Of a stretch of 64,000 bases of DNA, positions 1 through 64,000 are shown piece by piece. The DNA is from Alphaproteobacteria bacterium. GTDB taxonomy: Bacteria > Pseudomonadota > Alphaproteobacteria > Rs-D84. Position numbers and translations under genes: made by a program. Where the stretch lies: NCBI GenBank assembly GCA_015062525.1, contig SUUM01000004.1, positions 24,547-88,546 on the forward strand, given 5' to 3'. The notes beneath the pieces are model-generated. The model ran no database searches. It was not told where the DNA came from and worked only from the letters and a program-made list of their open reading frames with translations. How positions within the stretch are numbered: the stretch's first letter is position 1; each line of letters begins with the position of its first letter.

Positions 1-29
1 TCTAAAAAATCCCCACAACACACCCCACT

Positions 30-1151
30 TCATTCCAGCGACCTCTTAAACCTGAACACACAAAACAGCAATATCACCAGCGCCTGAAATGCCAAAATGG
101 CATACAGCCACCAAATATCAAAAAACAAACTGCCCTTTAGGAATTGATCACGCGTTATATCCATATAGAACCGCGCTGGGAACAGCGAAGACACATACTG
201 ATATCCACGCGACATATACTCGATAGGGAACACAAACCCCGACAAAATAACCGTCGGCAGCAATCCAATTATTTCCGCATATTGAATTGCGACCTCTTGC
301 TTTTTAGTGGATACAGATATCAACAAACCTATCGCCAAATACCCCAAAATAAATAACCAGGTTCCCAATATCAATTGCCAATAACCGCCTATAAATGGCA
401 CACCAAAAACAACACGCGCAATAATAAACACCAATATAAATCCTGCGAAACTAAGAATCGCATATGGCGCAACCTTGCCCACAATAATATCTAATCGCGT
501 GGCGGGCGTTGACAATAACATTTCCATAGAACCACGTTCCCATTCCCGACAAATCGTCAATGTTGTTAACATAATCGCCACCAGCGCAATTATCACCGCA
601 CTTAATCCCGGCACCGCGAACCACCGAGAATTTAATTCAGGATTAAACAAATATCGCACCTTGAACTGCAAATTTTGCGCAGATGCATTCAGCGGCACAT
701 CCATAATTTTGAAATAGGCGTTCTGATTTATCGTATTCAGATAATTCGCCACCGATGACATAGTTGACGTTTCGGTTCCATCAACCAACACCTGAACCGA
801 TGCACCATCGCCCATTACGTCCTTTTCAAACCCAGGTGGCATAACCAGCCCCACCCGCGCACGCCCCGCCACAATATCATCATATATAGCATCAGGATTG
901 TCTATATCATAGGGTCGAAAATAATTTGAACTGCCAAACGTTTCGACCAGTTTTCGCGATGCGCTGGTTTTATCCGCGTCAACATATGCCATATTTATCG
1001 ATTTGATATTAAATTCAATTGAATTTCCCAAAATCAGTACTATTGCCAATGGCAACATTAACGCCATAATCAGGGTAAATGGATCACGCCAGATATGTTT
1101 GAACTCTTTGGAAAAAATCGCACGTGCGCGCCGCCATGAAAATATTTTCAT
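30..1151 (-). CDS. ABC-2 type transporter permease
   Basis: Six-frame ORF 30..1220; multi-helix hydrophobic protein; likely start at MKIFSW (1151) overlaps the upstream ATPase stop by 4 bp (ATGA), indicating operon coupling. Confidence 0.7.
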   Translation of the reverse strand: MKIFSWRRARAIFSKEFKHIWRDPFTLIMALMLPLAIVLILGNSIEFNIKSINMAYVDADKTSASRKLVETFGSSNYFRPYDIDNPDAIYDDIVAGRARVGLVMPPGFEKDVMGDGASVQVLVDGTETSTMSSVANYLNTINQNAYFKIMDVPLNASAQNLQFKVRYLFNPELNSRWFAVPGLSAVIIALVAIMLTTLTICREWERGSMEMLLSTPATRLDIIVGKVAPYAILSFAGFILVFIIARVVFGVPFIGGYWQLILGTWLFILGYLAIGLLISVSTKKQEVAIQYAEIIGLLPTVILSGFVFPIEYMSRGYQYVSSLFPARFYMDITRDQFLKGSLFFDIWWLYAILAFQALVILLFCVFRFKRSLE

Positions 1152-2059
1152 CGATTTTGTCCCTCGACCAATTTTATAAACACATCCTCCAGCGAAGGCG
1201 CAATCTGTGTTATTTCCCAATCGCGTTGCAAGCGTTTCAAATGAGGCGCCACATGCACCCCATCACGAAATCGCAAATGAAAATTTGCCCCATACGGTTG
1301 CCAAATATCAACCACATCTGGCAACGGCATGGATGGATTTTTCCGGCGCGCCCGCAGGCTATACAACGTATCGCCAAACGTTTTGCGTTTCAGGCTTTCC
1401 GGACTATCTATTGCAATCAATTCCCCCGCACGCATTAATGCGATGCGTGAACAATTTTCGGCCTCGTCCATATAGTGCGTACTAACAAAAATCGTTTTAC
1501 CAGATTGCGCCAATTCACGTATCAACTTCCAAAAGCGCATTCGTGCATGTGGCGCCACACCGGCGGTCGGCTCGTCCAGAAAAACAATAGACGGATCATG
1601 CAATAACGCAACACACAGCGCGACTTCTTGCTTAACACCACCGGGCAAATCATTAACAACCGTTTTCAAATTGCGATTCCATCCGATAAAATCCAGCAAA
1701 ACTTCCCGCCGCGTCAAATATATTTCACGCGACACCCCGCGCAACGCCGCCGCAAAATCCAGGTTCTCTACAACAGACAAATCATTATACAGCGTAAATC
1801 GTTGCGACATGTACCCAACCCGTTTCTTAATGTCATTAGTATATGCAGGCTTAAAATCTATACCATCAATTATCACGCGCCCACTTGTCGCCGGCAACAG
1901 CCCACACAGCACACGTATGGTGGTGGTTTTTCCGGCACCATTAGCCCCCAAAAATCCAAAAACCTCGCCACGTTGCACCTCAAAAGATATATCACGCACC
2001 GCATAAAAATCACCAAATCGCACAGACATATCCTGCACACTCACAATCGGAATTTTCAT
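1148..2059 (-). CDS. ABC transporter ATP-binding protein
   Basis: Walker A GANGAGKTT, ABC signature and Walker B (LDEPT) present in the ORF. Confidence 0.85.
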   Translation of the reverse strand: MKIPIVSVQDMSVRFGDFYAVRDISFEVQRGEVFGFLGANGAGKTTTIRVLCGLLPATSGRVIIDGIDFKPAYTNDIKKRVGYMSQRFTLYNDLSVVENLDFAAALRGVSREIYLTRREVLLDFIGWNRNLKTVVNDLPGGVKQEVALCVALLHDPSIVFLDEPTAGVAPHARMRFWKLIRELAQSGKTIFVSTHYMDEAENCSRIALMRAGELIAIDSPESLKRKTFGDTLYSLRARRKNPSMPLPDVVDIWQPYGANFHLRFRDGVHVAPHLKRLQRDWEITQIAPSLEDVFIKLVEGQNR

Positions 2060-2787
2060 TGTGCAAATCCCCCACGTTGAATAAACAATTCATCAAAATT
2101 CCGACTGTTATATTTTCGCAATAACACGTCTGGCTCACCAGCCGCCAACACACGTCCACGTTCCATTAAAACAACACCACCACATCTTTCGGCTTCGTCC
2201 ATATATGCTGTTGACATTACCACCAAAATCCCACGTGCAACCGCATCGTGCAACAAATCCCAAAACTCACGCCGACTAATTGGATCAACGCCATTTGTTG
2301 GTTCGTCCAATAACATAATCTGGGGCGATCGCAACAACGCACAAATCAACCCCAATTTTTTATACATTCCACCCGATAATTGTCCCGCAGGCCTGTCCAT
2401 AAATTTATCAAGGCGCGCCAAATGCACCAACTCTTTCTTTTTCTGTTCAAAATCCGCATCATCTATGCCATACAGTTTTCGAAAAAAATCCAAATGTTCC
2501 GCCACCGATAAATCCGCATACAAACTCTGGCTTTGTGGCATATATGCAATATGTTCTGCCATATTTTGAAATGAAACCCCACGTCCATTTTCTCGATACA
2601 ACACCACACCCGAATTTGCCCGCATTAAATCCAACATAATCCGAAACAGCGTAGTCTTGCCCGCCCCAGCGGGTCCAATAATGCCATATAAATTTCCTGT
2701 ATCAAAACGCATAGACACATCATCCAAAGCAACCACATCTTTGAATCGTTTTGAAACCCCATCAACATGAATGTTTATATTAGTCAT
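2056..2787 (-). CDS. ABC transporter ATP-binding protein (second ATPase)
   Basis: Walker A GPAGAGKTT, LSGGMYKKL signature, LLDEPT Walker B; 4-bp overlap with the downstream gene. Confidence 0.85.
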   Translation of the reverse strand: MTNINIHVDGVSKRFKDVVALDDVSMRFDTGNLYGIIGPAGAGKTTLFRIMLDLMRANSGVVLYRENGRGVSFQNMAEHIAYMPQSQSLYADLSVAEHLDFFRKLYGIDDADFEQKKKELVHLARLDKFMDRPAGQLSGGMYKKLGLICALLRSPQIMLLDEPTNGVDPISRREFWDLLHDAVARGILVVMSTAYMDEAERCGGVVLMERGRVLAAGEPDVLLRKYNSRNFDELFIQRGGFAQ

Positions 2788-3535
2788 CTGTTATCAACGT
2801 ACTTTCGATTGTCATCCCAGATTTCAATATTAAATCCGGGTTTTCAAATTGCACCTTGACGCCATAGACCAAGCGCGTACGTTCATCACGTGTCTGAACA
2901 TTTTTTGGGGTAAATTCTGCGACCTCGCTTATTTTTATAATGCGCCCACGAAATTGCATATTATCTGCCTCGGGCAAAACACCAATTACATTTTGTCCCA
3001 CGCGCAATTTGTGCAACATACCATACGGCACATAAAAATACGCCCATATATCATACGGATTTGAAACAGATATCAACGGGGTCCCGGGTGCGACCACCTC
3101 GCCTACCTCGCGAAAACGTGTAATTACCATGCCATTAATTGGCGACAGTACACGACACCACTGTAATTTCAAATCATTATCCCGCTTGGTACGCACCAAT
3201 GCATCATATTCAGAATCCGCCAAGTGTCCACGCGATTGTAATTGCGATGCGCGTTCAAAATCTCGGTCAATTTGGGTCGCCAAAATTTTATACACATCAC
3301 ACGATAATTCCACCAACGGTTGGCCAACCGATACATTATCACCCTCTATCACATAAACATCGGAAATATCAGAAGCCACACGCGATGATATTACAACCTT
3401 GGTTGTTTCAAGTGTACCCGCATAATAAAACGGCCGATGTGCCACCCAGTATTTGATAGCAACCACCGCCACCACAATCACAATTGCCGCAATTGTCAAA
3501 CCGGCAAAAATTTTAATCCTATTTTTATTTTTCAT
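2780..3535 (-). CDS. HlyD-family periplasmic adaptor (membrane fusion protein)
   Basis: N-terminal TM anchor then HlyD-like biotinyl-lipoyl/beta-barrel pattern; sits in an operon with the ABC ATPases and permease. Confidence 0.65.
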   Translation of the reverse strand: MKNKNRIKIFAGLTIAAIVIVVAVVAIKYWVAHRPFYYAGTLETTKVVISSRVASDISDVYVIEGDNVSVGQPLVELSCDVYKILATQIDRDFERASQLQSRGHLADSEYDALVRTKRDNDLKLQWCRVLSPINGMVITRFREVGEVVAPGTPLISVSNPYDIWAYFYVPYGMLHKLRVGQNVIGVLPEADNMQFRGRIIKISEVAEFTPKNVQTRDERTRLVYGVKVQFENPDLILKSGMTIESTLITDD

Positions 3536-3589
3536 ACCCCAATTATGCCAGAAATCTGACCTAATTTCGTTGGGTATGAATTCATAAAT

Positions 3590-3994
3590 TTATTTATCAA
3601 TAATCTGATTAACCTGGGCAATCAGCCGAACAAACATATCAAATTTTTTTGTTCCTAATTTTGATTTAATCAGATTCATTTTTTCATTATTTGTCTGTGA
3701 AATTTTATTAAATAAATCTTTACCGCGTTTGCTGGGCATAACATAGACACTGCGCCCATCTTCGGGCGACGGCACACGCACAACCAGGCCATGTTCTATC
3801 AATACCGCCAAATGCGCACTAATCATCGCCTTGGACACATGCAACGTTTCCGCCAATATCGCTGGAACATGTGGTCCCGGTGTTGTGCACATAATACTCA
3901 ACACGGCAAATTGACTGGCACGAATCGGCATATCATCCCCCGCATTACGCATAACCGCCCGACAAAACCGCATTATTTCCGCATTCATTTTCAC
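3590..3994 (-). CDS. MarR family transcriptional regulator
   Basis: ~130 aa winged-helix protein with a MarR-like pattern, directly upstream of the efflux operon. Confidence 0.65.
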   Translation of the reverse strand: MKMNAEIMRFCRAVMRNAGDDMPIRASQFAVLSIMCTTPGPHVPAILAETLHVSKAMISAHLAVLIEHGLVVRVPSPEDGRSVYVMPSKRGKDLFNKISQTNNEKMNLIKSKLGTKKFDMFVRLIAQVNQIIDK

Positions 3995-4232
3995 ACAATT
4001 TAATTAACCAACGTTAACCATTATAATTCACCCAGATTAACTAAATCAAGAAAATAAAAACACCCAGAAAAACCGTCGCGATTGCGACGGAATAACTATT
4101 ATTTTGTTTTAAATGGCGCCACAAATTTGCGACGTTCTTGTCCGGAATTTTATCCAACTTCACAGCTAATCCTTTTTAAGCCTAAGGACCGGCACATCAA
4201 AACAACAAACAATATCAACGAAAGAATCCAAG

Positions 4233-4262
4233 AAAAAATCCCGACATCGTCGGGATTAAAAT
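4233..4262 (-). terminator. rho-independent terminator (AATCCCGACGATGTCGGGATTTTTT on minus strand)
   Basis: Perfect GC-rich hairpin followed by a T-tract immediately after the small ORF. Confidence 0.6.
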
Positions 4263-4424
4263 TTACATTTCGTTGCCACCATTGTCCCCCAGGAACACAT
4301 TTCGCATACGAAATTCCTTCATAATATCAACCTTGGCGCCCGCATTCTTAAAACCACGCACTTTCGCGCCCCCCTGTTCCAGAGATTGCATCGCAATATT
4401 AAAATTTTTTACCATATCAGTCAT
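4263..4424 (-). CDS. small hypothetical protein (53 aa, MTDMVKNFNIAMQSLEQGGAKVRGFKNAGAKVDIMKEFRMRNVFLGDNGGNEM)
   Basis: Absent from the ORF track because it is under 60 aa; GAGG RBS 8 nt upstream of ATG and followed by an intrinsic terminator. Confidence 0.4.
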   Translation of the reverse strand: MTDMVKNFNIAMQSLEQGGAKVRGFKNAGAKVDIMKEFRMRNVFLGDNGGNEM

Positions 4425-4511
4425 TTCAAATGCCTCTTGTCAAAACATCTCTCTGACGCAATCAATATATACCACAAAAAACTTTTTGTCAAGTATTGTT
4501 GCGAGATAATT

Positions 4512-6092
4512 TTACTCTTCACAATCAAATTCAGCACAGCTCCCCATCGAATATTCCTCTATCGCAAACTCCATCGGCACTGGCTTAGGCTCTTCTGTAT
4601 AGTGAACTTCTTTGACGACACGCACACGACGATTTGCCGCATTCGGAGTATTGTCTGGTGTTGGCACCGCCAAATCTTCCTCGCCGGCGGAAACAGCAAC
4701 AATTTGGCTGGCCGGAATTCCGTACTTAATCAACATCTTCTGCACGGCTTCGGCACGACGTCCCCCCAACGCATAGTTATAATTGGATGTACCCGCCGTA
4801 TCGGTATGCCCAACCACAGAAACCCTGATATTTTTATTTTCCTGGGTCACATCAACCAACTGTTTAATCAATTCCTGATATTCTGGTTTAATAGTCGCCT
4901 TGTTAAAATCAAACCGTATTTCGAACACTTCCTCCATAACATGCTGGGTTGGTTCAAGTGGAATCTGCTGAACCTTAATCATTGTTTTTTCGCCCTGATT
5001 CACTTGAATCTGGTCCAGACGCGCATTAATCGCAGCCAATTCCGCACGCATCGCCATCATCATATTGATAAATTCTTCACGCGACACCAGTTCATCCCCA
5101 ATCATTGGTGGTTCTTTTTCTTTTACCACAACCGCCACAGATGGCGCATTTTGACAATTCGCATCACCCTGTGCACATGTATGATTATGCGATTGCGACT
5201 GGCATTCCATATCCCCCGCTGGGCAATCAACCGCCATCAGACGATTAGCACTGTTGTGCATACTGTTGTCATTTGCACTGTTTGAAATTGTTTTATCCCC
5301 ACCATAGATATTCTGATTAAACACCATTGGCTGAACTGGCACAGGATTAATCAGATGTTCTGGCACATTAACGTTATTCACAACAATCACACCTTCGCGT
5401 GCCGCGCCACCACCACGCATAGTGTTCATACCACGCGTTTCCGGATAATAAGCCCCAGCGGTACGTTGCGTTGTTTCAACAACAGTTTCCCGCCCTACAA
5501 CACTCGCGGTTGATTTATTCACAACTTTACCACCATTACAATCACGCAACGCCACCAGGGCTTTATTAAACCTGTCGCGACATTGATTTGCAGTTGCAAC
5601 CTGACCACTTGCCGCCGCAGACAACCAGCAATCAAACTTAGCCTGCGCCTCAGCCGCCAGTTCCGGATTAGTGTACGACGCATCATTTTTCAATTGATCC
5701 ATCAAATCATTATACGCAGCATACAACTCAAACGATTCCTGTTCATTTTCCACCGGCCAATTTTCAAGAGATTCTGGGAATGGCACCTCGCCACTAAATG
5801 CAGCAACGGCCTTGTTAGCAAACAACTCGCCCATATCGGTATAACCACTGGTCCGCGCATTATAAATCGCATAAGAACGATAATTCATTGCCAATTGATT
5901 CAAGAAAGAATCCTGATGCGGTGCGGAATAAACATCCAAAAACTCAACATAATCAACAGTCGGCGTCGCACCAACATCCGTATATTCCATCACATCGCCA
6001 CCCGAACGTGCACACGCACCAACCGCCACAATGCCCACCAGCGCCAGCATACGTGATATAACCCATGTAGCAACATTTGATTTATATTTCAT
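4512..6092 (-). CDS. OmpA-family (peptidoglycan-binding) lipoprotein
   Basis: Signal peptide with lipobox-like VGAC; C-terminal OmpA/MotB domain (VGHTDTAGTSNYNYALGGRRAEAV...RRVRV). Confidence 0.75.
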   Translation of the reverse strand: MKYKSNVATWVISRMLALVGIVAVGACARSGGDVMEYTDVGATPTVDYVEFLDVYSAPHQDSFLNQLAMNYRSYAIYNARTSGYTDMGELFANKAVAAFSGEVPFPESLENWPVENEQESFELYAAYNDLMDQLKNDASYTNPELAAEAQAKFDCWLSAAASGQVATANQCRDRFNKALVALRDCNGGKVVNKSTASVVGRETVVETTQRTAGAYYPETRGMNTMRGGGAAREGVIVVNNVNVPEHLINPVPVQPMVFNQNIYGGDKTISNSANDNSMHNSANRLMAVDCPAGDMECQSQSHNHTCAQGDANCQNAPSVAVVVKEKEPPMIGDELVSREEFINMMMAMRAELAAINARLDQIQVNQGEKTMIKVQQIPLEPTQHVMEEVFEIRFDFNKATIKPEYQELIKQLVDVTQENKNIRVSVVGHTDTAGTSNYNYALGGRRAEAVQKMLIKYGIPASQIVAVSAGEEDLAVPTPDNTPNAANRRVRVVKEVHYTEEPKPVPMEFAIEEYSMGSCAEFDCEE

Positions 6093-6198
6093 TGTTTATT
6101 CCTCTCTTTCTTCAATTGATATTATTATAGTATTTTTAGATCATTTAGTAAAGAATAAAAAACACTCAAAAACAAAAATTGCCAACGACGTTTTACTT

Positions 6199-6669
6199 TT
6201 ATCTTCCTTTCAGGATTCTCGCTTTACTTTTATCCCATTCACGCTGTTTGATTGTTTCGCGTTTGTCCACCTTGTTTTTACCATAGCCAACACCCAACAA
6301 AACCTTTAGCCGCCCACGATTATTAAAATATAATTTCAGAGGTACAATAGTCGCACCTTTTTCCTGTAATTTTCCAATCAAGCGATTAATCTGATTACGA
6401 TGCAATAATAATTGACGACTGCGCCGTTCATCAAAGTTCACGATACGCGCAGCGGTCGGCAACTTTTGAACTTCTACCCCCGCCAGCCACAAATTATCAC
6501 CACGACGTTGCACAAAACCATCAACAATAGTCACCAAACCATATCGGATTGATTTTATTTCCGCCCCCGTCAGGGAAATTCCTGCTTCTATTGTATCTTC
6601 AATAGAATAATTGAACCGCGCCTTGCGGTTTTCTGAAACCTGTCCTGATTTAATAATTTGTCGTACCAT
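6199..6669 (-). CDS. smpB: SsrA-binding protein SmpB
   Basis: 156 aa with the conserved SmpB sequence pattern (KSGQVSENRKARFNYSIEDTIEAGISLTGAEIKS). Confidence 0.9.
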   Translation of the reverse strand: MVRQIIKSGQVSENRKARFNYSIEDTIEAGISLTGAEIKSIRYGLVTIVDGFVQRRGDNLWLAGVEVQKLPTAARIVNFDERRSRQLLLHRNQINRLIGKLQEKGATIVPLKLYFNNRGRLKVLLGVGYGKNKVDKRETIKQREWDKSKARILKGR

Positions 6670-6711
6670 AATGCAACGATTTTATATCACCCCCACAAAA
6701 AAATCAAATAC

Positions 6712-6905
6712 TTCGCTAAATAAAAGTTTAGTGGTTAGTGTAAGTGCTAGTGGTTAGTGGATGTGTGCGGCGAATGCCGCACATTATAGTGCCATCACTT
6801 ACCACTCACACTAACCACTTATCACTAAGATAAACTTTTATTTATCTAAGTGATGATATGTTAATTGCGCTTTGCTCTTTGCGCTTTGCTCTTTGCTCAT
6901 TGAAA
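6712..6905. repeat. palindromic repeat element (ttagtggttagtg family) plus gcgctttgctctttgc direct repeats
   Basis: ~130-bp imperfect palindrome centred on hairpin TGTGCGGCGAATGCCGCACA; copies recur at 13312, 35866, 38185 and 38440. Confidence 0.8.
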
Positions 6906-6930
6906 AAATCCCCCACCAGGGGGATTTTTA

Positions 6931-7983
6931 TCAGAACCTGTACACCCCAGAAACATTGATATTATGCAGTTGAATCACATCATTATATTTATACCGGTAA
7001 CCAATACCAAACTGTACCCCACGTGCCGACAGCAATTCTACACCACCACTAATATTAGCCCACAATGGATCAATATCAATATCATACCGTATAAACTCAT
7101 CCGCTACAGCAAATTTATATTCTGCATGATTTGGCGCACCGAACACATCATATTCCACCCCAATTGATGCATATGGTCGAACTTGGAACCTTGCCGATGG
7201 ATAAATACGTTTCTGTGCAATCAATGAATACCCCGGCGTTAAAACAAAATACCCATCTGATTGCATACGCAGATACTCATGGCCCGCCACCTTTTCTTTG
7301 ACATTAGACCCGAAATTATAGCCAACACGTACATACAAATTACCCACAACATATTGATTCAGAACATCATGCATCAGTCCCCATTCACTCATCAAACTGA
7401 ACGCAGTACCATCACCATCAATTCTGTCAACCAAGTTCTGGGTACGGTCAACGTCAAAGACATGCAAATCCAAGAACGCATTACCATATAAACGTGTCTT
7501 TTCACCCAGTATTTTCATCAAATAACCGCCCAGGCCAATATCAGTATCTGCGACATCAATACTGACATTTCCCACCTGGGTTGTACCAGCATAACTTAAA
7601 TCCACGGAATCACCCGCTTTGGACGTTGTGTGCGACACACGCCCCGACACCCCCAATTGCAAGGTATTTGATTCCTGCCAGTCAAAACCGCCCGCCACAC
7701 TGACACGATGACCGTCTGTATGTTTGCCATCATTAATATTTTGATAGAAAATACCATAATCGACATCCAACCATGCTTTATTCAAATTGCGATGACGATT
7801 CCAGATAAATTCATCAAACATACGGTCTTCGAATGAACGAAAGGACATATGTTCATTTAGCGCGACCGCCCCCGCAATCTGTTCAACAGATACCAGATTT
7901 TGAGCTGTTTCTGGTTCTACTACATCCGCCCCTGCCCCCATTGGCAGCAAGCAACAAACCAAAGATAACAACTTTTTCATCAT
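6931..7983 (-). CDS. outer-membrane beta-barrel protein (family unassigned)
   Basis: Signal peptide MMKKLLSLVCCLLPMGAGA, alternating beta-strand pattern, C-terminal YRF typical of OMPs. Confidence 0.55.
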   Translation of the reverse strand: MMKKLLSLVCCLLPMGAGADVVEPETAQNLVSVEQIAGAVALNEHMSFRSFEDRMFDEFIWNRHRNLNKAWLDVDYGIFYQNINDGKHTDGHRVSVAGGFDWQESNTLQLGVSGRVSHTTSKAGDSVDLSYAGTTQVGNVSIDVADTDIGLGGYLMKILGEKTRLYGNAFLDLHVFDVDRTQNLVDRIDGDGTAFSLMSEWGLMHDVLNQYVVGNLYVRVGYNFGSNVKEKVAGHEYLRMQSDGYFVLTPGYSLIAQKRIYPSARFQVRPYASIGVEYDVFGAPNHAEYKFAVADEFIRYDIDIDPLWANISGGVELLSARGVQFGIGYRYKYNDVIQLHNINVSGVYRF

Positions 7984-8080
7984 TTTTTTATTTCCTTCCT
8001 ATAACAATTGTGATTATATTATGGCACATTTCATTTTCCTATGGCAATATGAAATTGTATATACATCTAAAGGAAACTAA

Positions 8081-9355
<1,275 letters not shown>

Positions 9356-9371
9356 TCACCGCAGAAAGAAT

Positions 9372-9400
9372 AAAAACGGGGGGGCGCACGCCCCCTTTTA
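9372..9400 (+). terminator. intrinsic terminator after eno
   Basis: AAAAACGGGGGGGCGCACGCCCCCTTTTAT hairpin with T-tract. Confidence 0.7.
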
Positions 9401-9410
9401 TAACACACAA

Positions 9411-9617
9411 ATGTTAAACAATATTGACTTTTTACTGATAATAAAATACGCACTGGGTGTAATGTTAACCATTGGGGTCATTTTTGCACCCGCCTGGATT
9501 GCGCGCCAAAATGGACGTGGCAAACCAGACATGCATGCCGTCAGATTGGCCAGTTGGATTTTCGGCTGGTCAATTATCGGTTGGCTGTGGTCTTTATTCT
9601 GGGCAACCCGCAAATAG
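9411..9617 (+). CDS. small membrane protein, superinfection-immunity-like (Imm family)
   Basis: 68 aa with two TM helices and a WIFGWSIIGWLWSLFWA motif resembling PF14373-type proteins. Confidence 0.4.
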   Translation: MLNNIDFLLIIKYALGVMLTIGVIFAPAWIARQNGRGKPDMHAVRLASWIFGWSIIGWLWSLFWATRK

Positions 9618-9626
9618 GTGTCACAA

Positions 9627-12263
9627 TTAATCTACTCCCTCTGGCAAATTCACGTATACACCGCTACCATCACCATCATCAACACAATAACGGAAGCCAT
9701 CACTCCCTTTTTGCACCGTCATCCCAAGTGCACAGACCTGATTAAAATCTGAAAACGAACGTGCTGTACACCAATTATTCTCGGTCGGTTTTTTTGTGAA
9801 ATCAGACCACAACTCTACCCCACTTGTAGTACAACTAGCATCCGCAGCCGCAACCTGTAAACCCTGGTCATCTATCATCGTTGCCGGCAACACCGCAACA
9901 CACTTGGACGATTTTCCCCACTTACTGCGACGTGCACCATTTTCCCAACACAAACACGCACCCCACGACTGGGTCGCAACCCCCAAACTATAATCACGCG
10001 GGCACATATCTTCACCATTTCCAATTCCATATAACGAAACCAACGTATTAGAACCATGTTCACGTATGTCATACCGGGAATCAGTAAAATTCGCCAAACA
10101 CAAATTATTCTCATTATACGCGCCATCATCAAAGAACTGATACTCCATAAATCGTCCCTGCAGATTCGCGCACTGGATGGACAGCATCGATATAATCTGA
10201 TTATAAACCTCGGTCGCGACACCGGTCGGGCGCATATTCCTATGTTCCAGCGCATAGCGATCATTCTCGTCTGCATTTTCAGCCACAAGCCCATATCTGA
10301 CATAGGCGGTATTATTATTATCCGTATTCACGCCACCCCTTGGGACTGCAAACGAAAATCCCACACTATTTTGCAGAACATTCTCTACCTCTGCCACATC
10401 AAACCCACCAAAGGCTTGCTTCATCATACTTTCACTACTGCATGCAGTAATATTTGCCAATTGTTTCGCGCATTCGGATTTAAGAACTTCTACTCTTTGC
10501 CCATTTTCATCATACTTAACCTCATACAAAGCAAACCAATCTGGCGCACTTCCTGAATTTGCTGGGAACAAACCGCTGTACGGGTAATAGAAATTTTCAT
10601 AATTATTCCCACCATATTTATCAAAGCATTGCTTTACAACCGCACGACACGCCGTCAATGTATCTGTGTTTTTAATATTATCCACATATTGTGCAATAAT
10701 ATTACCATCAAACATATTATTACATGACTCCACATAGTCCGAACACATTTGACTATTCAGCACAACTTTATCTGGCTGCAACACAATACTACTATCCCCC
10801 GCCAATTCCGCCATAGCTGTGGTTATTGCCTTATTTCCATTCATATAACAATTGGCCACATAATCCAAGCATCCTTGTTTAATTTCCGAAACCTTTGCTT
10901 TCTGGGCATAATAAATAGACAACATTGCCTTGTCTAAATATTCGGCCCAAACGGTATCTGCGTTTTCCACACACTTATCCAGCGCATCTTGCGCAAATTT
11001 TTTAACCCTGTTTTCAAAATTTTGGACGAATGCCCGATTAGACGAATTTTTAGATAATTTTTGATCAACCGCTTCAACCCCATCGCTGAACACCAGCATT
11101 TGTTCCAATTTATAGAAATCTTCCACTCCAACAATCGGCTTACCGGTTGAAATATCGATATATTGTCCATTATCTAAACACTTATGATAATCTGCACCGC
11201 ACACCTGTTCGCTTAATATCGCCGCTTCCACTTCGTTAATACAGGTTGTAATATCAGACGAATTATGTTTCTGACGATTTTCCACACGCGCCAAATCCAG
11301 CATTGCGCTACCCTCGCGCACAGCGGCCTTCATCTGCTTTTGTGTTTTTTCAACTGCCGCCTGCACTGTATTACAGTCTTGTTCAATTGCCATTAAATAC
11401 GCTGTAATCGCCCGTTGCAACGACGCATCGTTACAATCCGCCCGCACAGCATCACGACATTGGGGATAAACGGCACTATACAGCGCATTACCATTATACG
11501 CGGCGATTGCCTGTCCAGCGTCCACCATCCCAAATGCATTAACCGTATCAAAAGAAATATTAACACTGTTTAAATCTGAATATTTACCACCCACAGATGT
11601 ATCTTCGCCACGAATAGAATTCATAATTGCCTGCAACAACGCCTTGGATGCAGAATTATCATCAGTCAGGGCATTTTCGCCTTCGGTCTGGGTACGCATT
11701 GCCGTTGCCTGAGCGGCGGTCATCCCCACCACATCCAAAGATTCTGTGAACACAGTCAACTTTTCCCCCGCCTGTTCCAGAACGCCACGCACTTCGTCCA
11801 ATTCAAACACACGGTCATTACACGAACAACGGCGATAATTATCATTTTTCAGCATACAAAATTGGTCCATACACGAAAAGTATGTATTTTTACATTGTTC
11901 ATATTCCGCACCGGTCCGCGTAGATGACATTGCCCCCACCGCATCATTTCCCGCGCGCGCAACAATCGGCGTCATATTGCGTGAATTACTGATATTTTTT
12001 GCCACCCGTGTGGTCAAAGAACGAGTGTTTATTCCATTACGTGAAACCGTTGCCCGACTTTTACTAGAATCTGTTGTTGCCCGCGCTGATAAAACAGATG
12101 TACGCGGTTCGCTGCGTTTTACAACCGTGGCGGTTCGTGCCTGGGTCTGGGCCACACTTTTATCTAATTTTGCACGCGAAACCGCCGTTCCATCACGAAC
12201 GGCCGCATTTGCGACACCGACGCAAACCAGCAGATTTGCAAGAAAAACCAGAACTCTCTTCAT
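9627..12263 (-). CDS. large secreted Cys-rich protein, paralog A (unknown function)
   Basis: Signal peptide MKRVLVFLANLLVCVGVANA; T/R/A/S-rich low-complexity segment then a Cys-rich domain homologous to 27766..30762; ORF extends to 12323 but start 12263 gives the signal peptide. Confidence 0.6.
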   Translation of the reverse strand: MKRVLVFLANLLVCVGVANAAVRDGTAVSRAKLDKSVAQTQARTATVVKRSEPRTSVLSARATTDSSKSRATVSRNGINTRSLTTRVAKNISNSRNMTPIVARAGNDAVGAMSSTRTGAEYEQCKNTYFSCMDQFCMLKNDNYRRCSCNDRVFELDEVRGVLEQAGEKLTVFTESLDVVGMTAAQATAMRTQTEGENALTDDNSASKALLQAIMNSIRGEDTSVGGKYSDLNSVNISFDTVNAFGMVDAGQAIAAYNGNALYSAVYPQCRDAVRADCNDASLQRAITAYLMAIEQDCNTVQAAVEKTQKQMKAAVREGSAMLDLARVENRQKHNSSDITTCINEVEAAILSEQVCGADYHKCLDNGQYIDISTGKPIVGVEDFYKLEQMLVFSDGVEAVDQKLSKNSSNRAFVQNFENRVKKFAQDALDKCVENADTVWAEYLDKAMLSIYYAQKAKVSEIKQGCLDYVANCYMNGNKAITTAMAELAGDSSIVLQPDKVVLNSQMCSDYVESCNNMFDGNIIAQYVDNIKNTDTLTACRAVVKQCFDKYGGNNYENFYYPYSGLFPANSGSAPDWFALYEVKYDENGQRVEVLKSECAKQLANITACSSESMMKQAFGGFDVAEVENVLQNSVGFSFAVPRGGVNTDNNNTAYVRYGLVAENADENDRYALEHRNMRPTGVATEVYNQIISMLSIQCANLQGRFMEYQFFDDGAYNENNLCLANFTDSRYDIREHGSNTLVSLYGIGNGEDMCPRDYSLGVATQSWGACLCWENGARRSKWGKSSKCVAVLPATMIDDQGLQVAAADASCTTSGVELWSDFTKKPTENNWCTARSFSDFNQVCALGMTVQKGSDGFRYCVDDGDGSGVYVNLPEGVD

Positions 12264-12382
12264 CTCTGATGAAAAGTCTAGCAAATTTGCCAATTCCCGT
12301 GCAAGCGAATAATACCAAGACATAAAAAACCTATTTTTCTTGTTGCAAAGATTTGAAAATTAATATATTATACCTGTCGCCT

Positions 12383-12469
12383 GCGGATATGGCGGAATTG
12401 GTAGACGCGCTAGTTTCAGGTACTAGTGGTAGCAATACCTTGGAAGTTCGAGTCTTCTTATCCGCACCA
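12383..12469 (+). tRNA. tRNA-Leu (anticodon CAG), type II with long variable arm
   Basis: Manual cloverleaf: acceptor GCGGATA/TATCCGC, anticodon stem CTAGT/ACTAG, loop TTCAGGT, encoded CCA. Confidence 0.8.
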
Positions 12470-12474
12470 GTTCT

Positions 12475-12550
12475 GGGGTTGTAGCTCAGTTGATAGAGCG
12501 CTACGTTCGCATCGTAGAGGTCGTGGGTTTGAGTCCCATCAGCTCCACCA
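12475..12550 (+). tRNA. tRNA-Ala (anticodon CGC)
   Basis: 76 nt; G3:U70 identity pair, loop TTCGCAT, T-loop TTTGAGT, encoded CCA. Confidence 0.8.
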
Positions 12551-12582
12551 AATTTACTTATCGGCTTTGCCGATTAGGAAAT

Positions 12583-12650
12583 TTGAGTGTCTCGGCGGTG
12601 CTTGCACCGACGGACGGAAAGAACTCAAATTGGAACAAACATATTCGATG
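12583..12650. repeat. hairpin element GTCTCGGCGGTGCTTGCACCGACGGAC (single copy of the 27365 tandem-repeat core)
   Basis: Same ~45-bp motif, including flanking aaatttgagt, as the 52-bp tandem units at 27365-27714. Confidence 0.7.
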
Positions 12651-12681
12651 CCGCGAATTGCGGCATTATTAAAAAGTCTTC

Positions 12682-12768
12682 GGGGATATGGCGGAATGGT
12701 AGACGCTGAGGACTTAAAATCCTTTGGTCATTGCGACCGTGTGGGTTCAAGTCCCACTATCCCCACCA
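12682..12768 (+). tRNA. tRNA-Leu (anticodon TAA), type II
   Basis: Acceptor GGGGATA/TATCCCC, loop CTTAAAA, long variable arm, encoded CCA. Confidence 0.8.
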
Positions 12769-12801
12769 CACATTCGCCCAACAAATGGCGATTTTTTATT
12801 T

Positions 12802-12878
12802 GGATGTGTAGCTCAGTTGGTTAGAGCGCTTCGTTCACATCGAAGAGGTCGTTGGTTCGAGTCCAATCACATCCACCA
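12802..12878 (+). tRNA. tRNA-Val (anticodon CAC)
   Basis: 77 nt; anticodon stem CTTCG/CGAAG, loop TTCACAT, T-loop TTCGAGT, CCA. Confidence 0.8.
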
Positions 12879-12892
12879 CAAATTAAACATCT

Positions 12893-13010
12893 CGCCATCC
12901 GGCGGGATTTTTTAGTGGCTAGTGTAAGTGCATCCGTCTGTGCACAGCACAGCCGAGATAAAAAGAGCAAAGAGCAATTAATGTATCTTTACCGCGATGA
13001 ATAAAAGTTT
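12893..13010. repeat. repeat element arm (inverted partner of 13437..13530)
   Basis: agtgtaagtgcatccgtctgtgcacagcacagccgagataaaaagagcaaagagcaattaatgtatctttac is the reverse complement of 13441..13510. Confidence 0.75.
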
Positions 13011-13128
13011 AACAGAGATATTAATTTTTAGAAATTAAGCACCATTACCTGCCCCCGTCGGGCCCCGAAAAATTCAGATGAATTTTTTGGGTGACTTTGT
13101 GGGGCGGGACAGTTTTACTTGACCCGCC

Positions 13129-13314
13129 ATGCGGGGCTTTAGTAAAACTTGGGTGGGGGCAAATATGACAAAACATTCAACACAAGTTATTCGCGCAAAA
13201 CAATTACGCAAAAATATGTCAGACGCAGAAAGCAAATTCTGGTATCGAATTAATCGCAATCAACTAGGTGTAAAATTTCGCCGCAATAACAAAGCCACTT
13301 ACTTCGATAAATAA
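13129..13314 (+). pseudogene. truncated DUF559-like (endonuclease-domain) gene fragment
   Basis: 61 aa matching the N-terminal DUF559 pattern (LRKNMSDAESKFWYRINRNQLGVKFRR) but lacking the C-terminal half; ORF ends at the repeat element at 13312. Confidence 0.4.
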
Positions 13315-13530
13315 AAGTTTAGTGGTTAGTGCAAGTGGTTAGTGGTTAGTGGATGTGTGCGGCGAATGCCGCACATTATAGTGCCATCACTTACCACTTA
13401 CACTAACCACTTATCACTAAGATAAACTTTTATTTAGCGCAGTAAAGATACATTAATTGCTCTTTTTATCTCGGCTGTGCTGTGCACAGACGGATGCACT
13501 TACACTAATCACTAAAAAATCCCCGCTTGG
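13312..13530. repeat. palindromic repeat element (ttagtggttagtg family) plus inverted partner arm
   Basis: Near-identical to 6714..6846; the second half is the reverse complement of 12893..12960; ends in an A-tract/hairpin/T-tract terminator-like module also seen at 23843..23907. Confidence 0.8.
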
Positions 13531-13671
13531 TTGCACCCGCGCAAACGAATGTTTGTGTGGGTGGAATCCAGGGTGTTTTTTTACAAAAAAAAATGTGTGC
13601 TGACACATGTACAAAAACAACAATTTTTTCATACAAAAAACACAAGTAATATCAATATATTAATCCGTGTA

Positions 13672-13699
13672 AAAACTATAAAACAAACCAACGTTTGTT
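13672..13699. promoter_or_regulatory. hix/gix-like 28-bp palindromic site, left copy: TATAAAACAAACC-AA-CGTTTGTTTTATA
   Basis: 13+2+13 architecture with an AA central dinucleotide; A-rich...CC | GG...T-rich half-sites reminiscent of Hin hix sites; the partner site at 13764 has the inverted core. Confidence 0.45.
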
Positions 13700-13763
13700 T
13701 TATACCATTTTGTCAAACAAAAAAATAGCAGATTTCCGCCATTTTTGCAAGCGCAAATCAACT
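13700..13763 (-). promoter_or_regulatory. putative invertible promoter segment: TTGCAA-N17-TGC-TATTTT on the minus strand
   Basis: -35 TTGCAA, 17-bp spacer and extended -10 TGcTATTTT read leftward, away from the Gly-rich operon, in the present orientation. Confidence 0.35.
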
Positions 13764-13791
13764 ATAAAACAAACGTTGGTTTGTTTTATAG
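13764..13791. promoter_or_regulatory. hix/gix-like 28-bp palindromic site, right copy, inverted core: TATAAAACAAACG-TT-GGTTTGTTTTATA
   Basis: Exact reverse complement of the left copy, so the two sites form inverted repeats. Confidence 0.45.
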
Positions 13792-13808
13792 TCTAAATGG
13801 GGGGATTT

Positions 13809-14816
13809 ATGCCGGCAATACATGTTAATAATGTTGATATTCAGGTGTATGAACAGCAGTATACATCACCCACCCTGCACGTGCAAAATACCGACGGAAA
13901 AATATACCATGCAATTGTTATACCCCAGGGGGGCGAATTTCTTGATGCCTCGGAAAAACTGGTATATTCCGCGGATTCAATCAACGAATGCGAACCGGTC
14001 ACATTGGATGCGGGAATGTATCGCGTGGAATTGCGTGGTGGCGCGGGTGGAAAACAATCGCGGTGTAATGTCGGTTTGGGTACAATAAACCCGGTTGCCA
14101 ATACGGTATCCCAGGTTTTTAAATTACCCACACAAACAACCGTATATGCATTTCGTGGTGGCGATGGTAATGACAGTCCCACGGTGACGGTTCATCAGAT
14201 TCCGGGTGGTGGCGCATCGGGTGTGGACAGCATGCTGGTGGTGGGTGACCATGCAATTGTTGGTATCGGCGCACCATCGTCACAGTGTTTTAATTTAGCT
14301 ATTACATCATACCCATACCCCCATGGGGGCACAACAACACGCTTTCAGTGCCAATCCACACCATCTGGAACATATGCCATAGAAAACATTGAAATAGGAC
14401 AAGCTGTAGGTGGTACTTATTTTGGCTGTGGTGGGGGTGGCGGGGGTGCCCCAAATGGTATTGGTGGTACATCGGTTTCATACACAAACGTTAAAATAAC
14501 CGCCGGCACCAATGCGACATCTGATGGGGGTGGGAATGGTGGTGATGCGGAAAATTTAACGGGGGATTCACAAACAAAAAATCTGGGGATTGGTGGCATT
14601 GGTGGCAAAAACGTATATTGGCAATGTGCCGGTCACACGGCGGTATCGTATGGTGGGGGCGGCGGCGGCGCCACATGCATGTTGTACAACCCAAATACGT
14701 GCGCCAGCACAACAAATGCATGGTGTTATTCCGATTGCGCCGATGGTGGCGACGGTGCATCGGGCAGTACCGGCAAATCAGACACCAGTTACGTTAAAAT
14801 TTATAAAATAGGATAA
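13809..14816 (+). CDS. Gly-rich protein, paralog 1 (fibre-like, unknown function)
   Basis: GGGGGG RBS then ATG at 13809; Gly-rich blocks (GGGGGGAPNGIGG, GGGNGGD); ~35% identical to the next gene; no signal peptide. Confidence 0.6.
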   Translation: MPAIHVNNVDIQVYEQQYTSPTLHVQNTDGKIYHAIVIPQGGEFLDASEKLVYSADSINECEPVTLDAGMYRVELRGGAGGKQSRCNVGLGTINPVANTVSQVFKLPTQTTVYAFRGGDGNDSPTVTVHQIPGGGASGVDSMLVVGDHAIVGIGAPSSQCFNLAITSYPYPHGGTTTRFQCQSTPSGTYAIENIEIGQAVGGTYFGCGGGGGGAPNGIGGTSVSYTNVKITAGTNATSDGGGNGGDAENLTGDSQTKNLGIGGIGGKNVYWQCAGHTAVSYGGGGGGATCMLYNPNTCASTTNAWCYSDCADGGDGASGSTGKSDTSYVKIYKIG

Positions 14817-14821
14817 TCATA

Positions 14822-15793
14822 ATGTTATTACCGTTGGCATTATTATCGGCATTATATTTTAAAACATCGGATGGTAATATTTATCATACCATTGATAAAA
14901 TACCGGATGGCATGTGCATACTAAACAATAACGGCGCGGAATTGGTGTACGAAGCAAGCAATTTTAACACCTGTAACGAAATTGTATTACAACCCGGATG
15001 TTATCGTGCGGAACTACGTGGCGGAATTGGCTTACAAAATGAATATTGTTTATCCATTGCCGAACAGGATTTTACCCCCACCATATCCGCAATATTCAGT
15101 ATAAACGAACCAACCACGGTATATGTATTCCGTGGTGGCGATGGTAACCCAGGTGGGGTAAATGTTATAAATAACAGAACTGGTGCATTCGGTGGCGGTG
15201 CATCGGGCGTGGACAGCATATTGGTTGTTGGCGACCGTGTATGGCGTGCATCGGGTGGCGCGGGTAAAACGTGTGTAGCCACAAGATATCATCTGAATGG
15301 CGCTACCAGCTCTAGCTCAGTTTCTGTTGGAAATGGTATTGGTGGGGGCGCAACGTCAAAAATCAGCACTCAATCTCGTTTATATTTACAACAAATATCA
15401 GCACTACGCTTCGAGGTATACGGCATTGGCGGTGGTGGTGGCGCGTCACCAAATGGCGCCGGCGGTACAGATTGGCAATTCCACAGTGCTTTTATCAATG
15501 CGGATGAATATGTAAATGCCGGCACCAATGGCACAGATGAACGTGGTGGTAACGGTGGTGATATTTATTCGTGTAATAACCCATCCTGTACATCCATGGT
15601 ATCCGCCACGGGGGGCACGGGTGGCGCAACCGTTACATATGAATGTGGTGGCCAAACCGCAAAATCATATGGTGGTGGTGGCGGTGGCGGGGCATACAAT
15701 GGAAGCAACTCAACCGCCGCCAACGGCGGTAATGGCGGTTCCGGTTCAACCGGCACCAGCGACACATCATTTGTACGAATTTATCGCATATAA
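14822..15793 (+). CDS. Gly-rich protein, paralog 2
   Basis: AGGA RBS; shares VY.FRGGDGN, GGGASGVDS.LVVGD and TG.SDTS.V.IY.I motifs with paralog 1; tandem arrangement. Confidence 0.6.
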   Translation: MLLPLALLSALYFKTSDGNIYHTIDKIPDGMCILNNNGAELVYEASNFNTCNEIVLQPGCYRAELRGGIGLQNEYCLSIAEQDFTPTISAIFSINEPTTVYVFRGGDGNPGGVNVINNRTGAFGGGASGVDSILVVGDRVWRASGGAGKTCVATRYHLNGATSSSSVSVGNGIGGGATSKISTQSRLYLQQISALRFEVYGIGGGGGASPNGAGGTDWQFHSAFINADEYVNAGTNGTDERGGNGGDIYSCNNPSCTSMVSATGGTGGATVTYECGGQTAKSYGGGGGGGAYNGSNSTAANGGNGGSGSTGTSDTSFVRIYRI

Positions 15794-15809
15794 ATTATTT
15801 ATATCAAAT

Positions 15810-16412
15810 TTATTCCCACCCCTGACGTTTTACAAACTGTGATACAGTCGCGGGATAAACCCCCATTATCTTGGATATTTGATATTTACTGACCCCCATA
15901 TCCAATAAATCTTTCACCAGTTTTGTATTTCTGGCCAGGCCCAATTTCCTTGAACGTGTCGCCATCGGTCGCCCCAGTCTTTTGCCCGTGGCACGAATAC
16001 TGTCCAACGACGCCTTGGTTCGTTGCGATATCAGGTTGCGTTCAATCTCGGCCGATAAACCAAATGCAAATGCCATTACCTTGGACTGAATATCATTTCC
16101 CAAACGATAACTTTCCTTGATGGTCCAAACCTGACAATTTTTATTCATACAAAATTCCAAAATTTTCATAATCTCTAGTACCGAACGCCCCAGACGCGAT
16201 ATCTCGGCGGCAATTAAAATATCACCATCATGCAACCCATTTAACAATAACCATAAACGTCTTTTCGATAATGGTTCACGCGATGATATTTTTTCTTGTA
16301 TCCACCGTTCGACCTTTATATGATTTTGCCTTGAAAATTTATTTATCTCGAAATATTGATGTTCGCACGTTTGTTTATTCGATGACACACGAATATAGCC
16401 GATAATCGCCAT
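15810..16412 (-). CDS. serine recombinase, Hin/Gin/Cin-type DNA invertase (resolvase family)
   Basis: 200 aa; N-terminal catalytic motif IGYIRVSS with the Ser nucleophile; C-terminal HTH (GVSKYQISKIMGVYPATVSQFVKRQG); size typical of small invertases. Confidence 0.8.
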   Translation of the reverse strand: MAIIGYIRVSSNKQTCEHQYFEINKFSRQNHIKVERWIQEKISSREPLSKRRLWLLLNGLHDGDILIAAEISRLGRSVLEIMKILEFCMNKNCQVWTIKESYRLGNDIQSKVMAFAFGLSAEIERNLISQRTKASLDSIRATGKRLGRPMATRSRKLGLARNTKLVKDLLDMGVSKYQISKIMGVYPATVSQFVKRQGWE

Positions 16413-16547
16413 TTTTTGAACCTTTTGATTTAAAATTTATTTTTCAATTTCTTTTACATAATACAAAAGTACAAATTCAATGAATTTTCTGCTTCCATTA
16501 AATATGAAAATTTATTATTATTAACACAGGAAGGAAGAGACAAAGGC

Positions 16548-16883
16548 ATGAGAAAAATTTCATATATCGTTTTTGCGTGTGTATTGTATATCCCATTTGC
16601 AAATGCAAAAATTGCAAGTCAAGAGTATGTTACAACTCATACTAGTAATCACACAAACCCGCATCAGGTCACCAAGGCTCAAGTTGGCCTTGGGAATGTA
16701 CCAAACGTTGACACAACAAATGCGGCTAATATTACTACGGGCACACTTGGGTATGACCGCCTGCCGGTTGGAACGACAGCAAACACCGTTGCCGCCGGAA
16801 ACGATGCCAGGTTTTACGCAATACCAACCGCACAACCAACCGTCAACGCCCCAGAAGGCATGGCGTTGGTATGGTTCAATTAA
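16548..16883 (+). CDS. small secreted protein with a phage tail-fibre-like motif (KAQVGLGNVPNVDT)
   Basis: Strong RBS GGAAGGAAGAG; signal-peptide-like N-terminus; motif resembles the conserved VGLGNVDNTSD block of coliphage tail fibres (from memory, not searched). Confidence 0.45.
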   Translation: MRKISYIVFACVLYIPFANAKIASQEYVTTHTSNHTNPHQVTKAQVGLGNVPNVDTTNAANITTGTLGYDRLPVGTTANTVAAGNDARFYAIPTAQPTVNAPEGMALVWFN

Positions 16884-16892
16884 AAATCGTAC

Positions 16893-16930
16893 TATACACC
16901 ACATAAAAAAACCGCCATACGGCGGTTTTT
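16893..16930. terminator. bidirectional intrinsic terminator
   Basis: AAAAAAACCGCCATACGGCGGTTTTTTTTAT between convergent genes. Confidence 0.75.
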
Positions 16931-16931
16931 T

Positions 16932-17678
16932 TTATTTTAAATAAAATGTTATTGTTGCAACAACACGCACTTTCTTGTTAATCGCCTGACGTTCATTGGA
17001 TGACCAACTGTCGGTTGGATCGCGCGATTCGATACTGAATACACCCTGGTTAGCACTTTTAATTTTGCCCAAACGCGCATCCGCATCCTTGGCGAACTGT
17101 TCACCGGCCGCCGTTGCGTTCTTGGTCGCCTGCTCTATCATAGAAATTTTAATATCGTTCAATCTATTAAAGATATAAATCGGTCCCGCATAATCTTCGG
17201 TAATTGTAATACCACGACGCACCAATTCCCCCATTCTGCGCGACACACTGTCCACCAGCGCAACATTGTGCGACCGCACCATAACCCCCGTTTCAATAAC
17301 ATAACGACCGTCGTTTTGTTGATTCTTTAATTCCGAATCGGTGTACCCCGCGTATTTATCACGTACCTGAACACGCAAGTTCTGAATATCATCGGGCGCA
17401 AAACCCGCATCTATCAAAAACGTATTAATTTCGGTTATATCGTTATCAATGCGCTGTTGCAGTTCCGCCAAATCACCCCCAACACCATTGATTTTAATAT
17501 TCCAAACGGCGGTATCGGCCACAACATCACGTTCGGCCAACCCCTTGACCGTCACCGTTCGTCCCGACATCGCGCGATAAATTCCATCACCAATAAAATA
17601 CCCCCCCAGCGCAATTCCAATCGCCAGCACCACCAGCCAAACACCAGACATAGACTTTAATTTCTGTGTAATTTTCAT
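16932..17678 (-). CDS. SIMPL-domain (DUF541, BP26/YggE-like) periplasmic protein
   Basis: N-terminal TM/signal anchor; ~250 aa with a SIMPL-like pattern; family assignment from recollection. Confidence 0.5.
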   Translation of the reverse strand: MKITQKLKSMSGVWLVVLAIGIALGGYFIGDGIYRAMSGRTVTVKGLAERDVVADTAVWNIKINGVGGDLAELQQRIDNDITEINTFLIDAGFAPDDIQNLRVQVRDKYAGYTDSELKNQQNDGRYVIETGVMVRSHNVALVDSVSRRMGELVRRGITITEDYAGPIYIFNRLNDIKISMIEQATKNATAAGEQFAKDADARLGKIKSANQGVFSIESRDPTDSWSSNERQAINKKVRVVATITFYLK

Positions 17679-17734
17679 GATAACTCCCCCTTTATCACCC
17701 TATAATGTAATATAAAATATGCCCCAGGTCAAAA

Positions 17735-18415
17735 CTATTTATTGCGAACAATTTCCCCAATCACGAAATTCGCCATAATCAATCCAAATGTTCCCGTTAT
17801 CGTTATCACAGACCCCAGGTTTTTTGCATGCCCCATAACCGGTGCAGGCGATTCGGTCGAAAAAACGGCGGGAAAATCTGGCATCGCCGCCCCACGCACC
17901 AATCGCCGCACACGTGCCGCCAATGGACAAACACTTGTTTTTGATATCGGCGCAATTTTGATGTGCGTTGGGTCCGTCTTGGACGCCGCCCCCATACTGG
18001 TAATCAGCGGCACATTATGCACATGTGCCCACCTGTACAACGCGACCTTGGATTCCACGCAATCAATCGCATCAATCACAAAGTCCGGCACAATATCCAC
18101 ATCTGTATTTTCATCCCAACGCAGATTCAGCGCATCAACCACAATATCTGGGTTTATATCATGAATGCGTGCGGTGGCAACATCAACCTTTGCCACCCCA
18201 ACGGTCGATGTCAGCGCAAACAACTGCCGATTTATATTTGATTCTTCGACCACATCAAAGTCCACAACCACTAAATGCCCAACACCGCTGCGCGCCAGGG
18301 CCTCAATCGCAAACGAACCAACCGCACCGCAACCAACAACCATAACCGTTGATTTTTTCAGTTTTTCAACCCCCACATCCCCAAACAATAAACGCGTTCT
18401 GTGTAATCTATCCAT
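17735..18415 (-). CDS. tcdA: tRNA threonylcarbamoyladenosine dehydratase TcdA/CsdL (ThiF/MoeB E1-like)
   Basis: VVGCGAVGSFAIEALARSGVGHLVVVDFDVVEESNINRQ: Rossmann GxGxxG plus the E1-like motif characteristic of TcdA. Confidence 0.7.
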   Translation of the reverse strand: MDRLHRTRLLFGDVGVEKLKKSTVMVVGCGAVGSFAIEALARSGVGHLVVVDFDVVEESNINRQLFALTSTVGVAKVDVATARIHDINPDIVVDALNLRWDENTDVDIVPDFVIDAIDCVESKVALYRWAHVHNVPLITSMGAASKTDPTHIKIAPISKTSVCPLAARVRRLVRGAAMPDFPAVFSTESPAPVMGHAKNLGSVITITGTFGLIMANFVIGEIVRNK

Positions 18416-19061
18416 TTTTCAGCATCCTTATTGTATTTTCATAACAATCACAATTCGGACAAATCGCGGCAAATTGTTCCGCGACCCGAACAATCCCCGT
18501 TGGATTGTTTGAATCCGTTTCAATTAAAATGCGATTACTGGCCACATCTGCCACAACATTCCGTGCATTCATAAACGAAAAATATGCATTATAATCCGCA
18601 CACAATCGCGCCACATCCCCCGCATTACCAGAAAAACGATGGAACAGCATAAAAGGTGGCTGTTTGGATTTAGATTTCTTTAGCACCGCGAACATTTTAT
18701 CCCACGCGCCAACACAATGCACATGCACCCCACGCCCCAATTCCGCTGCTATTTCCAATTGGCGTGAAAAAACATCAATTTGCAAATCCATATCGGGCTT
18801 ATGTTTATCCAATCCTATTTCCCCAACCATAATTTCTGGGTTTTGAATCAACAAATCTTGCAATTTTTCATCCCAGCCCGCCACCAAATCCGCCACAAAC
18901 CACGGATGCACCCCAATTGCAGCCCAAACATTTATATTTTTATTTGCCTGGGCAATCACCCCGCCCCATTCTGACGGCCGGGTTGCATTAACGATTGCCC
19001 CGATATTATCGGGCAATTTTTCATCAAACAAATGACAATGTGCATCTATGTATTTTTTCAT
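18408..19061 (-). CDS. TatD-family metal-dependent hydrolase/DNase
   Basis: N-terminal YIDAHCHL motif; start set at MKKYID (19061). Confidence 0.7.
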   Translation of the reverse strand: MKKYIDAHCHLFDEKLPDNIGAIVNATRPSEWGGVIAQANKNINVWAAIGVHPWFVADLVAGWDEKLQDLLIQNPEIMVGEIGLDKHKPDMDLQIDVFSRQLEIAAELGRGVHVHCVGAWDKMFAVLKKSKSKQPPFMLFHRFSGNAGDVARLCADYNAYFSFMNARNVVADVASNRILIETDSNNPTGIVRVAEQFAAICPNCDCYENTIRMLKNG

Positions 19062-19096
19062 ATTTATGCAAAAAACGCCCACACGGGGCGTTTATC

Positions 19097-20458
19097 TTAA
19101 CCATTAACAATTTCCAGAACACGCCCCGGCACATCTGCAATTGCGACGCGTTCCTGGGCCATTGTATCACGATGACGCAGGGTCACCGAACCATCCTCTA
19201 TTGTCTGGTGGTCAACAGTAATACAAACCGGCGTACCAATTTCATCATGACGGCGATAGTTTTTACCAATATTTCCCGAATTTTCCAGTTCAATGCGCCC
19301 AATTGCCATTTTTCGCAACTTTGCAACAATATCATTCGAAATATCCAGTAATTCTGGCACATTACGCGCCAATGGAATAACCGCCGCCTTGACCGGCGAT
19401 AACTGTGGCTTTAACTTTAACACAGTACGTGTTTTACCGTCGCCCAGATCTTCTTCTTCGTATGCCTCTATCATAACCGCCAACATAGCACGGTTAACAC
19501 CCATCGCGGTTTCAATTACATATGGAATAAAGTTTTTACCACTTTGTGGGTCGCTGTAAGATAACTTGGTCGTACTGTCTTTATTTTCCAATACATTTGC
19601 GTTGATTTTGAAGTCTTTTTGTCCCTTGGTATGCGACCCCAGGTCAAAATCCTGGCGATTATGAATACCTTCGACTTCATCAAATCCGTCTGGGAACTCA
19701 TATTCAATGTCAACCGCCGCCTTGGCATAGTGCGCCAACTTTTCATGTGGCATAAAACGTAATTTTTCCGCCGGAATCCCAAGAACATCAATCCACCACG
19801 CCATACGTTGTTCCATCCACATTTTGTGATATTTTTCATCATCAACCGGATTTACAAAGTACTGCATTTCCGCCTGTTCAAATTCGCGCATACGGAACAC
19901 AAAGCCACGCGGGGAAATTTCGTTCCGGAACGCCTTGCCGATTTGAGCAATACCAAATGGCAACTTATGCGGCTTCGCATCCAGTACATTTTTAAAGTTA
20001 GTATATGTTGTTGTCGCTGTTTCTGGGCGCAGATATGCATTAACCGCCCCATCAGACGTTGCACCAATGGACAATCCCATCATCAACTGATACGCACGTG
20101 GTTCGGTAATATCCGTACTGCCACAGTTATCACACTTGGTTTGGTCTTTCATCTTGTCCTGGCGCATGCGGGTGCCACATTTTTTACATTCAACCAATGG
20201 GTCTGAAAATCCCGCCTCGTGCCCAGAATACTTCCACAGCAATCTGTTTGAAATCAATGCCGCATCCAGTCCTTCGATATCATCACGCGAATAAATCATG
20301 GCGTTCCACCACGCATTGCGAATATTCTTCATCAATTCAACGCCATATGGACCATAATCATATGCACCACCCAATCCACCATAAATTTCAGAACCTGTAA
20401 AAATAAACCCACGACGTTTGCACAATGCAACGATATCATTAACTGTTTTTGCTGGCAT
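19097..20458 (-). CDS. glyQS: glycine--tRNA ligase, homodimeric alpha2 (GlyQS) type
   Basis: 453 aa collinear with Thermus-type class II GlyRS (ALCKRRGFIF..SEIYGGL..YDYGP.GVEL..FRNE..FEQ.E..NIGKAYRRHDE.GTP). Confidence 0.9.
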   Translation of the reverse strand: MPAKTVNDIVALCKRRGFIFTGSEIYGGLGGAYDYGPYGVELMKNIRNAWWNAMIYSRDDIEGLDAALISNRLLWKYSGHEAGFSDPLVECKKCGTRMRQDKMKDQTKCDNCGSTDITEPRAYQLMMGLSIGATSDGAVNAYLRPETATTTYTNFKNVLDAKPHKLPFGIAQIGKAFRNEISPRGFVFRMREFEQAEMQYFVNPVDDEKYHKMWMEQRMAWWIDVLGIPAEKLRFMPHEKLAHYAKAAVDIEYEFPDGFDEVEGIHNRQDFDLGSHTKGQKDFKINANVLENKDSTTKLSYSDPQSGKNFIPYVIETAMGVNRAMLAVMIEAYEEEDLGDGKTRTVLKLKPQLSPVKAAVIPLARNVPELLDISNDIVAKLRKMAIGRIELENSGNIGKNYRRHDEIGTPVCITVDHQTIEDGSVTLRHRDTMAQERVAIADVPGRVLEIVNG

Positions 20459-20615
20459 AAATTCACCCCTATACTTAATCAGACTTATATATTATACCGA
20501 TTTTGATATTTTTCAACTGCGAATTATGTTCGCCGGCAAAAATACTGAATACTTTACAATATCTCGAAAGACAAACGCGCCCACACGGGCGCATTTGTTT
20601 TTAAAATCAATATCA

Positions 20616-21524
20616 TTAAATACTGTCTGCATTAACCCAACGTCCGTTCTTCAACAAGCCCGGGGCCATACCTTCGTTATTACGCAATGCATCAATCACA
20701 CCACGTGCCTGGGCTGCATCCAGGTTCACAATACGAACCTTGAACATATCACCTTCGTTGACAACAACCGCATCACCATATGTTTTCATACGCTGCGCCA
20801 GGGAATCTGCGCTATCTTGGGCATAGAACGCGGCAACCTGTACACTGTAATCACCGGAAACCGGGGCCACTGCAACAGGTTCCGCAACCTGTACCGGCTG
20901 TACTGGTTGTGCAACTGGTTGCGGTTCCACAACCGCAACACTTGTTTCAACCGCGGCCGGTGCTGTTGCACCCAAGGTCGCATTTTTTACCGCCATGGAC
21001 TGTTCAGACAGAACTTGAATCTGAACCTTGCCCTGACCGTTCAAGCCAATTTTCTGTGCCGCCGCCGGTGACAAGTCCATCAAACGAGTATTTACAAATG
21101 GGCCACGATTGTTGATACGCACAACAGTTGACTGACCATTATCCAGATTCGTTACACGCGCAATCGTGGGCAGTGGCAATGTTTTACTGGTTGCGACCAT
21201 TTGATTAATATCGAACACTTCACCATTACTTGTTTTAGTACCATTTAATTCCGTTGGAATGATACCAACCACACCCGTCTGATTATATGTCATATCTTCG
21301 ACTGGGATATATTGCACATCATCAACCTTGTACGCGGTACCAATATAATACTTTGGTGCCGGCGCCAACAAATAAGAATCATTCAAACTTTGCACCGGTG
21401 CATCCATTGTCAATGGTTCCTCGCCGAAACCATCACCATAACTTGTGTTATTCCCGGTTGTGCTTAAATCCGCACACCCCGCCAATACCGCAGTCAAAAC
21501 CGCCAAGGAAACTATTTTTTTCAT
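20616..21524 (-). CDS. rlpA: septal ring lytic transglycosylase RlpA-like lipoprotein (DPBB + SPOR domains)
   Basis: Lipoprotein signal (LAGC); DPBB motif VVRINNRGPF...LS.AAA; C-terminal SPOR-like domain. Confidence 0.7.
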   Translation of the reverse strand: MKKIVSLAVLTAVLAGCADLSTTGNNTSYGDGFGEEPLTMDAPVQSLNDSYLLAPAPKYYIGTAYKVDDVQYIPVEDMTYNQTGVVGIIPTELNGTKTSNGEVFDINQMVATSKTLPLPTIARVTNLDNGQSTVVRINNRGPFVNTRLMDLSPAAAQKIGLNGQGKVQIQVLSEQSMAVKNATLGATAPAAVETSVAVVEPQPVAQPVQPVQVAEPVAVAPVSGDYSVQVAAFYAQDSADSLAQRMKTYGDAVVVNEGDMFKVRIVNLDAAQARGVIDALRNNEGMAPGLLKNGRWVNADSI

Positions 21525-21600
21525 ATCTGGAACTCCTTACATTCTTTTATGATTTACATTTTATCATAAATTAGGGTCCGTTTCAAATTTATTTTATCTA

Positions 21601-23064
21601 TTATTTAATACGCCTATCAATCACATACGCCACCGGCAAATATAACATCCCATACCCCGCAATTACGCCCCCCAGAATCCAAATACTGCCGATTTCAACA
21701 CGCGCCATAATCAGTCCCAATATCGCCGCCCACAAACCAAATGCGACAACTGCACGCATAGTGCGCCCATCATGATGCACCAACGCACGCGCACGACATG
21801 CCCGCCCCAGCAGATAATTTTTCAGATAACCACTGGCCACCACGCCAATCGGCACCGCCAGGTACCCAACAATCGGGAACAATGCCAAATACATTACCGC
21901 CGCCGCCCCCAACGACACCATACTGGTTTTAACCGGGGTCTTAACATCCTGGGACGCATACAGGGTTTTACTGTAAATCTGGCTGACCAACATAGCCGGC
22001 AATACAAACGCCTGAATCATAATCGCATGCGCCACCGCCCGTGTTGATTCAGCCGTCCAAGCACCATATTCAAACAGATACTTGATAATAGGTTCCGCCA
22101 ACACAACCAGTCCCACCACACAAGGCAAAATCAGCATCAGCGATCGTCGCATAGATGAATTTTGTTGAATATAAACGCTGCGCATATTTTTATCTGCCAA
22201 CGCATTGGAAATAGACGACATCAAAACCGTCCCCACCGCCAACCCAATCATCGCAAACGGCAATTGCACAATACGGTCTGAATAATACAGCCACGACACC
22301 GCCCCACTTTGGAAACTGGCCACCAGCGTACCTACAATAATCGTAATCTGATAAAAACCACTGCCGATAATGCTGACCCCTAAACGTTTGAACAAAGACC
22401 GCATCCGCGGGGTCCAACGTGGCACAACCAATCGCAATCCAAAGTGTTTATGTCGAATCCGCCGCCACAACACACCAAACTGAATAATTCCCGACAATAC
22501 AACCGTTCCCGCCATCAGATAAAGGACATTTTGCGTTCCCCACACCATCGCAATCAATAATGCACCAATCAACATGATGTTCAGCAACACCGGCATAAAC
22601 GCCGCCAACAAAAATCGCGAAAACGCATTCAATATAGCCGACAAAAACGCCGCCCCACAAACAAAAATCACATAAACAAACATTATTCGCGATATAACAA
22701 CGGTCATTTCCATTTTACCTGGCACCACATCAAATCCCGGCGCCAGAATCCACACGACCAAAGGCATAAATATTTCGAATAATATTGTAATCCCCAGCAA
22801 CCCAACCATCAGCCACGAAAACACATTTCGCGCAAACGATTCGTCCCGTCGCGAATCCGCATACATGGGAATAAAGATTGCAGACAAAGCCCCCTCGCCC
22901 AATAAATCGCGGAATAAATTCGGCAATTTGAATGCCGCCAAAAAAATGTCTGACAAGCGTCCCGCGCCCAAAACGCGCGCAATTAACATATCGCGCACAA
23001 ATCCGAACACACGACTGATGCCGGTCATGGCACCAACACCAAAAATATGTTTGCCCAGTTTCAT
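21601..23064 (-). CDS. murJ: lipid II flippase MurJ
   Basis: 487 aa, ~14 TM helices; conserved N-terminus (VGAMTGISRVFGFVRDMLIARVLGAG). Confidence 0.85.
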   Translation of the reverse strand: MKLGKHIFGVGAMTGISRVFGFVRDMLIARVLGAGRLSDIFLAAFKLPNLFRDLLGEGALSAIFIPMYADSRRDESFARNVFSWLMVGLLGITILFEIFMPLVVWILAPGFDVVPGKMEMTVVISRIMFVYVIFVCGAAFLSAILNAFSRFLLAAFMPVLLNIMLIGALLIAMVWGTQNVLYLMAGTVVLSGIIQFGVLWRRIRHKHFGLRLVVPRWTPRMRSLFKRLGVSIIGSGFYQITIIVGTLVASFQSGAVSWLYYSDRIVQLPFAMIGLAVGTVLMSSISNALADKNMRSVYIQQNSSMRRSLMLILPCVVGLVVLAEPIIKYLFEYGAWTAESTRAVAHAIMIQAFVLPAMLVSQIYSKTLYASQDVKTPVKTSMVSLGAAAVMYLALFPIVGYLAVPIGVVASGYLKNYLLGRACRARALVHHDGRTMRAVVAFGLWAAILGLIMARVEIGSIWILGGVIAGYGMLYLPVAYVIDRRIK

Positions 23065-23116
23065 GTTTTAGATTATACTGCCATCATCAAATAAAAATCA
23101 AGACAGGAATAAATAT

Positions 23117-23839
23117 ATGAAAAAACAAATTACCCTGATTGGCATATTGGCGATATTGGCGGGCTGCGCCGGTTCAGACAATGAAATTGTGGCGGATCAA
23201 CCCCTGCCCGAAATATACGCAAACGCCTATGCAGAATTTAATGATGAAAATTATGAAGAAGCCGCCACGGAATTCCTGCGTGCTGAAACCCAGCACCCGG
23301 CCAGTTCCTGGGCCCCAGATGCATTGATTATGGCGGCATATTCACATTATATGGATGGCGACTTTGCCGGCGCGTTATTGGCGACCGACCGATTTATGCG
23401 ATTCCATCCCGGCCATCGTGATGTGCCATATGTAATGTACCTGCGCGGCATGTGTTATTATCGCCAGGTCAGCGATGTCCGCCGCGAACCCGGCATGTCC
23501 GCGTACGCATTGACGCAGTTTCAGACATTGGTCCAACGTTTCCCCAACAGCGAATATGCAAAAAATGCCGAAAACAAAATCAATATATTAAAGAACTATA
23601 TAGCGGGCAAGGTTATGTATTCCGCCCGCAACGACATGCGCGTTGAAAATTGGCCCAGCGCGATAAACCAATTACAAACCATTGTTCGCGACGCCCAGGA
23701 AACCGCCATGACGCCCGAGGCCCTGTACCGCCTGACCGAGGCTTATACCGCAATCGGCCTGCCCGAACAGGCGCACGGATACGCCGAAATGTTAAAATTA
23801 AACTTTCCGGACAACACCTGGACAAAAAAGTTAAAATAA
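23117..23839 (+). CDS. bamD: outer membrane protein assembly factor BamD-like TPR lipoprotein
   Basis: Lipobox LAGCAG; TPR-like helices; ~240 aa, the size and pattern of BamD/YfiO. Confidence 0.65.
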   Translation: MKKQITLIGILAILAGCAGSDNEIVADQPLPEIYANAYAEFNDENYEEAATEFLRAETQHPASSWAPDALIMAAYSHYMDGDFAGALLATDRFMRFHPGHRDVPYVMYLRGMCYYRQVSDVRREPGMSAYALTQFQTLVQRFPNSEYAKNAENKINILKNYIAGKVMYSARNDMRVENWPSAINQLQTIVRDAQETAMTPEALYRLTEAYTAIGLPEQAHGYAEMLKLNFPDNTWTKKLK

Positions 23840-23842
23840 AAA

Positions 23843-23907
23843 AAATCCCCCATCCGGGCCCCGCGCAAACAAATGCTTGCGTGGGTGGACATCCGGGGGT
23901 TTTTCAA
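23843..23907. terminator. terminator-like repeat module (A-tract, GC hairpin, T-tract), homolog of 13507..13572
   Basis: aaaaaatcccccatccgggccccgcgcaaacaaatgcttgcgtgggtggacatccgggggttttt; shared cgcgcaaac..aatg.ttg.gtgggtgga core. Confidence 0.6.
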
Positions 23908-23928
23908 GACAAGAAAGGAACTGGTATT

Positions 23929-24834
23929 CTATATCAATCCAAAGGACGTGATATAGTTGAAAGATATTCCCATGATAAAGTTGCTGCCATAGACATCAAC
24001 CCCACGGGCGCGGGCGCGACGATACTGCACATATGGCCCCATCGTCAAATCACCCCACAAATTCGTATCCAAGCGCAAAACCGCACTTAAATCGCGTTCC
24101 AGGTCCGTTGGAACAAACTGCGAATAACTTAGATATTCACGATAGTACCCATTGGACGATAATTTTACCCCTTCGCGAATTTGATATTCCAAACGCCAAC
24201 CAAGTTCCGCCGCCAATTTGCTGGTCTTTTCATTGGCAAAGGTAAAATCATATTCATACACACCCGTCAAATACAGGCTTTTTACAATTGCATTGTCAAA
24301 CAGCGAAATACCGGCACTGCCACGAACGACCTGCTGGCGCGGTGTATCATCTGCGGTTTTAAATTCTGTATCATATGCCGCACGAACCGTCGGACCAAAT
24401 TTAAATCCATAAGATTCCCAACACGCATAAGACAAATCGCTACTTAACAAAATATCATCGGCGTTTTCACTAACCGTTTCTGGCTCATCATATGGTTGCA
24501 ACTTGGTTTCACCATATTCCATAAACAGTGAATTATCCCACTGAAAACGATTTTTGCTGTATTCCAGCGCCGTATCAAAAACGCCCTTAACAAATGTCTG
24601 ACTGTCTGCCTTTAACGCAGAAATTGGCGATTTTTGATATTCAGCCGCATTTTTCACATCAGTACGCGACCATTCCAACCCAATTCGACGCACCGCCAAT
24701 GTCAGTTTAGCAGAATCCACCGCCGGCGCATCATCCGCCAATGCCATTCCCGGCAACATAAATAACAAAGCAACCCACGATATTTTTCTCAAATCAACAC
24801 CCCATTTATTTCCAAATTCGCAATACACCATCAT
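23929..24834 (-). CDS. hypothetical secreted/envelope protein
   Basis: ORF 23929..24885; signal-peptide-like KISWVALLFMLPGMALA; start uncertain. Confidence 0.45.
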   Translation of the reverse strand: MMVYCEFGNKWGVDLRKISWVALLFMLPGMALADDAPAVDSAKLTLAVRRIGLEWSRTDVKNAAEYQKSPISALKADSQTFVKGVFDTALEYSKNRFQWDNSLFMEYGETKLQPYDEPETVSENADDILLSSDLSYACWESYGFKFGPTVRAAYDTEFKTADDTPRQQVVRGSAGISLFDNAIVKSLYLTGVYEYDFTFANEKTSKLAAELGWRLEYQIREGVKLSSNGYYREYLSYSQFVPTDLERDLSAVLRLDTNLWGDLTMGPYVQYRRARARGVDVYGSNFIMGISFNYITSFGLI

Positions 24835-25420
24835 TATTGGCGAATCGCCATCCGGCCTCGCGCACGGCAATCGTAAATTTACCACGCGCCGACACAGGCA
24901 ATTCCAACACCGCTGAATCCGCAGTCATGGTCTTGGTTCCCAAATCAATTTTTTCATTCCGTGCAATCTGATTTAATTCTGCCCAATTTTGCATTCCGTT
25001 CGACATATTTACATTTACAACAAACACATCCTGTTTTGATTCATCGGGCAACCAATGCTGCACCGCATTATTGTCCAACCATGTGCGCGCCGCCCCGCCA
25101 TCAACCGCCATTGAAATATTCGCGGAATACGTTGTATCAGACAACTTTTCACCATCAATACTGGATGATGCAATCAGGTTCATTAAATCCGAACTTTTCG
25201 CCTGCGAAACGGCCGATTTCAGCGCTTCCACGTCTGCATATTGCCGCAATACATCGTTTATAATCTGCCGACGCGCCTCGTCAAAGGCAATATTTTTTGC
25301 ATTTGCAGCCGTATCACTTGTGATATTCACAGATGCCACACCATGCAAATCCACCGCATATGCCGACACCAGTAATCCGCACCCCAACATTCCGAACAAA
25401 AAAGCACGTATTTTCCGCAT
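24806..25420 (-). CDS. hypothetical secreted protein
   Basis: Signal peptide MRKIRAFLFGMLGCGLLVSAYA; start chosen at 25420 to avoid overlapping the upstream OMP gene. Confidence 0.45.
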   Translation of the reverse strand: MRKIRAFLFGMLGCGLLVSAYAVDLHGVASVNITSDTAANAKNIAFDEARRQIINDVLRQYADVEALKSAVSQAKSSDLMNLIASSSIDGEKLSDTTYSANISMAVDGGAARTWLDNNAVQHWLPDESKQDVFVVNVNMSNGMQNWAELNQIARNEKIDLGTKTMTADSAVLELPVSARGKFTIAVREAGWRFANNDGVLRIWK

Positions 25421-25424
25421 ACTA

Positions 25425-27062
25425 TCAGAACCTTGCATTCACCCCGATACGAATCCCAAGTGATTTATAAAAAGATTTTATTTCGCTATCCACCTTGTCT
25501 TCCCAGTTGTTTGCACGCACCACGGCAACATATTCAGGATCTAATTCAACCACTTGTCCATTCGTATCCAGGATACGATCTGCCTGGGAAATACCATTTT
25601 GCATAAAATGCTCTATCTGCGAATCCGAAAAAGTGTTTCCAAAATCAGTATTCAGCACCTTTTTCCACAGGTTAAATGCATTTTCATATTCTGGCACCCA
25701 ATAAGACGGATTCAAATACGTCGTAGCATCCGCGTCAGACACAGAATAATAATCATATGTCAAACCAATAGACAACGCAACCTTGTCCGTTATCGCGGTA
25801 CGCCAATTTGCCCCCATACCAAAATGGATTCCGGAACCAATCCCCCCCTTGTCCTGAACGGATTTTGGGTGTTGCCAATCAATACGATACGGCTGGTCGC
25901 CCGTGGCGGTGTACGACGGCAATCCTAACTCAACATTTGCCACCACAACATTATTCTGATTGATATCATATTGCATATCCAAAGCGACGTATGGACCCGA
26001 CCACTCAACCTCGTACGAATGACTCACATCCGGCTGCTCAAAATAGAACGTTCCTTCGGCCTCAACTAAATCATAGCCCCCAGGCACCTGAACCGCCGCA
26101 TAAACCGCATCCCCTTCCAGATAGCCATCGCCATCACTATCCACTAACTGATTTCCATTTGCATCAAAATAAGAATACCCAGGATACGCAGGATTCGCAT
26201 AATTCTGAATACCGTCAAACACCGCAATCAGTGGCCAACATTGTGTTGAACCGTCCATCAACGTTACACAGGACGCATCATAATCCGCATTAACAAAAAC
26301 CACACCTTTGTTGTTTGTCGTTTTCAAATCATATTTTAAATAGCGCCAACCAACCGATGGTGTAATTCTCAAATTCCCCAATTTAAAAAAGTCCGTCAGT
26401 CCAATACCAACATTGTAACCAAACATATCACCGTCTTTACTGACACCACTTGATAAAGCATGCCCCAGCTTCTCCCCTGTGAACGCATTACCCGCACTAT
26501 TCACACCATAATACAAACCATACAAATAACCACCATGACTAATATCATCATCAATCATACTGGTTTCACCAGTCTGCATACCATACTGCAACCCTGCGCC
26601 AATTTGCACGGCAGTATTACCAACATCAAAGACAGATTTAGCTGCCGCATCAAACACCAACCAGTCTATATTATCATAGTGTAATTTTGACCCCGCGGTA
26701 TCCATTTCAAATTCCCACATCGCCACCTGCTTAGACAACCCGGCATCCAAACTGAACCCATGCGCACTAGATTGTGTTGCCACACGTTTTTGTTGTGATT
26801 GCTGTGGCTGTTGTGGCTGTTGCGTCATTCCAGCACGCGAATTTGTTGTATACCCCGCATTTGCATACTGATTACGATTATACGCCGACACGCCCTGGGA
26901 CGAATAATTCGTTGTACGAGCACGCTGGGTATAAGACTGTTGCGAATAACTTCTCTGGGGGGATTGGTAATTCCCTGTATAATACGTGCCCGCAGCATGC
27001 GCACCCGCCGACACCAGCACAATTGCAGAACAACTAAACAAAAAACGTGGCAAGATTTTCAT
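25425..27062 (-). CDS. outer-membrane beta-barrel protein with a Q-rich N-terminal region
   Basis: Signal peptide MKILPRFLFSCSAIVLVSAGAHA; C-terminal beta-signal ending in ARF. Confidence 0.55.
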   Translation of the reverse strand: MKILPRFLFSCSAIVLVSAGAHAAGTYYTGNYQSPQRSYSQQSYTQRARTTNYSSQGVSAYNRNQYANAGYTTNSRAGMTQQPQQPQQSQQKRVATQSSAHGFSLDAGLSKQVAMWEFEMDTAGSKLHYDNIDWLVFDAAAKSVFDVGNTAVQIGAGLQYGMQTGETSMIDDDISHGGYLYGLYYGVNSAGNAFTGEKLGHALSSGVSKDGDMFGYNVGIGLTDFFKLGNLRITPSVGWRYLKYDLKTTNNKGVVFVNADYDASCVTLMDGSTQCWPLIAVFDGIQNYANPAYPGYSYFDANGNQLVDSDGDGYLEGDAVYAAVQVPGGYDLVEAEGTFYFEQPDVSHSYEVEWSGPYVALDMQYDINQNNVVVANVELGLPSYTATGDQPYRIDWQHPKSVQDKGGIGSGIHFGMGANWRTAITDKVALSIGLTYDYYSVSDADATTYLNPSYWVPEYENAFNLWKKVLNTDFGNTFSDSQIEHFMQNGISQADRILDTNGQVVELDPEYVAVVRANNWEDKVDSEIKSFYKSLGIRIGVNARF

Positions 27063-27237
27063 ATTACACCCTTTCCTTTTAATCCGTATCAAAAGATATT
27101 TTATCATAAAAAAGTTGAAAAACAAATTTAATATTGCAAAAATATATCACCAGGACACATATCATGTCTCACATTTGCGATCATGGCGACTACGTGAGCG
27201 AACGCGAACGTGCCGCCCAGAACCATTATTCAAACAC

Positions 27238-27322
27238 GCGACCATGGCGGAACTGGTAGACGCGCAGCACTAAGGATGCTGTGGGGCAACCCTTGGGGGT
27301 TCGATTCCCCCTGGTCGCACCA
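27238..27322 (+). tRNA. tRNA-Leu, type II; anticodon reads AAG (A34, unusual) by manual folding
   Basis: Acceptor GCGACCA/TGGTCGC; anticodon stem CAGCA/TGCTG with loop CTAAGGA; 5' half nearly identical to tRNA-Leu(CAG) at 12383. Confidence 0.65.
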
Positions 27323-27364
27323 CCAAATTTTCAAGCAAGCGCAGCGCGCGTTGAAAATTTGAGT

Positions 27365-27714
27365 GTCTCGGCGGTGCTTTGCACCGACGGACAGCAAGAA
27401 CCAACGGTTATTCAATGTCTCGGCAGTACCTTGCACCGACGGACAGCAAGAACCAACGGTTATTCAATGTCTCGGCAGTACCTTGCACCGACGGACAGCA
27501 AGAACCAACGGTTATTCAACGTCTCGGCGGTGCTTTGCACCGACGGACAGCAAGAACCAACGGTTATTCAGTGTCTCGGCGGTGCTTTGCACCGACGGAC
27601 AGCAAGAACCAACGGTTATTCAATGTCTCGGCGGTGCTTTGCACCGACGGACAGCAAGAACCAACGGTTATTCAATGTCTCGGCGGTGCCTTGCACAGAC
27701 GGGGTCTTGTCTCC
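27365..27714. repeat. 52-bp tandem repeat, 6 full + 1 divergent copy, each with hairpin CGGTGC-TTT-GCACCG
   Basis: Exact 52-bp periodicity (units at 27365, 27417, 27469, 27521, 27573, 27625, 27677); units 2-3 carry three transitions in the hairpin arm; a single homologous copy lies at 12583. Confidence 0.9.
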
Positions 27715-27765
27715 ATTTTCTACTTGCTCGACTTTTGATAAATTTGCTAACATTCATTCAACAGA

Positions 27766-30762
27766 ATGAAGGGAATTAAACTGCTTTTGGCTGTATTGCT
27801 TGCACCGCTTGCGTTTCAAGCGGTGGCGGCTGACAACACATCCGAAATCGCCCGCGCGGCTACGCGTCAAAACACTGGTGGCGGCATCACATCCGCCCGT
27901 CAAAGGGGCAACGCAACCCAACAAAAACCAACCTCAACATCACGTACAAGGAATGCCAACAAATCTGGGTCAACGTCCGTACGTGAACGCACAACCACCA
28001 CACCACGTGATGGCGCAACCACCACACGCACTGCCAAGACCCCCGAAAAAAACGTGTCGGCACGCAACGCGACAAAAATTCAGCCACGAACAATAAAAAC
28101 TGTTGCCCACGCCACACAACCACGTGCCACAACAACGGCACGCGTCGCGACAAAATCACGCGTTGCCACCACCACACCCAAAACACGCGCGCGCAATGCC
28201 ACCGCACCAGCAACAGGCACCGACGTATTAAACCGCGACTTTTCCAAGTGTCGTACGGTATTTTATGACTGTATGGATGAATTCTGCGCGAACAAGGACA
28301 GCCAACTGAAACGTTGCGCATGTTCAGCCCGCATAAACGAATTTGACGGGACTAAACGAAATCTTGCTAATGTAGAGGAAAAACTGCTGGATTTCAGCCA
28401 ACGTCTATTGACTGTCAATATGGACAAAGAAGATGCAATGGCGTTGTACAAACCGACCGAGGGCGAACTGGCCTATGCTACCGAAGACACATCTGCATCT
28501 AAAAAGATGTTGGACGAAATCGCCAAGAAATTAAACACAAGTTTTAACGACAACAACTTTGACCAGGGGTTAAACACCATATCTTTGTCATTAAATATGG
28601 ATTCTGCATTTGATACAGTTGATTCCATGGCGGGCGCATCAACGGCGGCAAAATCCGGCACAGATTTATACATATCCGCCCTGCCCGTATGCCGCGAAAT
28701 GGCGCTTGAGGTTTGCAGTTCCGACGACCTAGCAATCGCAGAAAGCAGTTATCAAATGGCAATTGAAAGCGACTGCAACACAGTAAAAAAATCATACCAA
28801 ACCCAGGTTGACCAGGCCCGCGAACAGGTATTTGAATCAGGCGCCCTGTTGGACATGTCGCGCCTTGACATTCATCAGAAACGAAATTCAGACGACGTAT
28901 TAACCTGCAAACGCAAGATGCTGGATATGCTAACCGATTCGACCGTCTGTGGCACAGACATGGGCAAATGCCTGGATACCACGGGGCGATACATTGACCC
29001 CACAACGGGCAAGGCGTTCCTGACAACGGAATTGGCAAACCTTGCTACATTAATAACACACCCCGAAACAGGTCAAACATGGCGCACCGCCCCTGGCAAT
29101 GACCGCTTCGTCACATTTTTAAATTCAAAAAAGAAGTTCTTAGAACCCGCCATGGAAAATTGCCAAGATATTTCCGACTATGTTTGGGACGAATTTATTA
29201 ACGACGCATTGGCACAAATCAAATTAGCCCAAGACAAAAAACTGGAAGAAATGCGCCAATCATGCACCACATTAACAACCCAATGTCTGGCAGAAACATA
29301 CGATTCGATTACAGAATTTGATGCACGTGCCCTATCAATTTTTGGCGTTGCCGCCGACAAAACCGTTAATGCTATGTGCGCTGACGTACAAACTGCATGC
29401 ACAGCATTAATGGAAACATCGGGCGGCGGTACAGATTGGCAATCCGGCATGACCGCAATCGCAACAGAAAAAACATATGAAACTATCCTGCAAACATGTC
29501 GTGAAGTTGGGCGCACCTGCATCATCCAAACATGCTCATCAATATCCGGCAACTTTGGGCTGTGTGAAAACATAGACACATCAATTAACCGCAAATCAAT
29601 AATCAACCGCAGTGCCTGCTGGAACGAAGTTGTCGCCTGTATTGCCAGTGCCGGTGCAGATTCCCTGACAAAAATTCAGTCACTGCATGCTTTGGACACA
29701 ATTAGAAACTCGGTTTCGGACACAACCGGCAATTCAACGGTAAATCGCCCAAATACATTCCGCACATTTTATGGCGAAATGTACGGCATAACAAATGCGG
29801 AAGATATTACCGTATCATTATCAGACACCGACACCATAACCCCATGTATCAGCAATGATGACACAAACTGTGTTTATGACATATGCACCACAGAATGTGC
29901 AAACGCAACCGAACAATCACCCGTTCCCACCGAATGTTATACATGTCGTCTGGCGGAACGTATTTGGGGCAATTGCGAAGCACCATCAAACACAGAATTG
30001 ACCAATACGCAACCCAACATCGACGGCAATGAAACAAGTGCTACATATCACAACCGCATTAAAACGAATGCGGACACCCTGTTGGCATGGTTTGCAGAAA
30101 ACACAGGAACCGACGGTTTAACCGACAGCTGTCGCGACACCAGTTGTCGCCCAGGCTATAAACTGGCCAACAATGGTTCATGTGTACCACCAGCCCTTAT
30201 TGCAGACAACGGTGAAACGTGCACAACTACTGATGATTACAGATATAATATCTACGACGATTATTCAGCATGTTGCGAAAGTGGCAAGAAAGATTATTAT
30301 GGCAACTGCTGCGAAGAAGAAGTCGCCAACCTCAACAACACAATAACCACACAAAACGACGACATATACTTTGGTGAAAAAGTCGTCAGTAAGATTTGCG
30401 CAACCCCAACCGCCAATTTGGCAAACCTGGTTGTTCGTTATACAGCCGACGACAAAACATATGATTTGATATGCCAAGGCGACATAACCTGGACAGGCAA
30501 TGAAGAAATCGGCTATCCAAACGGCAAAACCGTACATTGTAATGGCGAACTGGTACGCATTGACACAGACGGACACTATGATTCACCCCTAGGAACAAAT
30601 GGCATAACCGTATCAAATTATTACCTCGACCATGGACTCACATATAAATATGCTGGCACCCAACAGGGTAATATGTGGAATAACTGCGGTACAACATCAC
30701 AACCACAAACAACAGAAAATATTATAAATTGGTCAATTAAATACACAGAAGTATGTAATTAA
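27766..30762 (+). CDS. large secreted Cys-rich protein, paralog B (unknown function)
   Basis: Signal peptide MKGIKLLLAVLLAPLAFQAVA; T/R/A-rich disordered region; Cys-rich domain alignable with paralog A (CRTVFYDCMDEFC / CKNTYFSCMDQFC, etc.). Confidence 0.7.
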   Translation: MKGIKLLLAVLLAPLAFQAVAADNTSEIARAATRQNTGGGITSARQRGNATQQKPTSTSRTRNANKSGSTSVRERTTTTPRDGATTTRTAKTPEKNVSARNATKIQPRTIKTVAHATQPRATTTARVATKSRVATTTPKTRARNATAPATGTDVLNRDFSKCRTVFYDCMDEFCANKDSQLKRCACSARINEFDGTKRNLANVEEKLLDFSQRLLTVNMDKEDAMALYKPTEGELAYATEDTSASKKMLDEIAKKLNTSFNDNNFDQGLNTISLSLNMDSAFDTVDSMAGASTAAKSGTDLYISALPVCREMALEVCSSDDLAIAESSYQMAIESDCNTVKKSYQTQVDQAREQVFESGALLDMSRLDIHQKRNSDDVLTCKRKMLDMLTDSTVCGTDMGKCLDTTGRYIDPTTGKAFLTTELANLATLITHPETGQTWRTAPGNDRFVTFLNSKKKFLEPAMENCQDISDYVWDEFINDALAQIKLAQDKKLEEMRQSCTTLTTQCLAETYDSITEFDARALSIFGVAADKTVNAMCADVQTACTALMETSGGGTDWQSGMTAIATEKTYETILQTCREVGRTCIIQTCSSISGNFGLCENIDTSINRKSIINRSACWNEVVACIASAGADSLTKIQSLHALDTIRNSVSDTTGNSTVNRPNTFRTFYGEMYGITNAEDITVSLSDTDTITPCISNDDTNCVYDICTTECANATEQSPVPTECYTCRLAERIWGNCEAPSNTELTNTQPNIDGNETSATYHNRIKTNADTLLAWFAENTGTDGLTDSCRDTSCRPGYKLANNGSCVPPALIADNGETCTTTDDYRYNIYDDYSACCESGKKDYYGNCCEEEVANLNNTITTQNDDIYFGEKVVSKICATPTANLANLVVRYTADDKTYDLICQGDITWTGNEEIGYPNGKTVHCNGELVRIDTDGHYDSPLGTNGITVSNYYLDHGLTYKYAGTQQGNMWNNCGTTSQPQTTENIINWSIKYTEVCN

Positions 30763-30842
30763 AAAAATCCAACACACTAAAATGTTGGATTTTTTTATTG
30801 CTCGAAATATAATTATCAGCTATGCTTGTACTATAATAAATC

Positions 30843-31835
30843 ATGACAAGGATTTACGCATTTTTTTTCATATTATTATGCACGCATTCCATAGCATACG
30901 CGGTTGGCGTTGGTGGTGTTTGTGACCCATCAGGGTCTGCAGAACAACAATGTGACAACAACTTGTACTGCAATGAAATGGATGAATGCCAACGATGCCC
31001 AGTCTCATACCCAAATTCCATCCAGGGACAAAACAACATGATAGAATCATGTTATACAAACTGCGGCGCCAAACCCAATTTTTATCATGGCACATGGTTA
31101 CCAGATGATTCTACGGTATATTATGGAGATGTATGTCAATACACTAACAGCGATAATATCTCATGCGATAATTCAGCAGACCCGTGCATCGGATTTCACC
31201 TTGAAGGAACGGGCGACAATTCAAGGTGCGTTTCAAATATTACCGAATGTGAATCAGGATTCAAGATATACGATTCTGCCACATCTGGCTGGGGCGAATG
31301 CCTTATAACAGAATGCGAATCGGGATATCATCTGGAAATCACCGGCCGCATGTGCGAACAAAATCATGGGAACTGCGTTTCAGATACACACACATGTGAA
31401 TCTGAATTAACATGCGACTACGGGGAAATAACGGGAACATTTCACTGGCAAGAAAATGCATATGACTATTCTGAGTGCGAGTGCACCGGACCGGTAAATC
31501 TAAACCATGGCACAGGTACCAAACTTTGCACATGGGACAACAACTCATGGTCCAACTGTCAAATAACATTAGAAACATGTATTGCAGGTTATTGGCAGGG
31601 CGAATCTGAAAATCCAACAGATTGCACCCAGGTTTCTGCGGGTTATTATTCAGCCGAAAACGAACTTACCCGCTATGCATGTCCTGCGGGCTCGACATCC
31701 GCAGCGGGTTCAACCGACATAACCGCTTGCTATATGACCGGTGGCACAACACAAATTTGTGATGGGGACACCCCTGCAAATTGTTTCACCCTGCCCGACA
31801 ACGTCGGCTCAATCTATTATCACGGCGCCCAATAA
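30843..31835 (+). CDS. secreted Cys-rich protein with repeated CESG(Y/F) modules
   Basis: Signal peptide; repeats ITECESGFKIYD / ITECESGYHLEI / THTCESELTCDY; ~10% Cys. Confidence 0.55.
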   Translation: MTRIYAFFFILLCTHSIAYAVGVGGVCDPSGSAEQQCDNNLYCNEMDECQRCPVSYPNSIQGQNNMIESCYTNCGAKPNFYHGTWLPDDSTVYYGDVCQYTNSDNISCDNSADPCIGFHLEGTGDNSRCVSNITECESGFKIYDSATSGWGECLITECESGYHLEITGRMCEQNHGNCVSDTHTCESELTCDYGEITGTFHWQENAYDYSECECTGPVNLNHGTGTKLCTWDNNSWSNCQITLETCIAGYWQGESENPTDCTQVSAGYYSAENELTRYACPAGSTSAAGSTDITACYMTGGTTQICDGDTPANCFTLPDNVGSIYYHGAQ

Positions 31836-31898
31836 TTTTCCCAAAATCCAGACCCACGCACACCTTCGTTTACGCAGGTGGACATAGGCAGAATTTTT

Positions 31899-32420
31899 TT
31901 ACCATAATTTGATATTATCAATCACACCATGAATCAATTCTAACTGTTGTGGCCCGAATTTCCCCAGCACCCAATCCGCCGGATCCATTGGCAAACCAAA
32001 ATCACGCGGATGCCCAATACCAATCCTTATACGCCGGTAATCGCGTCCAACGTGCGCATCAATTGAACGAATACCATTGTGCCCGGCGCTACCCCCACCA
32101 ATTTTTTCGCGGCAATTACCAACCGTAATATCCATATCATCATGGATTACAATTAAATTTTCCAATGGTACCTTATAAAAAGCCATCAATGCCCCAACCG
32201 CCACGCCACTGTTATTCATAAACGTCTGGGGTTTTACAAATATCACACGTCGTCCATCAATATCCATGCGGACGGTTAACGCATCTTTTTCGTTTTTCCA
32301 CGTTGCCCCCGCCCCCGCCAGGCAATCCACCGCCATAAATCCAACATTATGACGCGTATTGGCATACCCCGCCCCGGGATTACCCAATCCAACAACTAAA
32401 AACGGTTTATTTTCTTGCAT
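31899..32420 (-). CDS. pth: peptidyl-tRNA hydrolase
   Basis: FLVVGLGNPGAGYANTRHNVGFMAVD motif; start at MQENKPF (32420) within the longer ORF. Confidence 0.85.
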   Translation of the reverse strand: MQENKPFLVVGLGNPGAGYANTRHNVGFMAVDCLAGAGATWKNEKDALTVRMDIDGRRVIFVKPQTFMNNSGVAVGALMAFYKVPLENLIVIHDDMDITVGNCREKIGGGSAGHNGIRSIDAHVGRDYRRIRIGIGHPRDFGLPMDPADWVLGKFGPQQLELIHGVIDNIKLW

Positions 32421-32466
32421 ATTTACCACTCTTTTTTTTATTATAGTATCACAGAAAGGAGAAAAC

Positions 32467-33006
32467 ATGAACACAAAATCATTCGCTATTTTAACCGCCA
32501 CCACCATTATGTTATCAGCGGGCGCGGCAAACGCAAACATGTTATTCGATATTTATGCCGGTGGCACATACGGTTTTGGTGGCTATACAATGTACACGGG
32601 CGACCACGACATTTCAAAATCTGCCCAATCTTATGGCGCGGTTTTGGGTATGGACATCCCGATGTTCCGCGTAGAACTGGAATACAACTACCTGGATGCA
32701 GATGCATTAAACATAAACACAGGCTTTGTAAATGCATACTTTAAAATCCCAACCCCAATTGTAAAGCCATACATAGGCGCGGGTATTGGTTCTACATTTG
32801 ACAGCAAATATGAACCAACGCACGGCATAAAAACAGACATTGACGATGTAATGGCATACCAGGGTATGTTGGGTATTACACTGAATCTGCCGGTTATACC
32901 ATTTAATATCGACGTCGAAGGTCGCGTTATGTACGCCCCAGATATTATGACGGACATTGACCTGTTGCAATACGAAGGACGCGCAAAACTGCGATATGTA
33001 TTTTAA
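32467..33006 (+). CDS. small outer-membrane beta-barrel protein (OmpW/opacity-like)
   Basis: GGAG RBS; signal peptide ending ANA; ~180 aa with alternating hydrophobic strands and C-terminal YVF. Confidence 0.55.
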   Translation: MNTKSFAILTATTIMLSAGAANANMLFDIYAGGTYGFGGYTMYTGDHDISKSAQSYGAVLGMDIPMFRVELEYNYLDADALNINTGFVNAYFKIPTPIVKPYIGAGIGSTFDSKYEPTHGIKTDIDDVMAYQGMLGITLNLPVIPFNIDVEGRVMYAPDIMTDIDLLQYEGRAKLRYVF

Positions 33007-33064
33007 TTAATAAATGGGGGGGCGTATGCCCCCCAAACTAACTGAACCACGGGAAGAAATTCAT

Positions 33065-35833
33065 ATGCTGACATTAATTGACGGAAATTCACTTTTATTT
33101 CGCGCATACTATGGTGTACACAGTCGCCTAACACGCGCAGACGGCACCCCAACCGGTGCGGTATATGGATTTTTTAATATGATTTTGCCAATTTTGGCAT
33201 CTGCAAAACCGGACGACGCATTTGTATGCGTATTTGACGCATCACGCATCACATTTCGCCAGGGTATTTACCCAGAATACAAAATGAATCGTTCTGAAAC
33301 ACCCGCCGATTTAATTGTCCAGGGGCAAATGATTCAGTCCGGTCTGATATCCATGGGCATGCCCGTCCTGTGCGTCCCTGGGGTCGAAGCAGACGATGTT
33401 ATCGCCACCCTTGCACGCAATAATTGTACCGAACCAAATGCCACCCGCATTATCACCAGCGACAAAGATTTAATGCAACTGGTGTCCGACTGCGTATTTT
33501 TATATGACGGCATGAAGAATCGCGAAATTCGCGAGCCCGAAGTTTTGGAAAAATTCGGTGTTAAACCACATCAGGTAATTGATGTTCAATCCCTGATGGG
33601 CGATTCGTCCGATAATGTACCCGGGGTCCCCGGCATTGGTCCGAAAAAGGCATCAGAACTTATCAACCAATTTAGCACCCTGGACAATTTATATGCAAAT
33701 CTGAACGACGTCAAAAACGAACGTATTCGCAATCTGTTGCGCGACAACCGCGAAATGGCATATATATCCAGACAGTTGGTATCTTTAAAGACAGATGTTG
33801 ATTTATCCGGGTTGACGATTACACCATTTCGGTTTAACACACCGGGCGCACTGGAATTTATTCGCACCAATGTGGAAAGTAATTCCCTGGTCACAAAAAT
33901 TGAAAAATTATTCCCAATTGAAAAAAATTCACCGACCACACCCGCATTTAATTTTCCCGGCAACGCATGTGATATACCTGATAATCCGCCCACAACCACA
34001 CAAACAAAAAAACGCGACATCAAATGCGAAACAATTACGACTGTTGCGGCATTGGACAAATATCTGGGCAAAATCGATAAGATATTGGCACTAGACACGG
34101 AAACAACGGGCCTGAACCACACAGTCGACAAAATTGTTGGTATATCATTGGCAATAGACGACACACACGGCGCATACATTCCGATTCGCCACCGTGTTGG
34201 CACACCCGACCTTTTTGGAGGCAATACAATCGCACCAAATCAACTTGATATAGATACGGTGCGCGAAAAATTATGGCCAATATTAACAAATCCAAACATC
34301 GTCAAAATTGGACACAACCTGAAATACGATTTGCATATTATGGCGAACGAAGGTTGGGAAACAACACAAATTCATCCCATTGACGACACAATGCTGTTAT
34401 CATATGCATTGCACGGCACCCGCCATGGACATGGGCTGGACGAATTGGCGCTGATGTACCTGGGACATGAAAACATTAAATTCGCATCCCTGTTTCCACC
34501 AAAAACCCGCGATGAAGCCATGCGATTTGACCAATTGTTAATCGCGGACGCATGCCTGTATGCCGCCGAAGATGCATGTATCTGTCGCGCACTGTATGAT
34601 TTAATGCGTCCTGAATTAAACGCGGACGACAAATTACGCAAATTATATGAAACATGCGACCTGCCATTAATGCCGATATTAATGCAAATGGAACGCGCGG
34701 GTGTATTGGCCGACCGGGCGAAATTACAACACCTGTCCACCGTATTCCATGAGCAATTGCAAAAATTACAGACCGATATTTGGCAACTGGCCGGGCACGA
34801 ATTTAATATAGCAAGCCCCAAACAACTGGGTGCAGTACTGTTCGATGAATTACATTTGCCGGCAAATAAAAAGCGTTCCACAGACGCCGATTCATTAAAC
34901 GATTTAATTGATGCCCACGAAATCATTGAAAAAATACTAAATTGGCGTTCAATCGCAAAACTTGCCGGAACATACGCGGACGCATTGCCGCGCCAAATTG
35001 CACACGACGGTCGTATTCATACAACCTATCTTCAAACCAGTACCAACACCGGCCGCCTGTCCAGTCGCGATCCAAACCTGCAAAACATACCGATTAAAAC
35101 CGAACTAGGCGAAGAAATCAGGAAATGCTTCATCGCCGCCCCCGGTTATACGTTGATTTCGGTGGATTATTCCCAGATTCAATTGCGCCTGTTGGCGGAT
35201 TTGGCAGACGTTCAAACATTCAAAGAAACATTTAATAATAACGCAGACATCCACGAACAAACCGCCCGCAAAATATTTGACATCCCGTCCGACCAACCGG
35301 TCCCGCGCGATTTGCGTCGTGCGGCAAAAACCGTGAACTTTTCAATTATTTATGGCATATCATCATTTGGCCTGTCATCCCAATTGGGCGTATCACAAAC
35401 CGACGCACAAAACATTATTAACACCTATATGGCGGGATTACCCGAAATCCGCGAATACATTGAAAAAACAAAACAATTCGCATTGGCGCACGCCTGTGTG
35501 TACACCCCTTGGGGACGGCGAATTGAATTGCCAGACGTAAAAAATCCGCGTATGCGTGCATACGCTATGCGTGCGGCAATCAACGCCCCAATCCAGGGAT
35601 TCGAAGCCGACCTGATGCGACGCGCCATGGTTGAAGTTGATAAAAACATCATTCGCCCCAACGCCGATAAAATTCGTATGATTATGCAGGTACACGATGA
35701 AATCGTATTTGAATGCAAATCTGAATTTGCCGATGAATTTGCCCATAAAATAAAATCAGCCATGGAACACATAACAAAACTATCTGTTCCATTGGTGGCT
35801 GAATTTACAATTGGCACCGCATGGGGCAAATAA
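33065..35833 (+). CDS. polA: DNA polymerase I
   Basis: 5'-3' exonuclease, 3'-5' exonuclease and pol A family palm motifs (LSSRDPNLQNIP, VHDEIVFE); ORF begins at 33014 but MLTLIDGNSL at 33065 is the conserved start. Confidence 0.9.
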   Translation: MLTLIDGNSLLFRAYYGVHSRLTRADGTPTGAVYGFFNMILPILASAKPDDAFVCVFDASRITFRQGIYPEYKMNRSETPADLIVQGQMIQSGLISMGMPVLCVPGVEADDVIATLARNNCTEPNATRIITSDKDLMQLVSDCVFLYDGMKNREIREPEVLEKFGVKPHQVIDVQSLMGDSSDNVPGVPGIGPKKASELINQFSTLDNLYANLNDVKNERIRNLLRDNREMAYISRQLVSLKTDVDLSGLTITPFRFNTPGALEFIRTNVESNSLVTKIEKLFPIEKNSPTTPAFNFPGNACDIPDNPPTTTQTKKRDIKCETITTVAALDKYLGKIDKILALDTETTGLNHTVDKIVGISLAIDDTHGAYIPIRHRVGTPDLFGGNTIAPNQLDIDTVREKLWPILTNPNIVKIGHNLKYDLHIMANEGWETTQIHPIDDTMLLSYALHGTRHGHGLDELALMYLGHENIKFASLFPPKTRDEAMRFDQLLIADACLYAAEDACICRALYDLMRPELNADDKLRKLYETCDLPLMPILMQMERAGVLADRAKLQHLSTVFHEQLQKLQTDIWQLAGHEFNIASPKQLGAVLFDELHLPANKKRSTDADSLNDLIDAHEIIEKILNWRSIAKLAGTYADALPRQIAHDGRIHTTYLQTSTNTGRLSSRDPNLQNIPIKTELGEEIRKCFIAAPGYTLISVDYSQIQLRLLADLADVQTFKETFNNNADIHEQTARKIFDIPSDQPVPRDLRRAAKTVNFSIIYGISSFGLSSQLGVSQTDAQNIINTYMAGLPEIREYIEKTKQFALAHACVYTPWGRRIELPDVKNPRMRAYAMRAAINAPIQGFEADLMRRAMVEVDKNIIRPNADKIRMIMQVHDEIVFECKSEFADEFAHKIKSAMEHITKLSVPLVAEFTIGTAWGK

Positions 35834-35859
35834 TCCCATTAATAATTCGTTTGCTTAGA

Positions 35860-36060
35860 TAAATAAAAGTTTAGTGGTTAGTGTAAGTGCTAGTGGTTAG
35901 TGGATGTGTGCGGCGAATGCCGCACATTATAGTGCCATCACTTACCACTTGCACTAACCACTAAACTTTTATTTAGCGAAGTAATCATGGATTCCGCCAC
36001 TTACCACTAACCACTTACACTAACCACTTGCACTAACCACTAAAAAAATCCCCCAAACGG
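35860..36060. repeat. palindromic repeat element copy plus an extra half-copy (ttagtggttagtg family)
   Basis: Near-identical to 6714..6846; followed by a bidirectional terminator at 36041..36074. Confidence 0.8.
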
Positions 36061-36076
36061 GGGATTTTTATTAACA

Positions 36077-37672
36077 TTAAAACAATTTGAACTTGTAATT
36101 TGTTCCTGCACGGAATGTAACATTTGAATCCGCTAAACCGGCCGCCGCATTCACGGACCAGTTATCGCTCAGACCCATTGCCGCACCCAATGCAATCGCG
36201 GATTGACTGTTGTAATAGCCATAACCACCACCAACAGACACTTCGCCCTTGCCTACGCCAGACACCGCAACCGACGACATAGCGGCCGCACTTGCGATAC
36301 CAGCAGACAAATCTTCTTCCAGTGCATCGACCTTTTTATCCGTATAATCATAGGCGGACTTTAATGCCAATTCATTCTTGGAATCAACATATGCCTTGGC
36401 GGATGCCAACGTCATTTCATCGCCCGCAATACGATTTGCAACCTCTTCTTCAATTGCAGTCTTGTTTGCTGCAATGTTTGTTGCGTTTGTTTCAATCGCA
36501 ACCTTGTTTGCAGACACTGCGTCATCAATCGCATTGATCGCACCACTGAATGTTGCTTCATCGCCTGCAATTTCACCGGTCAACGCATCTGACACGGCAT
36601 CTGATTTTGCTGATTCAATCCCCAGCGTGTTGTCAACCCACTGTTGCTTTTCCGCAAAGATATATTCTGCTTCATCGCGCATGGAATCCAATGCAACATC
36701 AATCGCACCATTATCCGCCAATGCATTATCAATTTCTGCCTTGGCACCATTTGTAATTGTTTCCAGAATTGGCGCATCATAGACGTCTTTTGCTGCCTGA
36801 TACAATTCACCATTTGCAACATATGCATCTGCCGCCAGCTGTTTCGCCGCCTGTGCCTCTGCTAACTTAGTCGTTGCTTCGCCAACAGTTGCAAAATAAC
36901 CATCCAGTTCTGCGATTTTTGCACTATCATTTTCGAAAACAGTATTTGCCGCAGCAAAATTAACATCCTCGGTCGCTTTATTCGCAGTGGTCGTGGTCTC
37001 GGCTGTTGCAATATTAGCTTTATCGGCATTATATGCAGCAACCATATTATTAAATTCTGTTTCCAACGCAGAACCAGCAGTCGGCGTCACATCCAAATTT
37101 CTATCATCAACCAATTTTGTACCATCTGCTGACAGATGATATACATAACCGGAATCTTCAACTGTATACAATGTTCCATCAAATTCAACAGCAGTACCAT
37201 TGACAACATCAACCGATGCACCACCCGTGTATGTAGCATCTAATGCAACAACTTCCACCATATCTTGTGCATTTTCGCCCAGTGTTACAGTTTCACCCGC
37301 ACCATTTTTATAGGTGTAATTATCACGGCTGGCGGTTGCACCTGCGGCAATTGTCTGTGTACTTACGATATCGCCCGACGCGGTTGTTGTGCCGGTATAT
37401 GTCGATATATCTGGTGTTCCGTCTTGCAGGCTTTTTGTTGAACCATCTACATCCTTATATGTAAAATCAGTCAAAACCGGGTCTGAATTATATGCAATAC
37501 CCGTCGCGGTTGTACCGTCTGATTTTACGTAATCATACGTTGTACCAGCTACCCCGGCCGAGATATCCATACCACCGTTATATTTACCACCGAATGTGAC
37601 ATCTGTTGCCGCCACGGCTGGGCAAGACATTGCAATTGCAACCAGCGAAGTTAAAACAAAGTGTTTTTTCAT
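36077..37672 (-). CDS. surface adhesin-like protein, possibly a trimeric autotransporter (YadA-like C-terminal anchor)
   Basis: Signal peptide; long Ala/Thr-rich coiled/repetitive passenger; Gly/Ala-rich C-terminal ~80 aa ending FKLF. Confidence 0.5.
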   Translation of the reverse strand: MKKHFVLTSLVAIAMSCPAVAATDVTFGGKYNGGMDISAGVAGTTYDYVKSDGTTATGIAYNSDPVLTDFTYKDVDGSTKSLQDGTPDISTYTGTTTASGDIVSTQTIAAGATASRDNYTYKNGAGETVTLGENAQDMVEVVALDATYTGGASVDVVNGTAVEFDGTLYTVEDSGYVYHLSADGTKLVDDRNLDVTPTAGSALETEFNNMVAAYNADKANIATAETTTTANKATEDVNFAAANTVFENDSAKIAELDGYFATVGEATTKLAEAQAAKQLAADAYVANGELYQAAKDVYDAPILETITNGAKAEIDNALADNGAIDVALDSMRDEAEYIFAEKQQWVDNTLGIESAKSDAVSDALTGEIAGDEATFSGAINAIDDAVSANKVAIETNATNIAANKTAIEEEVANRIAGDEMTLASAKAYVDSKNELALKSAYDYTDKKVDALEEDLSAGIASAAAMSSVAVSGVGKGEVSVGGGYGYYNSQSAIALGAAMGLSDNWSVNAAAGLADSNVTFRAGTNYKFKLF

Positions 37673-37699
37673 TTTCTTTTCCCTTTTTCGTTTAATTAA

Positions 37700-37730
37700 A
37701 CAAAAACCGTCATGGAAATGACGGTCAGGG
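37700..37730 (-). terminator. terminator-like hairpin (CCGTCATTTCCATGACGG + T-tract) 20 nt upstream of the adhesin start codon
   Basis: On the minus strand the hairpin and U-tract immediately precede the RBS; it insulates the gene from rpsB-tsf read-through or acts as a leader attenuator. Confidence 0.5.
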
Positions 37731-37984
37731 GGTTAAGAAAATCATATCGCAGAATGACCTCCGTGGCTTTTACGCGTATGCGCTGTTGTATGGCCACGGA
37801 CCCCCCGACAAAATCGGGCAGAAAATTGCAAAATAAAAAGCGCATCCGCGCCCTGGTTCTTTTATTTTGCCAAAGTCGGATATCAATGCAATATATGCAC
37901 CGCTGCAATAAAGGATTTCTTACGTCCCTGACCCAACATCCCTGTTGGTTCCCAGACATTATAAAATAAACAAAATATAAATTC

Positions 37985-38535
37985 AATTACTTTGATAAAT
38001 AAAAGTTTATCTTACAAAACACGTTAAGTGTTTTGTCATTCCGTGGCTTGACCACGGAACCCAGGTTATGCGCGCAAAGCGCGCACAAATAATAAGGATT
38101 CTATTACCTGGGTCCCGGTGTCAAGCACCGGGATGACAGAATTTTTTTACAAAAATTCTGTTTTTATTTACCCCACTAAACTTTTATTTAGCGAAGTAAT
38201 CATGGATTCCGCCACTTACCACTAACCACTTACACTAACCACTAAAAATCCCCCATTTACCCCGCTAAATAAAAGTTTAGTGAAATATTTAATTGTTAAA
38301 AAAATTAAGAACAGAGACAAGTTCTCCTCCGTGGGAGGAGTACGGCGTAGCCGGGAGGTGGGTTAACCCACCCCGTCCGCTTCGCGTCCACCCCTCCCCG
38401 GGGGCGCATGTGCGCCGCCGACGGAGGGGAACTTTTACCCCGCTAAACTTTTATTTATCGCAGTAATCATGGATTCCGCCACTTACCACTAACCACTTAC
38501 ACTAACCACTAAAAAAATCCCCATTACCGGGGATT
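37985..38535. repeat. composite intergenic repeat region: MITE-like element with ~33-bp TIRs (38035..38165), repeat-element half copies, GC-rich structured insert (38285..38450)
   Basis: TIR tgtcattccgtggcttgaccacggaacccaggt versus acctgggtcccggtgtcaagcaccgggatgaca; GC-rich hairpins ctcctccgtgggaggag and gggaggtgggttaacccacccc. Confidence 0.7.
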
Positions 38536-38541
38536 TTTTTA

Positions 38542-39411
38542 TTACTTCAACATCTTAGCAACTTCATCGGCCAGATTGTCTTCGCGTTTTTCAATACCTT
38601 CGCCCAGTACATAGTACGCAAAGCCCGCCAATTTACCACCGGCCTCGCCTACTACTTCTTTGACTGTTTTCGATGGATCCATAACGAATGGCTGTTCTTC
38701 CAGAACCGATTCGCCATAGTATTTCTTGATACGACCTTCGACCATCTTTTCAACGATGTTTTCTGGTTTGCCCGCCGTTGCACCAGATTCGATAAACACT
38801 TTCTTTTCGCGTTCAACCGCAACTGGGTCAACATCCGCAATTGTCATAAATTCTGGTTTATTCGCCGCAATGTGCATTGCGATTTTGTAACCAATTTCAT
38901 CAATTTTTGCGTCATCACCATTGATAGCAACCGCAACACCAATCTGTCCCATACCTGGAACCAGGGCATTGTGAATATACGTAAAGATTTTATCGCCCTG
39001 CACCTTGGCAATACGACGCAGGTTCATATTTTCACCAATTGTTGAAATAGTCGCCGCGATATCATCTTTGACCGCCGCCATTGTTGCATCAAAATCACCC
39101 TTTAATTCCATAGCCTTGTTTGCGACATCCGCAACCAACTTCTGGAACTTGTCATTTTTGGCAACAAAGTCTGTTTCGGCATTCAATTCAACGACACAGC
39201 CCATACCATCGCATTTAACAACGGTCACCAAACCAGATGCTGCAACACGCCCGGCCTTGGATGCCGCTTTGACAATACCCTTCTGACGCAACCAATCGGC
39301 GGCGGCTTCGATATTGCCATCATTTTCGATTAAGGCTTTCTTACAATCCATCATACCCGCAGATGTTTTTTCGCGCAGTTCTTGAATCAATTTTGCTGTA
39401 ATTTCTGCCAT
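38542..39411 (-). CDS. tsf: elongation factor Ts
   Basis: AEITAKLIQELREKTSAGMMDCKKAL N-terminus; 289 aa. Confidence 0.92.
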   Translation of the reverse strand: MAEITAKLIQELREKTSAGMMDCKKALIENDGNIEAAADWLRQKGIVKAASKAGRVAASGLVTVVKCDGMGCVVELNAETDFVAKNDKFQKLVADVANKAMELKGDFDATMAAVKDDIAATISTIGENMNLRRIAKVQGDKIFTYIHNALVPGMGQIGVAVAINGDDAKIDEIGYKIAMHIAANKPEFMTIADVDPVAVEREKKVFIESGATAGKPENIVEKMVEGRIKKYYGESVLEEQPFVMDPSKTVKEVVGEAGGKLAGFAYYVLGEGIEKREDNLADEVAKMLK

Positions 39412-39490
39412 TTTGAATCTCCCATATTTTTTATAAGAATCTTATTGTCGTGGGGGATTTCCCCACGACGATTAAATATCATTCCAGATA

Positions 39491-40351
39491 TTATTTATCG
39501 GCTTTTTCCGTCAATTTACCACGACGTTCTGCACGTGCCTCTGATGTCTTAGATTTCATCTTGGCTTCTTTTTCCTTGATTTCATCTTCTAATTCATCGG
39601 CTGCATCTGCACGCATATCAGATTCGACCTTTTTACCGGCCGCCCCGCCCAAACGTTTTTCGATACCAGACAAAATTGCATCTACGAACAGGTCGCAGTA
39701 CAACTGGGTTGCGCGCGCCGCGTCATCATTCCCTGGGACTGGGTAATCAACCATCTCGGGATTTGCATTTGTATCACAAATCGCGATTGTTGGGATATCC
39801 AAATTTCTAGCTTCGCGAACGGCATTCATTTCACGTGGCACATCAATAACGACCATCGCCTGTGGCGTGCCATGCATATCCAAAATACCACCGAAAATAT
39901 CGCGCAGTTTTTCAACTTCTTTGGTCATAACACCAACTTCTTTTTTGGTTAATCCCAATTTGTCAGCATTTGCGATATCTGCTTCCATTTTCTTCAAACG
40001 ACGAATTGACTGGGAAACCGTTGTCCAGTTTGTCAACATACCGCCCAACCAGCGATTGTTCACATAGTACTGACCGCAACGTTCCGCCGCATCTTTGACA
40101 ATATCTTTTGCCTGATGTTTAGTTGCAACGAACAAAACCTTGCCACCTGCGGCCGCGATTGCTTCTAATGCAACCAAGGAACGATGCAACAAAGGTGCTG
40201 TTTTATTCAGGTTAATGATATGAATTTTATCTTTTACGCCATAAACATATGGTGTCATCAACGGATTCCAGCGACGTGTGTGGTGACCAAAATGAACACC
40301 TGCTTCCATCAACTGTTTCATTGTAAATGTTGGCAATGCCATGATTTTCAT
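39491..40351 (-). CDS. rpsB: 30S ribosomal protein S2
   Basis: MALPTFTMKQLMEAGVHFGHHTRRWNP N-terminus; canonical rpsB-tsf gene order. Confidence 0.95.
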   Translation of the reverse strand: MKIMALPTFTMKQLMEAGVHFGHHTRRWNPLMTPYVYGVKDKIHIINLNKTAPLLHRSLVALEAIAAAGGKVLFVATKHQAKDIVKDAAERCGQYYVNNRWLGGMLTNWTTVSQSIRRLKKMEADIANADKLGLTKKEVGVMTKEVEKLRDIFGGILDMHGTPQAMVVIDVPREMNAVREARNLDIPTIAICDTNANPEMVDYPVPGNDDAARATQLYCDLFVDAILSGIEKRLGGAAGKKVESDMRADAADELEDEIKEKEAKMKSKTSEARAERRGKLTEKADK

Positions 40352-40609
40352 CCTTTTTTGTGTTATTATCCTCGCCGTCTGTGGAAACCCAAATTATTCA
40401 TTTGGACACAAATATAACAGAACGGCTGTGTTCTTCGCACAAGGTGCGTGCCCAGATAATACACAAACGCCTGCAAAAAATCAAGTAAAAATATAAAAAA
40501 ATAACCTGATTTACCCGAACAAGAAAAACACCGTTTAATATTGACAAACAAAACCTTTGTACTATATTAATAGTGTGTGGCGTGTGTCCACCCAGGAAAA
40601 AGGAAAGAA

Positions 40610-42454
40610 ATGACAAAGTACAGAATAATTTTGACCGCTGTTTTGTCTGGCACATTGTGTTGTGCGCCGGTGTTGGCCGCAAACAATTGCGACAACCAAA
40701 TATATCGTCGTTATAATCCCGACAAATGCGCAACGGAATTAAGTGATTCTGGTTTTTCATTTGGGACAACCGCCACCATAGCATCAGGCACCGTCGCATT
40801 AATCGGTGGTGCAATCGCATTACTGGGCGGCCCATCCGATGACAATTCTTCATCATCCGCCGTACACCCAACATTACCAACATATACTATGGTTGGTGGC
40901 GACGTAGATTACGTACATTTATCATCGATACTGAACAACACTGATTACACAAGCAACGCAAACCAATATAATGATATCCGCGCGGCATATTCCCTGGCGC
41001 GTGGTTATACCGGCAAAAATTCGTATATCGCCGTCTTTGATTCCAGCAGCGCAACATCACACGGCGCAAACGTAGCGGCCCTGGCCGGTGGAACAATTGC
41101 CCCAGATGCAGATGTAAATATTTATACAGTTGCCCGTTCCCAATATGACTTTGATTCATTTTATGATATCGGCAATACAATCCGGAACGCGACCACAGAC
41201 GGTGCAGATATTTACAATTTCAGTTGGTCAGCCGACATGTTCGCAAACCAAATTCGTTCACGTTATCACATGGAACAATTAACTGACAAAAACTTTATCA
41301 ATTCTTTGACAAATGCAGCCTCAACAAACGATGCTATTTTTGTCTGGGCGGCGGGCAACGATTCTAATTCCCAGTCCAGCGCATTATCTGCCATGCCATT
41401 ACACATCCCAGAATTAAATGGACATTTCATAAATGTGGTTGCCTGGGACAGTGCGACCGGCGAACTGGCATATTACAGCAACCAGTGTGGCATTACAAAA
41501 AACTATTGTATTACCGCCCCAGGCAGCAATATTAACGCCCCCGCCACCAACGAAATAATTGATGGCACCAGTTTTGCGGCCCCAATCGTTTCCGCCGCCA
41601 TCGCAGTAATCCGCGAAGCATTCCCATACATGCGGGCAAACCAAATCACAGCCCTGCTGTTTGAAACGGCGCGTGACATCGGCGAAGTTGGCGTTGACAC
41701 GGTTTATGGACATGGCATGCTGGACCTTGAACGCGCGACACGTCCCGTGGGTGCCGAACTTGTCCCATTATCAGACGGCATGACCGTTGCCCTGCGCACC
41801 GCACACATGACGGGCGGTATCGCACACAACGTAAAATCAGAAAATATTAAATTTGCGTTTGTTGACAGCTATGGTCGCGCATTTGACGCAAACCTGAATG
41901 ATAATATCAGCATAAAAAACCGCGGCATTGGATTTGAACGCCTGCGCGATAATAATGAAACACGCATGCAATTTGGAAACATAGAATTTGGCTTCAAAAA
42001 CACAGAATTGTTAAAAGGCGACGGATTTTTATCAACCGATTCCCAGAACACAATTACATTCATTGGTCTGAACAGCACCATACAAATGGGTCATGCAACA
42101 TTATTCAGCCGCACAACCATTGGCACCATGCACCCGACCGCATCTGCCGAATCGATGATAAACGGATTTTCAGAAATCATGACGGGATCTATTACCCTGG
42201 GTACAACAATGGGCGATTGGACATTTACAATTGGCACAACAGATACAATTATTGACGGCAACATGTACCTGCGCATACCAACCGGACGCCGTGTTAATGG
42301 CGAATACACATTTGCAAACCACACAATCGATATGGCAACCCGTCCACCTGTCGAAATATCAGCATCATATAAATTCATGACCGCAGGCTTCGTAGATAAT
42401 CCATTCGGAACTGATGAAGTCTATGTACTTGCAAAAACCAAATTACAATTTTAG
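40610..42454 (+). CDS. subtilisin-like (S8) serine protease, probably with an autotransporter or OM-anchoring C-terminal domain
   Basis: Catalytic triad motifs ([29 protein letters not shown]); signal peptide; C-terminal region ends KLQF. Confidence 0.65.
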
Positions 42455-42540
42455 TACCAGCCAGACCGAAAAAACACTTGCTTTTTAGGGTCATAATTGC
42501 TCAAATCGTACTATATAAGCAAAAACTAAAAGGAAGCGTT

Positions 42541-42999
42541 ATGGCAGGAAGCATTAATAAAGTAATATTGGTCGGAAACATCGGTCAAGAACCTCAGGTT
42601 CGCACCATGGGCAGCGGTCAAAAGGTGGTCAGTTTTTCCCTTGCGACATCTGATCGTTGGCGCGACCGCACAACCGGCGAACAAAAGGAACAAACCGAAT
42701 GGCATCGCGTTGTAATCTTTAATCCCAACCTGGTCGAGGTTGCCGAACGCATGCTACAAAAGGGAACAAAATTGTATTTAGAAGGTTCCCTGCGCACCCG
42801 CAAATGGCAAAACCAGTCCGGCGCAGATGTTTATACAACCGAAGTCGTCTTGAATCCATTTAGTGGACAAATGGTAATCCTGGGTGGCGCAAAATCAATG
42901 GATGGCATGGGTTCTGAATACTCGGCACCCGCGGCACCGGCATCCACCCCACGCGAAGAAATTTCCGTCGCCGACATCGGGGACGATATTCCGTTCTAA
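42541..42999 (+). CDS. ssb: single-stranded DNA-binding protein
   Basis: OB-fold N-terminus ([14 protein letters not shown]...RWRDR...TEWHRVV.F) and acidic C-terminal tail DIPF. Confidence 0.9.
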
Positions 43000-43023
43000 A
43001 AAATCCCGCGCTTGCGGGATTTT

Positions 43024-43944
43024 TTATTTCTGTATTGCACATGCATAATCCGAAACCAATTTTTGATGAATATCTTCCTGAATTTGGGCAAATGATTTAT
43101 ATCCACCTTTATCGGTCTTGAAAGGCACCCGCCCAACCGCTTCCAGATAACTACCATTAATCCCAACCGTACCATCAGGGTAAAAACAATATACCAATCG
43201 CCCACGCGCACCACAAATTGGTGGCACAACGATATCGGTCAACTTTTGCACCACCGGCACCGCCCTTACATCAACAAATTTCCCCACACACGATTCGACC
43301 CACACACCATTTATCGTATATCTAGCCGCCCATATACCTGACATTTTTTCAAAATTTTCTATATTCAGTTTTGGATTATTCAAAACACGAGAATCCAGTA
43401 ATGGCACAGAATCTGCAACTGTAGCCGTTATTAAATTCACCCTGTTGCGCAATTTCTTGTCGTTTGTAATCAAATCAGCAATTTTCACAAACCAATCCGC
43501 CGATTGGACGGGGTGCAATTTATCATCCACAGACACCGCCATACTTAAGTCACGCCCCGGATTTAAATTGCGCAGCATATTAACAACTGATTTCTGCTTT
43601 TGCGCATCCGCAACCCATGCACCATTTGTCTTTAACTGCAATTCCATTCCGCGCCCCAAAACCATATTGACACACGATTCGACATACTTAATCGGCGCGG
43701 TAAATATTTCGCCACCCGAAAACACAACACAATTGATAAATGTTGGAACCTTGGCAAATTCATCCGAATAAAATCTTATATCCGCATACGGCAATACGTC
43801 CCGGGGCGCATTTGGCGACGAACGCATATAACACCCACGACACCGCAAATTACAATACTGGGTTAAATAAAACACTACCTCAATCTCGTAATTTTTCGTA
43901 TCATATATAATATCAGATATATGCTTGGAATAAGAATCTACCAT
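43024..43944 (-). CDS. radical SAM protein (function unknown)
   Basis: CNLRCRGC (CxxxCxxC) cluster near the N-terminus; 306 aa. Confidence 0.6.
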   Translation of the reverse strand: MVDSYSKHISDIIYDTKNYEIEVVFYLTQYCNLRCRGCYMRSSPNAPRDVLPYADIRFYSDEFAKVPTFINCVVFSGGEIFTAPIKYVESCVNMVLGRGMELQLKTNGAWVADAQKQKSVVNMLRNLNPGRDLSMAVSVDDKLHPVQSADWFVKIADLITNDKKLRNRVNLITATVADSVPLLDSRVLNNPKLNIENFEKMSGIWAARYTINGVWVESCVGKFVDVRAVPVVQKLTDIVVPPICGARGRLVYCFYPDGTVGINGSYLEAVGRVPFKTDKGGYKSFAQIQEDIHQKLVSDYACAIQK

Positions 43945-44234
43945 CTAAGTTTTTCCAATTCCTGCTTTGACTTAATCAACCTTTGAATATTATCATGACA
44001 GTCCCTGGCGCACCGAACATGTGCCTGCCCCAGACACAGATTCAATGCCCCAATCAATGAATTCACAATCGCCATATCATAATTTTCATGAACCGCCGTC
44101 GCAATGGCTGCCAATATACACGAAGCACCAATCGCGACACCACCATAACCAACAACCTTGGACATTTTTGCCCTGTCCTGTAATTTTTTTATCATTTCTT
44201 CTGTTGATTTAATCAGTTCTTGTTTTGGTGTCAT
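43938..44234 (-). CDS. small hypothetical membrane protein, translationally coupled to the radical SAM gene
   Basis: AAAGGTAGG RBS; one predicted TM helix; stop overlaps the downstream start. Confidence 0.4.
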   Translation of the reverse strand: MTPKQELIKSTEEMIKKLQDRAKMSKVVGYGGVAIGASCILAAIATAVHENYDMAIVNSLIGALNLCLGQAHVRCARDCHDNIQRLIKSKQELEKLRW

Positions 44235-44405
44235 TATACCTACCTTTGATTTTGATTATTATCTATTTTCTTTTTGGCTTTATATTACAACTATTGTTAT
44301 GATTAAAAGGATAAGCACTCATACCCAATACATTAACCCTAAATCCATATTTCGTCAACAAAAAAGTATTTTATTTCTGGCGCAAATCTTGCTATTGTTG
44401 CAATC

Positions 44406-45032
44406 ATGACAAAGCAAACACCTGACTTTTCGTTGGAAATTACGTGCGGTGCAAAATTGGTTGCCGGCGTGGACGAAGCGGGCCGTGGCCCCCTGTGCGG
44501 TCCCGTTGTTGCGGCGGCGGTGATATTTCCCCGCCACGATATTGAAATTCCGGTAATAATCCGCGATTCTAAACAAATGACACCAACCCAGCGCGCATGC
44601 GCATACGATTGGATAACCCAGAACACACTCTGGGCGGTTGCCGAATGCAGTCCCGCCGAAATTGATGAATTAAATATATTATGGGCATCCATGACCGCCA
44701 TGAAGCGCGCGATTGAAAAACTGGCGCAAAAACCTGACCATTGCCTTGTTGACGGGAACAGATTGCCGCACGATTTAAACGGCACCGCCGTCGTTCGTGG
44801 TGACGCAAAATCATTATCAATCGCCGCCGCATCCATTATTGCCAAGGAAACCCGCGACCGCATCATGCATGATTTATCGCAACAATTCCCCCAATACGGC
44901 TGGGATAAAAACGCGGGCTATCCCACAAAATCACATTTGCGCGCCCTTGACCAATATGGTATAAATGAACATTATCGAAAAAGTTTTGGCCCGATTAAGG
45001 AAAGGATAAAAAATGAAACTTCGCACAATTGA
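44406..45032 (+). CDS. rnhB: ribonuclease HII
   Basis: VAGVDEAGRGPL active-site motif; 208 aa. Confidence 0.9.
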   Translation: MTKQTPDFSLEITCGAKLVAGVDEAGRGPLCGPVVAAAVIFPRHDIEIPVIIRDSKQMTPTQRACAYDWITQNTLWAVAECSPAEIDELNILWASMTAMKRAIEKLAQKPDHCLVDGNRLPHDLNGTAVVRGDAKSLSIAAASIIAKETRDRIMHDLSQQFPQYGWDKNAGYPTKSHLRALDQYGINEHYRKSFGPIKERIKNETSHN

Positions 45033-46182
45033 AAATCTGGATTTACGCGGAAAATATGTATTACTGCGCGACGATTTTAACGTCCAAATTGTTGACGGCA
45101 CAATTACCGAACCATTCAGAATTGATGAAAGTATGCCAACCATCAACGCCCTGCGTACGGCCGGCGCGCGCGTCGCGATTGTTGCCCACCGTGGCCGCCC
45201 ACGGGGGGTGCGTAATATGGAATACACCCTGAAACCCATCGCAGATTATATGGGAATAAAACTAATCCCCGATTGCCTGGACAAATCATTTATGACCGAA
45301 ATGCACGACGGCGACGTGGTATTACTGGAAAATGTTCGATTTTATGCAGGCGAAGAATCAAATGACCCCGCATTTTCCGCGGACCTGGCGCGCGGATTTG
45401 ATATATTTGTAAATGATGCATTTGCGGTGTCCCACCGCGCCCATGCCAGTACCGTTGGTGTGGCGGAAATCCTGCCATCATATGCGGGAAAATTGCTGGC
45501 GTCTGAAATTGAACACCTGACCGCGGTTATGGAAAATCCGGCGCGTCCCCTGCTATCTATCGTCGCAGGCAGCAAGGTTTCCACAAAAATCGGCGTATTA
45601 AAGGCCCTGGCCAAACTGTCCGATACACTGATAATCGGTGGCGCATTGGGTACAACGTTCAACTATGCAACGGGCGGCCGCGTTGGCAATTCGCTGTACG
45701 AAGCTGACCAGCGCAACACCGCCCTGGAAATTTTGGAATACGCAAAACAAAACAACTGTCGCGTGCTTTTGCCATTGGACAAAGGCGTTGCTAAAACATT
45801 TGAACGTGATGCCACGCGCACAAACAAAGACTTCACCGAAATCGAAGACGACGATGTAATTATCGACGCGGGAATCAAAACCACCGAACGCGACGTTGCG
45901 GCAATCCGTGATGCAAAAACGGTTATCTGGAACGGCACGGTTGGCATGGCGGAATGGGCACCAACATGGTCGTATGGGTCATTTGCAGTGGCACGTGCGA
46001 TTGCCGAACAAACCCGCGCCGGCAAATTAACCAGCATTGTTGGCGGTGGTGACACGGTCGCGGCCCTGTCTGCATGCGGGGTAAAAGGCGACATAACCTA
46101 TGTATCCACCGGTGGCGGCGCATTTCTGGAATTTATCGAAGGGCGCACCCTGCCCGGCATTGCAATATTGGAAAACAAATAA
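45013..46182 (+). CDS. pgk: phosphoglycerate kinase
   Basis: 389 aa with conserved PGK motifs (RVDFNVP-like N-terminus, GGGA...G C-terminal hinge). Confidence 0.9.
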   Translation: MKLRTIENLDLRGKYVLLRDDFNVQIVDGTITEPFRIDESMPTINALRTAGARVAIVAHRGRPRGVRNMEYTLKPIADYMGIKLIPDCLDKSFMTEMHDGDVVLLENVRFYAGEESNDPAFSADLARGFDIFVNDAFAVSHRAHASTVGVAEILPSYAGKLLASEIEHLTAVMENPARPLLSIVAGSKVSTKIGVLKALAKLSDTLIIGGALGTTFNYATGGRVGNSLYEADQRNTALEILEYAKQNNCRVLLPLDKGVAKTFERDATRTNKDFTEIEDDDVIIDAGIKTTERDVAAIRDAKTVIWNGTVGMAEWAPTWSYGSFAVARAIAEQTRAGKLTSIVGGGDTVAALSACGVKGDITYVSTGGGAFLEFIEGRTLPGIAILENK

Positions 46183-46208
46183 CAAAAAACCGCCAAATGG
46201 CGGTCTTT

Positions 46209-47468
46209 TTATTTACGATGCTTGGCCTTGTACGCCAAAACGTATGGCACAAATTTGTCGGCATATTTATCACCCAACCACGCCCGCGGGATTAAGATTG
46301 AATTTCCCATGCCTGCGGCCATCTTTTCAACCGTTTCGCCATTTTTGGCATTAATTAATTCGGTCAATTTAACAGTCACAGAATCCATTGTCCCGGGCAA
46401 AATAAATGTAATTTCATCGCCCATGCGCGTTTCATTACGCAATTCAAATGTTATATTTTTATCATCCACCGCTGTAATCACACCCGCCGCATGATAATCG
46501 GATGTACTGCGCGTTGTTTCATAGTTATGCGCCGACGGTGGCACCGGCCCATCAAAGAACGCCGTCGTGTACCCACGCGTTTCCAGGCGATTCAATGCAT
46601 CCATAAACGGCGCGGGGTCAAAATTATCTGGATTCTCCGCATACGCGTCCAATGCGCAACGATACGCATTTACAACCGAACCAACATAGTATTCGGACCG
46701 ATTGCGCCCTTCGATTTTCAGGCTATCCGGTCCCGCCGCCACAACATCCGCCAACCGTGGCATTAAACACAGGTCTTTGGAATTCATAATATATGCGCCA
46801 CGTTCGTCTTCATCAATTGACATTTCGACGCCTGTTTCCACCTCGCGCAAAATCACATCATACTTCCACCGGCACAGTTGCGCGCACGCACCACGGTTTG
46901 CCGGCCGCCCAGTAATAAAGTTAGACAACAAACACCGCCCCGAATACGACATGCACATCGCCCCGTGAACAAAGATTTCCAATCCCACATCCGGACATTC
47001 TGCGCGAATATTTTTAAATTCGCTGTGCGACACCTCGCGCGCCAACACACACAATTTCGCGCCCGCGTTTTGCCAGAATTTGACTGTTTTCGCCGAACAA
47101 ATATTTGCCTGGGTTGAAATATGTATCGGCATATCTGGGAAATTTTCACGCACCCACATAACGATACCTGGGTCAGACACAATCAGCGCATCTGGTTTCA
47201 GATACCGAATAATTTCCGCCACACGCGGCATATTTGCATATTCGTGATCATGCGCAAACAGGTTGAACGCCAAATAAACCCTTTTTCCCGCCGCATGCGC
47301 CAATTCTATACCTTGGCGAACGCCTTCTACATCAATTTTCGCGCGTGCCCGCATTGAAAACCCGGGCAGTCCCGCATAAATAGCATCTGCGCCATATAAA
47401 ATGGCGGTACGAAAGGCATCCAACGTCCCCGCCGGCGCCAATAATTCTGGTAATTTTATGTTTTTCAT
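46209..47468 (-). CDS. peptidase U32 family protein (RlhA/TrhP/UbiU-like)
   Basis: N-terminal LELLAPAG...AI..GADAIY TIM-barrel signature of the U32 family; start at MKNIKLPELLAPAG. Confidence 0.75.
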   Translation of the reverse strand: MKNIKLPELLAPAGTLDAFRTAILYGADAIYAGLPGFSMRARAKIDVEGVRQGIELAHAAGKRVYLAFNLFAHDHEYANMPRVAEIIRYLKPDALIVSDPGIVMWVRENFPDMPIHISTQANICSAKTVKFWQNAGAKLCVLAREVSHSEFKNIRAECPDVGLEIFVHGAMCMSYSGRCLLSNFITGRPANRGACAQLCRWKYDVILREVETGVEMSIDEDERGAYIMNSKDLCLMPRLADVVAAGPDSLKIEGRNRSEYYVGSVVNAYRCALDAYAENPDNFDPAPFMDALNRLETRGYTTAFFDGPVPPSAHNYETTRSTSDYHAAGVITAVDDKNITFELRNETRMGDEITFILPGTMDSVTVKLTELINAKNGETVEKMAAGMGNSILIPRAWLGDKYADKFVPYVLAYKAKHRK

Positions 47469-47603
47469 ACCCCCTATTCTGCCCCAAATAAATATAAAGG
47501 CAAGAAATTTATACATCACATATTTTATCTCGCCTTCATTCAACTTTTTATTGCTAAACGCATTAATTTTGCTATGCTTCGGCGCAAATCAAAAGGATTA
47601 TAT

Positions 47604-48938
47604 ATGTACATACTTGCGTTAAATTGTGGTTCTTCATCATTAAAATATCAGGTTTTTGATGCCAACACAAAAACACCAATAATCAGTGGCAATGTTGAAA
47701 AAATCGGTTCTGCGGATTCCTTTATAACTCAAAAAATACCCGAGGGCACGAAACACACAAAAGAAATCCCCATGAAAAATCATGAAAAAGCATTGGGTGT
47801 TGTGTTGGCTATGCTTGAACATGATTCTATTGATTTGACTAAAATCAATGGTGTTGGACATCGCGTTGTAATGGGTGGCGATAAATTTGCCTCATCAATA
47901 AAAATCAATGACGACGTCATCAGGACCATTAATAAATTATCACCATTGGCACCATTACACAACCCACCTGCCCTGTGTGGCATCATAACCGCGAAACAGT
48001 TATTACCAAACGCGACCCAAATTGCGGTATTTGACACCGCGTTCCACCAAACAATGCCAGACTATGCATACCGTTATGCCGTGCCATCTGCATGGCACCG
48101 TGAACTGGGCGTACGTCGCTATGGTTTTCACGGCACATCACACATGTATGTTTCTAAACGCGCTGCATCAATGCTTAACAAACCCGCAAACGAATGTAAT
48201 CTCATCACAATGCACATAGGTTCTGGCGCATCTGCAACAGCAATCAAAAATGGTGTATCGGTGGACACATCATTGGGCATGACCCCACTGTCCGGTTTGA
48301 CAATGGGCACACGTCCGGGCGACCTGGACCCAGGTGTAATATTATACGTCATGGAACAGCTAAAATTAACACCATCCCAAATGCAAACACACCTAAACAA
48401 AAGTTCTGGTCTTCGGGGTATCACAGAACAATTTGCCGACCGTCGCGATATCGAAGACAACCGCTTCACCAACGATAAATGTCGTCTGGCAATGGATATC
48501 GAGATACACAATGTCAAGAAATACATTGGTGCCTATATGGCGGAATTGGGCCGCACAGATGCGCTGGTATTTACGGCGGGCGTTGGTGAAAATGATGACT
48601 TATTGCGCGATAAATTCTGCCGTGGGATGGAACACATGGGCATAAAAATGGACTTTAACAAAAACAAGGGCTTATTGGCGCGCAACGGCGCTGGTGAATC
48701 TGTGCTCAGCACCCCAGACAGCCCCGTTAAAATCTTTATGATACCAACGAATGAAGAATTGGTAATTGTCGAAGATACCTTGGCAATCATGAATGGAACA
48801 TACAATCCCAATCATTTGGAAATGGATTACAGTTTCGCGCCAAAACCATCGGCCTATGCAACTGCCCAGTCCACATTCAAGAATGCACAACGATTGCAAC
48901 AACAGACACAAAAAACAGCAGCACAACACACAAAGTAA
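47604..48938 (+). CDS. ackA: acetate kinase
   Basis: ILALNCGSSSLKYQVFD N-terminus plus VGHRVVMGG and FHGTSH motifs. Confidence 0.9.
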   Translation: MYILALNCGSSSLKYQVFDANTKTPIISGNVEKIGSADSFITQKIPEGTKHTKEIPMKNHEKALGVVLAMLEHDSIDLTKINGVGHRVVMGGDKFASSIKINDDVIRTINKLSPLAPLHNPPALCGIITAKQLLPNATQIAVFDTAFHQTMPDYAYRYAVPSAWHRELGVRRYGFHGTSHMYVSKRAASMLNKPANECNLITMHIGSGASATAIKNGVSVDTSLGMTPLSGLTMGTRPGDLDPGVILYVMEQLKLTPSQMQTHLNKSSGLRGITEQFADRRDIEDNRFTNDKCRLAMDIEIHNVKKYIGAYMAELGRTDALVFTAGVGENDDLLRDKFCRGMEHMGIKMDFNKNKGLLARNGAGESVLSTPDSPVKIFMIPTNEELVIVEDTLAIMNGTYNPNHLEMDYSFAPKPSAYATAQSTFKNAQRLQQQTQKTAAQHTK

Positions 48939-48966
48939 AAAAATCCCCAACTGCGGATTTTTTACT

Positions 48967-48994
48967 TGCGTTGCGAGTTCATATATGTATAATT
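48967..48994 (+). promoter_or_regulatory. sigma70-like promoter for tRNA-Thr (TTGCGT-N16-TATAAT)
   Basis: -35/-10 hexamers with 16-bp spacing, ending ~10 bp before the tRNA 5' end. Confidence 0.5.
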
Positions 48995-49004
48995 GTTTGG
49001 CATT

Positions 49005-49080
49005 GCCGGTTTAGCTCAGCTGGTAGAGCGGCTGATTTGTAATCAGTAGGTCGTTGGTTCAAGTCCGACAACCGGCACCA
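49005..49080 (+). tRNA. tRNA-Thr (anticodon TGT)
   Basis: 76 nt; acceptor GCCGGTT/AACCGGC; loop TTTGTAA; T-loop TTCAAGT; encoded CCA. Confidence 0.8.
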
Positions 49081-49290
49081 GAATTAAAACGTACCATTTG
49101 GTGCGTTTTTTCGTTGGGTTTCCCTGCCTTTTTGATTTTTGTGTTGGGTGGCGAACTTGCGCGGGGCTGGCTATTTTTATTTTATTCGGGGCATGTAATT
49201 CCAACCCATTTCCGCCCCATGCCCCCAAACCACCAAAAACTGTGATGCAACAATAAAAAAAGGCGCCAGTCTGACGCCTTGCTGTATCAA
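49081..49290. repeat. modular ~300-bp repeat, copy R1 (tRNA-Thr-adjacent, terminator-exit variant)
   Basis: Shares the gcgttttttcgtt...attttattcggggc...ctgtgatgcaacaataaaaa core with R2, R3 and R5; ends in a hairpin terminator for the minus-strand gene. Confidence 0.8.
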
Positions 49291-49296
49291 AAAAAT

Positions 49297-49587
49297 TTAC
49301 TCACCATAAACCATCACACAACTTTCAACAAAGAATGGATACAATCCTTCGTTTCTTTCTTCTATGTAGTAAATTTTGCTTATATCAGCATCTAGTGCCG
49401 CCTTCAAAATACTTTTCTCATATTCTATTGGCAATACAAATAAAGCAATTGCGTTACAGGCTTTTCCAACCTTTAATTCTTCAATTTTTGAAAAATCAGT
49501 TTTATTCAAGTCTATTTGGTTTATATATGGCGCATTTACACAAGCAGATAAAAACAACACCGCAAGCAAACAAAATAATTTTTTCAT
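49297..49587 (-). CDS. small lipoprotein (unknown function)
   Basis: Lipobox LSACV; 96 aa; GGAGAAACAT RBS. Confidence 0.5.
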   Translation of the reverse strand: MKKLFCLLAVLFLSACVNAPYINQIDLNKTDFSKIEELKVGKACNAIALFVLPIEYEKSILKAALDADISKIYYIEERNEGLYPFFVESCVMVYGE

Positions 49588-49683
49588 ATGTTTCTCCTTT
49601 TTACTTACATAAAACTAACAGAATATTTTCATAAAATCAATCTTCAATAAGACATGTACAAGCTGAATAATACTTGTTAAAAC

Positions 49684-49985
49684 GCTATGTGAGGCGATGT
49701 GTGATGCAGGCGGACCAAATCAACTGGCCGACCACTATTGGAAATCTTGGACTTTGGACTCGCCTTGGCATCCCGACAAAGGCTACCCGTTTAAAAACGC
49801 ACCAAACGGTGCGTTTTTTGTTTAGATTTCCCTGCCCTGTTGGATTTTGTGTCGGGTGGCGAACTTGCGTGGGGCGGGCTATTTTTATTTTATTCGGGGC
49901 GTGCAATTCCAACCCAATCCCGCCCCATGCGCTAAAAATACAAAAAACTGTGATGCAAAGTGTGATGCATTGTGGTATAGTTAAC
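49684..49985. repeat. modular repeat copy R2 (promoter-exit variant, TGgTATAGT extended -10 at 49973..49981)
   Basis: Contains the gctatgtgaggcgatgtgtgatgcaggc head, a tRNA-Thr 3'-end-like stretch (CGCCTTGGCATCCCGACAAAGGCTACC), terminator AAAAACGCACCAAACGGTGCGTTTTTT, and TGTGATGCA direct repeats before the -10. Confidence 0.85.
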
Positions 49986-50001
49986 TCAAAAGGCACATAA
50001 T

Positions 50002-51201
50002 ATGCAACAGAGACAATTAAACAAATTAAAAGAAATAACCAAACAAAATTTTAGCTTTGTTCCTGCAGATAAAAATATGTATGGAATCAAATACTATGAA
50101 CACAAATGCACAAATGATGCTGAGTACCATGAAATTGCAGGTATATTAAATCAATACCCCAATATGTTCTATACTTGCATAGAACATAAAGACAACACTG
50201 TTTCTATTGCAGTTTTACAAAATATTTTGGACAAAAAACGCATAGAAAATATAATGTGGCACAAAGATTGCCAAGCATCAAAAGTAGAATCCATAGGTAA
50301 AATTCATGGAAATGATATTTTTTTGGAACAAATCCCGACACAATCTGGAACAATGCACAACGTTATCAATCACAGCAACCGGGCAGTCGCAATCGTAAAT
50401 ATTAACGGCTATCGGTTGCCCTTTTATGTCTCTTCTGGAATTTCCGGGAAGGAAACAGAATATGGTATACCGTCAGAAAAATGGTATCCTTTGCAGGGAA
50501 TATCAGACAGTGGTTGGTTAAATAAAATGCCCGACATGCAAAAAAATCCATACCCAGAACTGGACGAAATTTGCAAAATTCTGGAAACAAAATTCCCCGC
50601 CACAAAATACAAAGAAATGGCACTGAACGAAAGTTTGCCTAGAGCCGACAAAACCATACTTTTGGAATATGCGAACAGCAACTTTCCCGAAGGAACCCCT
50701 TTTAATGAAAACGGATTATACCAATACTACAGAAATCACATAATATATTTGCCAGCAATAATAGACGCATGGCGTTCTAAACCAAATGACTATTTAGAAA
50801 TATCAAAAGGAGTGTTGCAGATTTCTGAATTGAACACAGTAGACAAAATTCGCACATTAGATTTGATGGCCAACTCATCATTAGATGGCGATTATATCTG
50901 GTTAAAACCCGTCCAACATCAATTAAAAAACCAGACAGGCGCAGAAACAAGCCAAAACATACAGAATCAACTGCACAACATTGGTATTTTTTCCAATACC
51001 GTTGTTAGCTCTGATAATAAAAATGGGTTTGGTATACCAATCCAAATATTTCAAGACTATTTTAGACAAAAACAAACACAGAAATTTGTGGATGCCACAC
51101 AAAAAATTGATAAGACAGATTCAAAAAAAGACAAAAGACAAAATATTTCACAACATATTATGAAACGCTTTAAAGACCTTCTTGATAACTATAAACGGTG
51201 A
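50002..51201 (+). CDS. hypothetical protein (399 aa, no recognisable domain)
   Basis: Driven by the R2 promoter; AAAGG RBS. Confidence 0.5.
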   Translation: MQQRQLNKLKEITKQNFSFVPADKNMYGIKYYEHKCTNDAEYHEIAGILNQYPNMFYTCIEHKDNTVSIAVLQNILDKKRIENIMWHKDCQASKVESIGKIHGNDIFLEQIPTQSGTMHNVINHSNRAVAIVNINGYRLPFYVSSGISGKETEYGIPSEKWYPLQGISDSGWLNKMPDMQKNPYPELDEICKILETKFPATKYKEMALNESLPRADKTILLEYANSNFPEGTPFNENGLYQYYRNHIIYLPAIIDAWRSKPNDYLEISKGVLQISELNTVDKIRTLDLMANSSLDGDYIWLKPVQHQLKNQTGAETSQNIQNQLHNIGIFSNTVVSSDNKNGFGIPIQIFQDYFRQKQTQKFVDATQKIDKTDSKKDKRQNISQHIMKRFKDLLDNYKR

Positions 51202-51492
51202 GGCGATGTGTGATGCAGGCTGAGTAATCAACTGTCTGAAACCATTGGAAATCTTGGACTTTGGACTCGCCTTGGTATCCCGACAAAGGCTACCCGTTTA
51301 GAAACGCACCAAATGGTGCGTTTTTTCGTTGGTGGTTCCCTGCTCTTTTGATTTTTGGATTGGGCGCAACACCCATGCGGGGCGGGAGGGTTTTATTTTA
51401 TTCGGGGCGCACAAATCCAACCCAAATCCGCCCCACGACCCCAAAACACCAAAAACTGTGATGCAAAGTGTGATGCAGTGTGGTATAATTTG
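51197..51492. repeat. modular repeat copy R3 (promoter-exit variant, TGgTATAAT at 51481..51489)
   Basis: Same architecture as R2; perfect extended -10 consensus 25 bp upstream of the next ATG. Confidence 0.85.
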
Positions 51493-51514
51493 TAGGAAAA
51501 TAAAGGGATAAGTT

Positions 51515-52612
51515 ATGACCAAGATACCAACAGTCAGAGAAATGGAAGAATTATTACTGCGTGATTCCACAACAGACGATTTGATGCCGGGCATGCCCGA
51601 TAAAGACATGCCTGAAAAACAAATAACCGCAGCAGATGTAAAACACGATGTCTCGGTCTTGGCACGATTGCTAATTCGTGCGTATGTTGGATGGCCGGTT
51701 CACAGCCAGATAATAAAAAGAAAGGTTCTTAAAGACCTGGTTGATATTTATAACAATGCCCACGATATGACGGCGATGGAGTTTTTTGAACAACTGAAAC
51801 CGGTCCTGTCATATATCCCAGACAATCACATATCGCTGCGTTTTAATAGGCAACGCGTTGGAACACACAGGACGCGCAAGGCAGTCAATGTCGGAAAAAA
51901 TATTGCTGGCGACAAACAAATTGCCACACAGATGAAAAATGGCATCGCCATAATCGGCTTTACACGCATGTTGCGCAATGATGATTTTGCCAACACAATT
52001 CTTGAATTTGCTAAAAACACACTGCCCAAATCCACCGCATTGATAATAGACCTGCGTGGCAATGGTGGCGGAAACAGTTTTTATTCCGACAAGTTCTCGG
52101 AACATCTGTGTGGCACACGGATTGATAGCATGAAAGAAGTATATATCAGGGCCACCCCAGAGGCAAAAAAACTACAACATGCGGCACAACCAAATGCCGG
52201 CTGGAAAGATGTTCCGGAATCAGAAGAACTGACATTATGGAAAACAGGCAAAAACTATACGGCCAATCCAGAGAAAGCGTATATGAAACCGATATATATT
52301 CTGACCGATGGCCAGACCGGGTCCAGTGCAGAAATGTTCCTGTTGCGCATGATTCACCACCCATGTGTTCATGTTGTTGGCGATAATTCAGCTGGAATGG
52401 AAGAATACGGCAATATGGCAAACAGTTTCCTGCCACACAGCCAAATAACCGTTGCAGTCGGTATGAACTATCGCAAATTATTACAAGAAGATTTCGAATT
52501 AAATGGACACGACCCCGACATCAAATGTCCAGATGGCACAGATGCATTTGCCGTTGCAATGGCCCAGATTGAAAAAGCCAAAACATTACAATCGCAGACA
52601 CCCGAAAGATAG
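51515..52612 (+). CDS. S41-family (C-terminal processing/tail-specific protease-like) peptidase
   Basis: IIDLRGNGGGNS motif typical of S41 peptidases; no signal peptide. Confidence 0.55.
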   Translation: MTKIPTVREMEELLLRDSTTDDLMPGMPDKDMPEKQITAADVKHDVSVLARLLIRAYVGWPVHSQIIKRKVLKDLVDIYNNAHDMTAMEFFEQLKPVLSYIPDNHISLRFNRQRVGTHRTRKAVNVGKNIAGDKQIATQMKNGIAIIGFTRMLRNDDFANTILEFAKNTLPKSTALIIDLRGNGGGNSFYSDKFSEHLCGTRIDSMKEVYIRATPEAKKLQHAAQPNAGWKDVPESEELTLWKTGKNYTANPEKAYMKPIYILTDGQTGSSAEMFLLRMIHHPCVHVVGDNSAGMEEYGNMANSFLPHSQITVAVGMNYRKLLQEDFELNGHDPDIKCPDGTDAFAVAMAQIEKAKTLQSQTPER

Positions 52613-52622
52613 TCCAAAAATC

Positions 52623-53261
52623 CTACACTGCTTGCGATAACCAATCCGGCATATCAATCAGCGTGAATTTTTCACCATCATATTCCAGTTTGAAATATTC
52701 TGCATTTGGCATTCCGCCACGTGGCCATTTTATATCTGTGAATTGTTTGATTATATTTTTCGCCACCCCCGTATGTGTTGCAATGGCGATTGTTTTGCCG
52801 TCTGAGTTTTTTACGATATCCAATATCGCATTACGAACACGCGCAATAAACATATTATAACTTTCACCGTTTGGTGGGACATAATCGTCATTAGACAGCA
52901 ATGCAAACGGTGCATAAATTACATCACCTGACATATCAATCGGGGTATCTGCAGGGCTATCAGTCAATTTTACAATATGTCCACAAAAATCACCCATATT
53001 CCATTCACGCAAATCACCATTTTGTATAATCTGTTGGTCGCCAGCCACCGCACGTGCTGTATCCAATGCACGCGACAACGACGAAGAATACACAACATCA
53101 AACTTTATACCCGACAATTTTTGTGCCAATGCTTGTGCCTGGGCCACACCATTGGCATTTAATGGCACGTCCAGCCACCCCTGCATACGTTTTTGGATAT
53201 TTGCGTCTGTTTCGCCATGTCGAAAGATATAAAGTATTTTTTTCATGATAGAATTATACAA
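52623..53261 (-). CDS. histidine phosphatase (phosphoglycerate mutase-like) family protein
   Basis: N-terminal RHGETDAN catalytic motif. Confidence 0.7.
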   Translation of the reverse strand: MYNSIMKKILYIFRHGETDANIQKRMQGWLDVPLNANGVAQAQALAQKLSGIKFDVVYSSSLSRALDTARAVAGDQQIIQNGDLREWNMGDFCGHIVKLTDSPADTPIDMSGDVIYAPFALLSNDDYVPPNGESYNMFIARVRNAILDIVKNSDGKTIAIATHTGVAKNIIKQFTDIKWPRGGMPNAEYFKLEYDGEKFTLIDMPDWLSQAV

Positions 53262-53289
53262 TCTAAACCACCAATTATCAACATGTGTT

Positions 53290-53345
53290 ATCTGTTAAAA
53301 TGCTATGTGAGGCGATTTGTGATGCACTAATAAAAAAACCGCCCA
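53290..53345. repeat. partial modular repeat R4 (head motif + terminator)
   Basis: gctatgtgaggcgatttgtgatgca followed by ctaataaaaaaaccgcccaatcgggcgggg. Confidence 0.7.
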
Positions 53346-53361
53346 ATCGGGCGGGGTAATA

Positions 53362-54255
53362 TTACCTGTCGTTTTGGTTGTTATTTTTTGCCCAGGACTT
53401 TTGCATCTGATATTTTATTTCATCAAATCTAAATTCTGCAAAACCAATCAATTCAGACAAAAGCATTTCTTTTTCAGCGCGCGTAAATTTGCGCGGTTTA
53501 TGGGTTGCGACAAAATCCGCACGCATTTGGCGTAATTTTGTAGTCTGTTCCCCTGTTGGCATTTTGTGTGGTGACAAAGCCCTGTCTGTGCGAACAATAT
53601 TATTCTGGCGCAGGTTTATGTACGCCATATCGCCGGGACCTTCGGTATAATTTTGATATTTGAAACCAGTCAGACCAATTGATTCAAAATACAAAATCAT
53701 ACGCTGAAAGAACAAGTTTTCTGCGCTGTGGATATCAAATAATGTTTCCAAACCTAATTCTGTTTGTATTGCTTCCACAGTCATTGTGCTACGCACCGGT
53801 TCACATATCCAATCAAACTGCCACGGCACATCAATGTCCTTATCCAACACCGCTTGTTTTGCTGTTTCAATCTGTTTGCGAAACTCAGATTCGTCATGAA
53901 TATTCAACACACGAATGAAGTCGGCAATTTTATCGCCACACATATACTGAAATAAAACCCCCATAAAGTTCTGCACACTGTGGTCGTTCAGGTCTGGTAT
54001 TTCATCCCAACGCCCAGCCTGCAAATTCACGGGTATTATCTTGGGCTTTGTAATATCAATATTTGGGTCGCGTTTCCATTTTCCTTCGTTCAGATTGGTT
54101 TGTGCATTCACCAATTTGCCAAAGTGTGTCAATGGGCGAAAATAATCAAAATCATAATAAGTGCCATGATACATTGTTAAAGGTTTGCCATCTGTCCCCA
54201 ACAACACCGGCGATAAACAATCGGGCATATCAATAATATATGGAAACGAAACCAT
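53362..54255 (-). CDS. hypothetical protein (297 aa)
   Basis: Start overlaps the GNAT gene stop (operon); no recognisable domain. Confidence 0.5.
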   Translation of the reverse strand: MVSFPYIIDMPDCLSPVLLGTDGKPLTMYHGTYYDFDYFRPLTHFGKLVNAQTNLNEGKWKRDPNIDITKPKIIPVNLQAGRWDEIPDLNDHSVQNFMGVLFQYMCGDKIADFIRVLNIHDESEFRKQIETAKQAVLDKDIDVPWQFDWICEPVRSTMTVEAIQTELGLETLFDIHSAENLFFQRMILYFESIGLTGFKYQNYTEGPGDMAYINLRQNNIVRTDRALSPHKMPTGEQTTKLRQMRADFVATHKPRKFTRAEKEMLLSELIGFAEFRFDEIKYQMQKSWAKNNNQNDR

Positions 54256-54836
54256 TACTTACCCTTATATTCCGACTTTAGTTTCGAAAACAACAGATGA
54301 TTCATATATGTGCCGTCTGGCATTTTATTCGCAGCACGTTCAACACCATCCAGTTGATAACCAGCCTTTTTAATCGAATTTACCGAACAAACATTGCCCT
54401 CCATCGCCTGACGACAGATACGATTTACCCCCAGTTCTTCAAAACCCAATTTATCAATCAGCTTATGCACTTCCTGATTAAAGCCTTGGCCGCGAGCAGA
54501 TTTAATAAACCATACACTGGAACACTGTATCGTATCACAATGGTCTATGTAGTGAAACCGCTGATATCCAACGAATTTGCCATTATGAAAGATATACCAA
54601 ACAACACCGTCTTTATAACCTGCCTCTCGCTGCATCAATTTTAACAGTTCATCGACAGATTCAGGCAAATGATTTTTGTATGATGCTGAATACCGCATAT
54701 ACTGATAATCGGCTGGATTTTCATTTTTCAGCACATCCCACAACATCTGTGCGTTCGCAATAGTTGGCTTTAATACTCGCAACTCTAAACGTTCCGTCTT
54801 AATATCGCGATTAAATATTTCATAAAATTTTTCCAT
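54255..54836 (-). CDS. GNAT family N-acetyltransferase (RimJ/RimL-like)
   Basis: 193 aa with acetyl-CoA-binding motifs (Q/R-x-x-G-x-G/A pattern ARGQGFNQ). Confidence 0.65.
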   Translation of the reverse strand: MEKFYEIFNRDIKTERLELRVLKPTIANAQMLWDVLKNENPADYQYMRYSASYKNHLPESVDELLKLMQREAGYKDGVVWYIFHNGKFVGYQRFHYIDHCDTIQCSSVWFIKSARGQGFNQEVHKLIDKLGFEELGVNRICRQAMEGNVCSVNSIKKAGYQLDGVERAANKMPDGTYMNHLLFSKLKSEYKGK

Positions 54837-54888
54837 CTACTTTGTCCTTTTGTTATCCCATTTATTTTATCACATTTTTTGTTAAAAT

Positions 54889-55195
54889 GCTATGTGATGC
54901 GATGTGTGATGCAGGCGGACCAAATCAACTGTCTGAAAATATTGGAAATCTGGGACTTTGGACTTGCCTTGGCATTCCGACAAAGGCTACCCGTTTAAAA
55001 ACGCACCAAACGGTGCGTTTTTTGTTTGGTTTTCCCTGCCCTGTTGAGTTTTTATGCTTGGCGCGCCACCTGCGCAGGGCGGATGGGTTTTATTTTATTC
55101 GGGGCGTGCAAACGCAACCAAATCCTACCCCACGTCCCCAAAACACCAAAAACTGTGATGCAACAATAAAAATCCGCCCATTTGGGCGGGTTTAT
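54889..55195. repeat. modular repeat copy R5 (terminator-exit variant)
   Basis: Full-length copy ending ctgtgatgcaacaataaaaa + hairpin ccgcccatttgggcgg. Confidence 0.85.
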
Positions 55196-55215
55196 CTTGT
55201 TAAATATTTTCACAA

Positions 55216-55782
55216 TTATTCTGCGTCCTGTTGTTTCTTGCGCAACATTAATTCTGGTTTGCCAGCATTTAATTCTGGCGACACTGCAAAACCCAATCCG
55301 TCTATGAATGATTGAATCTGAGATTTCACTTGCGCCACATCCACATCATCGGCGGTGCAATATTCCACCTCTAAAAACAGCCCCAGATCTGCCACAGTTT
55401 CAAATTCAATTGTATAATCGCCCGCACGGTATGTGCGTTTCAGGTTGTCAATCCGTATCAATTCACGCAACCCCAGCGCATTCATAATATCGCACAAAGT
55501 TGACATATCAGCAACGGTTGTTTCGGATTCATCAGAATACAACCATGTGTCACCGTCAAAATGGTCGTACTTGTACGTGATATAATTTGTGCCGTCTTTT
55601 GCACGTGTGCGACAGCATGCATACAAGCGGCCATTGCTGTCGGGTTGTAAATCTGGGCGCAATGGGTCGTAATAGTATGTATCCACCGTACGTTTATCGC
55701 CCAAGAAGTCAAATTCAGATAATTTACGCAGAACATCTGCTTCGTCTGCGAAAACCTGAACCAAGATTTCAATTTCTTTCAT
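55216..55782 (-). CDS. CYTH-domain protein (triphosphate tunnel metalloenzyme / class IV adenylate-cyclase-like)
   Basis: N-terminal KEIEIL and C-terminal GLFLEVEY motifs typical of CYTH; the Lys of EIExK is replaced. Confidence 0.55.
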   Translation of the reverse strand: MKEIEILVQVFADEADVLRKLSEFDFLGDKRTVDTYYYDPLRPDLQPDSNGRLYACCRTRAKDGTNYITYKYDHFDGDTWLYSDESETTVADMSTLCDIMNALGLRELIRIDNLKRTYRAGDYTIEFETVADLGLFLEVEYCTADDVDVAQVKSQIQSFIDGLGFAVSPELNAGKPELMLRKKQQDAE

Positions 55783-56170
55783 AAGATGCACCCTTTGTGA
55801 TATTCTAAACCGCTTTTTCAGAAATATCAATATTTTCCAATGGAATATAATGTCTGTGACACAAGTAAATCCGCCGGCAGTTGTGGATGGAATAGCAGGT
55901 CCAGGATTGGCACCCAGTGCATATCATCGTGGACACGCAGTTGGATTTCGTATGTGTGGTCCAAAATCTTGTATACGTGCGGAATTACACAAGCAGAAAA
56001 TATTGCGCAACCGATAAGAATCTTTTGTTATCCCGCAATTCAATGCTCACCCAAATTCAACAGATGTCAAAAAGGATTGTATGCTGTGAAAAAATCAGCA
56101 TATATAAACTTTGACAACATAAATATTGTAATCTATACTGATTCTATAACCCCAGCCATAAGGATTTGAA

Positions 56171-57016
56171 ATGCCTGAAAAAAACACCCTGTATGATAAT
56201 TTGCGCAATCCAGTTTCAACAATTGAACGCGGGCAACCAATCCCCAGCGGATTGAACAAGCTGTCTGTGCATGTATGGATTGTAAATGATGCCGGCGAAT
56301 ACCTGTTGCAACAACGCATGGGTACGGCCAAGAAATTTCCAAATATGTGGGGCCAGACTGGTGGCGGGGCAATCGCAGGCGAATCCAGTTGGGATGCGTG
56401 TGTTCGCGAAACAATGGAAGAGTTAGGACTGACACCAGACCCAAAAAAATCTGTATTGGTTGGCACAATTAAGCGACCGATAGATTTCGTTGATGTGTGG
56501 CTAGTGCACAGTAATGTTAAAATTTCTGATTTAAAACCACAGGCAAGCGAGGTGCAATCCGTCAAGTGGGCAACACTGGCGGATATTCAACACATGCAGT
56601 ACGACAATGAATTTATTCCGTCTATTGTTCCAGGGTTTAATATGGTTTTGAATTATCAGAAAATGGTAAATCCCACGCCAGTAAATGCACGTGATTTCTT
56701 GGGCAAATTAGTGCGTGTACAAATGGACAGGCCCCTGGGCAGCAAACATCCAAAACACGGCTTTACATACGAAGTGAATTATGGTTTTATCCCAAACACC
56801 ATATCGGGCGATGGCGAGGAGTTAGATGCGTATGTATTGGGGCCAGATTATCCGTTAAAGGATTTTCTGGGACGATGTATTGCAATCATTCACCGTACTA
56901 ATGACAACGACGATAAACTGATTGTTGTACCGGATGGGTTTGATTTTGCAGATGAATATATTGAACAAAAAACTGCTTTCCAAGAACAGTGGTTCAAGCA
57001 CACGATTATAAGATAA
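56171..57016 (+). CDS. NUDIX hydrolase fused to an inorganic pyrophosphatase-like domain
   Basis: Nudix box GGGAIAGESSWDACVRETMEELGL; C-terminal region matches family I PPase (YEVNYGFIPNTISGDGEELDAYVLG vs E. coli [23 protein letters not shown]). Confidence 0.65.
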   Translation: MPEKNTLYDNLRNPVSTIERGQPIPSGLNKLSVHVWIVNDAGEYLLQQRMGTAKKFPNMWGQTGGGAIAGESSWDACVRETMEELGLTPDPKKSVLVGTIKRPIDFVDVWLVHSNVKISDLKPQASEVQSVKWATLADIQHMQYDNEFIPSIVPGFNMVLNYQKMVNPTPVNARDFLGKLVRVQMDRPLGSKHPKHGFTYEVNYGFIPNTISGDGEELDAYVLGPDYPLKDFLGRCIAIIHRTNDNDDKLIVVPDGFDFADEYIEQKTAFQEQWFKHTIIR

Positions 57017-57035
57017 AATCAAGGGGGGGATAGTC

Positions 57036-57440
57036 ATGCGAACACAAACAACAAGCAGATGTTTAATTGTTCAAGGTGATAGCATCGTTTTATGCAAGCA
57101 CTTGGCTGGCGGTTATTATTTCTTGCCTGGTGGTGGATTGGAAATTGGCGAAACATTGAATCAGTGCATTACACGTGAACTGAATGAAGAAATGGGCGTT
57201 GCAGAATCTGACATCACTATTCATGATGGCATCTTATTGGCTATTGAAAATCAGGGCTATGATTCCAATGGAAATTTCCTGTACGGGATTGAAGTTATTA
57301 AACGTGTGGACATCGATGCAGATGACATAAGCAGCAAAGAGGATTTGATTGGCTTTGAAAAAGTGAAAATTTCTGATTTGCCAGGCACAAAATTATATCC
57401 TGTTGTTATTAAAAATTGGATAATAGAAAGATTCAAATAG
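57036..57440 (+). CDS. NUDIX hydrolase
   Basis: Nudix box GGGLEIGETLNQCITRELNEEMGV. Confidence 0.8.
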   Translation: MRTQTTSRCLIVQGDSIVLCKHLAGGYYFLPGGGLEIGETLNQCITRELNEEMGVAESDITIHDGILLAIENQGYDSNGNFLYGIEVIKRVDIDADDISSKEDLIGFEKVKISDLPGTKLYPVVIKNWIIERFK

Positions 57441-57455
57441 AAGGAACACTTACAA

Positions 57456-58205
57456 ATGACAAGATATTATTGCAGCGGTTTTGACCTTAATAATATTTTT
57501 GGACACGGACTTGGCAAGATGTTCAAAGCCGAACTAGAAGACACAAAGAGCATAGTCTATATTCCTGCTGGTGCGGAAAAAATAGAAAAAGCACGTGCAA
57601 AACATATTCCTAATTTCACAAAGCATTTCAAAAATGTGGGAATAGAATTTGAATCTGTAAATATCATCACGCCCGAACTGTCCCCCGCAGAAGCAAAGGA
57701 TATGATAAAAAATGCAAACTTTGTCATGCTGATGGGTGGTAACCCCTATAAGCAAAAAGACCTTTGTAAAAGTTTGAACATTTTAGACGACTTGAAGAAC
57801 TATAATGGTGTTATGCTGGGGTTTAGTGCGGGTGCTATGATGATGTCTAAATATATCATTATCACGCCTTGTAGTGATGAGTTTCCAAATTTTCATATTG
57901 AGCCAGGTTTAAATCTGGATGGCATTTCAATTTATCCACATAATAACACATCAGACAAGGATTATCCGGAAGAACTTGTTTCTGGTGATGAAGTGTATAA
58001 AAAGTCAGATTTGCTACAGGTTGCCAAAGATTATGGTAAATTCTATCTATTACAGGATAATTTAAGAGAAGATGGCCTAACAGATGTCAGCTTTATCAGA
58101 TGTTCTAATGGTAATGTTGAATTTTATATCGAAAACGATGGCAAGATTTGGTTAGTTGACAAGGATATAACGCTGGTTAAAAATAATGAACCGTTGGACT
58201 TTTGA
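57456..58205 (+). CDS. peptidase S51 (dipeptidase E/cyanophycinase-like) family protein
   Basis: LMGGNPY and GFSAGA (Ser nucleophile) motifs match PepE IVGGGNTF / GWSAGA. Confidence 0.6.
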   Translation: MTRYYCSGFDLNNIFGHGLGKMFKAELEDTKSIVYIPAGAEKIEKARAKHIPNFTKHFKNVGIEFESVNIITPELSPAEAKDMIKNANFVMLMGGNPYKQKDLCKSLNILDDLKNYNGVMLGFSAGAMMMSKYIIITPCSDEFPNFHIEPGLNLDGISIYPHNNTSDKDYPEELVSGDEVYKKSDLLQVAKDYGKFYLLQDNLREDGLTDVSFIRCSNGNVEFYIENDGKIWLVDKDITLVKNNEPLDF

Positions 58206-58524
58206 TAATGATGAATTGTTTGAACTAGTGCGCATAGGTCGAAAACGTGGAACCTGTGGCCGGAATTCTGACGAAGAACCAATGGCAAAAATTGGTGATG
58301 TTCAGGAAATCTATAATAGTCGTGGCGAAACAATACGAATTCAAATTACAGCCGTTCGAAAGTGTCGGTTTTGTGACATTGATGACGCATGGGCAAAAAT
58401 AGAGGGCGAAGGCGACCTGTCCCTGGCATACTGGCGTACGGTTCATATTGAATTTTTTAACAAATACTTTCCCGATTTTCAGGAAACTGATTGGCTGGAA
58501 TTAAACGAGTTTGTGGTTATATAA
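58186..58524 (+). CDS. ASCH (PUA-like) domain protein
   Basis: EGEGDLSLAYWRTVHIEFF pattern typical of the ASCH domain. Confidence 0.55.
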   Translation: MNRWTFDNDELFELVRIGRKRGTCGRNSDEEPMAKIGDVQEIYNSRGETIRIQITAVRKCRFCDIDDAWAKIEGEGDLSLAYWRTVHIEFFNKYFPDFQETDWLELNEFVVI

Positions 58525-59299
58525 CCTCTAATTCAATCCCCACAATGCCGTATTTTGATTCCATTTCGGCATCGTAAAATTTTGATATTGCGGACATCAA
58601 TGCGTTTAGCGATGCGAAACCGGTTCGGGGCATGCTGATTTTTGTGGCCAAGTCTGCAAAACTGCGCGCAATATGCAGGCGAACGATCTTTGCACGAATA
58701 TAATCATTGCGATTTTGCGCATCATATATCAGAATAACGTCGCCGTTGTGCATTCTGCGACGTTTTTCATCATACAGGCACAGTTCAATATCCTTTTCGC
58801 CGGAACGCACCATTTCATAATATTCAGGGCGCAAGCTCATTGAAAATTTACAGTCCAAGTTTGGCAAAATGTGCAGCGCATAAAATTCACGCATATCGTC
58901 AAATGGTGTGATTTTTGGGTTTAATAAGTCGTCGGGGGCAACCCATGCAACCGAAATTTCTTCGGGGCGATTTTCACAGAAATTCAATTCCATATCATCT
59001 GGGACGTGAACGATAAAAAAGTGATGTTCTTCGGCCCATGCGCCACGTTTTTGCGCCCGTTCGGGGGTTGGGTGACGAAATGCATATGGCACCGGAATTT
59101 CAACCACTTGGTCTGCCAGCGCAGATACAGCTTCGCCCAATTCTTCGGTCAGTTCACGCCGCAACGCAGTCAAAAAATCTTCGCCATCATCCAGTCGCCC
59201 GCCAATTGGTCCGTATCCGTTTTCGCCGTATTTTAATAGTGCAACCTGTCCATCACGCACTGGCAAGATATATGCTGAATAACTGATATCTTTTATCAT
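58517..59299 (-). CDS. NUDIX hydrolase fused to a C-terminal ASCH-like domain
   Basis: Nudix box PIGGRLDDGEDFLTALRRELTEELGE; C-terminal YYEMVRSGEKDIELCLYDEKRR..GDVILIY resembles ASCH. Confidence 0.6.
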   Translation of the reverse strand: MIKDISYSAYILPVRDGQVALLKYGENGYGPIGGRLDDGEDFLTALRRELTEELGEAVSALADQVVEIPVPYAFRHPTPERAQKRGAWAEEHHFFIVHVPDDMELNFCENRPEEISVAWVAPDDLLNPKITPFDDMREFYALHILPNLDCKFSMSLRPEYYEMVRSGEKDIELCLYDEKRRRMHNGDVILIYDAQNRNDYIRAKIVRLHIARSFADLATKISMPRTGFASLNALMSAISKFYDAEMESKYGIVGIELEVI

Positions 59300-59301
59300 C
59301 T

Positions 59302-59802
59302 CTATTCCTGGGGTTGTAGGGGTTCAATTGTTTGAATCGTCATATGTATTTCGCCTGATGGCACACTAACGGTTGTTTCATCCCCAACAGATAATCCGAC
59401 CAAGGGATGAACCAGTGGCATATTATATGCGTACTTTTGTTGCGGTATGTCTTCTGCCCCCAATGGCACAATCCCCAGCCTGCATTCTGTTTCTGCGCCA
59501 GTGGTTTCATTTTCTTGGGTCACGCATACCCAGCAATACAGTCCGACTGTTTCTGTGGTTGCCGGCTTATTCCTTGGTACGACAAGCATATTGTCCAGGT
59601 CTGCCAATAAATCAGCGACCAATTTTTCTGTCTGCTTTTCTTCCCTGGTCAAATGTTCATAGGCAAAATTATCATGCCATGTGTTTGTGTCTTCTGTGTA
59701 TGCAGCTGTCTTATCGTTGCGTATCTGGGCCAGTCGCTCTTGCAGCCCTTGAACCTTCCGTTGGGACTTATCAAAGTATTCTTTTGTTACAAAAATTTTC
59801 AT
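59302..59802 (-). CDS. GreA/GreB-domain protein (Rnk-like)
   Basis: C-terminal FKBP-like GreA domain pattern (VGLSVGDETTVSVPSGEIHMTIQTIE). Confidence 0.5.
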   Translation of the reverse strand: MKIFVTKEYFDKSQRKVQGLQERLAQIRNDKTAAYTEDTNTWHDNFAYEHLTREEKQTEKLVADLLADLDNMLVVPRNKPATTETVGLYCWVCVTQENETTGAETECRLGIVPLGAEDIPQQKYAYNMPLVHPLVGLSVGDETTVSVPSGEIHMTIQTIEPLQPQE

Positions 59803-59811
59803 TTCTGTTCC

Positions 59812-60582
59812 TTACAGATTTAATAAAACATCCTTTATTCGTGAACGAACTGCATGGTATTTTGCACGCAAGTCTGCGCCTTGGCCGACCAGATGTTGGC
59901 CAACGGCTGAATTATCAGACACAACCAACAGTGCCGATGCGGGTTTGCCTATAATCTGCATGGCCTTGAAAAAGGTTGCCGTTTCCATTTCTATCAGGGT
60001 TGCGCCCATTTGTCGAAACTCGTCCAAGTGTGCATATTCGCAAGCGATACTGTCGATTGATATTGGTGTCGCATCTTTGGTAGACATACCAACACTTGTG
60101 CAAACTCTCGACAATTCTGCATTTAATTCTGGTGATGAATATGTGCGTTCAAACATCTTTTCTGGACTTAATTTATCATCCAGGTACAATGTTGCGCCAT
60201 TGCCAGATATAGAACATGTTGGAACAATAACATCCCCGATTTCTAGTTCCGGAACCAATGAACCCACCGAGCCAACAAATACAAATTTTGCACAGTTGGC
60301 CGAATGACAGGACAAACAAAAGTCAACTATATTTGGCGCACCAACCTGTAATTGAATATATAAGTATGATTTGCCGTTATGTTTTATACGATGTGATTTT
60401 GAGAATCTGTCTGAATATATTTCAGCAATATCTGTTGTGGCACTATCAAAGACTTTATCAATTGGCCAAGATGGTGCAATAAATACGCAATCAAAATGTT
60501 CGGCAGACGATATTCCATACAGCTGTTGTAACATATCCGAACAAGATATGTTATCCTGACATGATTTGACTATTTTATTCAT
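59812..60582 (-). CDS. PNP/UDP-phosphorylase superfamily nucleosidase/phosphorylase (MTAN-like)
   Basis: FVGSVGSL and IEMETA motifs of the PNP_UDP_1 fold. Confidence 0.6.
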   Translation of the reverse strand: MNKIVKSCQDNISCSDMLQQLYGISSAEHFDCVFIAPSWPIDKVFDSATTDIAEIYSDRFSKSHRIKHNGKSYLYIQLQVGAPNIVDFCLSCHSANCAKFVFVGSVGSLVPELEIGDVIVPTCSISGNGATLYLDDKLSPEKMFERTYSSPELNAELSRVCTSVGMSTKDATPISIDSIACEYAHLDEFRQMGATLIEMETATFFKAMQIIGKPASALLVVSDNSAVGQHLVGQGADLRAKYHAVRSRIKDVLLNL

Positions 60583-61052
60583 TTTGTATCCTTTGATGCA
60601 CTGCGATATGATTTACATTCGGAATATATTTCGCCACGCGCCAATCCCGCCAATGATATACGGGTTGTTGAAACAACGTTCTTCAATTTGGCGACTTCGT
60701 CCAATGTGAAATATTGCATATCGGCACACTTGTCCCCCTCGCAATTACGAATTGTGCCGGTGTATTTTGACACCTCGAAAAAGAAATCAAAAGATTCTGT
60801 GCGACTGGCCAGATTGCTGGTAACGTGTACGCATTTGATGTCGTCGGGCGCAATGTCGATATCCAGTTCTTCTTTGGCCTCACGTATGGCGGCGGCACGT
60901 GCGGTTTCACCTTGTTCAATGTGCCCCGCCGGCAGAACCCACCAACCACCATCATAATTAAAAAAGCCATCATTGCGGAAGAATAATAACACTTTGTCGT
61001 CTTTTTTTATAATCAGGTTTATTACACCCTTGAACATTGCGCGTTCTGCCAT
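60579..61052 (-). CDS. NUDIX hydrolase
   Basis: Nudix box GHIEQGETARAAAIREAKEELDI; 4-bp overlap with the upstream gene. Confidence 0.8.
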   Translation of the reverse strand: MAERAMFKGVINLIIKKDDKVLLFFRNDGFFNYDGGWWVLPAGHIEQGETARAAAIREAKEELDIDIAPDDIKCVHVTSNLASRTESFDFFFEVSKYTGTIRNCEGDKCADMQYFTLDEVAKLKNVVSTTRISLAGLARGEIYSECKSYRSASKDTK

Positions 61053-61317
61053 TTCTTATCCTTTTTCTTATCTTAAACTGCTTTTTACGAAAATTCAATT
61101 ATTTCATATGGCCATTTTTATAATCGATATTTCTAATTCTTCTGGTGTTATACCTGCGTGGTGACTTTTAAGCACAAATGTGTCTGGCCGCTGTTTCAAG
61201 TCATATTTATCAGTTGCCAGCGCAACAAAATCATCAAAAACCGTGATATGATAAGATAAAAAACTTTTTTACACAAAACAGCCAATCGTAAAAAGAAAGC
61301 ACCATTTGGTGCTTTCT

Positions 61318-61832
61318 TTATTTTGTATTTGATTTCATTTTCATCGCTGATTTTACCAAAATATTATCTGGTTTGTTATTTTTTTGCAGGACTTCTGAAA
61401 TCAGATTTATCATAGGTTCACGATGACTGTTCACAAAACTCTTTATCTGATTTTGAATAATTTGCTGGACATCTTTCTCAGAATATTCTTTGAAAAATGC
61501 CGCCGTATTAGTCCAAATACCATATACATTGCCCAAATATAGATTATGCAGGGTTACAGGCTCGCCACGTTTGGCACGAACCCAACCATATTCATTACGC
61601 CCGGCATTAGTAATATGCAATCTCAAAGTCTCTGCTGACTTTACTGTTTTAGGAAACATATCAATATTCAAAGCAAAATTATCTTGAAACTTTACAATTA
61701 TGTTAAAAAATTTAACTGCATAATCATATATTTCTTTACCGTTTGGCGCAGGCCCCAATTTAGATAATTCCTTTTGCATCTGCTCTAGCTGATTCATCGT
61801 TTCAACTTTATTAATAGCTTTTTTAAACATCT
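61318..61832 (-). CDS. hypothetical protein (start at MFKKAINK; the ORF extends further upstream)
   Basis: GGAGA RBS before the internal ATG at 61832; no recognisable domain. Confidence 0.4.
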
Positions 61833-62028
61833 TATCTCCTTTTTTATTTACATTTATTATAACATAAATAAATAAAAAAAAAATAAAATAAAGCAGATAC
61901 AATAAAATCAACATCGGGATGCGAATCAGGACGCCAGATAAAAAAACCTGTACAAACTGAATAAGACTTGAAAACTGCTCTACAGGGCTAAGCGTTATAC
62001 AATTATGCTCAAACAACCGTTTTTTGTT

Positions 62029-62415
62029 TTATCTTGTTTTTTGGCATCTGTTATAGTGTCTGATATTACTAATTTTTTTATTCATTTCACACGCTTCGCT
62101 ATATGATTCCCGGTCGTATACAGGTATTAATACAATTGTTATATTTTGAACACTGTGGCCACAATCGGCTTTTAGCACACCCGATGTATTTTGAACAATT
62201 TTATTTGGTGTTATTTGTTTTGTGTTTATTTTTAGTTTTTTCAACAGTTTTATATTGGCATCAATTGCATTCTTTAAATCATATAAATAATCCTCTACTA
62301 TGGTCCCCCCCAGGGCCAGATTATCTTTTTCAGCTATAAAGAATGGTGGTGTGGTTGAAACAATAAAAATATTGTAATCATTATATATTTCGATTAAATG
62401 CTTCTGTTTTTGCAT
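62029..62415 (-). CDS. hypothetical protein (128 aa)
   Basis: ORF abutting the next gene's stop; no recognisable domain. Confidence 0.4.
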   Translation of the reverse strand: MQKQKHLIEIYNDYNIFIVSTTPPFFIAEKDNLALGGTIVEDYLYDLKNAIDANIKLLKKLKINTKQITPNKIVQNTSGVLKADCGHSVQNITIVLIPVYDRESYSEACEMNKKISNIRHYNRCQKTR

Positions 62416-63930
62416 TTATTTACCTTTTGTTGGTTGGGTGGTTGATGTTAAATCTGATGCACTCACTACTGTATACACGTCTGTTGCTAGACCACTTGCT
62501 TTCGTAGTTGCTTTTACGTCATTTGAAACCGTTTGCACTTGTTTTAGTGTATTTGTCGCTTTCATGCCTTTTATTGCTTTTATAGCATGACTACTGGGAC
62601 TCAGCGAAACCATACTTGCAGCAAAGGCCCCCGTGTCAATAGCATCTTTTATGACTTGATGAAAACTCATCCTATCTACAAGTGTGTTTAATTTGTTTGG
62701 CAGGTCTTTTTCATCTATACACGAGTCTTCAATAGATTTTAACGACTCGTCAAGAATTGCTTGCATATCCGGTGTTGAATTTACCATTGCATATGGAACA
62801 AGGTCATATATTTTATCAACATCGCAATTTTTGCTGTTACATGTGTTACATACATTGCATTTGTCACTGGTGCAAGCTGTTTTACATCCGCACTGATTTA
62901 TTAGATTAAGTATATCAAATCCGCTGGATGTGCCAACATTTTGCTGAATCTTATTCACTTCTGTTAACACTATGGATGTACTTGCTGCAACAATTGCTAA
63001 TGTTCCACCAGAGGCAACTGTGGCGGCAAAAAAACCCAGTGCCACCGCGCCTTCGATCAAAGCATCTACATTTTCTGATGTTTTCGCATCGGGCAAGTCA
63101 CAAATTTGCAGTTTTGGATTGAATCTGGTTTTTACCCCAAATTGGATCCCAAGGGCATTGCATTGTGCTTCACTTACCCCTGTACATCTGCCAGCAACAT
63201 ATTTCCCACCATCTACAAGGCATGCCATTTTTGATTTATCAGCTTGGCTGGTAATGCCACTGAATTCGCTTAGATCATCAAACACAAATTCTATGTTGTA
63301 TGAACCTTTTTCTTTGGTGGTGGTCAGAACACATTCTATTATATCGTCGGATGTACCCTTGACATTTTTACCATAATAAGCTTTTGTCATGGATGCACAC
63401 TCTAAAGATTTAAAATCACTTCCTAATTTAGATTCTACGTATTGACCTATCAGTACCTTGGTTGAATTATCAAATTTTGTTTGATAGCCTTGGAAAATAA
63501 ATGGATCTAGACCGGGATAGGTTTTCACGGACTCATCAGCGGTTTTTACCTTGAAATCAACGTAACAATAATAATTCCTAGTAGGTGTAACTGTACTTCT
63601 ATCTTGTTCATAAGTTGCACTAAAAGCAAATTTGTCAGAAACAACTTTTAGTTTATTACACAGTTCCCCTGTTTTTATTTTTTCACCACCCATACAAACC
63701 GTTTGCTTATTCGGTAAAATTCTGCCGCCGTAAAGTGTGCACAGCCCCTTGAGTGTCCCATATCGCATGTCATCGTCAACAGATTCAACCAGGTCATCAA
63801 ATTCAAATTCGAATACGTATTTGCCATCCGTAGAAGTGCAGGCTAAATAATCATTATTACCATCTTGTCTGTAACGCATCTGGCATTGAATGGTGTATGG
63901 GCCAATTTTTTCATAAACGTATTCTTGCAC
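62416..63930 (-). CDS. hypothetical Cys-rich protein (504 aa) with one predicted TM segment
   Basis: Cys cluster CGCKTACTSDKCNVCNTCNSKNC; hydrophobic stretch ALGFFAATVASGGTLAIVAAS. Confidence 0.45.
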   Translation of the reverse strand: MQEYVYEKIGPYTIQCQMRYRQDGNNDYLACTSTDGKYVFEFEFDDLVESVDDDMRYGTLKGLCTLYGGRILPNKQTVCMGGEKIKTGELCNKLKVVSDKFAFSATYEQDRSTVTPTRNYYCYVDFKVKTADESVKTYPGLDPFIFQGYQTKFDNSTKVLIGQYVESKLGSDFKSLECASMTKAYYGKNVKGTSDDIIECVLTTTKEKGSYNIEFVFDDLSEFSGITSQADKSKMACLVDGGKYVAGRCTGVSEAQCNALGIQFGVKTRFNPKLQICDLPDAKTSENVDALIEGAVALGFFAATVASGGTLAIVAASTSIVLTEVNKIQQNVGTSSGFDILNLINQCGCKTACTSDKCNVCNTCNSKNCDVDKIYDLVPYAMVNSTPDMQAILDESLKSIEDSCIDEKDLPNKLNTLVDRMSFHQVIKDAIDTGAFAASMVSLSPSSHAIKAIKGMKATNTLKQVQTVSNDVKATTKASGLATDVYTVVSASDLTSTTQPTKGK

Positions 63931-64000
63931 TAACTCAACAGCAGGTTGATATTGAGTATTAACTTCCCTGAATATTTTGACACATTCACCCTTCGCCCCA

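Follow-up and report, generated by a model that had tools for sequence, protein, structure and literature searches.

Tandem 9-bp repeats in a tRNA-Thr-linked gene cassette array of a gut alphaproteobacterium as putative arm-type sites of a tyrosine integrase

What kind of protein would read a 9-bp sequence that is repeated, in direct orientation, just in front of the promoters of unrelated genes? The question arises in a 64,000-nt stretch of an alphaproteobacterial contig (64 kb; the window), in which small gene cassettes alternate with repeats named R1 to R5. The original prediction, whose structural description of the repeats, head motif and cassettes proved accurate, held that the 9-mer, TGTGATGCA, serves a transcription factor or response regulator shared by all cassettes and mentioned a recombinase accessory site in passing. 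The tandem copies reported before the extended -10 elements of R2 and R3 are there: they start at 49949 and 49961 and at 51457 and 51469, 12 bp apart when counted start to start, with AAG as the spacer. In the R2 tail, the string aaaaaCTGTGATGCAaagTGTGATGCAttgtggTATAGT carries the sites (49949-49957 and 49961-49969), a TG is found at 49973-49974, TATAGT at 49976-49981 and the ATG at 50002; the R3 tail is laid out in the same way, with TATAAT at 51484-51489 and the ATG at 51515. In both tails, the second copy of the motif ends 6 nt upstream of the hexamer, and the TG stands one base before the hexamer. These promoters were read by eye as extended -10 elements; they have no good -35, and a simple -35/-10 scan misses both.

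The motif is far from scattered. Ten exact copies of TGTGATGCA are present in the window (starts at 49241, 49700, 49949, 49961, 51209, 51457, 51469, 53318, 54905 and 55154), whereas dinucleotide-preserving shuffles yield 1.44 on average and 6 at most, with none of 100 shuffles reaching ten; within the window, as distinct from the genome, the motif thus exceeds random expectation (10 vs. 1.4). All ten copies lie on the plus strand and are confined to 49241-55162. The remaining 58 kb of the window contains no exact copy, and one-mismatch variants occur in the window at chance level (32 vs. 31 expected).

The array is anchored at a tRNA-Thr gene (anticodon TGT; 49005..49080, plus strand; ARAGORN, Rfam tRNA 72.8 bits), has ackA, a U32 peptidase gene, pgk and tRNA-Thr as neighbors and, according to alignment and repeat families, runs in the order tRNA-Thr, R1, cassette 1, R2, cassette 2, R3, cassette 3, R4, cassette 4, R5. 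R1 (49081..49249, plus strand; alignment, repeat family D1) comprises a terminator, a body part, b3, and a single tail site (49241-49249), and is equivalent to a P'-arm. Because R1 is the true downstream region of tRNA-Thr, it is headless; the further copy that had been claimed for the head of every repeat is found in R2 to R5 (49700, 51209, 53318 and 54905) and is missing from R1. Cassette 1 (49250..49673, minus strand) contains a TRL-like gene (49297-49587, minus; Pfam PF13146) and its terminator (49260-49280, minus; terminator scan). R2 (49674..49969, plus strand), an attP-like repeat identified by alignment and by its geometry of 55 nt, T-arm and 169 nt, has head sites TGTGAGGCG (49688-49696) and TGTGATGCA (49700-49708) and a body (49709-49948) that includes a pseudo-tRNA-Thr and a terminator (49793-49818). 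Cassette 2 (49973..51201, plus strand) consists of the extended -10 promoter and a 399-aa ORF (50002-51201) that has no Pfam match and whose stop codon falls inside the head site of R3.

R3 (51197..51477, plus strand), also attP-like, has its head at 51197-51205 (GGTGAGGCG) and 51209-51217, its body at 51218-51456 and tail sites at 51457-51465 and 51469-51477. Behind its extended -10 promoter, cassette 3 (51481..53305) encodes an S41 peptidase (51515-52612, plus) and a histidine phosphatase (52623-53261, minus), both assigned by Pfam; the two genes recur in other Enterousia loci in different contexts. R4 (53306..53326, plus strand) has heads only, TGTGAGGCG at 53306 and TGTGATGCA at 53318, and no body. 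Cassette 4 (53327..54892, minus strand; terminator at 53339-53354, minus) carries a 297-aa ORF (53362-54255, minus) with a weak ART-PolyVal (ADP-ribosyltransferase-like) match, a GNAT gene (54255-54836, minus; Pfam) and an extended -10 element that is the reverse complement of ATTTTATCACA (54864-54874, minus). The last attP-like repeat, R5 (54893..55162, plus strand), has a head at 54893-54901 (TGTGATGCG) and 54905-54913, a body with a terminator (54997-55022) and a single tail site (55154-55162). Beyond it, a distal island without intact sites (55163..61255), in which Pfam recognizes CYTH, three NUDIX, S51 peptidase, ASCH, GreA-like and PNP-like genes, ends with a decayed site, CGTGATATG, at 61244-61252; the homologue of the sequence from window 61256 on borders directly on the last double site in L005 and L023.

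A full repeat is thus composed of a head pair, TGTGAGGCG-ATG-TGTGATGCA, a 240-bp body that includes a degenerate copy of tRNA-Thr together with the terminator of that tRNA, a G-rich stretch and a tail. In the heads of R2 to R5, a degenerate partner (one of the three variants above) precedes the perfect copy by 12 bp; the tails have one perfect copy in R1 and R5 and two in R2 and R3. All of the 18 tails anchored independently of the motif preserve the 8-mer GTGATGCA, whereas identity among the repeat bodies is only 61-82%. The genes of the cassettes are accessory, unrelated to one another and found on both strands, with their own promoters or terminators.

If the tandem 9-mers were operators for a transcription factor, e.g., an OmpR/PhoB-type response regulator, they would co-regulate the cassette promoters. 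Response regulators typically bind tandem direct repeats, and in R2, in R3 and in many plus-strand cassettes elsewhere the pair is located just upstream of a conserved extended -10 element, over the -35 region; in L018, a single copy sits inside a TTGACA-TATAAT spacer. However, the orientation of the sites is set by the array, although the genes are on both strands. The pair covers approximately -39 to -19 in direct orientation at plus-strand cassettes, but minus-strand cassettes have their promoter on the left side of the head, which leaves the pair inverted and farther upstream, beyond -36. At three junctions, the sites have no promoter to serve: the single tails of R1 (49241) and R5 (55154) lead from a body into the terminator of a minus-strand gene, and 53318 joins two cassettes. 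The lack of exact copies in the other 58 kb and the chance-level near-matches, both established for the window rather than the whole genome, also speak against an operator, as do the period of 12 bp, instead of 10-11 bp, and the presence of an identical pair after integrase stop codons in unrelated taxa, described below. A regulator site common to all cassettes is, in our view, very improbable.

Similar arrays are found in other genomes. A head-motif scan of one genome per species returned 30 loci, about 25 of them from Candidatus Enterousia/gut Alphaproteobacteria MAGs; the U32-peptidase region of the window is 88% identical to an Enterousia MAG, and the window therefore probably belongs to this genus. 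Searches for exact matches to the ackA and histidine phosphatase proteins returned none. The tRNA-Thr gene precedes the array in five further loci (L005, L006, L011, L014 and L020), and a second lineage (L034, L042, L044 and L056) has the same architecture at about 35% G+C and with a different tRNA. Neither the head nor the double site had a match in viral contigs, and a literature search on the motif and on Enterousia found nothing relevant. In a table of junctions (more than 60 sites from 25 genome loci), one or two sites at the 12-bp period join any left to any right context. The left context is a cassette end, ...AAAATGCTA, or a body end, ...CCAAAAAC; the right context is the start of a body, GGCGGACC..., a promoter-leader that is conserved, TTGTGGTATAAT..., or a terminator belonging to a minus-strand gene, and junctions without a promoter are included. 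In most junctions, the body-side copy is perfect, and the cargo-side copy is more often degenerate. Some bodies carry the true tRNA 3' end, CCGACAACCGGCACCA. A 412-aa protein that recurs beside the sites was considered as the recombinase and ruled out: it is a secreted repeat protein.

In a less eventful history, the sites would be dead relics in a fossil array of past integrations or tRNA-region duplications, with the 9-mers kept by descent, gene conversion and 12-bp slippage. Bodies do decay by deletion, leaving mini-bodies in L003, L015, L022 and L029; the distal site at 61244 has decayed; and no cognate integrase is nearby. The number of 12-bp units before the TRL cassette is one in the window (49241) and two in L033, and triple units are found in L034 and L042; judging by these comparisons, the copy number of the unit slips. 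However, the 9-mer is exact in all ten window copies while the bodies around it have diverged, and the motif is conserved across lineages of 27-44% G+C. Furthermore, cassettes are common to different MAG loci at 90-97% identity, with different neighbors and in a different order, which implies recent exchange; this reshuffling of near-identical cassettes argues for activity. We consider a purely relic array improbable.

The mini-bodies also help to place R4. In L029, a 94-bp mini-body and a double site precede the cassette that follows R4 in the window, and R4 is therefore best read as a repeat collapsed by deletion between flanking direct copies. At head-only and mini-body junctions, cassettes are joinable by sites alone; under the arm-site model set out below, a secondary deletion step is needed.

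A clue to the binding protein comes from metagenome contigs scanned for the exact 20-mer TGTGATGCAAAGTGTGATGC. The 20-mer is found beyond the Enterousia-type arrays, on contigs of 27-52% G+C that have no Enterousia body; the narrower range of 27-44% G+C given above leaves out matches in coding repeats. Seven matches (L032, L036, L046, L047, L052, L053 and L063), which represent coding repeats of Cys-Asp-Ala-Lys or are in frame, have no bearing on the role of the motif. In five loci (L031, L049, L054, L055 and L069), the exact pair begins 1-20 nt past the stop codon of homologous tyrosine-integrase genes, and in L076 a near-identical pair occupies the same place. A complete tRNA gene follows 58-100 nt beyond the pair in L049, L054, L069 and L076, facing the pair in all of these except L069, where it points the same way; the pair in L055 is followed by a tRNA fragment, and the L031 contig ends too early to judge. 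Two further loci are more loosely arranged: in L060, a facing tRNA-Leu lies 85 nt beyond the pair with no integrase gene directly adjoining, and in L035, which has a frameshifted integrase homologue, the pair is on the far side of a tRNA-Leu. The recombinase accessory site, the passing alternative of the original prediction, thereby gains support.

The site-linked integrases have PF00589 and SAM-like domains. Their N-terminus matches PF14657 (Arm-DNA-bind_4) with an E value of 2.6e-4 and 21 bits, below the Pfam cutoff of 22.3, and among solved structures the integrases come closest to 3nkh and the Tn1549 Int (6emy, 6emz). Phage-like elements in related loci end with an excisionase-like HTH_17 gene followed by int.

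Heterobivalent integrases, such as lambda Int (P1/P2 and P'1-P'3), the Tn916/Tn1549 Int and IntDOT, recognize arm-type sites through a separate N-terminal arm-binding domain. Arm-type sites are short direct repeats, often in tandem; within an attP of about 240-300 bp, they occupy both arms, on either side of a core that has identity with the target, and the int gene abuts attP. Two of the metagenome loci, L055 and L070, have a site of just this shape next to integrase genes: a pair, 71-73 nt, a tRNA fragment of 47-60 nt, 134-135 nt and another pair, for a total length of 307 bp in L055 and 295 bp in L070, with the arm pairs about 250-270 bp apart. The tandem pair is thus present on both arms of attP-like sites as well as beside integrase genes. 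In the window, R2, R3 and R5 are built from a pair, 55 nt, a T-arm, 169 nt and one or two sites over 270-282 bp, so direct-repeat sites flank a central core within about 250-300 bp in all three, and the layout matches that of L055 and L070.

The pair also changes together with the integrase. Next to homologous integrases that are 59-77% identical, a tandem pair is found at the same place and with the 12-bp period but with drifting sequence, in 10 of 11 lineages; it starts within about 20 nt past the integrase stop codon or overlaps the stop, and its variants read TGTKAYRCW or CTTTAGGCA. The lineage pairs are TGTGACGCA / TGTGATGCA, TGTGATACA / TGTGATACG, CGTGATGCT / TGTGATGCT, TGTTACGCA twice, TGTTATGCA / TGTTAGGCA and CTTTAGGCA twice. 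Such drift along with the integrase would be expected of arm-type sites read by the N-terminal domain.

These observations suggest that TGTGATGCA is probably an arm-type site for the N-terminal domain of a heterobivalent tyrosine integrase and that it bounds attP-like repeats between cassettes. R2, R3 and R5 (about 270-282 bp) would be attP-like junctions, in which the head pair acts as the P arm, the block derived from the 3' end of tRNA-Thr and its terminator is the center where strands are exchanged, and the tail, with one or two arm sites, acts as the P' arm. Small circles, each with one attP and one or two genes, would have been inserted successively at the tRNA-Thr site by an integrase supplied in trans from a gene outside the window, and serial insertion would leave a cassette, an attP-like junction and the next cassette. 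Each repeat would then be a P-O-P' junction between neighboring elements, as in tandem prophages, and head-only junctions of the R4 type would result from deletion of a body between its flanking direct copies. Taken together, the attP-like layout and the integrase-linked pairs elsewhere point to tandem accretion of integrase-less cassettes at tRNA-Thr; integrase-less segments that are flanked by att sites and stacked at one site are found in the window, and about 25 MAG loci have the same architecture.

Where in a repeat the strands would be exchanged can be approached through homology breakpoints in 34 Enterousia-type loci. Left-hand cargo moves together with the head, pseudo-tRNA and terminator as far as +111 to +114 past the head site (L013/L018/L027; L020/L065), and right-hand cargo moves together with the terminator, b3 and tail, beginning at -181 or -158 of the tail site (L005/L038; L020/L027). 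The two ranges overlap, which makes the tRNA 3' end and terminator the likely exchange block, as for P-O-P' junctions. Breakpoints inside the body fall between +59 and +114, a range that stands for the crossover only approximately, the body alignment having too few informative sites for an exact position.

A different choice of crossover point would turn the 9-mer itself into the core of an integron-like system, with cassettes and bodies of about 250 bp all acting as units that are bounded by TGTGATGCA and exchanged at the 9-mer by some recombinase. In many high-identity blocks, both partners do lose homology within 0-3 nt of a site edge: the blocks common to the window and L026, L008 or L015 stop exactly at window 53326, and left blocks end at site starts in L029/window, L005/L013 and L015/L038. 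Every combination of left and right context is seen, the bodies are flanked on both sides by perfect copies, some junctions have no body (R4, L001:2004, L012:2196 and L023 at raw coordinate 7223, minus strand), and there are hybrid junctions such as AAAAAC-TGTGAGGCGATG-TGTGATGCA. However, the homologies that end exactly on a site edge, e.g., at 53326, belong to body-less junctions, and such ends would likewise arise if the sites simply mark how far a conserved attP extends or if bodies are deleted between direct repeats. In the L055 and L070 attP, the pair is 71-135 nt away from the tRNA-identity segment where exchange must occur; the other breakpoints lie inside the body; and tandem direct repeats lack the inverted symmetry of tyrosine and serine recombinase core sites. 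Crossover at the 9-mer is, on this evidence, unlikely.

Several other known kinds of site were compared with the motif, and the Xer/dif, MITE-like, CRP and DnaA readings were rejected. The cassette end TTGTTAAAATGCTA somewhat resembles a XerD arm, but there is no 28-bp dif structure, and the sequence is not conserved across cassettes. A MITE-like body with a target-site duplication would have terminal inverted repeats, of which there are none, and the flanking 9-mer is always identical. TGTG...GGCGGAC resembles a Tn7 end, yet the sites are direct, not inverted. As a CRP half-site (TGTGA) or DnaA box, the motif has no inverted partner and is a poor match.

Pfam and a phmmer search over the window ORFs revealed no recombinase in or near the array, and the site-linked family is absent from the 64-kb window and from 33 Enterousia-type loci. 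The contigs that carry motif-bearing integrases come from other organisms, with a tRNA-Leu(cag) that differs from that of the window; the nearest named relatives are from Clostridiales, and with respect to the sites, the tRNA-derived segment of the integrase-linked attP has the opposite orientation to that in the window. The integrases that do occur in Enterousia-type loci are P4-like, are located at half of a tRNA-Thr interrupted at the anticodon loop and have different arm repeats of their own. The P arms of the P4-like integrases of L010, L019 and L042 carry TTCATCRTYA three times and AAAATACTAC twice; these integrases are unlikely to bind the 9-mer. An element elsewhere in the genome may service the array in trans, or the array may be fossil for the most part.

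Even a recombination site may influence transcription. The tail pairs of R2 and R3 overlap the -35 region of the extended -10 promoter of their own cassette, and integrase binding could therefore dampen that promoter, a plausible regulatory side effect that we infer purely from the overlap.

As in lambda, Tn916, Tn1549 and IntDOT (for which references on core- and arm-type sites are given in PMC5812530), the putative arm sites of the window are short direct repeats around a central core. Unlike in those systems, they flank junctions of tiny elements that have no integrase, and no cognate integrase turned up in either the window or the Enterousia-type loci. They also differ in that one arm sequence occurs in very different lineages, and in the 12-bp period.

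Integrons rely on an IntI integrase, an attI site with direct repeats DR1 and DR2 and cassettes bounded by attC, whose hairpins measure 60-140 bp. Like an integron, the window has a one-directional array of small cassettes at a fixed entry point, the same cassettes recur in different orders in different genomes, and direct repeats that would bind a recombinase lie near a promoter. In contrast to an integron, no intI or attI accompanies the first cassette (phmmer over the window ORFs returned no tyrosine recombinase), the junctions are 270-bp attP-like units derived from a tRNA region and not attC hairpins, the cassettes lie on both strands with their own extended -10 promoters and terminators, and exchange probably occurs in the tRNA-derived block. 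The locus resembles an integron in outcome but falls outside the integron family.

Another parallel is provided by ICESt1 and CIME elements of Streptococcus thermophilus, in which successive site-specific integrations at one att site reportedly produce att-separated arrays, and mobilization in trans is possible for elements that have no integrase but retain att sites (Pavlovic 2004, pmid 15073287; Bellanger 2011, pmid 21722203; both cited in PMC5812530). The window array likewise consists of att-separated, integrase-less elements at one site. Unlike in CIME, its units span 0.4-2 kb, have one or two genes and bring their own promoter or terminator; at least four such units are present in the window, they are reshuffled among many MAGs, no helper element was found for the window array, and the arrangement is more cassette-like than any reported CIME. 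Tycheposons in the tRNA-linked islands of Prochlorococcus are reported to be tyrosine-recombinase elements that target tRNA genes, and repeated integrations push older elements deeper, leaving partial tRNAs and degenerate remnants (bioRxiv 10.1101/2020.12.28.424599). Their hosts, like that of the window array, have small, streamlined genomes. Unlike the window cassettes, tycheposons bear their own integrase and replication modules, and the consulted passages of the preprint describe no attP-like repeats bounded by arm sites and no single-gene cassettes.

A bolder extension can be imagined: Enterousia and at least one other gut lineage (L034, L042, L044 and L056) might possess an integron-like capture platform built on a complete lambda/Tn916-type attP and not on attC, in which an in-trans integrase, from a family that Firmicute phages also have, moves single-gene circles, each with an attP of about 280 bp, tandem TGTGATGCA and its own promoter, into and out of a tRNA-linked site, while arm-site occupancy gates transcription. 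We regard this scenario as speculative and, as a whole, doubtful.

For annotation, the locus advises caution: tandem repeats near promoters in repeat-bounded islands are not automatically regulator sites. The string TGTGATGCA-AAG-TGTGATGCA offers a simple tag for finding such arrays and integrases in metagenomes. If the arm-site reading is correct, the motif would be the handle of an integrase that assembles a variable 12-kb island of accessory genes beside tRNA-Thr in an uncultured gut alphaproteobacterium with a reduced genome, and phage-type attP sites served by a trans-acting integrase would represent a second route, besides integrons, to ordered arrays of single-gene cassettes.

Unrelated cassette ORFs on the + strand share a near-identical promoter-leader, TGTGGTATAAT-TTGTGGGAAATAAGGGATAAT-ATG, which is found at 49971-50001 and 51479-51514 in the window and in the repeat tails of five other loci (L005, L015, L019, L023 and L024). 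When the window is compared with L015, high identity begins exactly at the start codon (51515), a single case. The TGA stop codon of the cassette-2 ORF (51199-51201) falls inside the degenerate head site of repeat R3, at 51197-51205, and mirrors the integrase genes of L071 and L077, whose stop codons overlap their own arm sites.

Beyond the last repeat, a 6-kb stretch (55163-61255) codes for CYTH, three NUDIX, S51 peptidase, ASCH, GreA-like and PNP-like proteins; it holds no intact copies of the 9-mer site and a decayed one, CGTGATATG, at 61244-61252. L005 and L023 have no counterpart of this stretch; in both, the sequence homologous to the window from 61256 onward follows immediately after the last double site. 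P4-like tyrosine integrases (PF00589 and Arm-DNA-bind_3) are encoded at L010:769-2183, L019:4063-5232, L024, L027 and L042:1399-2960, each beside half of a tRNA (tRNA-Thr in the Enterousia loci), with the anticodon loop as its starting point. These integrases belong to islands that occupy the same tRNA, are distinct from the cassette array and lie upstream of it, with tandem arm repeats of their own, TTCATCRTYA in three copies and AAAATACTAC in two.

Pairs of sites also occur in low-GC contigs. About 75 nt past the pair, L059, L061 and L066 (30-34% G+C) have an imperfect palindrome, TGGTGCGGACC-CGTGTGT-CGGCACCA; in L059 (8366-8768, - orientation), the 5' end of an integrase-like ORF overlaps with a second pair, after which comes TGGTGCGGACC. 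For comparison, the Enterousia repeat body starts with GGCGGACC. Five further contigs (L040, L041, L048, L051 and L058; 27-31% G+C) have a promoter-like TTGTGT...TATAAT just upstream of the pair, with no integrase in view near it; the context is Gram-negative, and LpxD and FabZ genes lie near the pair in L051.

The repeat body contains a conserved terminator hairpin (49793-49818, 51302-51327 and 54997-55022 in the window, as well as in the bodies of other loci). At L005 (4075-5337), L008, L011 and L013 (766-1869), a minus-strand gene for a 420-aa HNH_5 protein starts directly behind the terminator and replaces the b3 part, the portion of the body near the tail, together with the tail sites; the gene may have been inserted at the exchange block or close to it. 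The hairpin loop itself is variable, reading CCAAACGG, CCAAATGG or CCATTTGG across the window and the other bodies. The last two variants are reverse complements of each other, a relationship that would be compatible with an exchange region that is invertible or symmetric.

What the first reader, a model, noticed from the sequence alone, without database searches (positions are those of the whole stretch)
55216..61052. Dense nucleotide-hydrolase island: four NUDIX proteins with CYTH, nucleosidase, ASCH, S51 and GreA-like genes
Within 6 kb there are four NUDIX hydrolases (56171, 57036, 58517, 60579), a CYTH/triphosphate-tunnel protein, a PNP_UDP-fold nucleosidase (IEMETA motif), a stand-alone ASCH protein, an S51 peptidase and a GreA/Rnk-like protein. 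All follow the last modular repeat of the tRNA-Thr array. Such clustering of nucleotide or nucleotide-sugar cleaving domains is not a standard metabolic operon. It is reminiscent of systems that make or destroy nucleotide signals or damaged nucleotides. PNP-like nucleosidases and NUDIX enzymes appear as effectors or anti-defence factors in phage-defence contexts, and ASCH/PUA-like domains bind modified RNA or nucleotides. Possible roles are signal-nucleotide clearance, a counter-defence set, or nucleotide-pool sanitation.
Basis: partly seen in the sequence, partly recalled or inferred. Interest (0 to 1): 0.8.

Follow-up and report, generated by a model that had tools for sequence, protein, structure and literature searches.

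The report
Nucleotide-hydrolase gene cluster of Candidatus Enterousia
A tiny-genome gut bacterium that cannot make its own nucleotides carries a tight, constantly reshuffled cluster of nine small enzymes that take nucleotides apart, most likely to clean up and recycle scavenged nucleotides rather than to fight phages.

Summary
Window 55.2-61.1 kb holds nine intact genes: a CYTH protein, four NUDIX proteins with intact NUDIX boxes, an S51 peptidase, a stand-alone ASCH protein, a Gre-family paralogue and a PNP/UDP-fold protein. It also missed two gene remnants, a fifth NUDIX and a PF01663 phosphodiesterase.

The contig belongs to Candidatus Enterousia (order Rs-D84). These genomes are about 1 Mb or smaller and lack nucleotide biosynthesis.

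In about 45 related loci the same gene set recurs around NUDIX-ASCH or the PNP-like gene. Its order, content and flanks differ between loci. It is about 25-fold enriched within 5 kb of the anchor gene. Neighbouring genes show discordant identities, which indicates gene-scale recombination.

None of the proteins reaches a curated housekeeping family cut-off (MutT, NudC, MtnN). None matches a known defence system beyond generic NUDIX similarity. No close relatives were found in phage contigs.

Best reading (about 0.5): an accessory toolkit that sanitises and salvages nucleotides in an obligate nucleotide scavenger. A conflict role is not excluded. Novelty: a new variant of a known kind. Interest is moderate.

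The parts
55216..55782 (-). CYTH / triphosphate-tunnel metalloenzyme (188 aa). The N-terminal motif reads KEIEIL, so E-x-E is kept but the Lys of ExExK is Leu.
   Evidence: Pfam PF01928 E=8e-13. NCBIfam TIGR00318 66.3 bits against a 57.95 cut-off. The closest solved chain is the Sulfolobus protein deposited as 'Triphosphate tunnel metalloenzyme Saci_0718' (7ns8), E=3e-9. The start and motif are conserved in L012, L023 and L025.
55848..55979 (-). Remnant of a fifth NUDIX gene: the C-terminal 44 codons of a NUDIX_4-type gene that is intact in L012 and L013.
   Evidence: tblastn 68-70% identity to residues 67-110 and 80-123 of the L012 and L013 NUDIX proteins. No intact ORF is present.
56111..56139 (+). 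Promoter-like site (TTGACA-17-TATACT, 11 of 12 matches), 32 nt upstream of the plus-strand operon.
   Evidence: Consensus scan. This is a pattern match only.
56171..57016 (+). NUDIX (residues 30-147, intact box) fused to a truncated family-I pyrophosphatase-like module (residues 165-281).
   Evidence: Pfam NUDIX 5e-15 and Pyrophosphatase 2e-8, the latter covering profile positions 31-103 of 153. In the PDB alignment the equivalents of R43, Y51, Y55, D65, D70, D97, D102 and K104 are kept and D67 is Glu; E20, K29, E31, Y141 and K142 are absent. The module exists as a separate 117-aa gene in L013 at 84% identity. The NUDIX half exists as a separate 150-aa gene in L082 at 69% identity.
57036..57440 (+). 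Small NUDIX hydrolase (134 aa) with a canonical box.
   Evidence: Pfam 3e-9. NUDIX box found by regex. Only distant MutT and NudI-type PDB hits.
57456..58205 (+). Peptidase S51 family protein (249 aa), carrying a GFSAG nucleophile-elbow motif.
   Evidence: Pfam PF03575 1e-12. Far below the PepE and cyanophycinase equivalog cut-offs. No solved relative by sequence.
58186..58524 (+). Stand-alone ASCH protein (112 aa) with motifs GRKRGTC and EGEGD. Its 3' end overlaps the convergent NUDIX-ASCH gene by 8 nt.
   Evidence: Pfam PF04266 6.5e-16. Closest solved chains are 3s9x and 1t62. The same convergent overlap is seen in L017, L018, L025, L052 and L055.
58517..59299 (-). NUDIX-ASCH fusion (260 aa), used as the NUDIX-ASCH anchor gene of the cluster. 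The NUDIX box is intact. The ASCH octapeptide is of the G-K-E-R type (SGEKDIELC; this copy has Cys where relatives have Arg174).
   Evidence: Pfam NUDIX 8.5e-13 and ASCH 1.2e-9. Family alignment A1. The ASCH half matches PH0355 and PF0455. An exhaustive search finds only one other full-length 50%-identity cluster.
59302..59802 (-). Lineage-specific Gre-family paralogue (166 aa): coiled coil plus C-terminal domain, with an invariant tip DTNTWHDNFAYE.
   Evidence: Pfam GreA_GreB 1.6e-9. Far below the GreA and GreB equivalog cut-offs. Only 54 homologue clusters were returned, 45-97% identical, and the only one carrying an organism name is an Alphaproteobacteria MAG. Alignment A3. AF2 model pLDDT 88. 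Foldseek top hits are GreA, Gfh1, GreB and then Rnk.
59812..60582 (-). PNP/UDP (NP-I) fold protein (256 aa), probably a hydrolytic purine nucleos(t)idase.
   Evidence: Pfam PF01048 2.6e-20. AF2 model pLDDT 90. Foldseek gives MTAP, UP, MTAN and PNP all at TM about 0.7 and 15-22% identity. Alignment A2 shows invariant E198-M-E200 and S222-D223-N224. The phosphate-binding Arg of the RxGS/TxG motif is replaced by a hydrophobic residue (FVGSVGSL).
60579..61052 (-). MutT-like NUDIX hydrolase (157 aa), first gene of the minus-strand operon. Its stop overlaps the next gene's start (ATGA).
   Evidence: Pfam 1e-17. Distant MutT and NudB-type PDB hits. It lies directly upstream of NUDIX-ASCH in at least 10 related loci.
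61107..61232 (-). Remnant (last 42 codons) of the PF01663 phosphodiesterase / nucleotide pyrophosphatase gene that precedes the cluster in other Enterousia genomes.
   Evidence: tblastn 62% identity to residues 292-333 of the L082 protein. Translation. The intact layout TyrRS > Phosphodiest > NUDIX157 is seen in L018, L021, L025 and L087.
55170..55193 (.). GC-rich palindromic hairpin with T-runs on both strands, terminator-like. It marks the right-hand boundary after the CYTH gene and lies inside the last repeat module.
61292..61319 (.). Palindromic terminator-like hairpin at the left-hand boundary, between the unknown 232-aa ORF and the phosphodiesterase remnant.
54879..55189 (+). Last ~300-nt repeat module (R4) of the tRNA-Thr-linked cassette array. 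It separates the cluster from the S41 / HisPhos / unknown / GNAT cassette.
   Evidence: The same modules lie next to the clusters in L052 and L055.
52623..53261 (-). Histidine phosphatase (RHGE motif), a neighbouring-cassette gene that belongs to the recurring set.
   Evidence: Pfam 1.7e-44. A 65%-identical copy sits beside NUDIX-ASCH | ASCH in L055 and L056.
54255..54836 (-). GNAT acetyltransferase (Acetyltransf_3 type), a neighbouring-cassette gene of a family that recurs with the PNP-like gene.
   Evidence: Pfam 3.4e-11. GNAT genes lie beside PNP-like genes in L082, L084-86, L094 and L095, and in 11 of 50 distant loci.

Best explanation
This is a lineage-specific accessory gene cluster of Candidatus Enterousia (Alphaproteobacteria, order Rs-D84). 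I propose that it dismantles, cleans up and recycles nucleotides that the cell has to scavenge.

Proposed working, all inferred:
- The four NUDIX enzymes cut the diphosphate link of non-canonical or surplus (d)NTPs and NDP-X compounds to NMPs.
- One NUDIX enzyme carries a pyrophosphatase-like module that would bind or hydrolyse the released PPi.
- The CYTH enzyme removes triphosphate.
- The two ASCH domains remove N4-acyl groups from cytosine nucleos(t)ides or recognise other modified bases. In the NUDIX-ASCH fusion this would bring a modified-base reader or deacylase and a pyrophosphohydrolase onto one substrate.
- The PNP-fold enzyme lacks the phosphate-binding arginine, so it would hydrolyse the N-glycosidic bond of purine nucleos(t)ides to base plus ribose(-5-P).
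- The S51 peptidase (replaced or joined by an S66 peptidase in relatives) would remove aminoacyl or peptidyl adducts.
- The histidine phosphatase and the PF01663 phosphodiesterase seen nearby or in relatives would handle phosphomono- and diesters.
- The Gre-family paralogue probably binds the RNA polymerase secondary channel. It lacks the first catalytic acidic residue, so it may couple transcription to the state of the NTP pool. This is the weakest step.

The cluster is built from individually exchangeable genes that recombine among Enterousia lineages, each moving with its own ribosome-binding site.

Shown here: gene and domain identities, intact motifs, recurrence, mosaicism and the host lineage. 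Inferred: substrates, pathway logic and the Gre paralogue's role.
For: 1. Host biology. The NUDIX-ASCH gene family maps to Ca. Enterousia / Rs-D84 MAGs. These genomes are about 0.75-1.0 Mb and lack nucleotide, amino-acid and lipid biosynthesis (PMC12306168).

2. Eight of the nine proteins fall in hydrolase families, each plausibly acting on a different bond of a nucleotide. For those whose motifs were read, the key motifs are present or largely so.

3. ASCH proteins are experimentally shown N4-acetylcytidine amidohydrolases in nucleoside or nucleotide salvage. Both octapeptide types, GKTR and GKER, are active. The window's two ASCH domains keep the Lys plus Thr/Glu residues.

4. Domain fusions link the activities.
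- NUDIX and ASCH are fused in both orders in other, unrelated metagenomic protein clusters.
- The NUDIX and mini-PPase halves occur both fused and split within the lineage.

5. The gene set stays together while everything around it changes. Examples:
- L052: NUDIX157-PNP-Gre-NUDIX/ASCH | ASCH-S66-S51-NUDIX.
- L017: the same without PNP.
- L018 and L025: TyrRS-Phosphodiest-NUDIX157-NUDIX/ASCH | ASCH-NUDIX/PPase.
- L082, a distant genome found independently through the PNP gene: S66 | PNP-ASCH ... NUDIX-GNAT-Phosphodiest-TyrRS.
- Overall enrichment is about 25-fold: 2.3 against 0.09 per 10 kb.

6. There is no defence signature. No close relatives were found in phage contigs, apart from one IMG/VR contig (L081) carrying the Gre paralogue, and PHROGs and viral fold searches gave only generic hits.

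7. The PNP-like protein lacks the phosphate-binding Arg but keeps the Asp that protonates purine N7 in MTAN and PNP. That fits a nucleosidase.
Against: - No enzyme activity or substrate is shown. All substrate assignments are inferences from family membership.
- No transporter, kinase or phosphoribosyltransferase gene that would complete a salvage route lies in the cluster.
- Content varies strongly between close relatives, and adjacent genes have discordant identities (L012: PNP 98% and Gre 97% but NUDIX-ASCH 78%; L026: NUDIX157 83% but NUDIX-ASCH 55%). The ASCH half also diverges faster than the NUDIX half. These are features more typical of conflict genes than of core metabolism.
- In distant relatives NUDIX-ASCH sits beside restriction and mobile-element genes.
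- The Gre paralogue and the S51/S66 peptidases have no obvious place in nucleotide sanitation.
- The pyrophosphatase-like module lacks several catalytic residues.
- Outside Rs-D84, PNP-like homologues are not enriched for NUDIX neighbours.
Confidence: 0.5

Rival explanations
1. Conflict module. In one form the cluster is a defence or counter-defence set that destroys nucleotide immune signals or depletes nucleotides. In a second form it is a filter that keeps modified nucleotides out of the cell's own DNA, so that its modification-dependent restriction enzymes (Mrr, GmrSD, DpnI types) do not attack the chromosome.
For: - Gene-scale turnover, discordant identities and faster ASCH divergence.
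- More distant NUDIX-ASCH alleles sit next to type I R-M plus GmrSD plus methyltransferases (L002). Others sit next to an integrase, a SLFN-type helicase with NUDIX, and a resolvase (L004/5).
- Further copies sit next to an integrase, Mrr and an ADP-ribosylglycohydrolase (L007), or next to DpnI and a UvrD-like helicase with NUDIX (L013).
- A recent comparative analysis links bacterial TRIP4-like (GKER) ASCH domains to R-M systems and predicts that they act on modified bases or on nucleotides released from degraded nucleic acids (bioRxiv 10.64898/2026.08.01.741249).
- PNP-fold ATP nucleosidases are known immune effectors (bioRxiv 10.1101/2023.01.24.525353).
- The variable region has a lower GC content than the core.
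Against: - There are no PADLOC hits beyond generic NUDIX similarity.
- There is no sensor, cyclase, TIR or SAVED partner. The PNP-like protein is stand-alone, with no regulatory domain.
- None of the six proteins tested has close phage relatives.
- In genomes of about 1 Mb the few variable loci probably collect all accessory genes, so adjacency to R-M genes is weak evidence.
- The Enterousia-type layout next to TyrRS and the phosphodiesterase is retained at more than 45% protein divergence.
Confidence: 0.17
2. No joint function. The locus is simply a recombination hotspot in a very small genome where unrelated small accessory 'house-cleaning' genes accumulate and decay.
For: - Every gene is individually dispensable across relatives.
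- Two gene remnants lie within the cluster.
- The cluster is contiguous with a repeat-delimited cassette array.
- Genes are swapped together with their own ribosome-binding sites.
Against: - The same families co-occur around two independent anchors while the flanks change. Enrichment is about 25-fold.
- Domain fusions and fissions (NUDIX-ASCH, NUDIX-miniPPase) argue for shared substrates.
- Stop/start overlaps (ATGA) are preserved after every swap, which indicates selection for co-expression.
Confidence: 0.15
3. Self-protection against nucleotide-type or aminoacyl-nucleotide antibiotics, such as microcin-C-like 'Trojan horse' compounds. Peptidases, an acetyltransferase and NUDIX enzymes would detoxify the toxic adenylate mimic.
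For: - Relatives add an S66 peptidase to the cluster (L013, L020, L052, L082). From my own knowledge, S66 is the family of MccF and LdcA.
- An Acetyltransf_3 GNAT lies in the next cassette. From my own knowledge, this is the RimL and MccE type.
- A TyrRS gene and an ABC-F gene are frequent neighbours.
Against: - The TyrRS and ABC-F genes are probably single-copy backbone genes flanking the hotspot.
- S66 is absent from this window.
- The S51 protein is far below the PepE cut-off.
- No test of MccF-type specificity was possible.
Confidence: 0.08
4. RNA-end and RNA-modification turnover coupled to transcription. NUDIX enzymes would decap NAD-, Np4N- or triphosphate-ended RNA, CYTH would act as an RNA triphosphatase, and ASCH would erase tRNA ac4C. 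The Gre paralogue would deliver or regulate this at RNA polymerase.
For: - A full-length Gre fold with an invariant tip.
- The NUDIX half of NUDIX-ASCH gives its best, though weak, hits to RNA pyrophosphohydrolase and Ap4A hydrolase.
- A near-invariant Tyr lies 16 residues after the NUDIX box. From memory of Dunn et al. 1999, this is a marker of ApnA hydrolases.
- ASCH proteins can deacetylate tRNA ac4C.
Against: - All the NUDIX hits are far below cut-offs.
- No RNA-binding domain is present.
- The Gre paralogue is absent from many versions of the cluster.
Confidence: 0.1

Closest known systems
'House-cleaning' NTP pyrophosphohydrolases (MutT, NudB, NudG, NudI, MazG type)
   Same: Small cytoplasmic NUDIX enzymes with intact NUDIX boxes. 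The closest solved relatives of NUDIX157 and NUDIX134 are MutT, NudB and NudI-type proteins. The presumed role is removal of non-canonical nucleotides.
   Different: None reaches any equivalog cut-off. Four are packed into 5 kb and two are fused to other domains. Known house-cleaning genes are, from my own knowledge, usually dispersed.
ASCH amidohydrolases YqfB (E. coli) and EOLA1 (human), which deacetylate ac4C in nucleoside/nucleotide salvage
   Same: ASCH fold with the catalytic Lys plus Thr/Glu of the octapeptide motif. The salvage context fits a nucleotide auxotroph.
   Different: Here one ASCH domain is fused to a NUDIX domain and a second, of the 3s9x/1t62 type, stands alone next to it. 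The substrate is unknown. The window's fusion has Cys instead of the motif's Arg.
NP-I family nucleosidases (MTAN/MtnN, AMP nucleosidase, futalosine hydrolase) and the PNP-fold ATP nucleosidase immune effectors (Detocs DtcC, Cap17)
   Same: The same fold, the EME and SDN motifs, and probably hydrolytic rather than phosphorolytic action.
   Different: Only 15-22% identity to any solved member. Far below the MtnN and AMP nucleosidase cut-offs. It has a 45-residue N-terminal helical extension. It has no sensor or receiver domain and no partner genes, unlike the immune effectors.
Gre-family secondary-channel factors (GreA, GreB, Gfh1, Rnk)
   Same: Coiled coil plus C-terminal globular domain. Foldseek top hits are GreA, Gfh1 and GreB.
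   Different: The tip is an invariant DTNTWHDNFAYE. The position of E. coli D41 is Thr and that of E44 is Asp (the E. coli sequence is from memory). The family returned only 54 protein clusters, the only organism-named one an Alphaproteobacteria MAG. It is encoded inside a hydrolase operon.
Chromosomal integron cassette arrays
   Same: A run of small, individually exchangeable accessory genes, partly separated by repeated modules and next to a conserved anchor. From my own knowledge, integron cassette pools are rich in GNAT and NUDIX genes.
   Different: No integrase and no attC-like sites. Inside the hydrolase cluster the genes abut or overlap with no repeat between them. The ~300-nt modules resemble the tRNA-Thr flank.
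CYTH triphosphatases, such as the solved Sulfolobus chain deposited as 'Triphosphate tunnel metalloenzyme Saci_0718'
   Same: The best solved match. Most tunnel residues are present.
   Different: The Lys of ExExK is Leu. NCBIfam files the protein under class IV adenylate cyclase, so cyclase activity cannot be excluded.

Membership tests
NUDIX hydrolase superfamily | NUDIX box GX5EX7REUXEEXGU within a PF00293 domain | tested here: met
   Four proteins, Pfam E between 3e-9 and 1e-17. All four boxes are intact.
Housekeeping NUDIX equivalogs (MutT, NudC, RppH, NudI, NudE and others) | Score above the NCBIfam curated cut-off | tested here: not met
   The best scores are 20-46 bits against cut-offs of 95-260 bits.
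ASCH amidohydrolases (YqfB/EOLA1 type) | ASCH fold with the octapeptide motif carrying the catalytic Lys and Thr or Glu | tested here: met
   The fusion has SGEKDIEL(R/C), with invariant G167, K169 and E172. The stand-alone protein has GRKRGTC. Activity itself is not testable here.
Nucleoside phosphorylase-I fold (PNP_UDP_1) | The fold, plus the E-M-E and S-D-x motifs | tested here: met
   Pfam 2.6e-20. AF2 pLDDT 90 and Foldseek E about 1e-17. The motifs are invariant in A2.
Phosphorolytic PNP/UP/MTAP enzymes | Phosphate-binding arginines (E. coli PNP R24 and R87, the latter in the RxGS/TxG motif) | tested here: not met
   Where S. solfataricus MTAP has Arg in FIRYGTTGAL, the window protein has Phe (FVFVGSVGSL). 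That column is hydrophobic throughout A2. No Arg occurs in the conserved D31..P37-x-W39 segment.
MtnN / AMP nucleosidase equivalogs | Score above the NCBIfam cut-off | tested here: not met
   28.9 against 169 bits and 36.4 against 264 bits.
CYTH / triphosphate tunnel metalloenzymes | CYTH domain with the N-terminal ExExK motif and acidic/basic tunnel residues | tested here: inconclusive
   The domain is present, and TIGR00318 scores above its cut-off. E3 and E5 are present but the Lys is Leu in all Enterousia copies.
Family I inorganic pyrophosphatase | The full ~170-aa fold with E20, K29, E31, R43, Y55, D65, D67, D70, D97, D102, K104, Y141 and K142 (E. coli numbering, from memory) | tested here: not met
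   Only profile positions 31-103 of 153 are matched. The central Asp cluster, R43, Y55 and K104 are kept. The equivalents of E20, K29 and E31 are Asn, Asn and Arg. The C-terminal Y141/K142 region is missing.
Gre transcript-cleavage factors | Coiled coil plus C-terminal domain, with two acidic tip residues (D41, E44) | tested here: inconclusive
   The fold is met. The tip has Thr at position 41 and Asp at position 44, within an invariant DTNTWHDNFAYE. It is far below the GreA and GreB cut-offs. RNA polymerase binding is not testable here.
Peptidase S51 (PepE, cyanophycinase) | PF03575 domain with the Ser-His-Glu triad | tested here: inconclusive
   Pfam 1.2e-12. The GFSAG and PH motifs were seen by eye in the translation. 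It is far below the PepE and cyanophycinase cut-offs. There is no solved relative to align.
Known anti-phage defence systems (PADLOC-DB) | A match of the component proteins to a system's models, with the partner genes present | tested here: not met
   Only generic NUDIX similarity to the single-gene candidate PDC-S07, plus one E=0.005 hit for the PNP-like protein.
PNP-fold ATP nucleosidase effectors (Detocs, CBASS Cap17) | A PNP domain fused to, or encoded with, a sensor or signalling partner (two-component proteins, CD-NTase/SAVED) | tested here: not met
   The protein is single-domain and no such neighbours are present.
Phage-encoded anti-defence genes | Homologues in phage genomes | tested here: not met
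   Viral contig scans for six of the proteins found no relatives. The one exception is a Gre-paralogue hit on a contig (L081) that looks like Enterousia DNA. PHROGs gave only generic hits.
Integron | An IntI integrase and attC sites between cassettes | tested here: not met
   No integrase domain among the ORFs of 50-64 kb that were scanned. Junctions inside the cluster carry no repeats. The ~300-nt modules are tRNA-flank-like.
tRNA-linked genomic island | Insertion next to a tRNA gene, with a duplicated tRNA 3' segment and an integrase | tested here: inconclusive
   The variable region starts at tRNA-Thr, and the flank is repeated three to four times. GC content is lower. No integrase is present.

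The most novel reading that the evidence does not exclude
The cluster could be a conflict device of an obligately dependent, ultra-small bacterium.

NUDIX-ASCH, together with its fast-evolving ASCH reader, would act as a filter for foreign modified nucleotides. Such a filter would let the cell feed on other organisms' and phages' nucleic acids while running modification-dependent restriction enzymes (Mrr, GmrSD, DpnI). Alternatively, the set would destroy nucleotide immune signals of a host or partner cell.

The Gre-family paralogue, with its invariant non-catalytic tip, would gate RNA polymerase according to the state of the nucleotide pool.
Probability: 0.15. Interest if true: 0.8.

Novelty: new variant of a known kind. 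Interest (0 to 1): 0.45.

Why it matters
Ca. Enterousia and its order are abundant in animal and human guts, are uncultured, and have genomes of about 1 Mb or less with no nucleotide synthesis. How such cells obtain clean nucleotide pools is unknown.

A conserved but plastic cluster that takes up about 1% of the gene count with nucleotide-cleaving enzymes points to nucleotide clean-up as a key adaptation. It also supplies concrete enzymes to test:
- an uncharacterised NUDIX-ASCH fusion, an architecture that recurs in both domain orders elsewhere;
- a NUDIX plus mini-pyrophosphatase fusion;
- an arginine-less PNP-fold nucleosidase family;
- a lineage-restricted Gre paralogue with an invariant, non-canonical tip.

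The locus is also a clear example of gene-by-gene recombination inside operons of a reduced genome.

Tried and rejected
- **PADLOC scan of all nine proteins plus the unknown 297-aa protein.** Only generic NUDIX similarity, so the locus cannot be filed under a known defence system.
- **Viral-contig scans for NUDIX-ASCH (profile), PNP-like, Gre paralogue, NUDIX-PPase, NUDIX157 and ASCH112, plus PHROGs and a BFVD fold search.** No phage relatives. The single Gre-paralogue hit (L081) carries other Enterousia cluster genes. Phage origin rejected.
- **NCBIfam.** Housekeeping equivalogs rejected.
- **Integron idea.** Junction sequences show no attC-like repeats and no integrase is present. Rejected.
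- **Rfam at a permissive threshold over 48.9-61.5 kb.** No RNA family other than tRNA-Thr.
- **Is the unknown 399-aa gene (50002-51201) the TyrRS seen beside the cluster elsewhere?** No Pfam (JGI precomputed annotation), NCBIfam or tblastn signal. Rejected.
- **Is the NUDIX association of the PNP-like family general?** In about 50 loci from other taxa only GNAT is mildly enriched; NUDIX is not. The dense cluster is therefore specific to Rs-D84.
- **Fold search against afdb50.** The library was unavailable.
- **Taxon names for the independent NUDIX/ASCH fusions.** The sources carry none.
- **Terminator and promoter scans.** Overall no more hits than in shuffled sequence. Only the three sites listed in parts are mentioned, and only as pattern matches.

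Full report
**1. What is in the sequence**

ORF listing and Pfam scans confirm nine intact genes between 55216 and 61052.

- On the minus strand at the right edge lies a CYTH gene, 55216-55782. The upstream TTG at 55830 is unlikely to be the start, because the JGI gene call and the homologues begin at MKEIEIL.
- A plus-strand operon follows, with near-zero spacers. It contains NUDIX plus a pyrophosphatase-like module (56171-57016), NUDIX (57036-57440), peptidase S51 (57456-58205) and ASCH (58186-58524).
- A minus-strand operon converges on it and overlaps it by 8 nt. It contains NUDIX157 (60579-61052), a PNP/UDP-fold protein (59812-60582), a Gre-family protein (59302-59802) and a NUDIX-ASCH fusion (58517-59299).
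- All four NUDIX boxes are canonical, and they are the only four in the 64 kb window.

- the last 44 codons of a fifth NUDIX gene at 55848-55979(-);
- the last 42 codons of a PF01663 phosphodiesterase / nucleotide-pyrophosphatase gene at 61107-61232(-), directly upstream of NUDIX157.

Palindromic terminator-like hairpins lie at 55170-55193 and 61292-61319 and bracket the cluster. An 11-of-12 sigma-70-like site precedes the plus-strand operon. All three are pattern matches only.

**2. Where it sits**

The window is a JGI metagenome contig.

- Positions 1-49 kb carry core genes: enolase, an aminoacyl-tRNA synthetase, MurJ, PolA, EF-Ts, S2, PGK and acetate kinase.
- A variable region of lower GC content starts at tRNA-Thr, 49005-49080.
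- Beyond the window's end, the source contig reaches GrpE, TIM, a SurA-like protein, DsbA and RecO.
- Between the tRNA and the cluster, ~300-nt modules delimit small cassettes. The modules resemble the tRNA gene plus its 3' flank.
- The cassette next to the cluster holds an S41 peptidase, a histidine phosphatase, an unknown 297-aa protein and a GNAT.
- No integrase is present.

**3. Whose genome**

- Homologues of NUDIX-ASCH are annotated as Alphaproteobacteria MAGs.
- The scan of one genome per species returns Candidatus Enterousia and related Rs-D84 MAGs from ruminant and human guts.
- Published analyses describe Enterousia genomes of 0.75-1.0 Mb (the wider set compared there ranged up to 1.6 Mb). 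They lack pathways for nucleotides, amino acids and lipids, and they lack respiration (PMC12306168).

**4. Is the clustering meaningful?**

I fetched about 45 non-redundant related loci. They were anchored either on NUDIX-ASCH or, independently, on the PNP-like gene. I annotated them with the window's proteins.

None of the window's flanking genes recurs in these loci. The hydrolase genes do recur, in many combinations:
- L052: NUDIX157-PNP-Gre-NUDIX/ASCH | ASCH-S66-S51-NUDIX.
- L017: the same without PNP and S66.
- L018 and L025: TyrRS-Phosphodiest-NUDIX157-NUDIX/ASCH | ASCH-NUDIX/PPase.
- L021: NUDIX157-PNP-NUDIX/ASCH | Gre.
- L012: CYTH-hydrolase-DUF3977-PNP-Gre-NUDIX/ASCH-x-NUDIX.
- L013: Gre-NUDIX/ASCH | S66-miniPPase-TyrRS-DpnI-NUDIX.
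- L055: NUDIX/ASCH | ASCH-x-x-HisPhos.
- L082, a distant genome whose PNP-like protein is 54% identical: S66 | PNP-ASCH ... NUDIX-GNAT-Phosphodiest-TyrRS.

Members of the set occur at 2.3 per 10 kb within 5 kb of the anchor and at 0.09 per 10 kb further away.

The commonest layout has TyrRS and an intact phosphodiesterase upstream. The phosphodiesterase stump in the window shows that its copy derives from that layout through a rearrangement.

**5. How the cluster changes**

- Adjacent genes have discordant identities to the window. In L012, PNP is 98% and Gre 97%, but NUDIX-ASCH is 78%. In L052, NUDIX-ASCH is 90%, but PNP is 78% and Gre 65%. In L026 and L027, NUDIX157 is 83-87%, but NUDIX-ASCH is 55%.
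- Within NUDIX-ASCH, the ASCH half diverges faster: 41-46% against 58-65% in distant alleles. One allele is 87% in the NUDIX half and 63% in the ASCH half.
- Junction sequences show that each gene moves with its own ribosome-binding site, and that the ATGA stop/start overlap is restored after each swap. No repeat lies at the junctions.
- This is gene-scale recombination inside operons, not integron-type capture.
- The ~300-nt modules also lie beside the clusters in L052 and L055.

**6. What the proteins are**

- **Family assignment.** None reaches a curated NCBIfam cut-off except CYTH against TIGR00318.
- **CYTH.** It is closest to the solved Sulfolobus chain deposited as 'Triphosphate tunnel metalloenzyme Saci_0718'. 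Leu replaces the Lys of ExExK.
- **PNP-like protein.** It gives a confident NP-I model. The model is equally distant from MTAP, UP, MTAN and PNP. Its family keeps E-M-E and S-D-N but lacks the phosphate-binding arginines. I therefore predict a hydrolytic purine nucleos(t)idase.
- **Pyrophosphatase-like module.** It keeps the central Asp cluster but lacks the N- and C-terminal catalytic residues. It also occurs as a separate 117-aa gene at 84% identity. The NUDIX half occurs alone in L082.
- **ASCH domains.** Both keep the catalytic Lys plus Thr/Glu of the octapeptide motif. That motif was shown to be required for N4-acetylcytidine deacetylation in YqfB, TthASCH, EOLA1 and TRIP4.
- **Gre-family protein.** It has the full coiled-coil plus globular fold. 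Its tip is an invariant DTNTWHDNFAYE, in which the position of E. coli D41 is Thr. The family returned only 54 protein clusters, 45-97% identical, of which the only organism-named one is an Alphaproteobacteria MAG.
- **NUDIX-ASCH distribution.** An exhaustive HMMER search of 1.84 billion representatives finds only one other full-length 50%-identity cluster of this NUDIX-ASCH family. It also finds independent NUDIX-ASCH and ASCH-NUDIX fusions elsewhere. This argues that the two domains share substrates.

**7. Interpretation**

The best-supported reading is an accessory toolkit for nucleotide sanitation and salvage in an obligate nucleotide scavenger. Each enzyme would handle one bond class of non-canonical or surplus nucleotides. 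NUDIX-ASCH would combine a modified-base deacylase or reader with a pyrophosphohydrolase.

Support comes from:
- the host's auxotrophy;
- the uniformly hydrolytic, sensor-less, single-domain proteins;
- the experimentally established salvage role of ASCH enzymes;
- the domain fusions;
- the long-term retention of the gene set next to tyrS and the phosphodiesterase across deep divergence;
- the absence of defence-system or phage signatures.

The following count against it, or are at least left unexplained:
- the rapid turnover of content and alleles;
- the placement of distant NUDIX-ASCH alleles beside GmrSD, Mrr, DpnI, R-M systems and integrases;
- the Gre paralogue;
- the peptidases.

A recent comparative study links bacterial GKER-type ASCH domains with R-M systems. 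It predicts action on modified bases or on nucleotides released from degraded nucleic acids. This is compatible with both the sanitation reading and a restriction-linked 'modified-nucleotide filter'. I therefore keep a conflict reading at about 0.15-0.2.

**8. Verdict**

All folds are known. What is new is the lineage-specific, recombining assembly, together with several uncharacterised architectures. I rate it a new variant of a known kind with moderate interest (0.45).

Noticed in passing
window 49065-49259, 49674-49975, 51198-51483, 54879-55189; partial copy at 53293-53354: The ~300-nt repeat modules align with the tRNA-Thr gene plus its 3' flank. The ~190-nt downstream part, with a terminator hairpin, is 76-85% conserved. 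The tRNA-sized part is replaced by a degenerate stretch that shares only CCGACAA..ACC with the tRNA 3' end. The modules delimit gene cassettes. They also lie beside the hydrolase clusters of two other Enterousia contigs: L052 at 15188-15318, 16975-17088 and 17913-17982, and L055 at 12934-12987, 14745-14779 and 16913-17110. There is no integrase and no Rfam match.
   Followed up: partly
window 53362-54255 (-): An unknown 297-aa protein. Its N-terminus (LTMYHGTYYDFDYF) gives a weak hit to ART-PolyVal, the ADP-ribosyltransferase domain of polyvalent proteins (E=0.004). It also weakly hits a 1664-aa phage protein family. It does not recur in any related locus.
   Followed up: partly
window 61318-63930 (-) and beyond the window end (L001 5010-9265): A run of ORFs (232, 128, at least 504 and 357 aa) with no Pfam, NCBIfam or PHROG match. 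The largest is Cys- and Thr-rich. None recurs in the related loci.
   Followed up: no
L013 7983-15085; L010 3256-5908; L018, L021, L025, L087 and L082: A TyrRS-type synthetase gene (399 aa) is the commonest neighbour of the cluster. Other aminoacyl-tRNA synthetase genes, an ABC-F protein and radical-SAM genes also recur nearby. These are probably the conserved backbone of the hotspot, but a link to aminoacyl-adenylate chemistry was not excluded.
   Followed up: partly
L081 (IMG/VR UViG_3300000304_000212) 8001-9193: A contig filed as viral carries the Gre paralogue (93% identity) convergent with NUDIX134 (95% identity). It looks like Enterousia chromosomal DNA, possibly next to a prophage.
   Followed up: partly
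L084-L086 and about 50 other loci, L105-L166: Distant homologues (30-38% identity) of the PNP-like protein in other taxa, at least one from a Clostridia MAG. They often sit next to a GNAT acetyltransferase: 11 of 50 loci, or 17 of 206 near genes against 6 of 207 far genes. In one group they sit next to GNAT plus a metallophosphoesterase upstream of an oligopeptide ABC transporter.
   Followed up: partly
window 58517-59299 (-), residue 174: The window's NUDIX-ASCH has Cys at the Arg position of the ASCH octapeptide (DIELC), whereas almost all relatives have Arg. According, the importance of this Arg differs between ASCH proteins.
   Followed up: no
P0311, P0307; L012 8430-8699: Relatives of the NUDIX half of NUDIX-ASCH are fused elsewhere to an AAA_33 kinase-like domain and to DUF3977. 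DUF3977 also occurs as a separate small gene inside the L012 version of the cluster.
   Followed up: no

What the first reader, a model, noticed from the sequence alone, without database searches (positions are those of the whole stretch)
56171..57016. NUDIX - inorganic-pyrophosphatase-like domain fusion
The N-terminal ~150 aa carry a canonical Nudix box. The C-terminal ~110 aa align with the family I pyrophosphatase core (YEVNYGFIPNTISGDGEELDAYVLG versus E. coli [23 protein letters not shown]), but several metal-binding Asp residues are altered (DGEELDAY in place of DGDPVDV). This is either a coupled two-step hydrolase or a degenerate PPase fold repurposed as a substrate-binding module. I do not recall this as a standard architecture.
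Basis: partly seen in the sequence, partly recalled or inferred. Interest (0 to 1): 0.6.

Follow-up and report, generated by a model that had tools for sequence, protein, structure and literature searches.

The report
Nudix hydrolase fused to mini-pyrophosphatase
This is a real gene from a gut alphaproteobacterium that joins a Nudix nucleotide hydrolase to a stripped-down but well-conserved inorganic-pyrophosphatase-like domain; the pairing recurs widely and was noted by computational work in 2017, but nobody has tested it biochemically.

Summary
ORF 56171-57016 (+, 281 aa) encodes an N-terminal Nudix domain with a perfect Nudix box (aa 65-86). It also encodes a C-terminal module of about 112 aa that passes Pfam's family I pyrophosphatase threshold, and its confident model matches only family I PPases in the PDB.

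It is not a frameshift artefact. The same 280-282-aa architecture recurs in about 90 of the best 120 protein clusters, in gut Alphaproteobacteria (Candidatus Enterousia-like, the window's source) and in Clostridia.

The PPase part is not degenerate. It is a minimal form that lacks the beta2-beta3 hairpin and the C-terminal ~33 residues. It keeps Tyr51, Tyr55, Asp65, Asp70, Asp102 and Lys104 equivalents almost invariantly (Asp67 becomes Glu), and it evolves more slowly than the Nudix half.

The module is mobile: it occurs alone, N-terminal or C-terminal. Its commonest partner is Nudix, in both domain orders and as an operon neighbour.

Iyer et al. [quoted passage not shown] The most likely mechanism is a coupled reaction: the Nudix half cleaves a nucleotide polyphosphate and the mini-PPase hydrolyses the released PPi. 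An alternative, non-PPi substrate is not excluded. This is a new member of a known but uncharacterised kind, of modest interest.

The parts
56111..56139 (+). sigma-70-like promoter (TTGACA, 17-nt spacer, TATACT) upstream of the fusion gene
   Evidence: Best-scoring site in 55700-59400, 11 of 12 matches. It lies in the leader that is nearly identical in L013. This is a consensus match only and its function has not been shown.
56160..56164 (+). ribosome-binding site AAGGA, 6 nt before the ATG
   Evidence: Read directly from the sequence. Conserved in L013.
56171..57016 (+). complete ORF of 281 aa plus stop codon: Nudix / mini-PPase fusion protein
   Evidence: Homologues of 280-283 aa with both Pfam domains. 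AlphaFold2 model with pLDDT 93.6 and pTM 0.85.
56171..56665 (+). N-terminal Nudix hydrolase domain (aa 1-165) of the YfcD/IDI/DR0079-like structural type, including the C-terminal linker helix (aa 150-166)
   Evidence: PF00293 at E 4.8e-15. Best PDB fold matches are 2fkb YfcD (TMt 0.84), 2o5f DR0079 and IDI. Secondary structure.
56363..56428 (+). Nudix box GGAIAGESSWDACVRETMEELG (aa 65-86)
   Evidence: Regex match. G65, G70, E71, R79, E80, E83 and E84 are invariant in 28 fusion proteins.
56174..56680 (+). in-frame segment encoding the whole Nudix domain, absent from close relatives that carry a stand-alone 118-aa mini-PPase behind the same promoter and ATG
   Evidence: DNA alignment of the window with L013. 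ORFs of L013. The same stand-alone state in L021-L024.
56678..57013 (+). minimal family I pyrophosphatase-like (InPase) domain, aa 170-281
   Evidence: PF00719 at 37.1 bits for the domain alone. PDB sequence hits. Domain model pLDDT 95. Top 50 PDB fold hits are all family I PPases, TMq 0.6-0.69.
56810..56827 (+). DGEELD motif (aa 214-219), equivalent to E. coli PPase D65-G-D67-P-V-D70
   Evidence: Alignments. Conservation in 124 representatives: D214 in 124, E216 in 106, D219 in 123.
56900..56917 (+). NDNDDK motif (aa 244-249), equivalent to the E. coli D97...D102-A-K104 loop shortened by two residues
   Evidence: Conservation in 124 representatives: D245 in 117, D or E at 247 in 123, K249 in 124.
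57036..57440 (+). second, separate Nudix hydrolase gene (134 aa), 19 nt downstream; likely the same operon
   Evidence: PF00293 at E 3e-9. A Nudix gene directly follows the fusion or mini-PPase gene in L001, L002-L005, L012, L013, L021, L023 and L024.
57456..58205 (+). Peptidase_S51 family gene (249 aa), present in the operon only in some relatives
   Evidence: PF03575 at E 1.2e-12. Present in L013 and L021, absent in L001 and L006.
58186..58524 (+). ASCH-domain gene (112 aa), last gene of the putative operon
   Evidence: PF04266 at E 6.5e-16. An ASCH gene follows Nudix in the Enterousia-like and clostridial cassettes.

Best explanation
The gene encodes a genuine bifunctional enzyme.

The N-terminal Nudix domain has an intact Nudix box and a YfcD/DR0079-like fold. 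It hydrolyses a nucleoside polyphosphate derivative, most simply an NTP or dNTP, possibly a modified one, to NMP plus PPi.

The C-terminal domain is a minimal family I pyrophosphatase of about 110 aa. It has the OB-like barrel but lacks the beta2-beta3 hairpin and the last ~33 residues. It keeps the metal-binding Asp cluster, and it hydrolyses the released PPi to 2 Pi. That would make the reaction irreversible and remove an inhibitory product.

Shown here: the domain identities, the intact motifs, the strong conservation, and the recurrent Nudix linkage.
Inferred: catalytic activity of the mini-PPase, PPi as its substrate, and the identity of the Nudix substrate.
For: - Both domains exceed Pfam gathering scores.
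- The Nudix box is perfect and invariant in 28 homologues.
- The fold of each half is confirmed with confident models.
- Equivalents of E. coli Y51, Y55, D65, D70, D102 and K104 are present, and D67 becomes E. These positions are conserved in 117-124 of 124 diverse domain representatives, with E216 in 106 of 124.
- The mini-PPase half is more conserved than the Nudix half: 63% against 32% identity to distant fusions.
- Nudix is the commonest fusion partner, in 20 of 150 representatives, and in both domain orders, 13 and 7.
- Nudix is also the commonest operon neighbour, 16 of 115. MazG, another PPi-releasing NTP pyrophosphohydrolase, also appears as a neighbour.
- When the fused Nudix domain is absent (L013), the mini-PPase stays intact and a Nudix gene still follows it.
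- Iyer et al. 2017 proposed PPi clearance as one role of these domains.
Against: - No biochemistry exists for any member of this family.
- Three canonical PPi-binding or metal-site residues (E31, R43, K142) have no confidently aligned equivalent, and the register of the first strand is ambiguous.
- The general-base position D67 is Glu here, and is K, G, M or A in a few relatives.
- The family has its own invariant residues (R187, H193, Y221, R242, E272). These could re-create a PPi site or could define a different substrate.
- Many partners, such as GNAT and P-loop kinases, do not release PPi.
- The Nudix subtype (YfcD/DR0079-like) has no established NTP-to-NMP-plus-PPi activity that I could cite.
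Confidence: 0.55

Rival explanations
1. The mini-PPase is catalytically active, but its substrate is not free PPi. It would cleave a phosphoanhydride in a nucleotide-like or other organic di- or polyphosphate, for example an NDP or NTP terminus, a Nudix product that still carries a diphosphate, or a signalling or modified nucleotide. Under this reading the fusion is a two-step nucleotide-processing enzyme of a different kind, possibly part of a modified-nucleotide clean-up route together with the ASCH and GNAT neighbours.
For: - Iyer et al. 2017 list this as their first proposal.
- E31, R43 and K142 equivalents are lost, and family-specific invariant residues appear: R187, H193, Y221, R242 and E272.
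- The partner repertoire includes GNAT, AAA_33/AAA_18 kinases, 2H phosphoesterases and radical SAM enzymes, which do not release PPi.
- ASCH co-occurs repeatedly, and some ASCH proteins are N4-acetylcytidine amidohydrolases (PMC6972931; operon data).
Against: - The retained residues are exactly those that bind the metals and the leaving phosphate in PPi hydrolysis.
- The closest sequence and fold relatives are all bona fide PPases.
- Nothing in the sequence points to a base- or ribose-binding pocket. I could not inspect model coordinates to check this.
Confidence: 0.3
2. The C-terminal domain is a non-catalytic PPase-fold module. It would bind PPi, a phosphate or a nucleotide ligand, or mediate oligomerisation, and so regulate or target the Nudix domain.
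For: - The domain is truncated, covering about 112 of about 175 residues.
- D67 is replaced and E31, R43 and K142 are not recovered.
Against: - The acidic metal ligands, K249 and both Tyr residues are conserved in at least 117 of 124 representatives. That pattern is typical of an active site.
- The module persists alone as a 110-118-aa protein in many genomes, and in close relatives that lack the fused Nudix domain.
- It is fused to many unrelated enzymes at either end, which fits an autonomous catalytic unit better than a dedicated regulator.
Confidence: 0.1
3. The fusion is an artefact: a frameshift, a lost stop codon or an assembly chimera joining two adjacent genes.
For: - Stand-alone versions of both halves exist in close relatives.
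Against: - The ORF is continuous.
- About 90 of the best 120 clusters have the same 280-283-aa two-domain architecture, from many independent assemblies and two phyla.
- The difference from the stand-alone form is a clean in-frame 489-nt indel behind the same ATG.
- The two-domain model is confident, with a structured linker helix.
Confidence: 0.01

Closest known systems
NUDIX- and GNAT-associated InPase domains described by Iyer, Burroughs, Anand, de Souza and Aravind 2017 (J Bacteriol 199:e00245-17; example Lachnospiraceae WP_051639333.1)
   Same: [quoted passage not shown] The proposed roles are the same: clearing PPi or processing nucleotide-like phosphoesters. In the window a GNAT gene lies 1.3 kb upstream and Nudix genes flank the fusion.
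   Different: The paper gives only a computational mention with no biochemistry or structure. Its main clade, the phage polyvalent-protein InPase (Pfam PF18823), does not match the window domain: 12.2 bits against a cut-off of 26.8. Phage examples are also structurally more distant than canonical PPases. I did not retrieve WP_051639333.1 itself for comparison.
Canonical family I soluble inorganic pyrophosphatase (e.g. E. coli Ppa; PDB 1i40, 1faj)
   Same: The same barrel fold, TMq about 0.66. It shares the YxxNYG, DGD/ExxD and D-x-K motifs, with equivalents of Y51, Y55, D65, D70, D102 and K104.
   Different: About 112 aa instead of about 175. It has no beta2-beta3 hairpin and no C-terminal strand and helix. 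D67 becomes E and D97 becomes N (with D245 adjacent). E31, R43 and K142 are not recovered. It has its own invariant R187, H193, Y221, R242 and E272. It fails NCBIfam equivalog cut-offs (27-29 bits against 200). It occurs as a fusion module.
Stand-alone 110-118-aa 'inorganic diphosphatase' proteins in RefSeq (e.g. WP_010890780.1 on C. acetobutylicum pSOL1; WP_257064876.1 on Priestia megaterium plasmids; MBR3782324.1 in Alphaproteobacteria MAGs)
   Same: The same mini-PPase family: 48-54% identity to the pSOL1 and Priestia proteins, and 93-97% identity to the MAG proteins.
   Different: They are not fused to a Nudix domain. Their name is an automatic annotation, not a tested function.
E. coli YfcD (PDB 2fkb), Deinococcus DR0079 (2o5f) and type 1 IPP isomerase: Nudix-fold proteins with an N-terminal beta extension
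   Same: They are the best structural matches of the N-terminal half, TMt 0.84, 0.79 and 0.67, and the best NCBIfam sequence hits.
   Different: Identity is only 17-24%, and all NCBIfam equivalog cut-offs are missed by a wide margin (36 against 127 bits for IDI, 27 against 152 for YfcD). Unlike IDI, the window protein has a full Nudix box, so it should be a hydrolase and not an isomerase.

Membership tests
Nudix hydrolase superfamily (PF00293) | Nudix box GX5EX7REUXEEXGU | tested here: met
   GGAIAGESSWDACVRETMEELG at aa 65-86. The key G, E, R-E and E-E positions are invariant in 28 homologues.
Nudix hydrolase superfamily (PF00293) | Profile match above the curated threshold, and the alpha/beta/alpha Nudix fold | tested here: met
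   56.2 bits against a cut-off of 21.1. The model matches YfcD, DR0079, IDI, MutT, RppH and others at Foldseek probability 1.00.
Nudix hydrolase superfamily (PF00293) | Hydrolysis of a nucleoside diphosphate linked to X | not testable with these tools
   An enzyme assay is required, and the substrate is unknown.
Family I soluble inorganic pyrophosphatase (PF00719) | Profile match above Pfam's gathering score | tested here: met
   34.5 bits for the full protein and 37.1 bits for the domain alone, against a cut-off of 23.5. Only profile positions 31-104 of 153 are covered.
Family I soluble inorganic pyrophosphatase (PF00719) | PPase barrel fold | tested here: met
   Domain model pLDDT 95. The top 50 PDB hits are all family I PPases, TMq 0.6-0.69 and TMt 0.37-0.52. 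The fold is incomplete: no beta2-beta3 hairpin and no C-terminal strand and helix (secondary structure; description).
Family I soluble inorganic pyrophosphatase (PF00719) | PROSITE-type signature D-[SGDN]-D-[PE]-[LIVMF]-D-[LIVMGAC] (pattern quoted from memory) | tested here: not met
   The sequence is D-G-E-E-L-D-A, with Glu instead of Asp at the third position. E216 occurs in 106 of 124 relatives.
Family I soluble inorganic pyrophosphatase (PF00719) | Full set of about 14 conserved active-site residues (E. coli E20, K29, E31, R43, Y51, Y55, D65, D67, D70, D97, D102, K104, Y141, K142; list from established literature, quoted from memory) | tested here: not met
   Y51, Y55, D65, D70, D102 and K104 are identical. 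D67 becomes E and D97 becomes N, with D245 adjacent. Y141 is probably W274 (aromatic in 121 of 124). E20 and K29 may correspond to D186 and K195 in one register. E31, R43 and K142 have no confident equivalent.
Family I soluble inorganic pyrophosphatase (PF00719) | NCBIfam equivalog score for inorganic diphosphatase | tested here: not met
   NF002317: 27-29 bits against a cut-off of 200. NF002578: 22-25 bits against 246.
Family I soluble inorganic pyrophosphatase (PF00719) | Mg2+-dependent hydrolysis of PPi | not testable with these tools
   An enzyme assay is required.
Polyvalent-protein InPase clade (Pfam PF18823; Iyer et al. 2017) | Profile match above the gathering score | tested here: not met
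   E 0.17, 12.2 bits against a cut-off of 26.8. Only 6 of 150 family representatives hit PF18823.
Polyvalent-protein InPase clade (Pfam PF18823; Iyer et al. 2017) | [quoted passage not shown] | tested here: met
   Only 15 residues and no hairpin lie between strand aa 180-187 and the NYGF strand aa 203-206 in both models. The canonical enzyme has about 32 residues there (sequence).
Polyvalent-protein InPase clade (Pfam PF18823; Iyer et al. 2017) | Location in a phage or conjugative-element polyvalent protein | tested here: not met
   This is a 281-aa chromosomal two-domain protein. There is no phage DNA similarity, no PHROG for the domain, and only 7 weak phage tblastn hits.
Type 1 isopentenyl-diphosphate isomerase | Equivalog score | tested here: not met
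   NF002995: 36.3 bits against a cut-off of 127. TIGR02150: 26.7 bits against 105.8. The full Nudix box indicates a hydrolase.

The most novel reading that the evidence does not exclude
The 110-aa mini-PPase is not a PPi-clearing accessory. It would be a distinct, uncharacterised phosphohydrolase family whose own invariant residues (R187, H193, Y221, R242, E272) define a new substrate, such as a nucleotide-linked or modified-nucleotide pyrophosphate. Together with the recurrent Nudix, ASCH and GNAT partners it would form a dedicated pathway for destroying or salvaging modified nucleotides (for example N4-acylated cytidine nucleotides), or nucleotides used in phage-host conflict.
Probability: 0.25. 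Interest if true: 0.55.

Novelty: new member of a known kind. Interest (0 to 1): 0.3.

Why it matters
- The mini-PPase family is large: 988 clusters at 50% identity with E <= 1e-10, and matches in at least 553 stretches of species-representative genomes.
- It is present in cultured organisms such as C. acetobutylicum, Priestia and Listeria, where it is annotated automatically as 'inorganic diphosphatase'.
- It has no solved structure and no assay.
- If it does hydrolyse PPi, it would be the smallest known version of the family I PPase catalytic core. It would also show which of the 14 'essential' residues are dispensable.
- The repeated, bidirectional fusions with Nudix domains are a textbook Rosetta-stone signal of a coupled reaction, and a simple assay could test it.
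- For genome annotation the practical message is that this architecture is real and recurrent. It should not be split or treated as a frameshift.

Tried and rejected
- Frameshift or chimera: rejected (continuous ORF, conserved length, clean in-frame indel).
- Degenerate domain: rejected on conservation.
- Riboswitch or RNA element in the 330-nt leader: Rfam found only tRNAs in the window.
- Phage or prophage origin: no megablast match to phages. PHROGs has no family for the domain. The 7 phage tblastn hits are weak.
- Known defence system: PADLOC gave only a generic Nudix candidate, PDC-S07.
- Membership in Pfam InPase PF18823: below threshold.
- Resolving the register of the first beta-strand: HMMER gave two incompatible weak alignments, and hhalign aligned only the core. 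This stays unresolved because model coordinates cannot be read with these tools.
- AFDB fold search for database names: that library was unavailable.
- Single-sequence phmmer for neighbours missed the divergent clostridial Nudix and ASCH genes, so I used Pfam on called ORFs instead.
- Close orthology of the downstream Nudix and ASCH genes between the Enterousia and clostridial cassettes: not supported. Nudix is 28% identical over the box only, and ASCH is not significant. The 'conserved operon' therefore holds at the domain-family level only.
- Further literature searches found no biochemical study of Nudix-PPase fusions.
Full report
**Observation**

An AAGGA ribosome-binding site lies 6 nt upstream. 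The best sigma-70-like site in the region (TTGACA, 17-nt spacer, TATACT; 11 of 12 matches) is at 56111-56139.

Pfam places a NUDIX domain at aa 30-147 (E 4.8e-15, 56 bits). It places a Pyrophosphatase (PF00719) match at aa 197-266 (E 2.2e-8, 34.5 bits, cut-off 23.5), which covers only profile positions 31-103 of 153. The Nudix box GGAIAGESSWDACVRETMEELG (aa 65-86) is canonical.

The C-terminal 116 aa alone hit 37 solved family I PPases by sequence, best E 2.7e-7, and score 37.1 bits on PF00719. So both parts of the observation are real and far beyond chance.

Two details need correcting:
- Within DGEELD only the middle Asp is changed. The alignment to E. coli is D65 to D214, D67 to E216 and D70 to D219.
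- The E. coli motif reads YPCNYGY, not YPANYGY.

**Structure**

An AlphaFold2 model of the whole protein, built from 28 homologues, is confident (pLDDT 93.6, pTM 0.85). It shows a structured helix (aa 150-166) joining the domains.

Against the PDB, the N-terminal half matches E. coli YfcD best (2fkb, TMt 0.84), then type 1 IPP isomerases and Deinococcus DR0079. It is therefore a Nudix fold with the N-terminal beta extension typical of that subgroup. Unlike IDI, it has a full hydrolase Nudix box.

The C-terminal module modelled alone (pLDDT 95) gives family I PPases for all of its top 50 PDB matches. TM-scores are 0.6-0.69 normalised to the query and 0.37-0.52 normalised to the target. The fold is right but about a third of a canonical PPase is missing. 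No solved structure of such a short form turned up.

**Anatomy of the mini-PPase**

The core alignment to E. coli PPase is reproducible with HMMER and hhalign:

| E. coli PPase | Window protein |
|---|---|
| Y51 | Y200 |
| N54-Y55-G56 | N203-Y204-G205 |
| D65 | D214 |
| D67 | E216 |
| D70 | D219 |
| D97 | N244 (D245 adjacent) |
| D102 | D247 |
| K104 | K249 |

The D97-D102 loop is two residues shorter. Only 15 residues and no hairpin lie between the first strand (aa 180-187) and the NYGF strand. This matches the hairpin-less InPase form described by Iyer et al. 2017. After the helix carrying FQEQWF (aromatic at position 274 in 121 of 124 relatives) only six residues remain, so the canonical C-terminal strand and helix are absent.

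The register of the first strand is ambiguous:
- One weak alignment puts IDRPxxSxHPK on IEIPxxSxPIK, which gives E20 to D186 and K29 to K195.
- Another puts MDRP on VDRF, which gives D42 and R43 to D186 and R187.

I could not resolve this without model coordinates. E31 and K142 have no equivalent in either register, and R43 has one only in the second.

**Degenerate or active?**

I extracted the module from the 150 best representatives of an exhaustive search of 1.84 billion cluster representatives. Across the 124 full-length domains, counts out of 124 are:

| Position | Count | Position | Count |
|---|---|---|---|
| D186 | 122 | Y221 | 123 |
| R187 | 121 | R242 | 124 |
| H193 | 118 | D245 | 117 |
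| Y200 | 123 | D or E at 247 | 123 |
| N203 | 123 | D248 | 108 |
| Y204 | 124 | K249 | 124 |
| D214 | 124 | F270 | 122 |
| E216 | 106 | E272 | 124 |
| D219 | 123 | | |

In the 72 distant fusion proteins the mini-PPase half is 55-69% identical to the window (mean 63%). The Nudix half is only 28-37% identical (mean 32%). A decaying domain would not be the slower-evolving half. I conclude that the metal-binding catalytic core is under strong selection, so the module is very probably an enzyme. This is an inference.

**How common it is, and who has it**

A search of 5.8 billion proteins returned 1898 hits. By my count, 91 of the best 120 clusters carry both PF00293 and PF00719, at 271-287 aa plus one 412-aa protein with an extra N-terminal Nudix domain.

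The 85-91% identical full-length matches are MAGs labelled Candidatus Enterousia sp. or Alphaproteobacteria bacterium, from human and animal guts. This identifies the window's source. The 39-44% identical full-length fusions are in gut Clostridia, for example Clostridium sp. CAG:780.

The module alone defines 988 clusters at E <= 1e-10. Among the top 150 it is stand-alone in 34, C-terminal in 60, N-terminal in 33, central in 1 and partial in 22.

Fusion partners among those 150:
- NUDIX: 20
- GNAT: at least 14
- AAA_33/AAA_18 kinases: about 5
- 2H phosphoesterases: 3
- radical SAM, NTPase_1 and Zeta-toxin: 2 each

Nudix lies N-terminal to the module in 13 representatives and C-terminal in 7, and some proteins carry two Nudix domains. 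That implies several independent fusions.

Among 115 putative operon neighbours in 81 loci, NUDIX is again first (16). It is followed by Peptidase_S51, ASCH and GNAT (6 each), AAA_18 (5), HD (3), and MazG and HAD (2 each).

RefSeq annotates stand-alone 110-113-aa versions as 'inorganic diphosphatase' on plasmids of cultured bacteria. Examples are WP_010890780.1 on C. acetobutylicum pSOL1 and Priestia megaterium plasmids, where a GNAT gene sits next door.

**Not a frameshift, and a natural domain-deletion experiment**

Close relatives (L013, L021-L024) carry the same operon: mini-PPase, then Nudix, (S51), ASCH. In them the first gene is a 118-aa stand-alone mini-PPase.

A DNA alignment shows that the window and L013 share a nearly identical leader, promoter-like site, RBS and ATG. 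Directly after the ATG the window has 507 nt where L013 has 18 nt. This is an in-frame difference of 163 codons that encodes the whole Nudix domain. The sequences rejoin at VNARDFLGK.

The window's Nudix half is 61-94% identical to 35 stand-alone Nudix clusters. One of these was checked (L086): it sits beside GNAT and ASCH genes with no mini-PPase nearby.

So both halves are autonomous modules that are joined and separated on short evolutionary time scales. The mini-PPase is retained intact without the fused Nudix domain. This argues against an artefact and against a dedicated non-catalytic appendage.

**Context in the window**

The fusion is the first gene of a likely operon:

| Coordinates | Strand | Gene |
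|---|---|---|
| 56171-57016 | + | Nudix / mini-PPase fusion |
| 57036-57440 | + | Nudix, 134 aa |
| 57456-58205 | + | Peptidase_S51 |
| 58186-58524 | + | ASCH |
| 58517-59299 | - | NUDIX-ASCH fusion, convergent |

Around it lie other nucleotide-related genes:

| Coordinates | Gene |
|---|---|
| 52623-53261 | His_Phos_1 |
| 54255-54836 | GNAT |
| 55216-55830 | CYTH, divergent |
| 59302-59802 | GreA/GreB-C-like |
| 59812-60582 | PNP_UDP_1 |
| 60579-61052 | another NUDIX |

The upstream genes are not conserved even in a 97% identical relative (L001).

In Clostridia, the order fusion, Nudix, ASCH recurs with overlapping stop and start codons, next to type I R-M and other variable genes. Those Nudix and ASCH genes are only distant relatives of the window's. 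The linkage is therefore at the level of domain families.

**Mechanism**

The best-supported model is a coupled two-step hydrolase. The Nudix domain cleaves a nucleoside polyphosphate, most simply an NTP or dNTP and perhaps a non-canonical one, to NMP plus PPi. The mini-PPase then converts PPi to 2 Pi.

Shown:
- Intact catalytic motifs in both halves.
- Strong selection on the PPase core.
- Repeated Nudix/mini-PPase fusions in both orders, and operon linkage.
- Occasional linkage to MazG, another enzyme that releases PPi.

Inferred: catalysis, PPi as the substrate, and the nature of the Nudix substrate.

The main rival (about 0.3) is that the module acts on an organic or nucleotide-linked pyrophosphate rather than free PPi. 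Three points favour it. Three canonical PPi-site residues are lost, the family has its own invariant residues, and partners such as GNAT and kinases do not release PPi. This was Iyer et al.'s first suggestion.

A non-catalytic role (about 0.1) and an artefact (about 0.01) are unlikely.

**Comparison with what is known, and novelty**

Iyer et al. 2017 (PMC5512222) describe type I InPase domains lacking the beta-hairpin in phage polyvalent proteins. [quoted passage not shown]

The window domain does not reach the Pfam InPase (PF18823) threshold, and it is not in a polyvalent protein. Phage portal and polyvalent proteins are only distant structural matches. It belongs to the 'related' cellular group.

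It is a PPase-fold homologue. It fails several defining tests of a canonical family I PPase: the signature pattern, the full residue set, the equivalog scores and the length. It is best described as a minimal PPase-like module, not as 'an inorganic pyrophosphatase'.

I found no biochemical or structural study of this group.

**Verdict**

The feature is real. It is a new alphaproteobacterial member of an already noted but experimentally untouched architecture. Interest is modest (0.3). Its main value is as an easily testable case of coupled hydrolysis and of a minimal PPase catalytic core.

Noticed in passing
window 56174-56680 versus L013 4010-4027: Presence/absence polymorphism of an entire protein domain. 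Behind the same promoter, RBS and ATG, the window has 507 nt encoding the Nudix domain where close relatives (L013, L021-L024) have 18 nt. This gives a 281-aa fusion in one case and a 118-aa stand-alone mini-PPase in the other, in an otherwise identical operon.
   Followed up: yes
window 52623-61052: An unusually dense cluster of nucleotide- and phosphate-handling genes: His_Phos_1, GNAT, CYTH, four Nudix-domain genes (56171, 57036, 58517(-) and 60579(-)), two ASCH domains and a PNP_UDP_1 phosphorylase. It looks like a 'house-cleaning' or modified-nucleotide salvage island. G+C is slightly lower (0.41) than in most of the upstream window (0.42-0.47).
   Followed up: partly
window 58517-59299 (-): A second domain fusion, NUDIX plus ASCH (260 aa). 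It is convergent with the stand-alone ASCH gene 58186-58524 and overlaps it by 8 nt. It is conserved at high similarity in L001, L006, L013 and L021-L024. Some ASCH proteins are N4-acetylcytidine amidohydrolases (PMC6972931), so this could act on modified cytidine nucleotides.
   Followed up: partly
window 57456-58205 (+): A Peptidase_S51 gene sits between the Nudix and ASCH genes in the window, L013 and L021. It is absent from that position in L001, L006 and L011, so the operon content varies. S51 was also among the commoner neighbours of mini-PPase genes overall (6 of 115).
   Followed up: partly
window 53362-54255 (-): A 297-aa ORF whose first ~40 residues give a weak, sub-threshold match to the ART-PolyVal ADP-ribosyltransferase domain of phage polyvalent proteins (E 0.0039, 18 bits against a cut-off of 31). 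Its stop codon overlaps the start codon of the GNAT gene by one base (both genes on the - strand).
   Followed up: no
L002 5663-5971, L003 5345-5653, L004 751-1059, L005 5663-5971: In the clostridial versions a conserved 102-aa ORF with no Pfam match lies about 30 nt upstream of the fusion gene. In L002-L004 the cassette sits beside type I R-M genes, and each contig also carries one or two of RloB/AAA_21, DUF4238, DUF3800 and DUF6414, a defence-island-like setting. L005 has housekeeping neighbours instead.
   Followed up: no
window 59302-59802 (-): A small 166-aa protein with only a GreA/GreB C-terminal domain match (E 1.6e-9). It is conserved next to the Nudix-ASCH gene in L013 and present in L024.
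   Followed up: no
window 61318-63930 (-): Three consecutive ORFs (232, 128 and 504 aa) with no Pfam match, in the lowest-G+C part of the window (0.368 for 60001-64000).
   Followed up: no
window 12383-12878 (+): A cluster of four tRNA genes: Leu-CAG, Ala-CGC, Leu-TAA and Val-CAC. Further single tRNAs are at 27238 (Leu-AAG) and 49005 (Thr-TGT).
   Followed up: no
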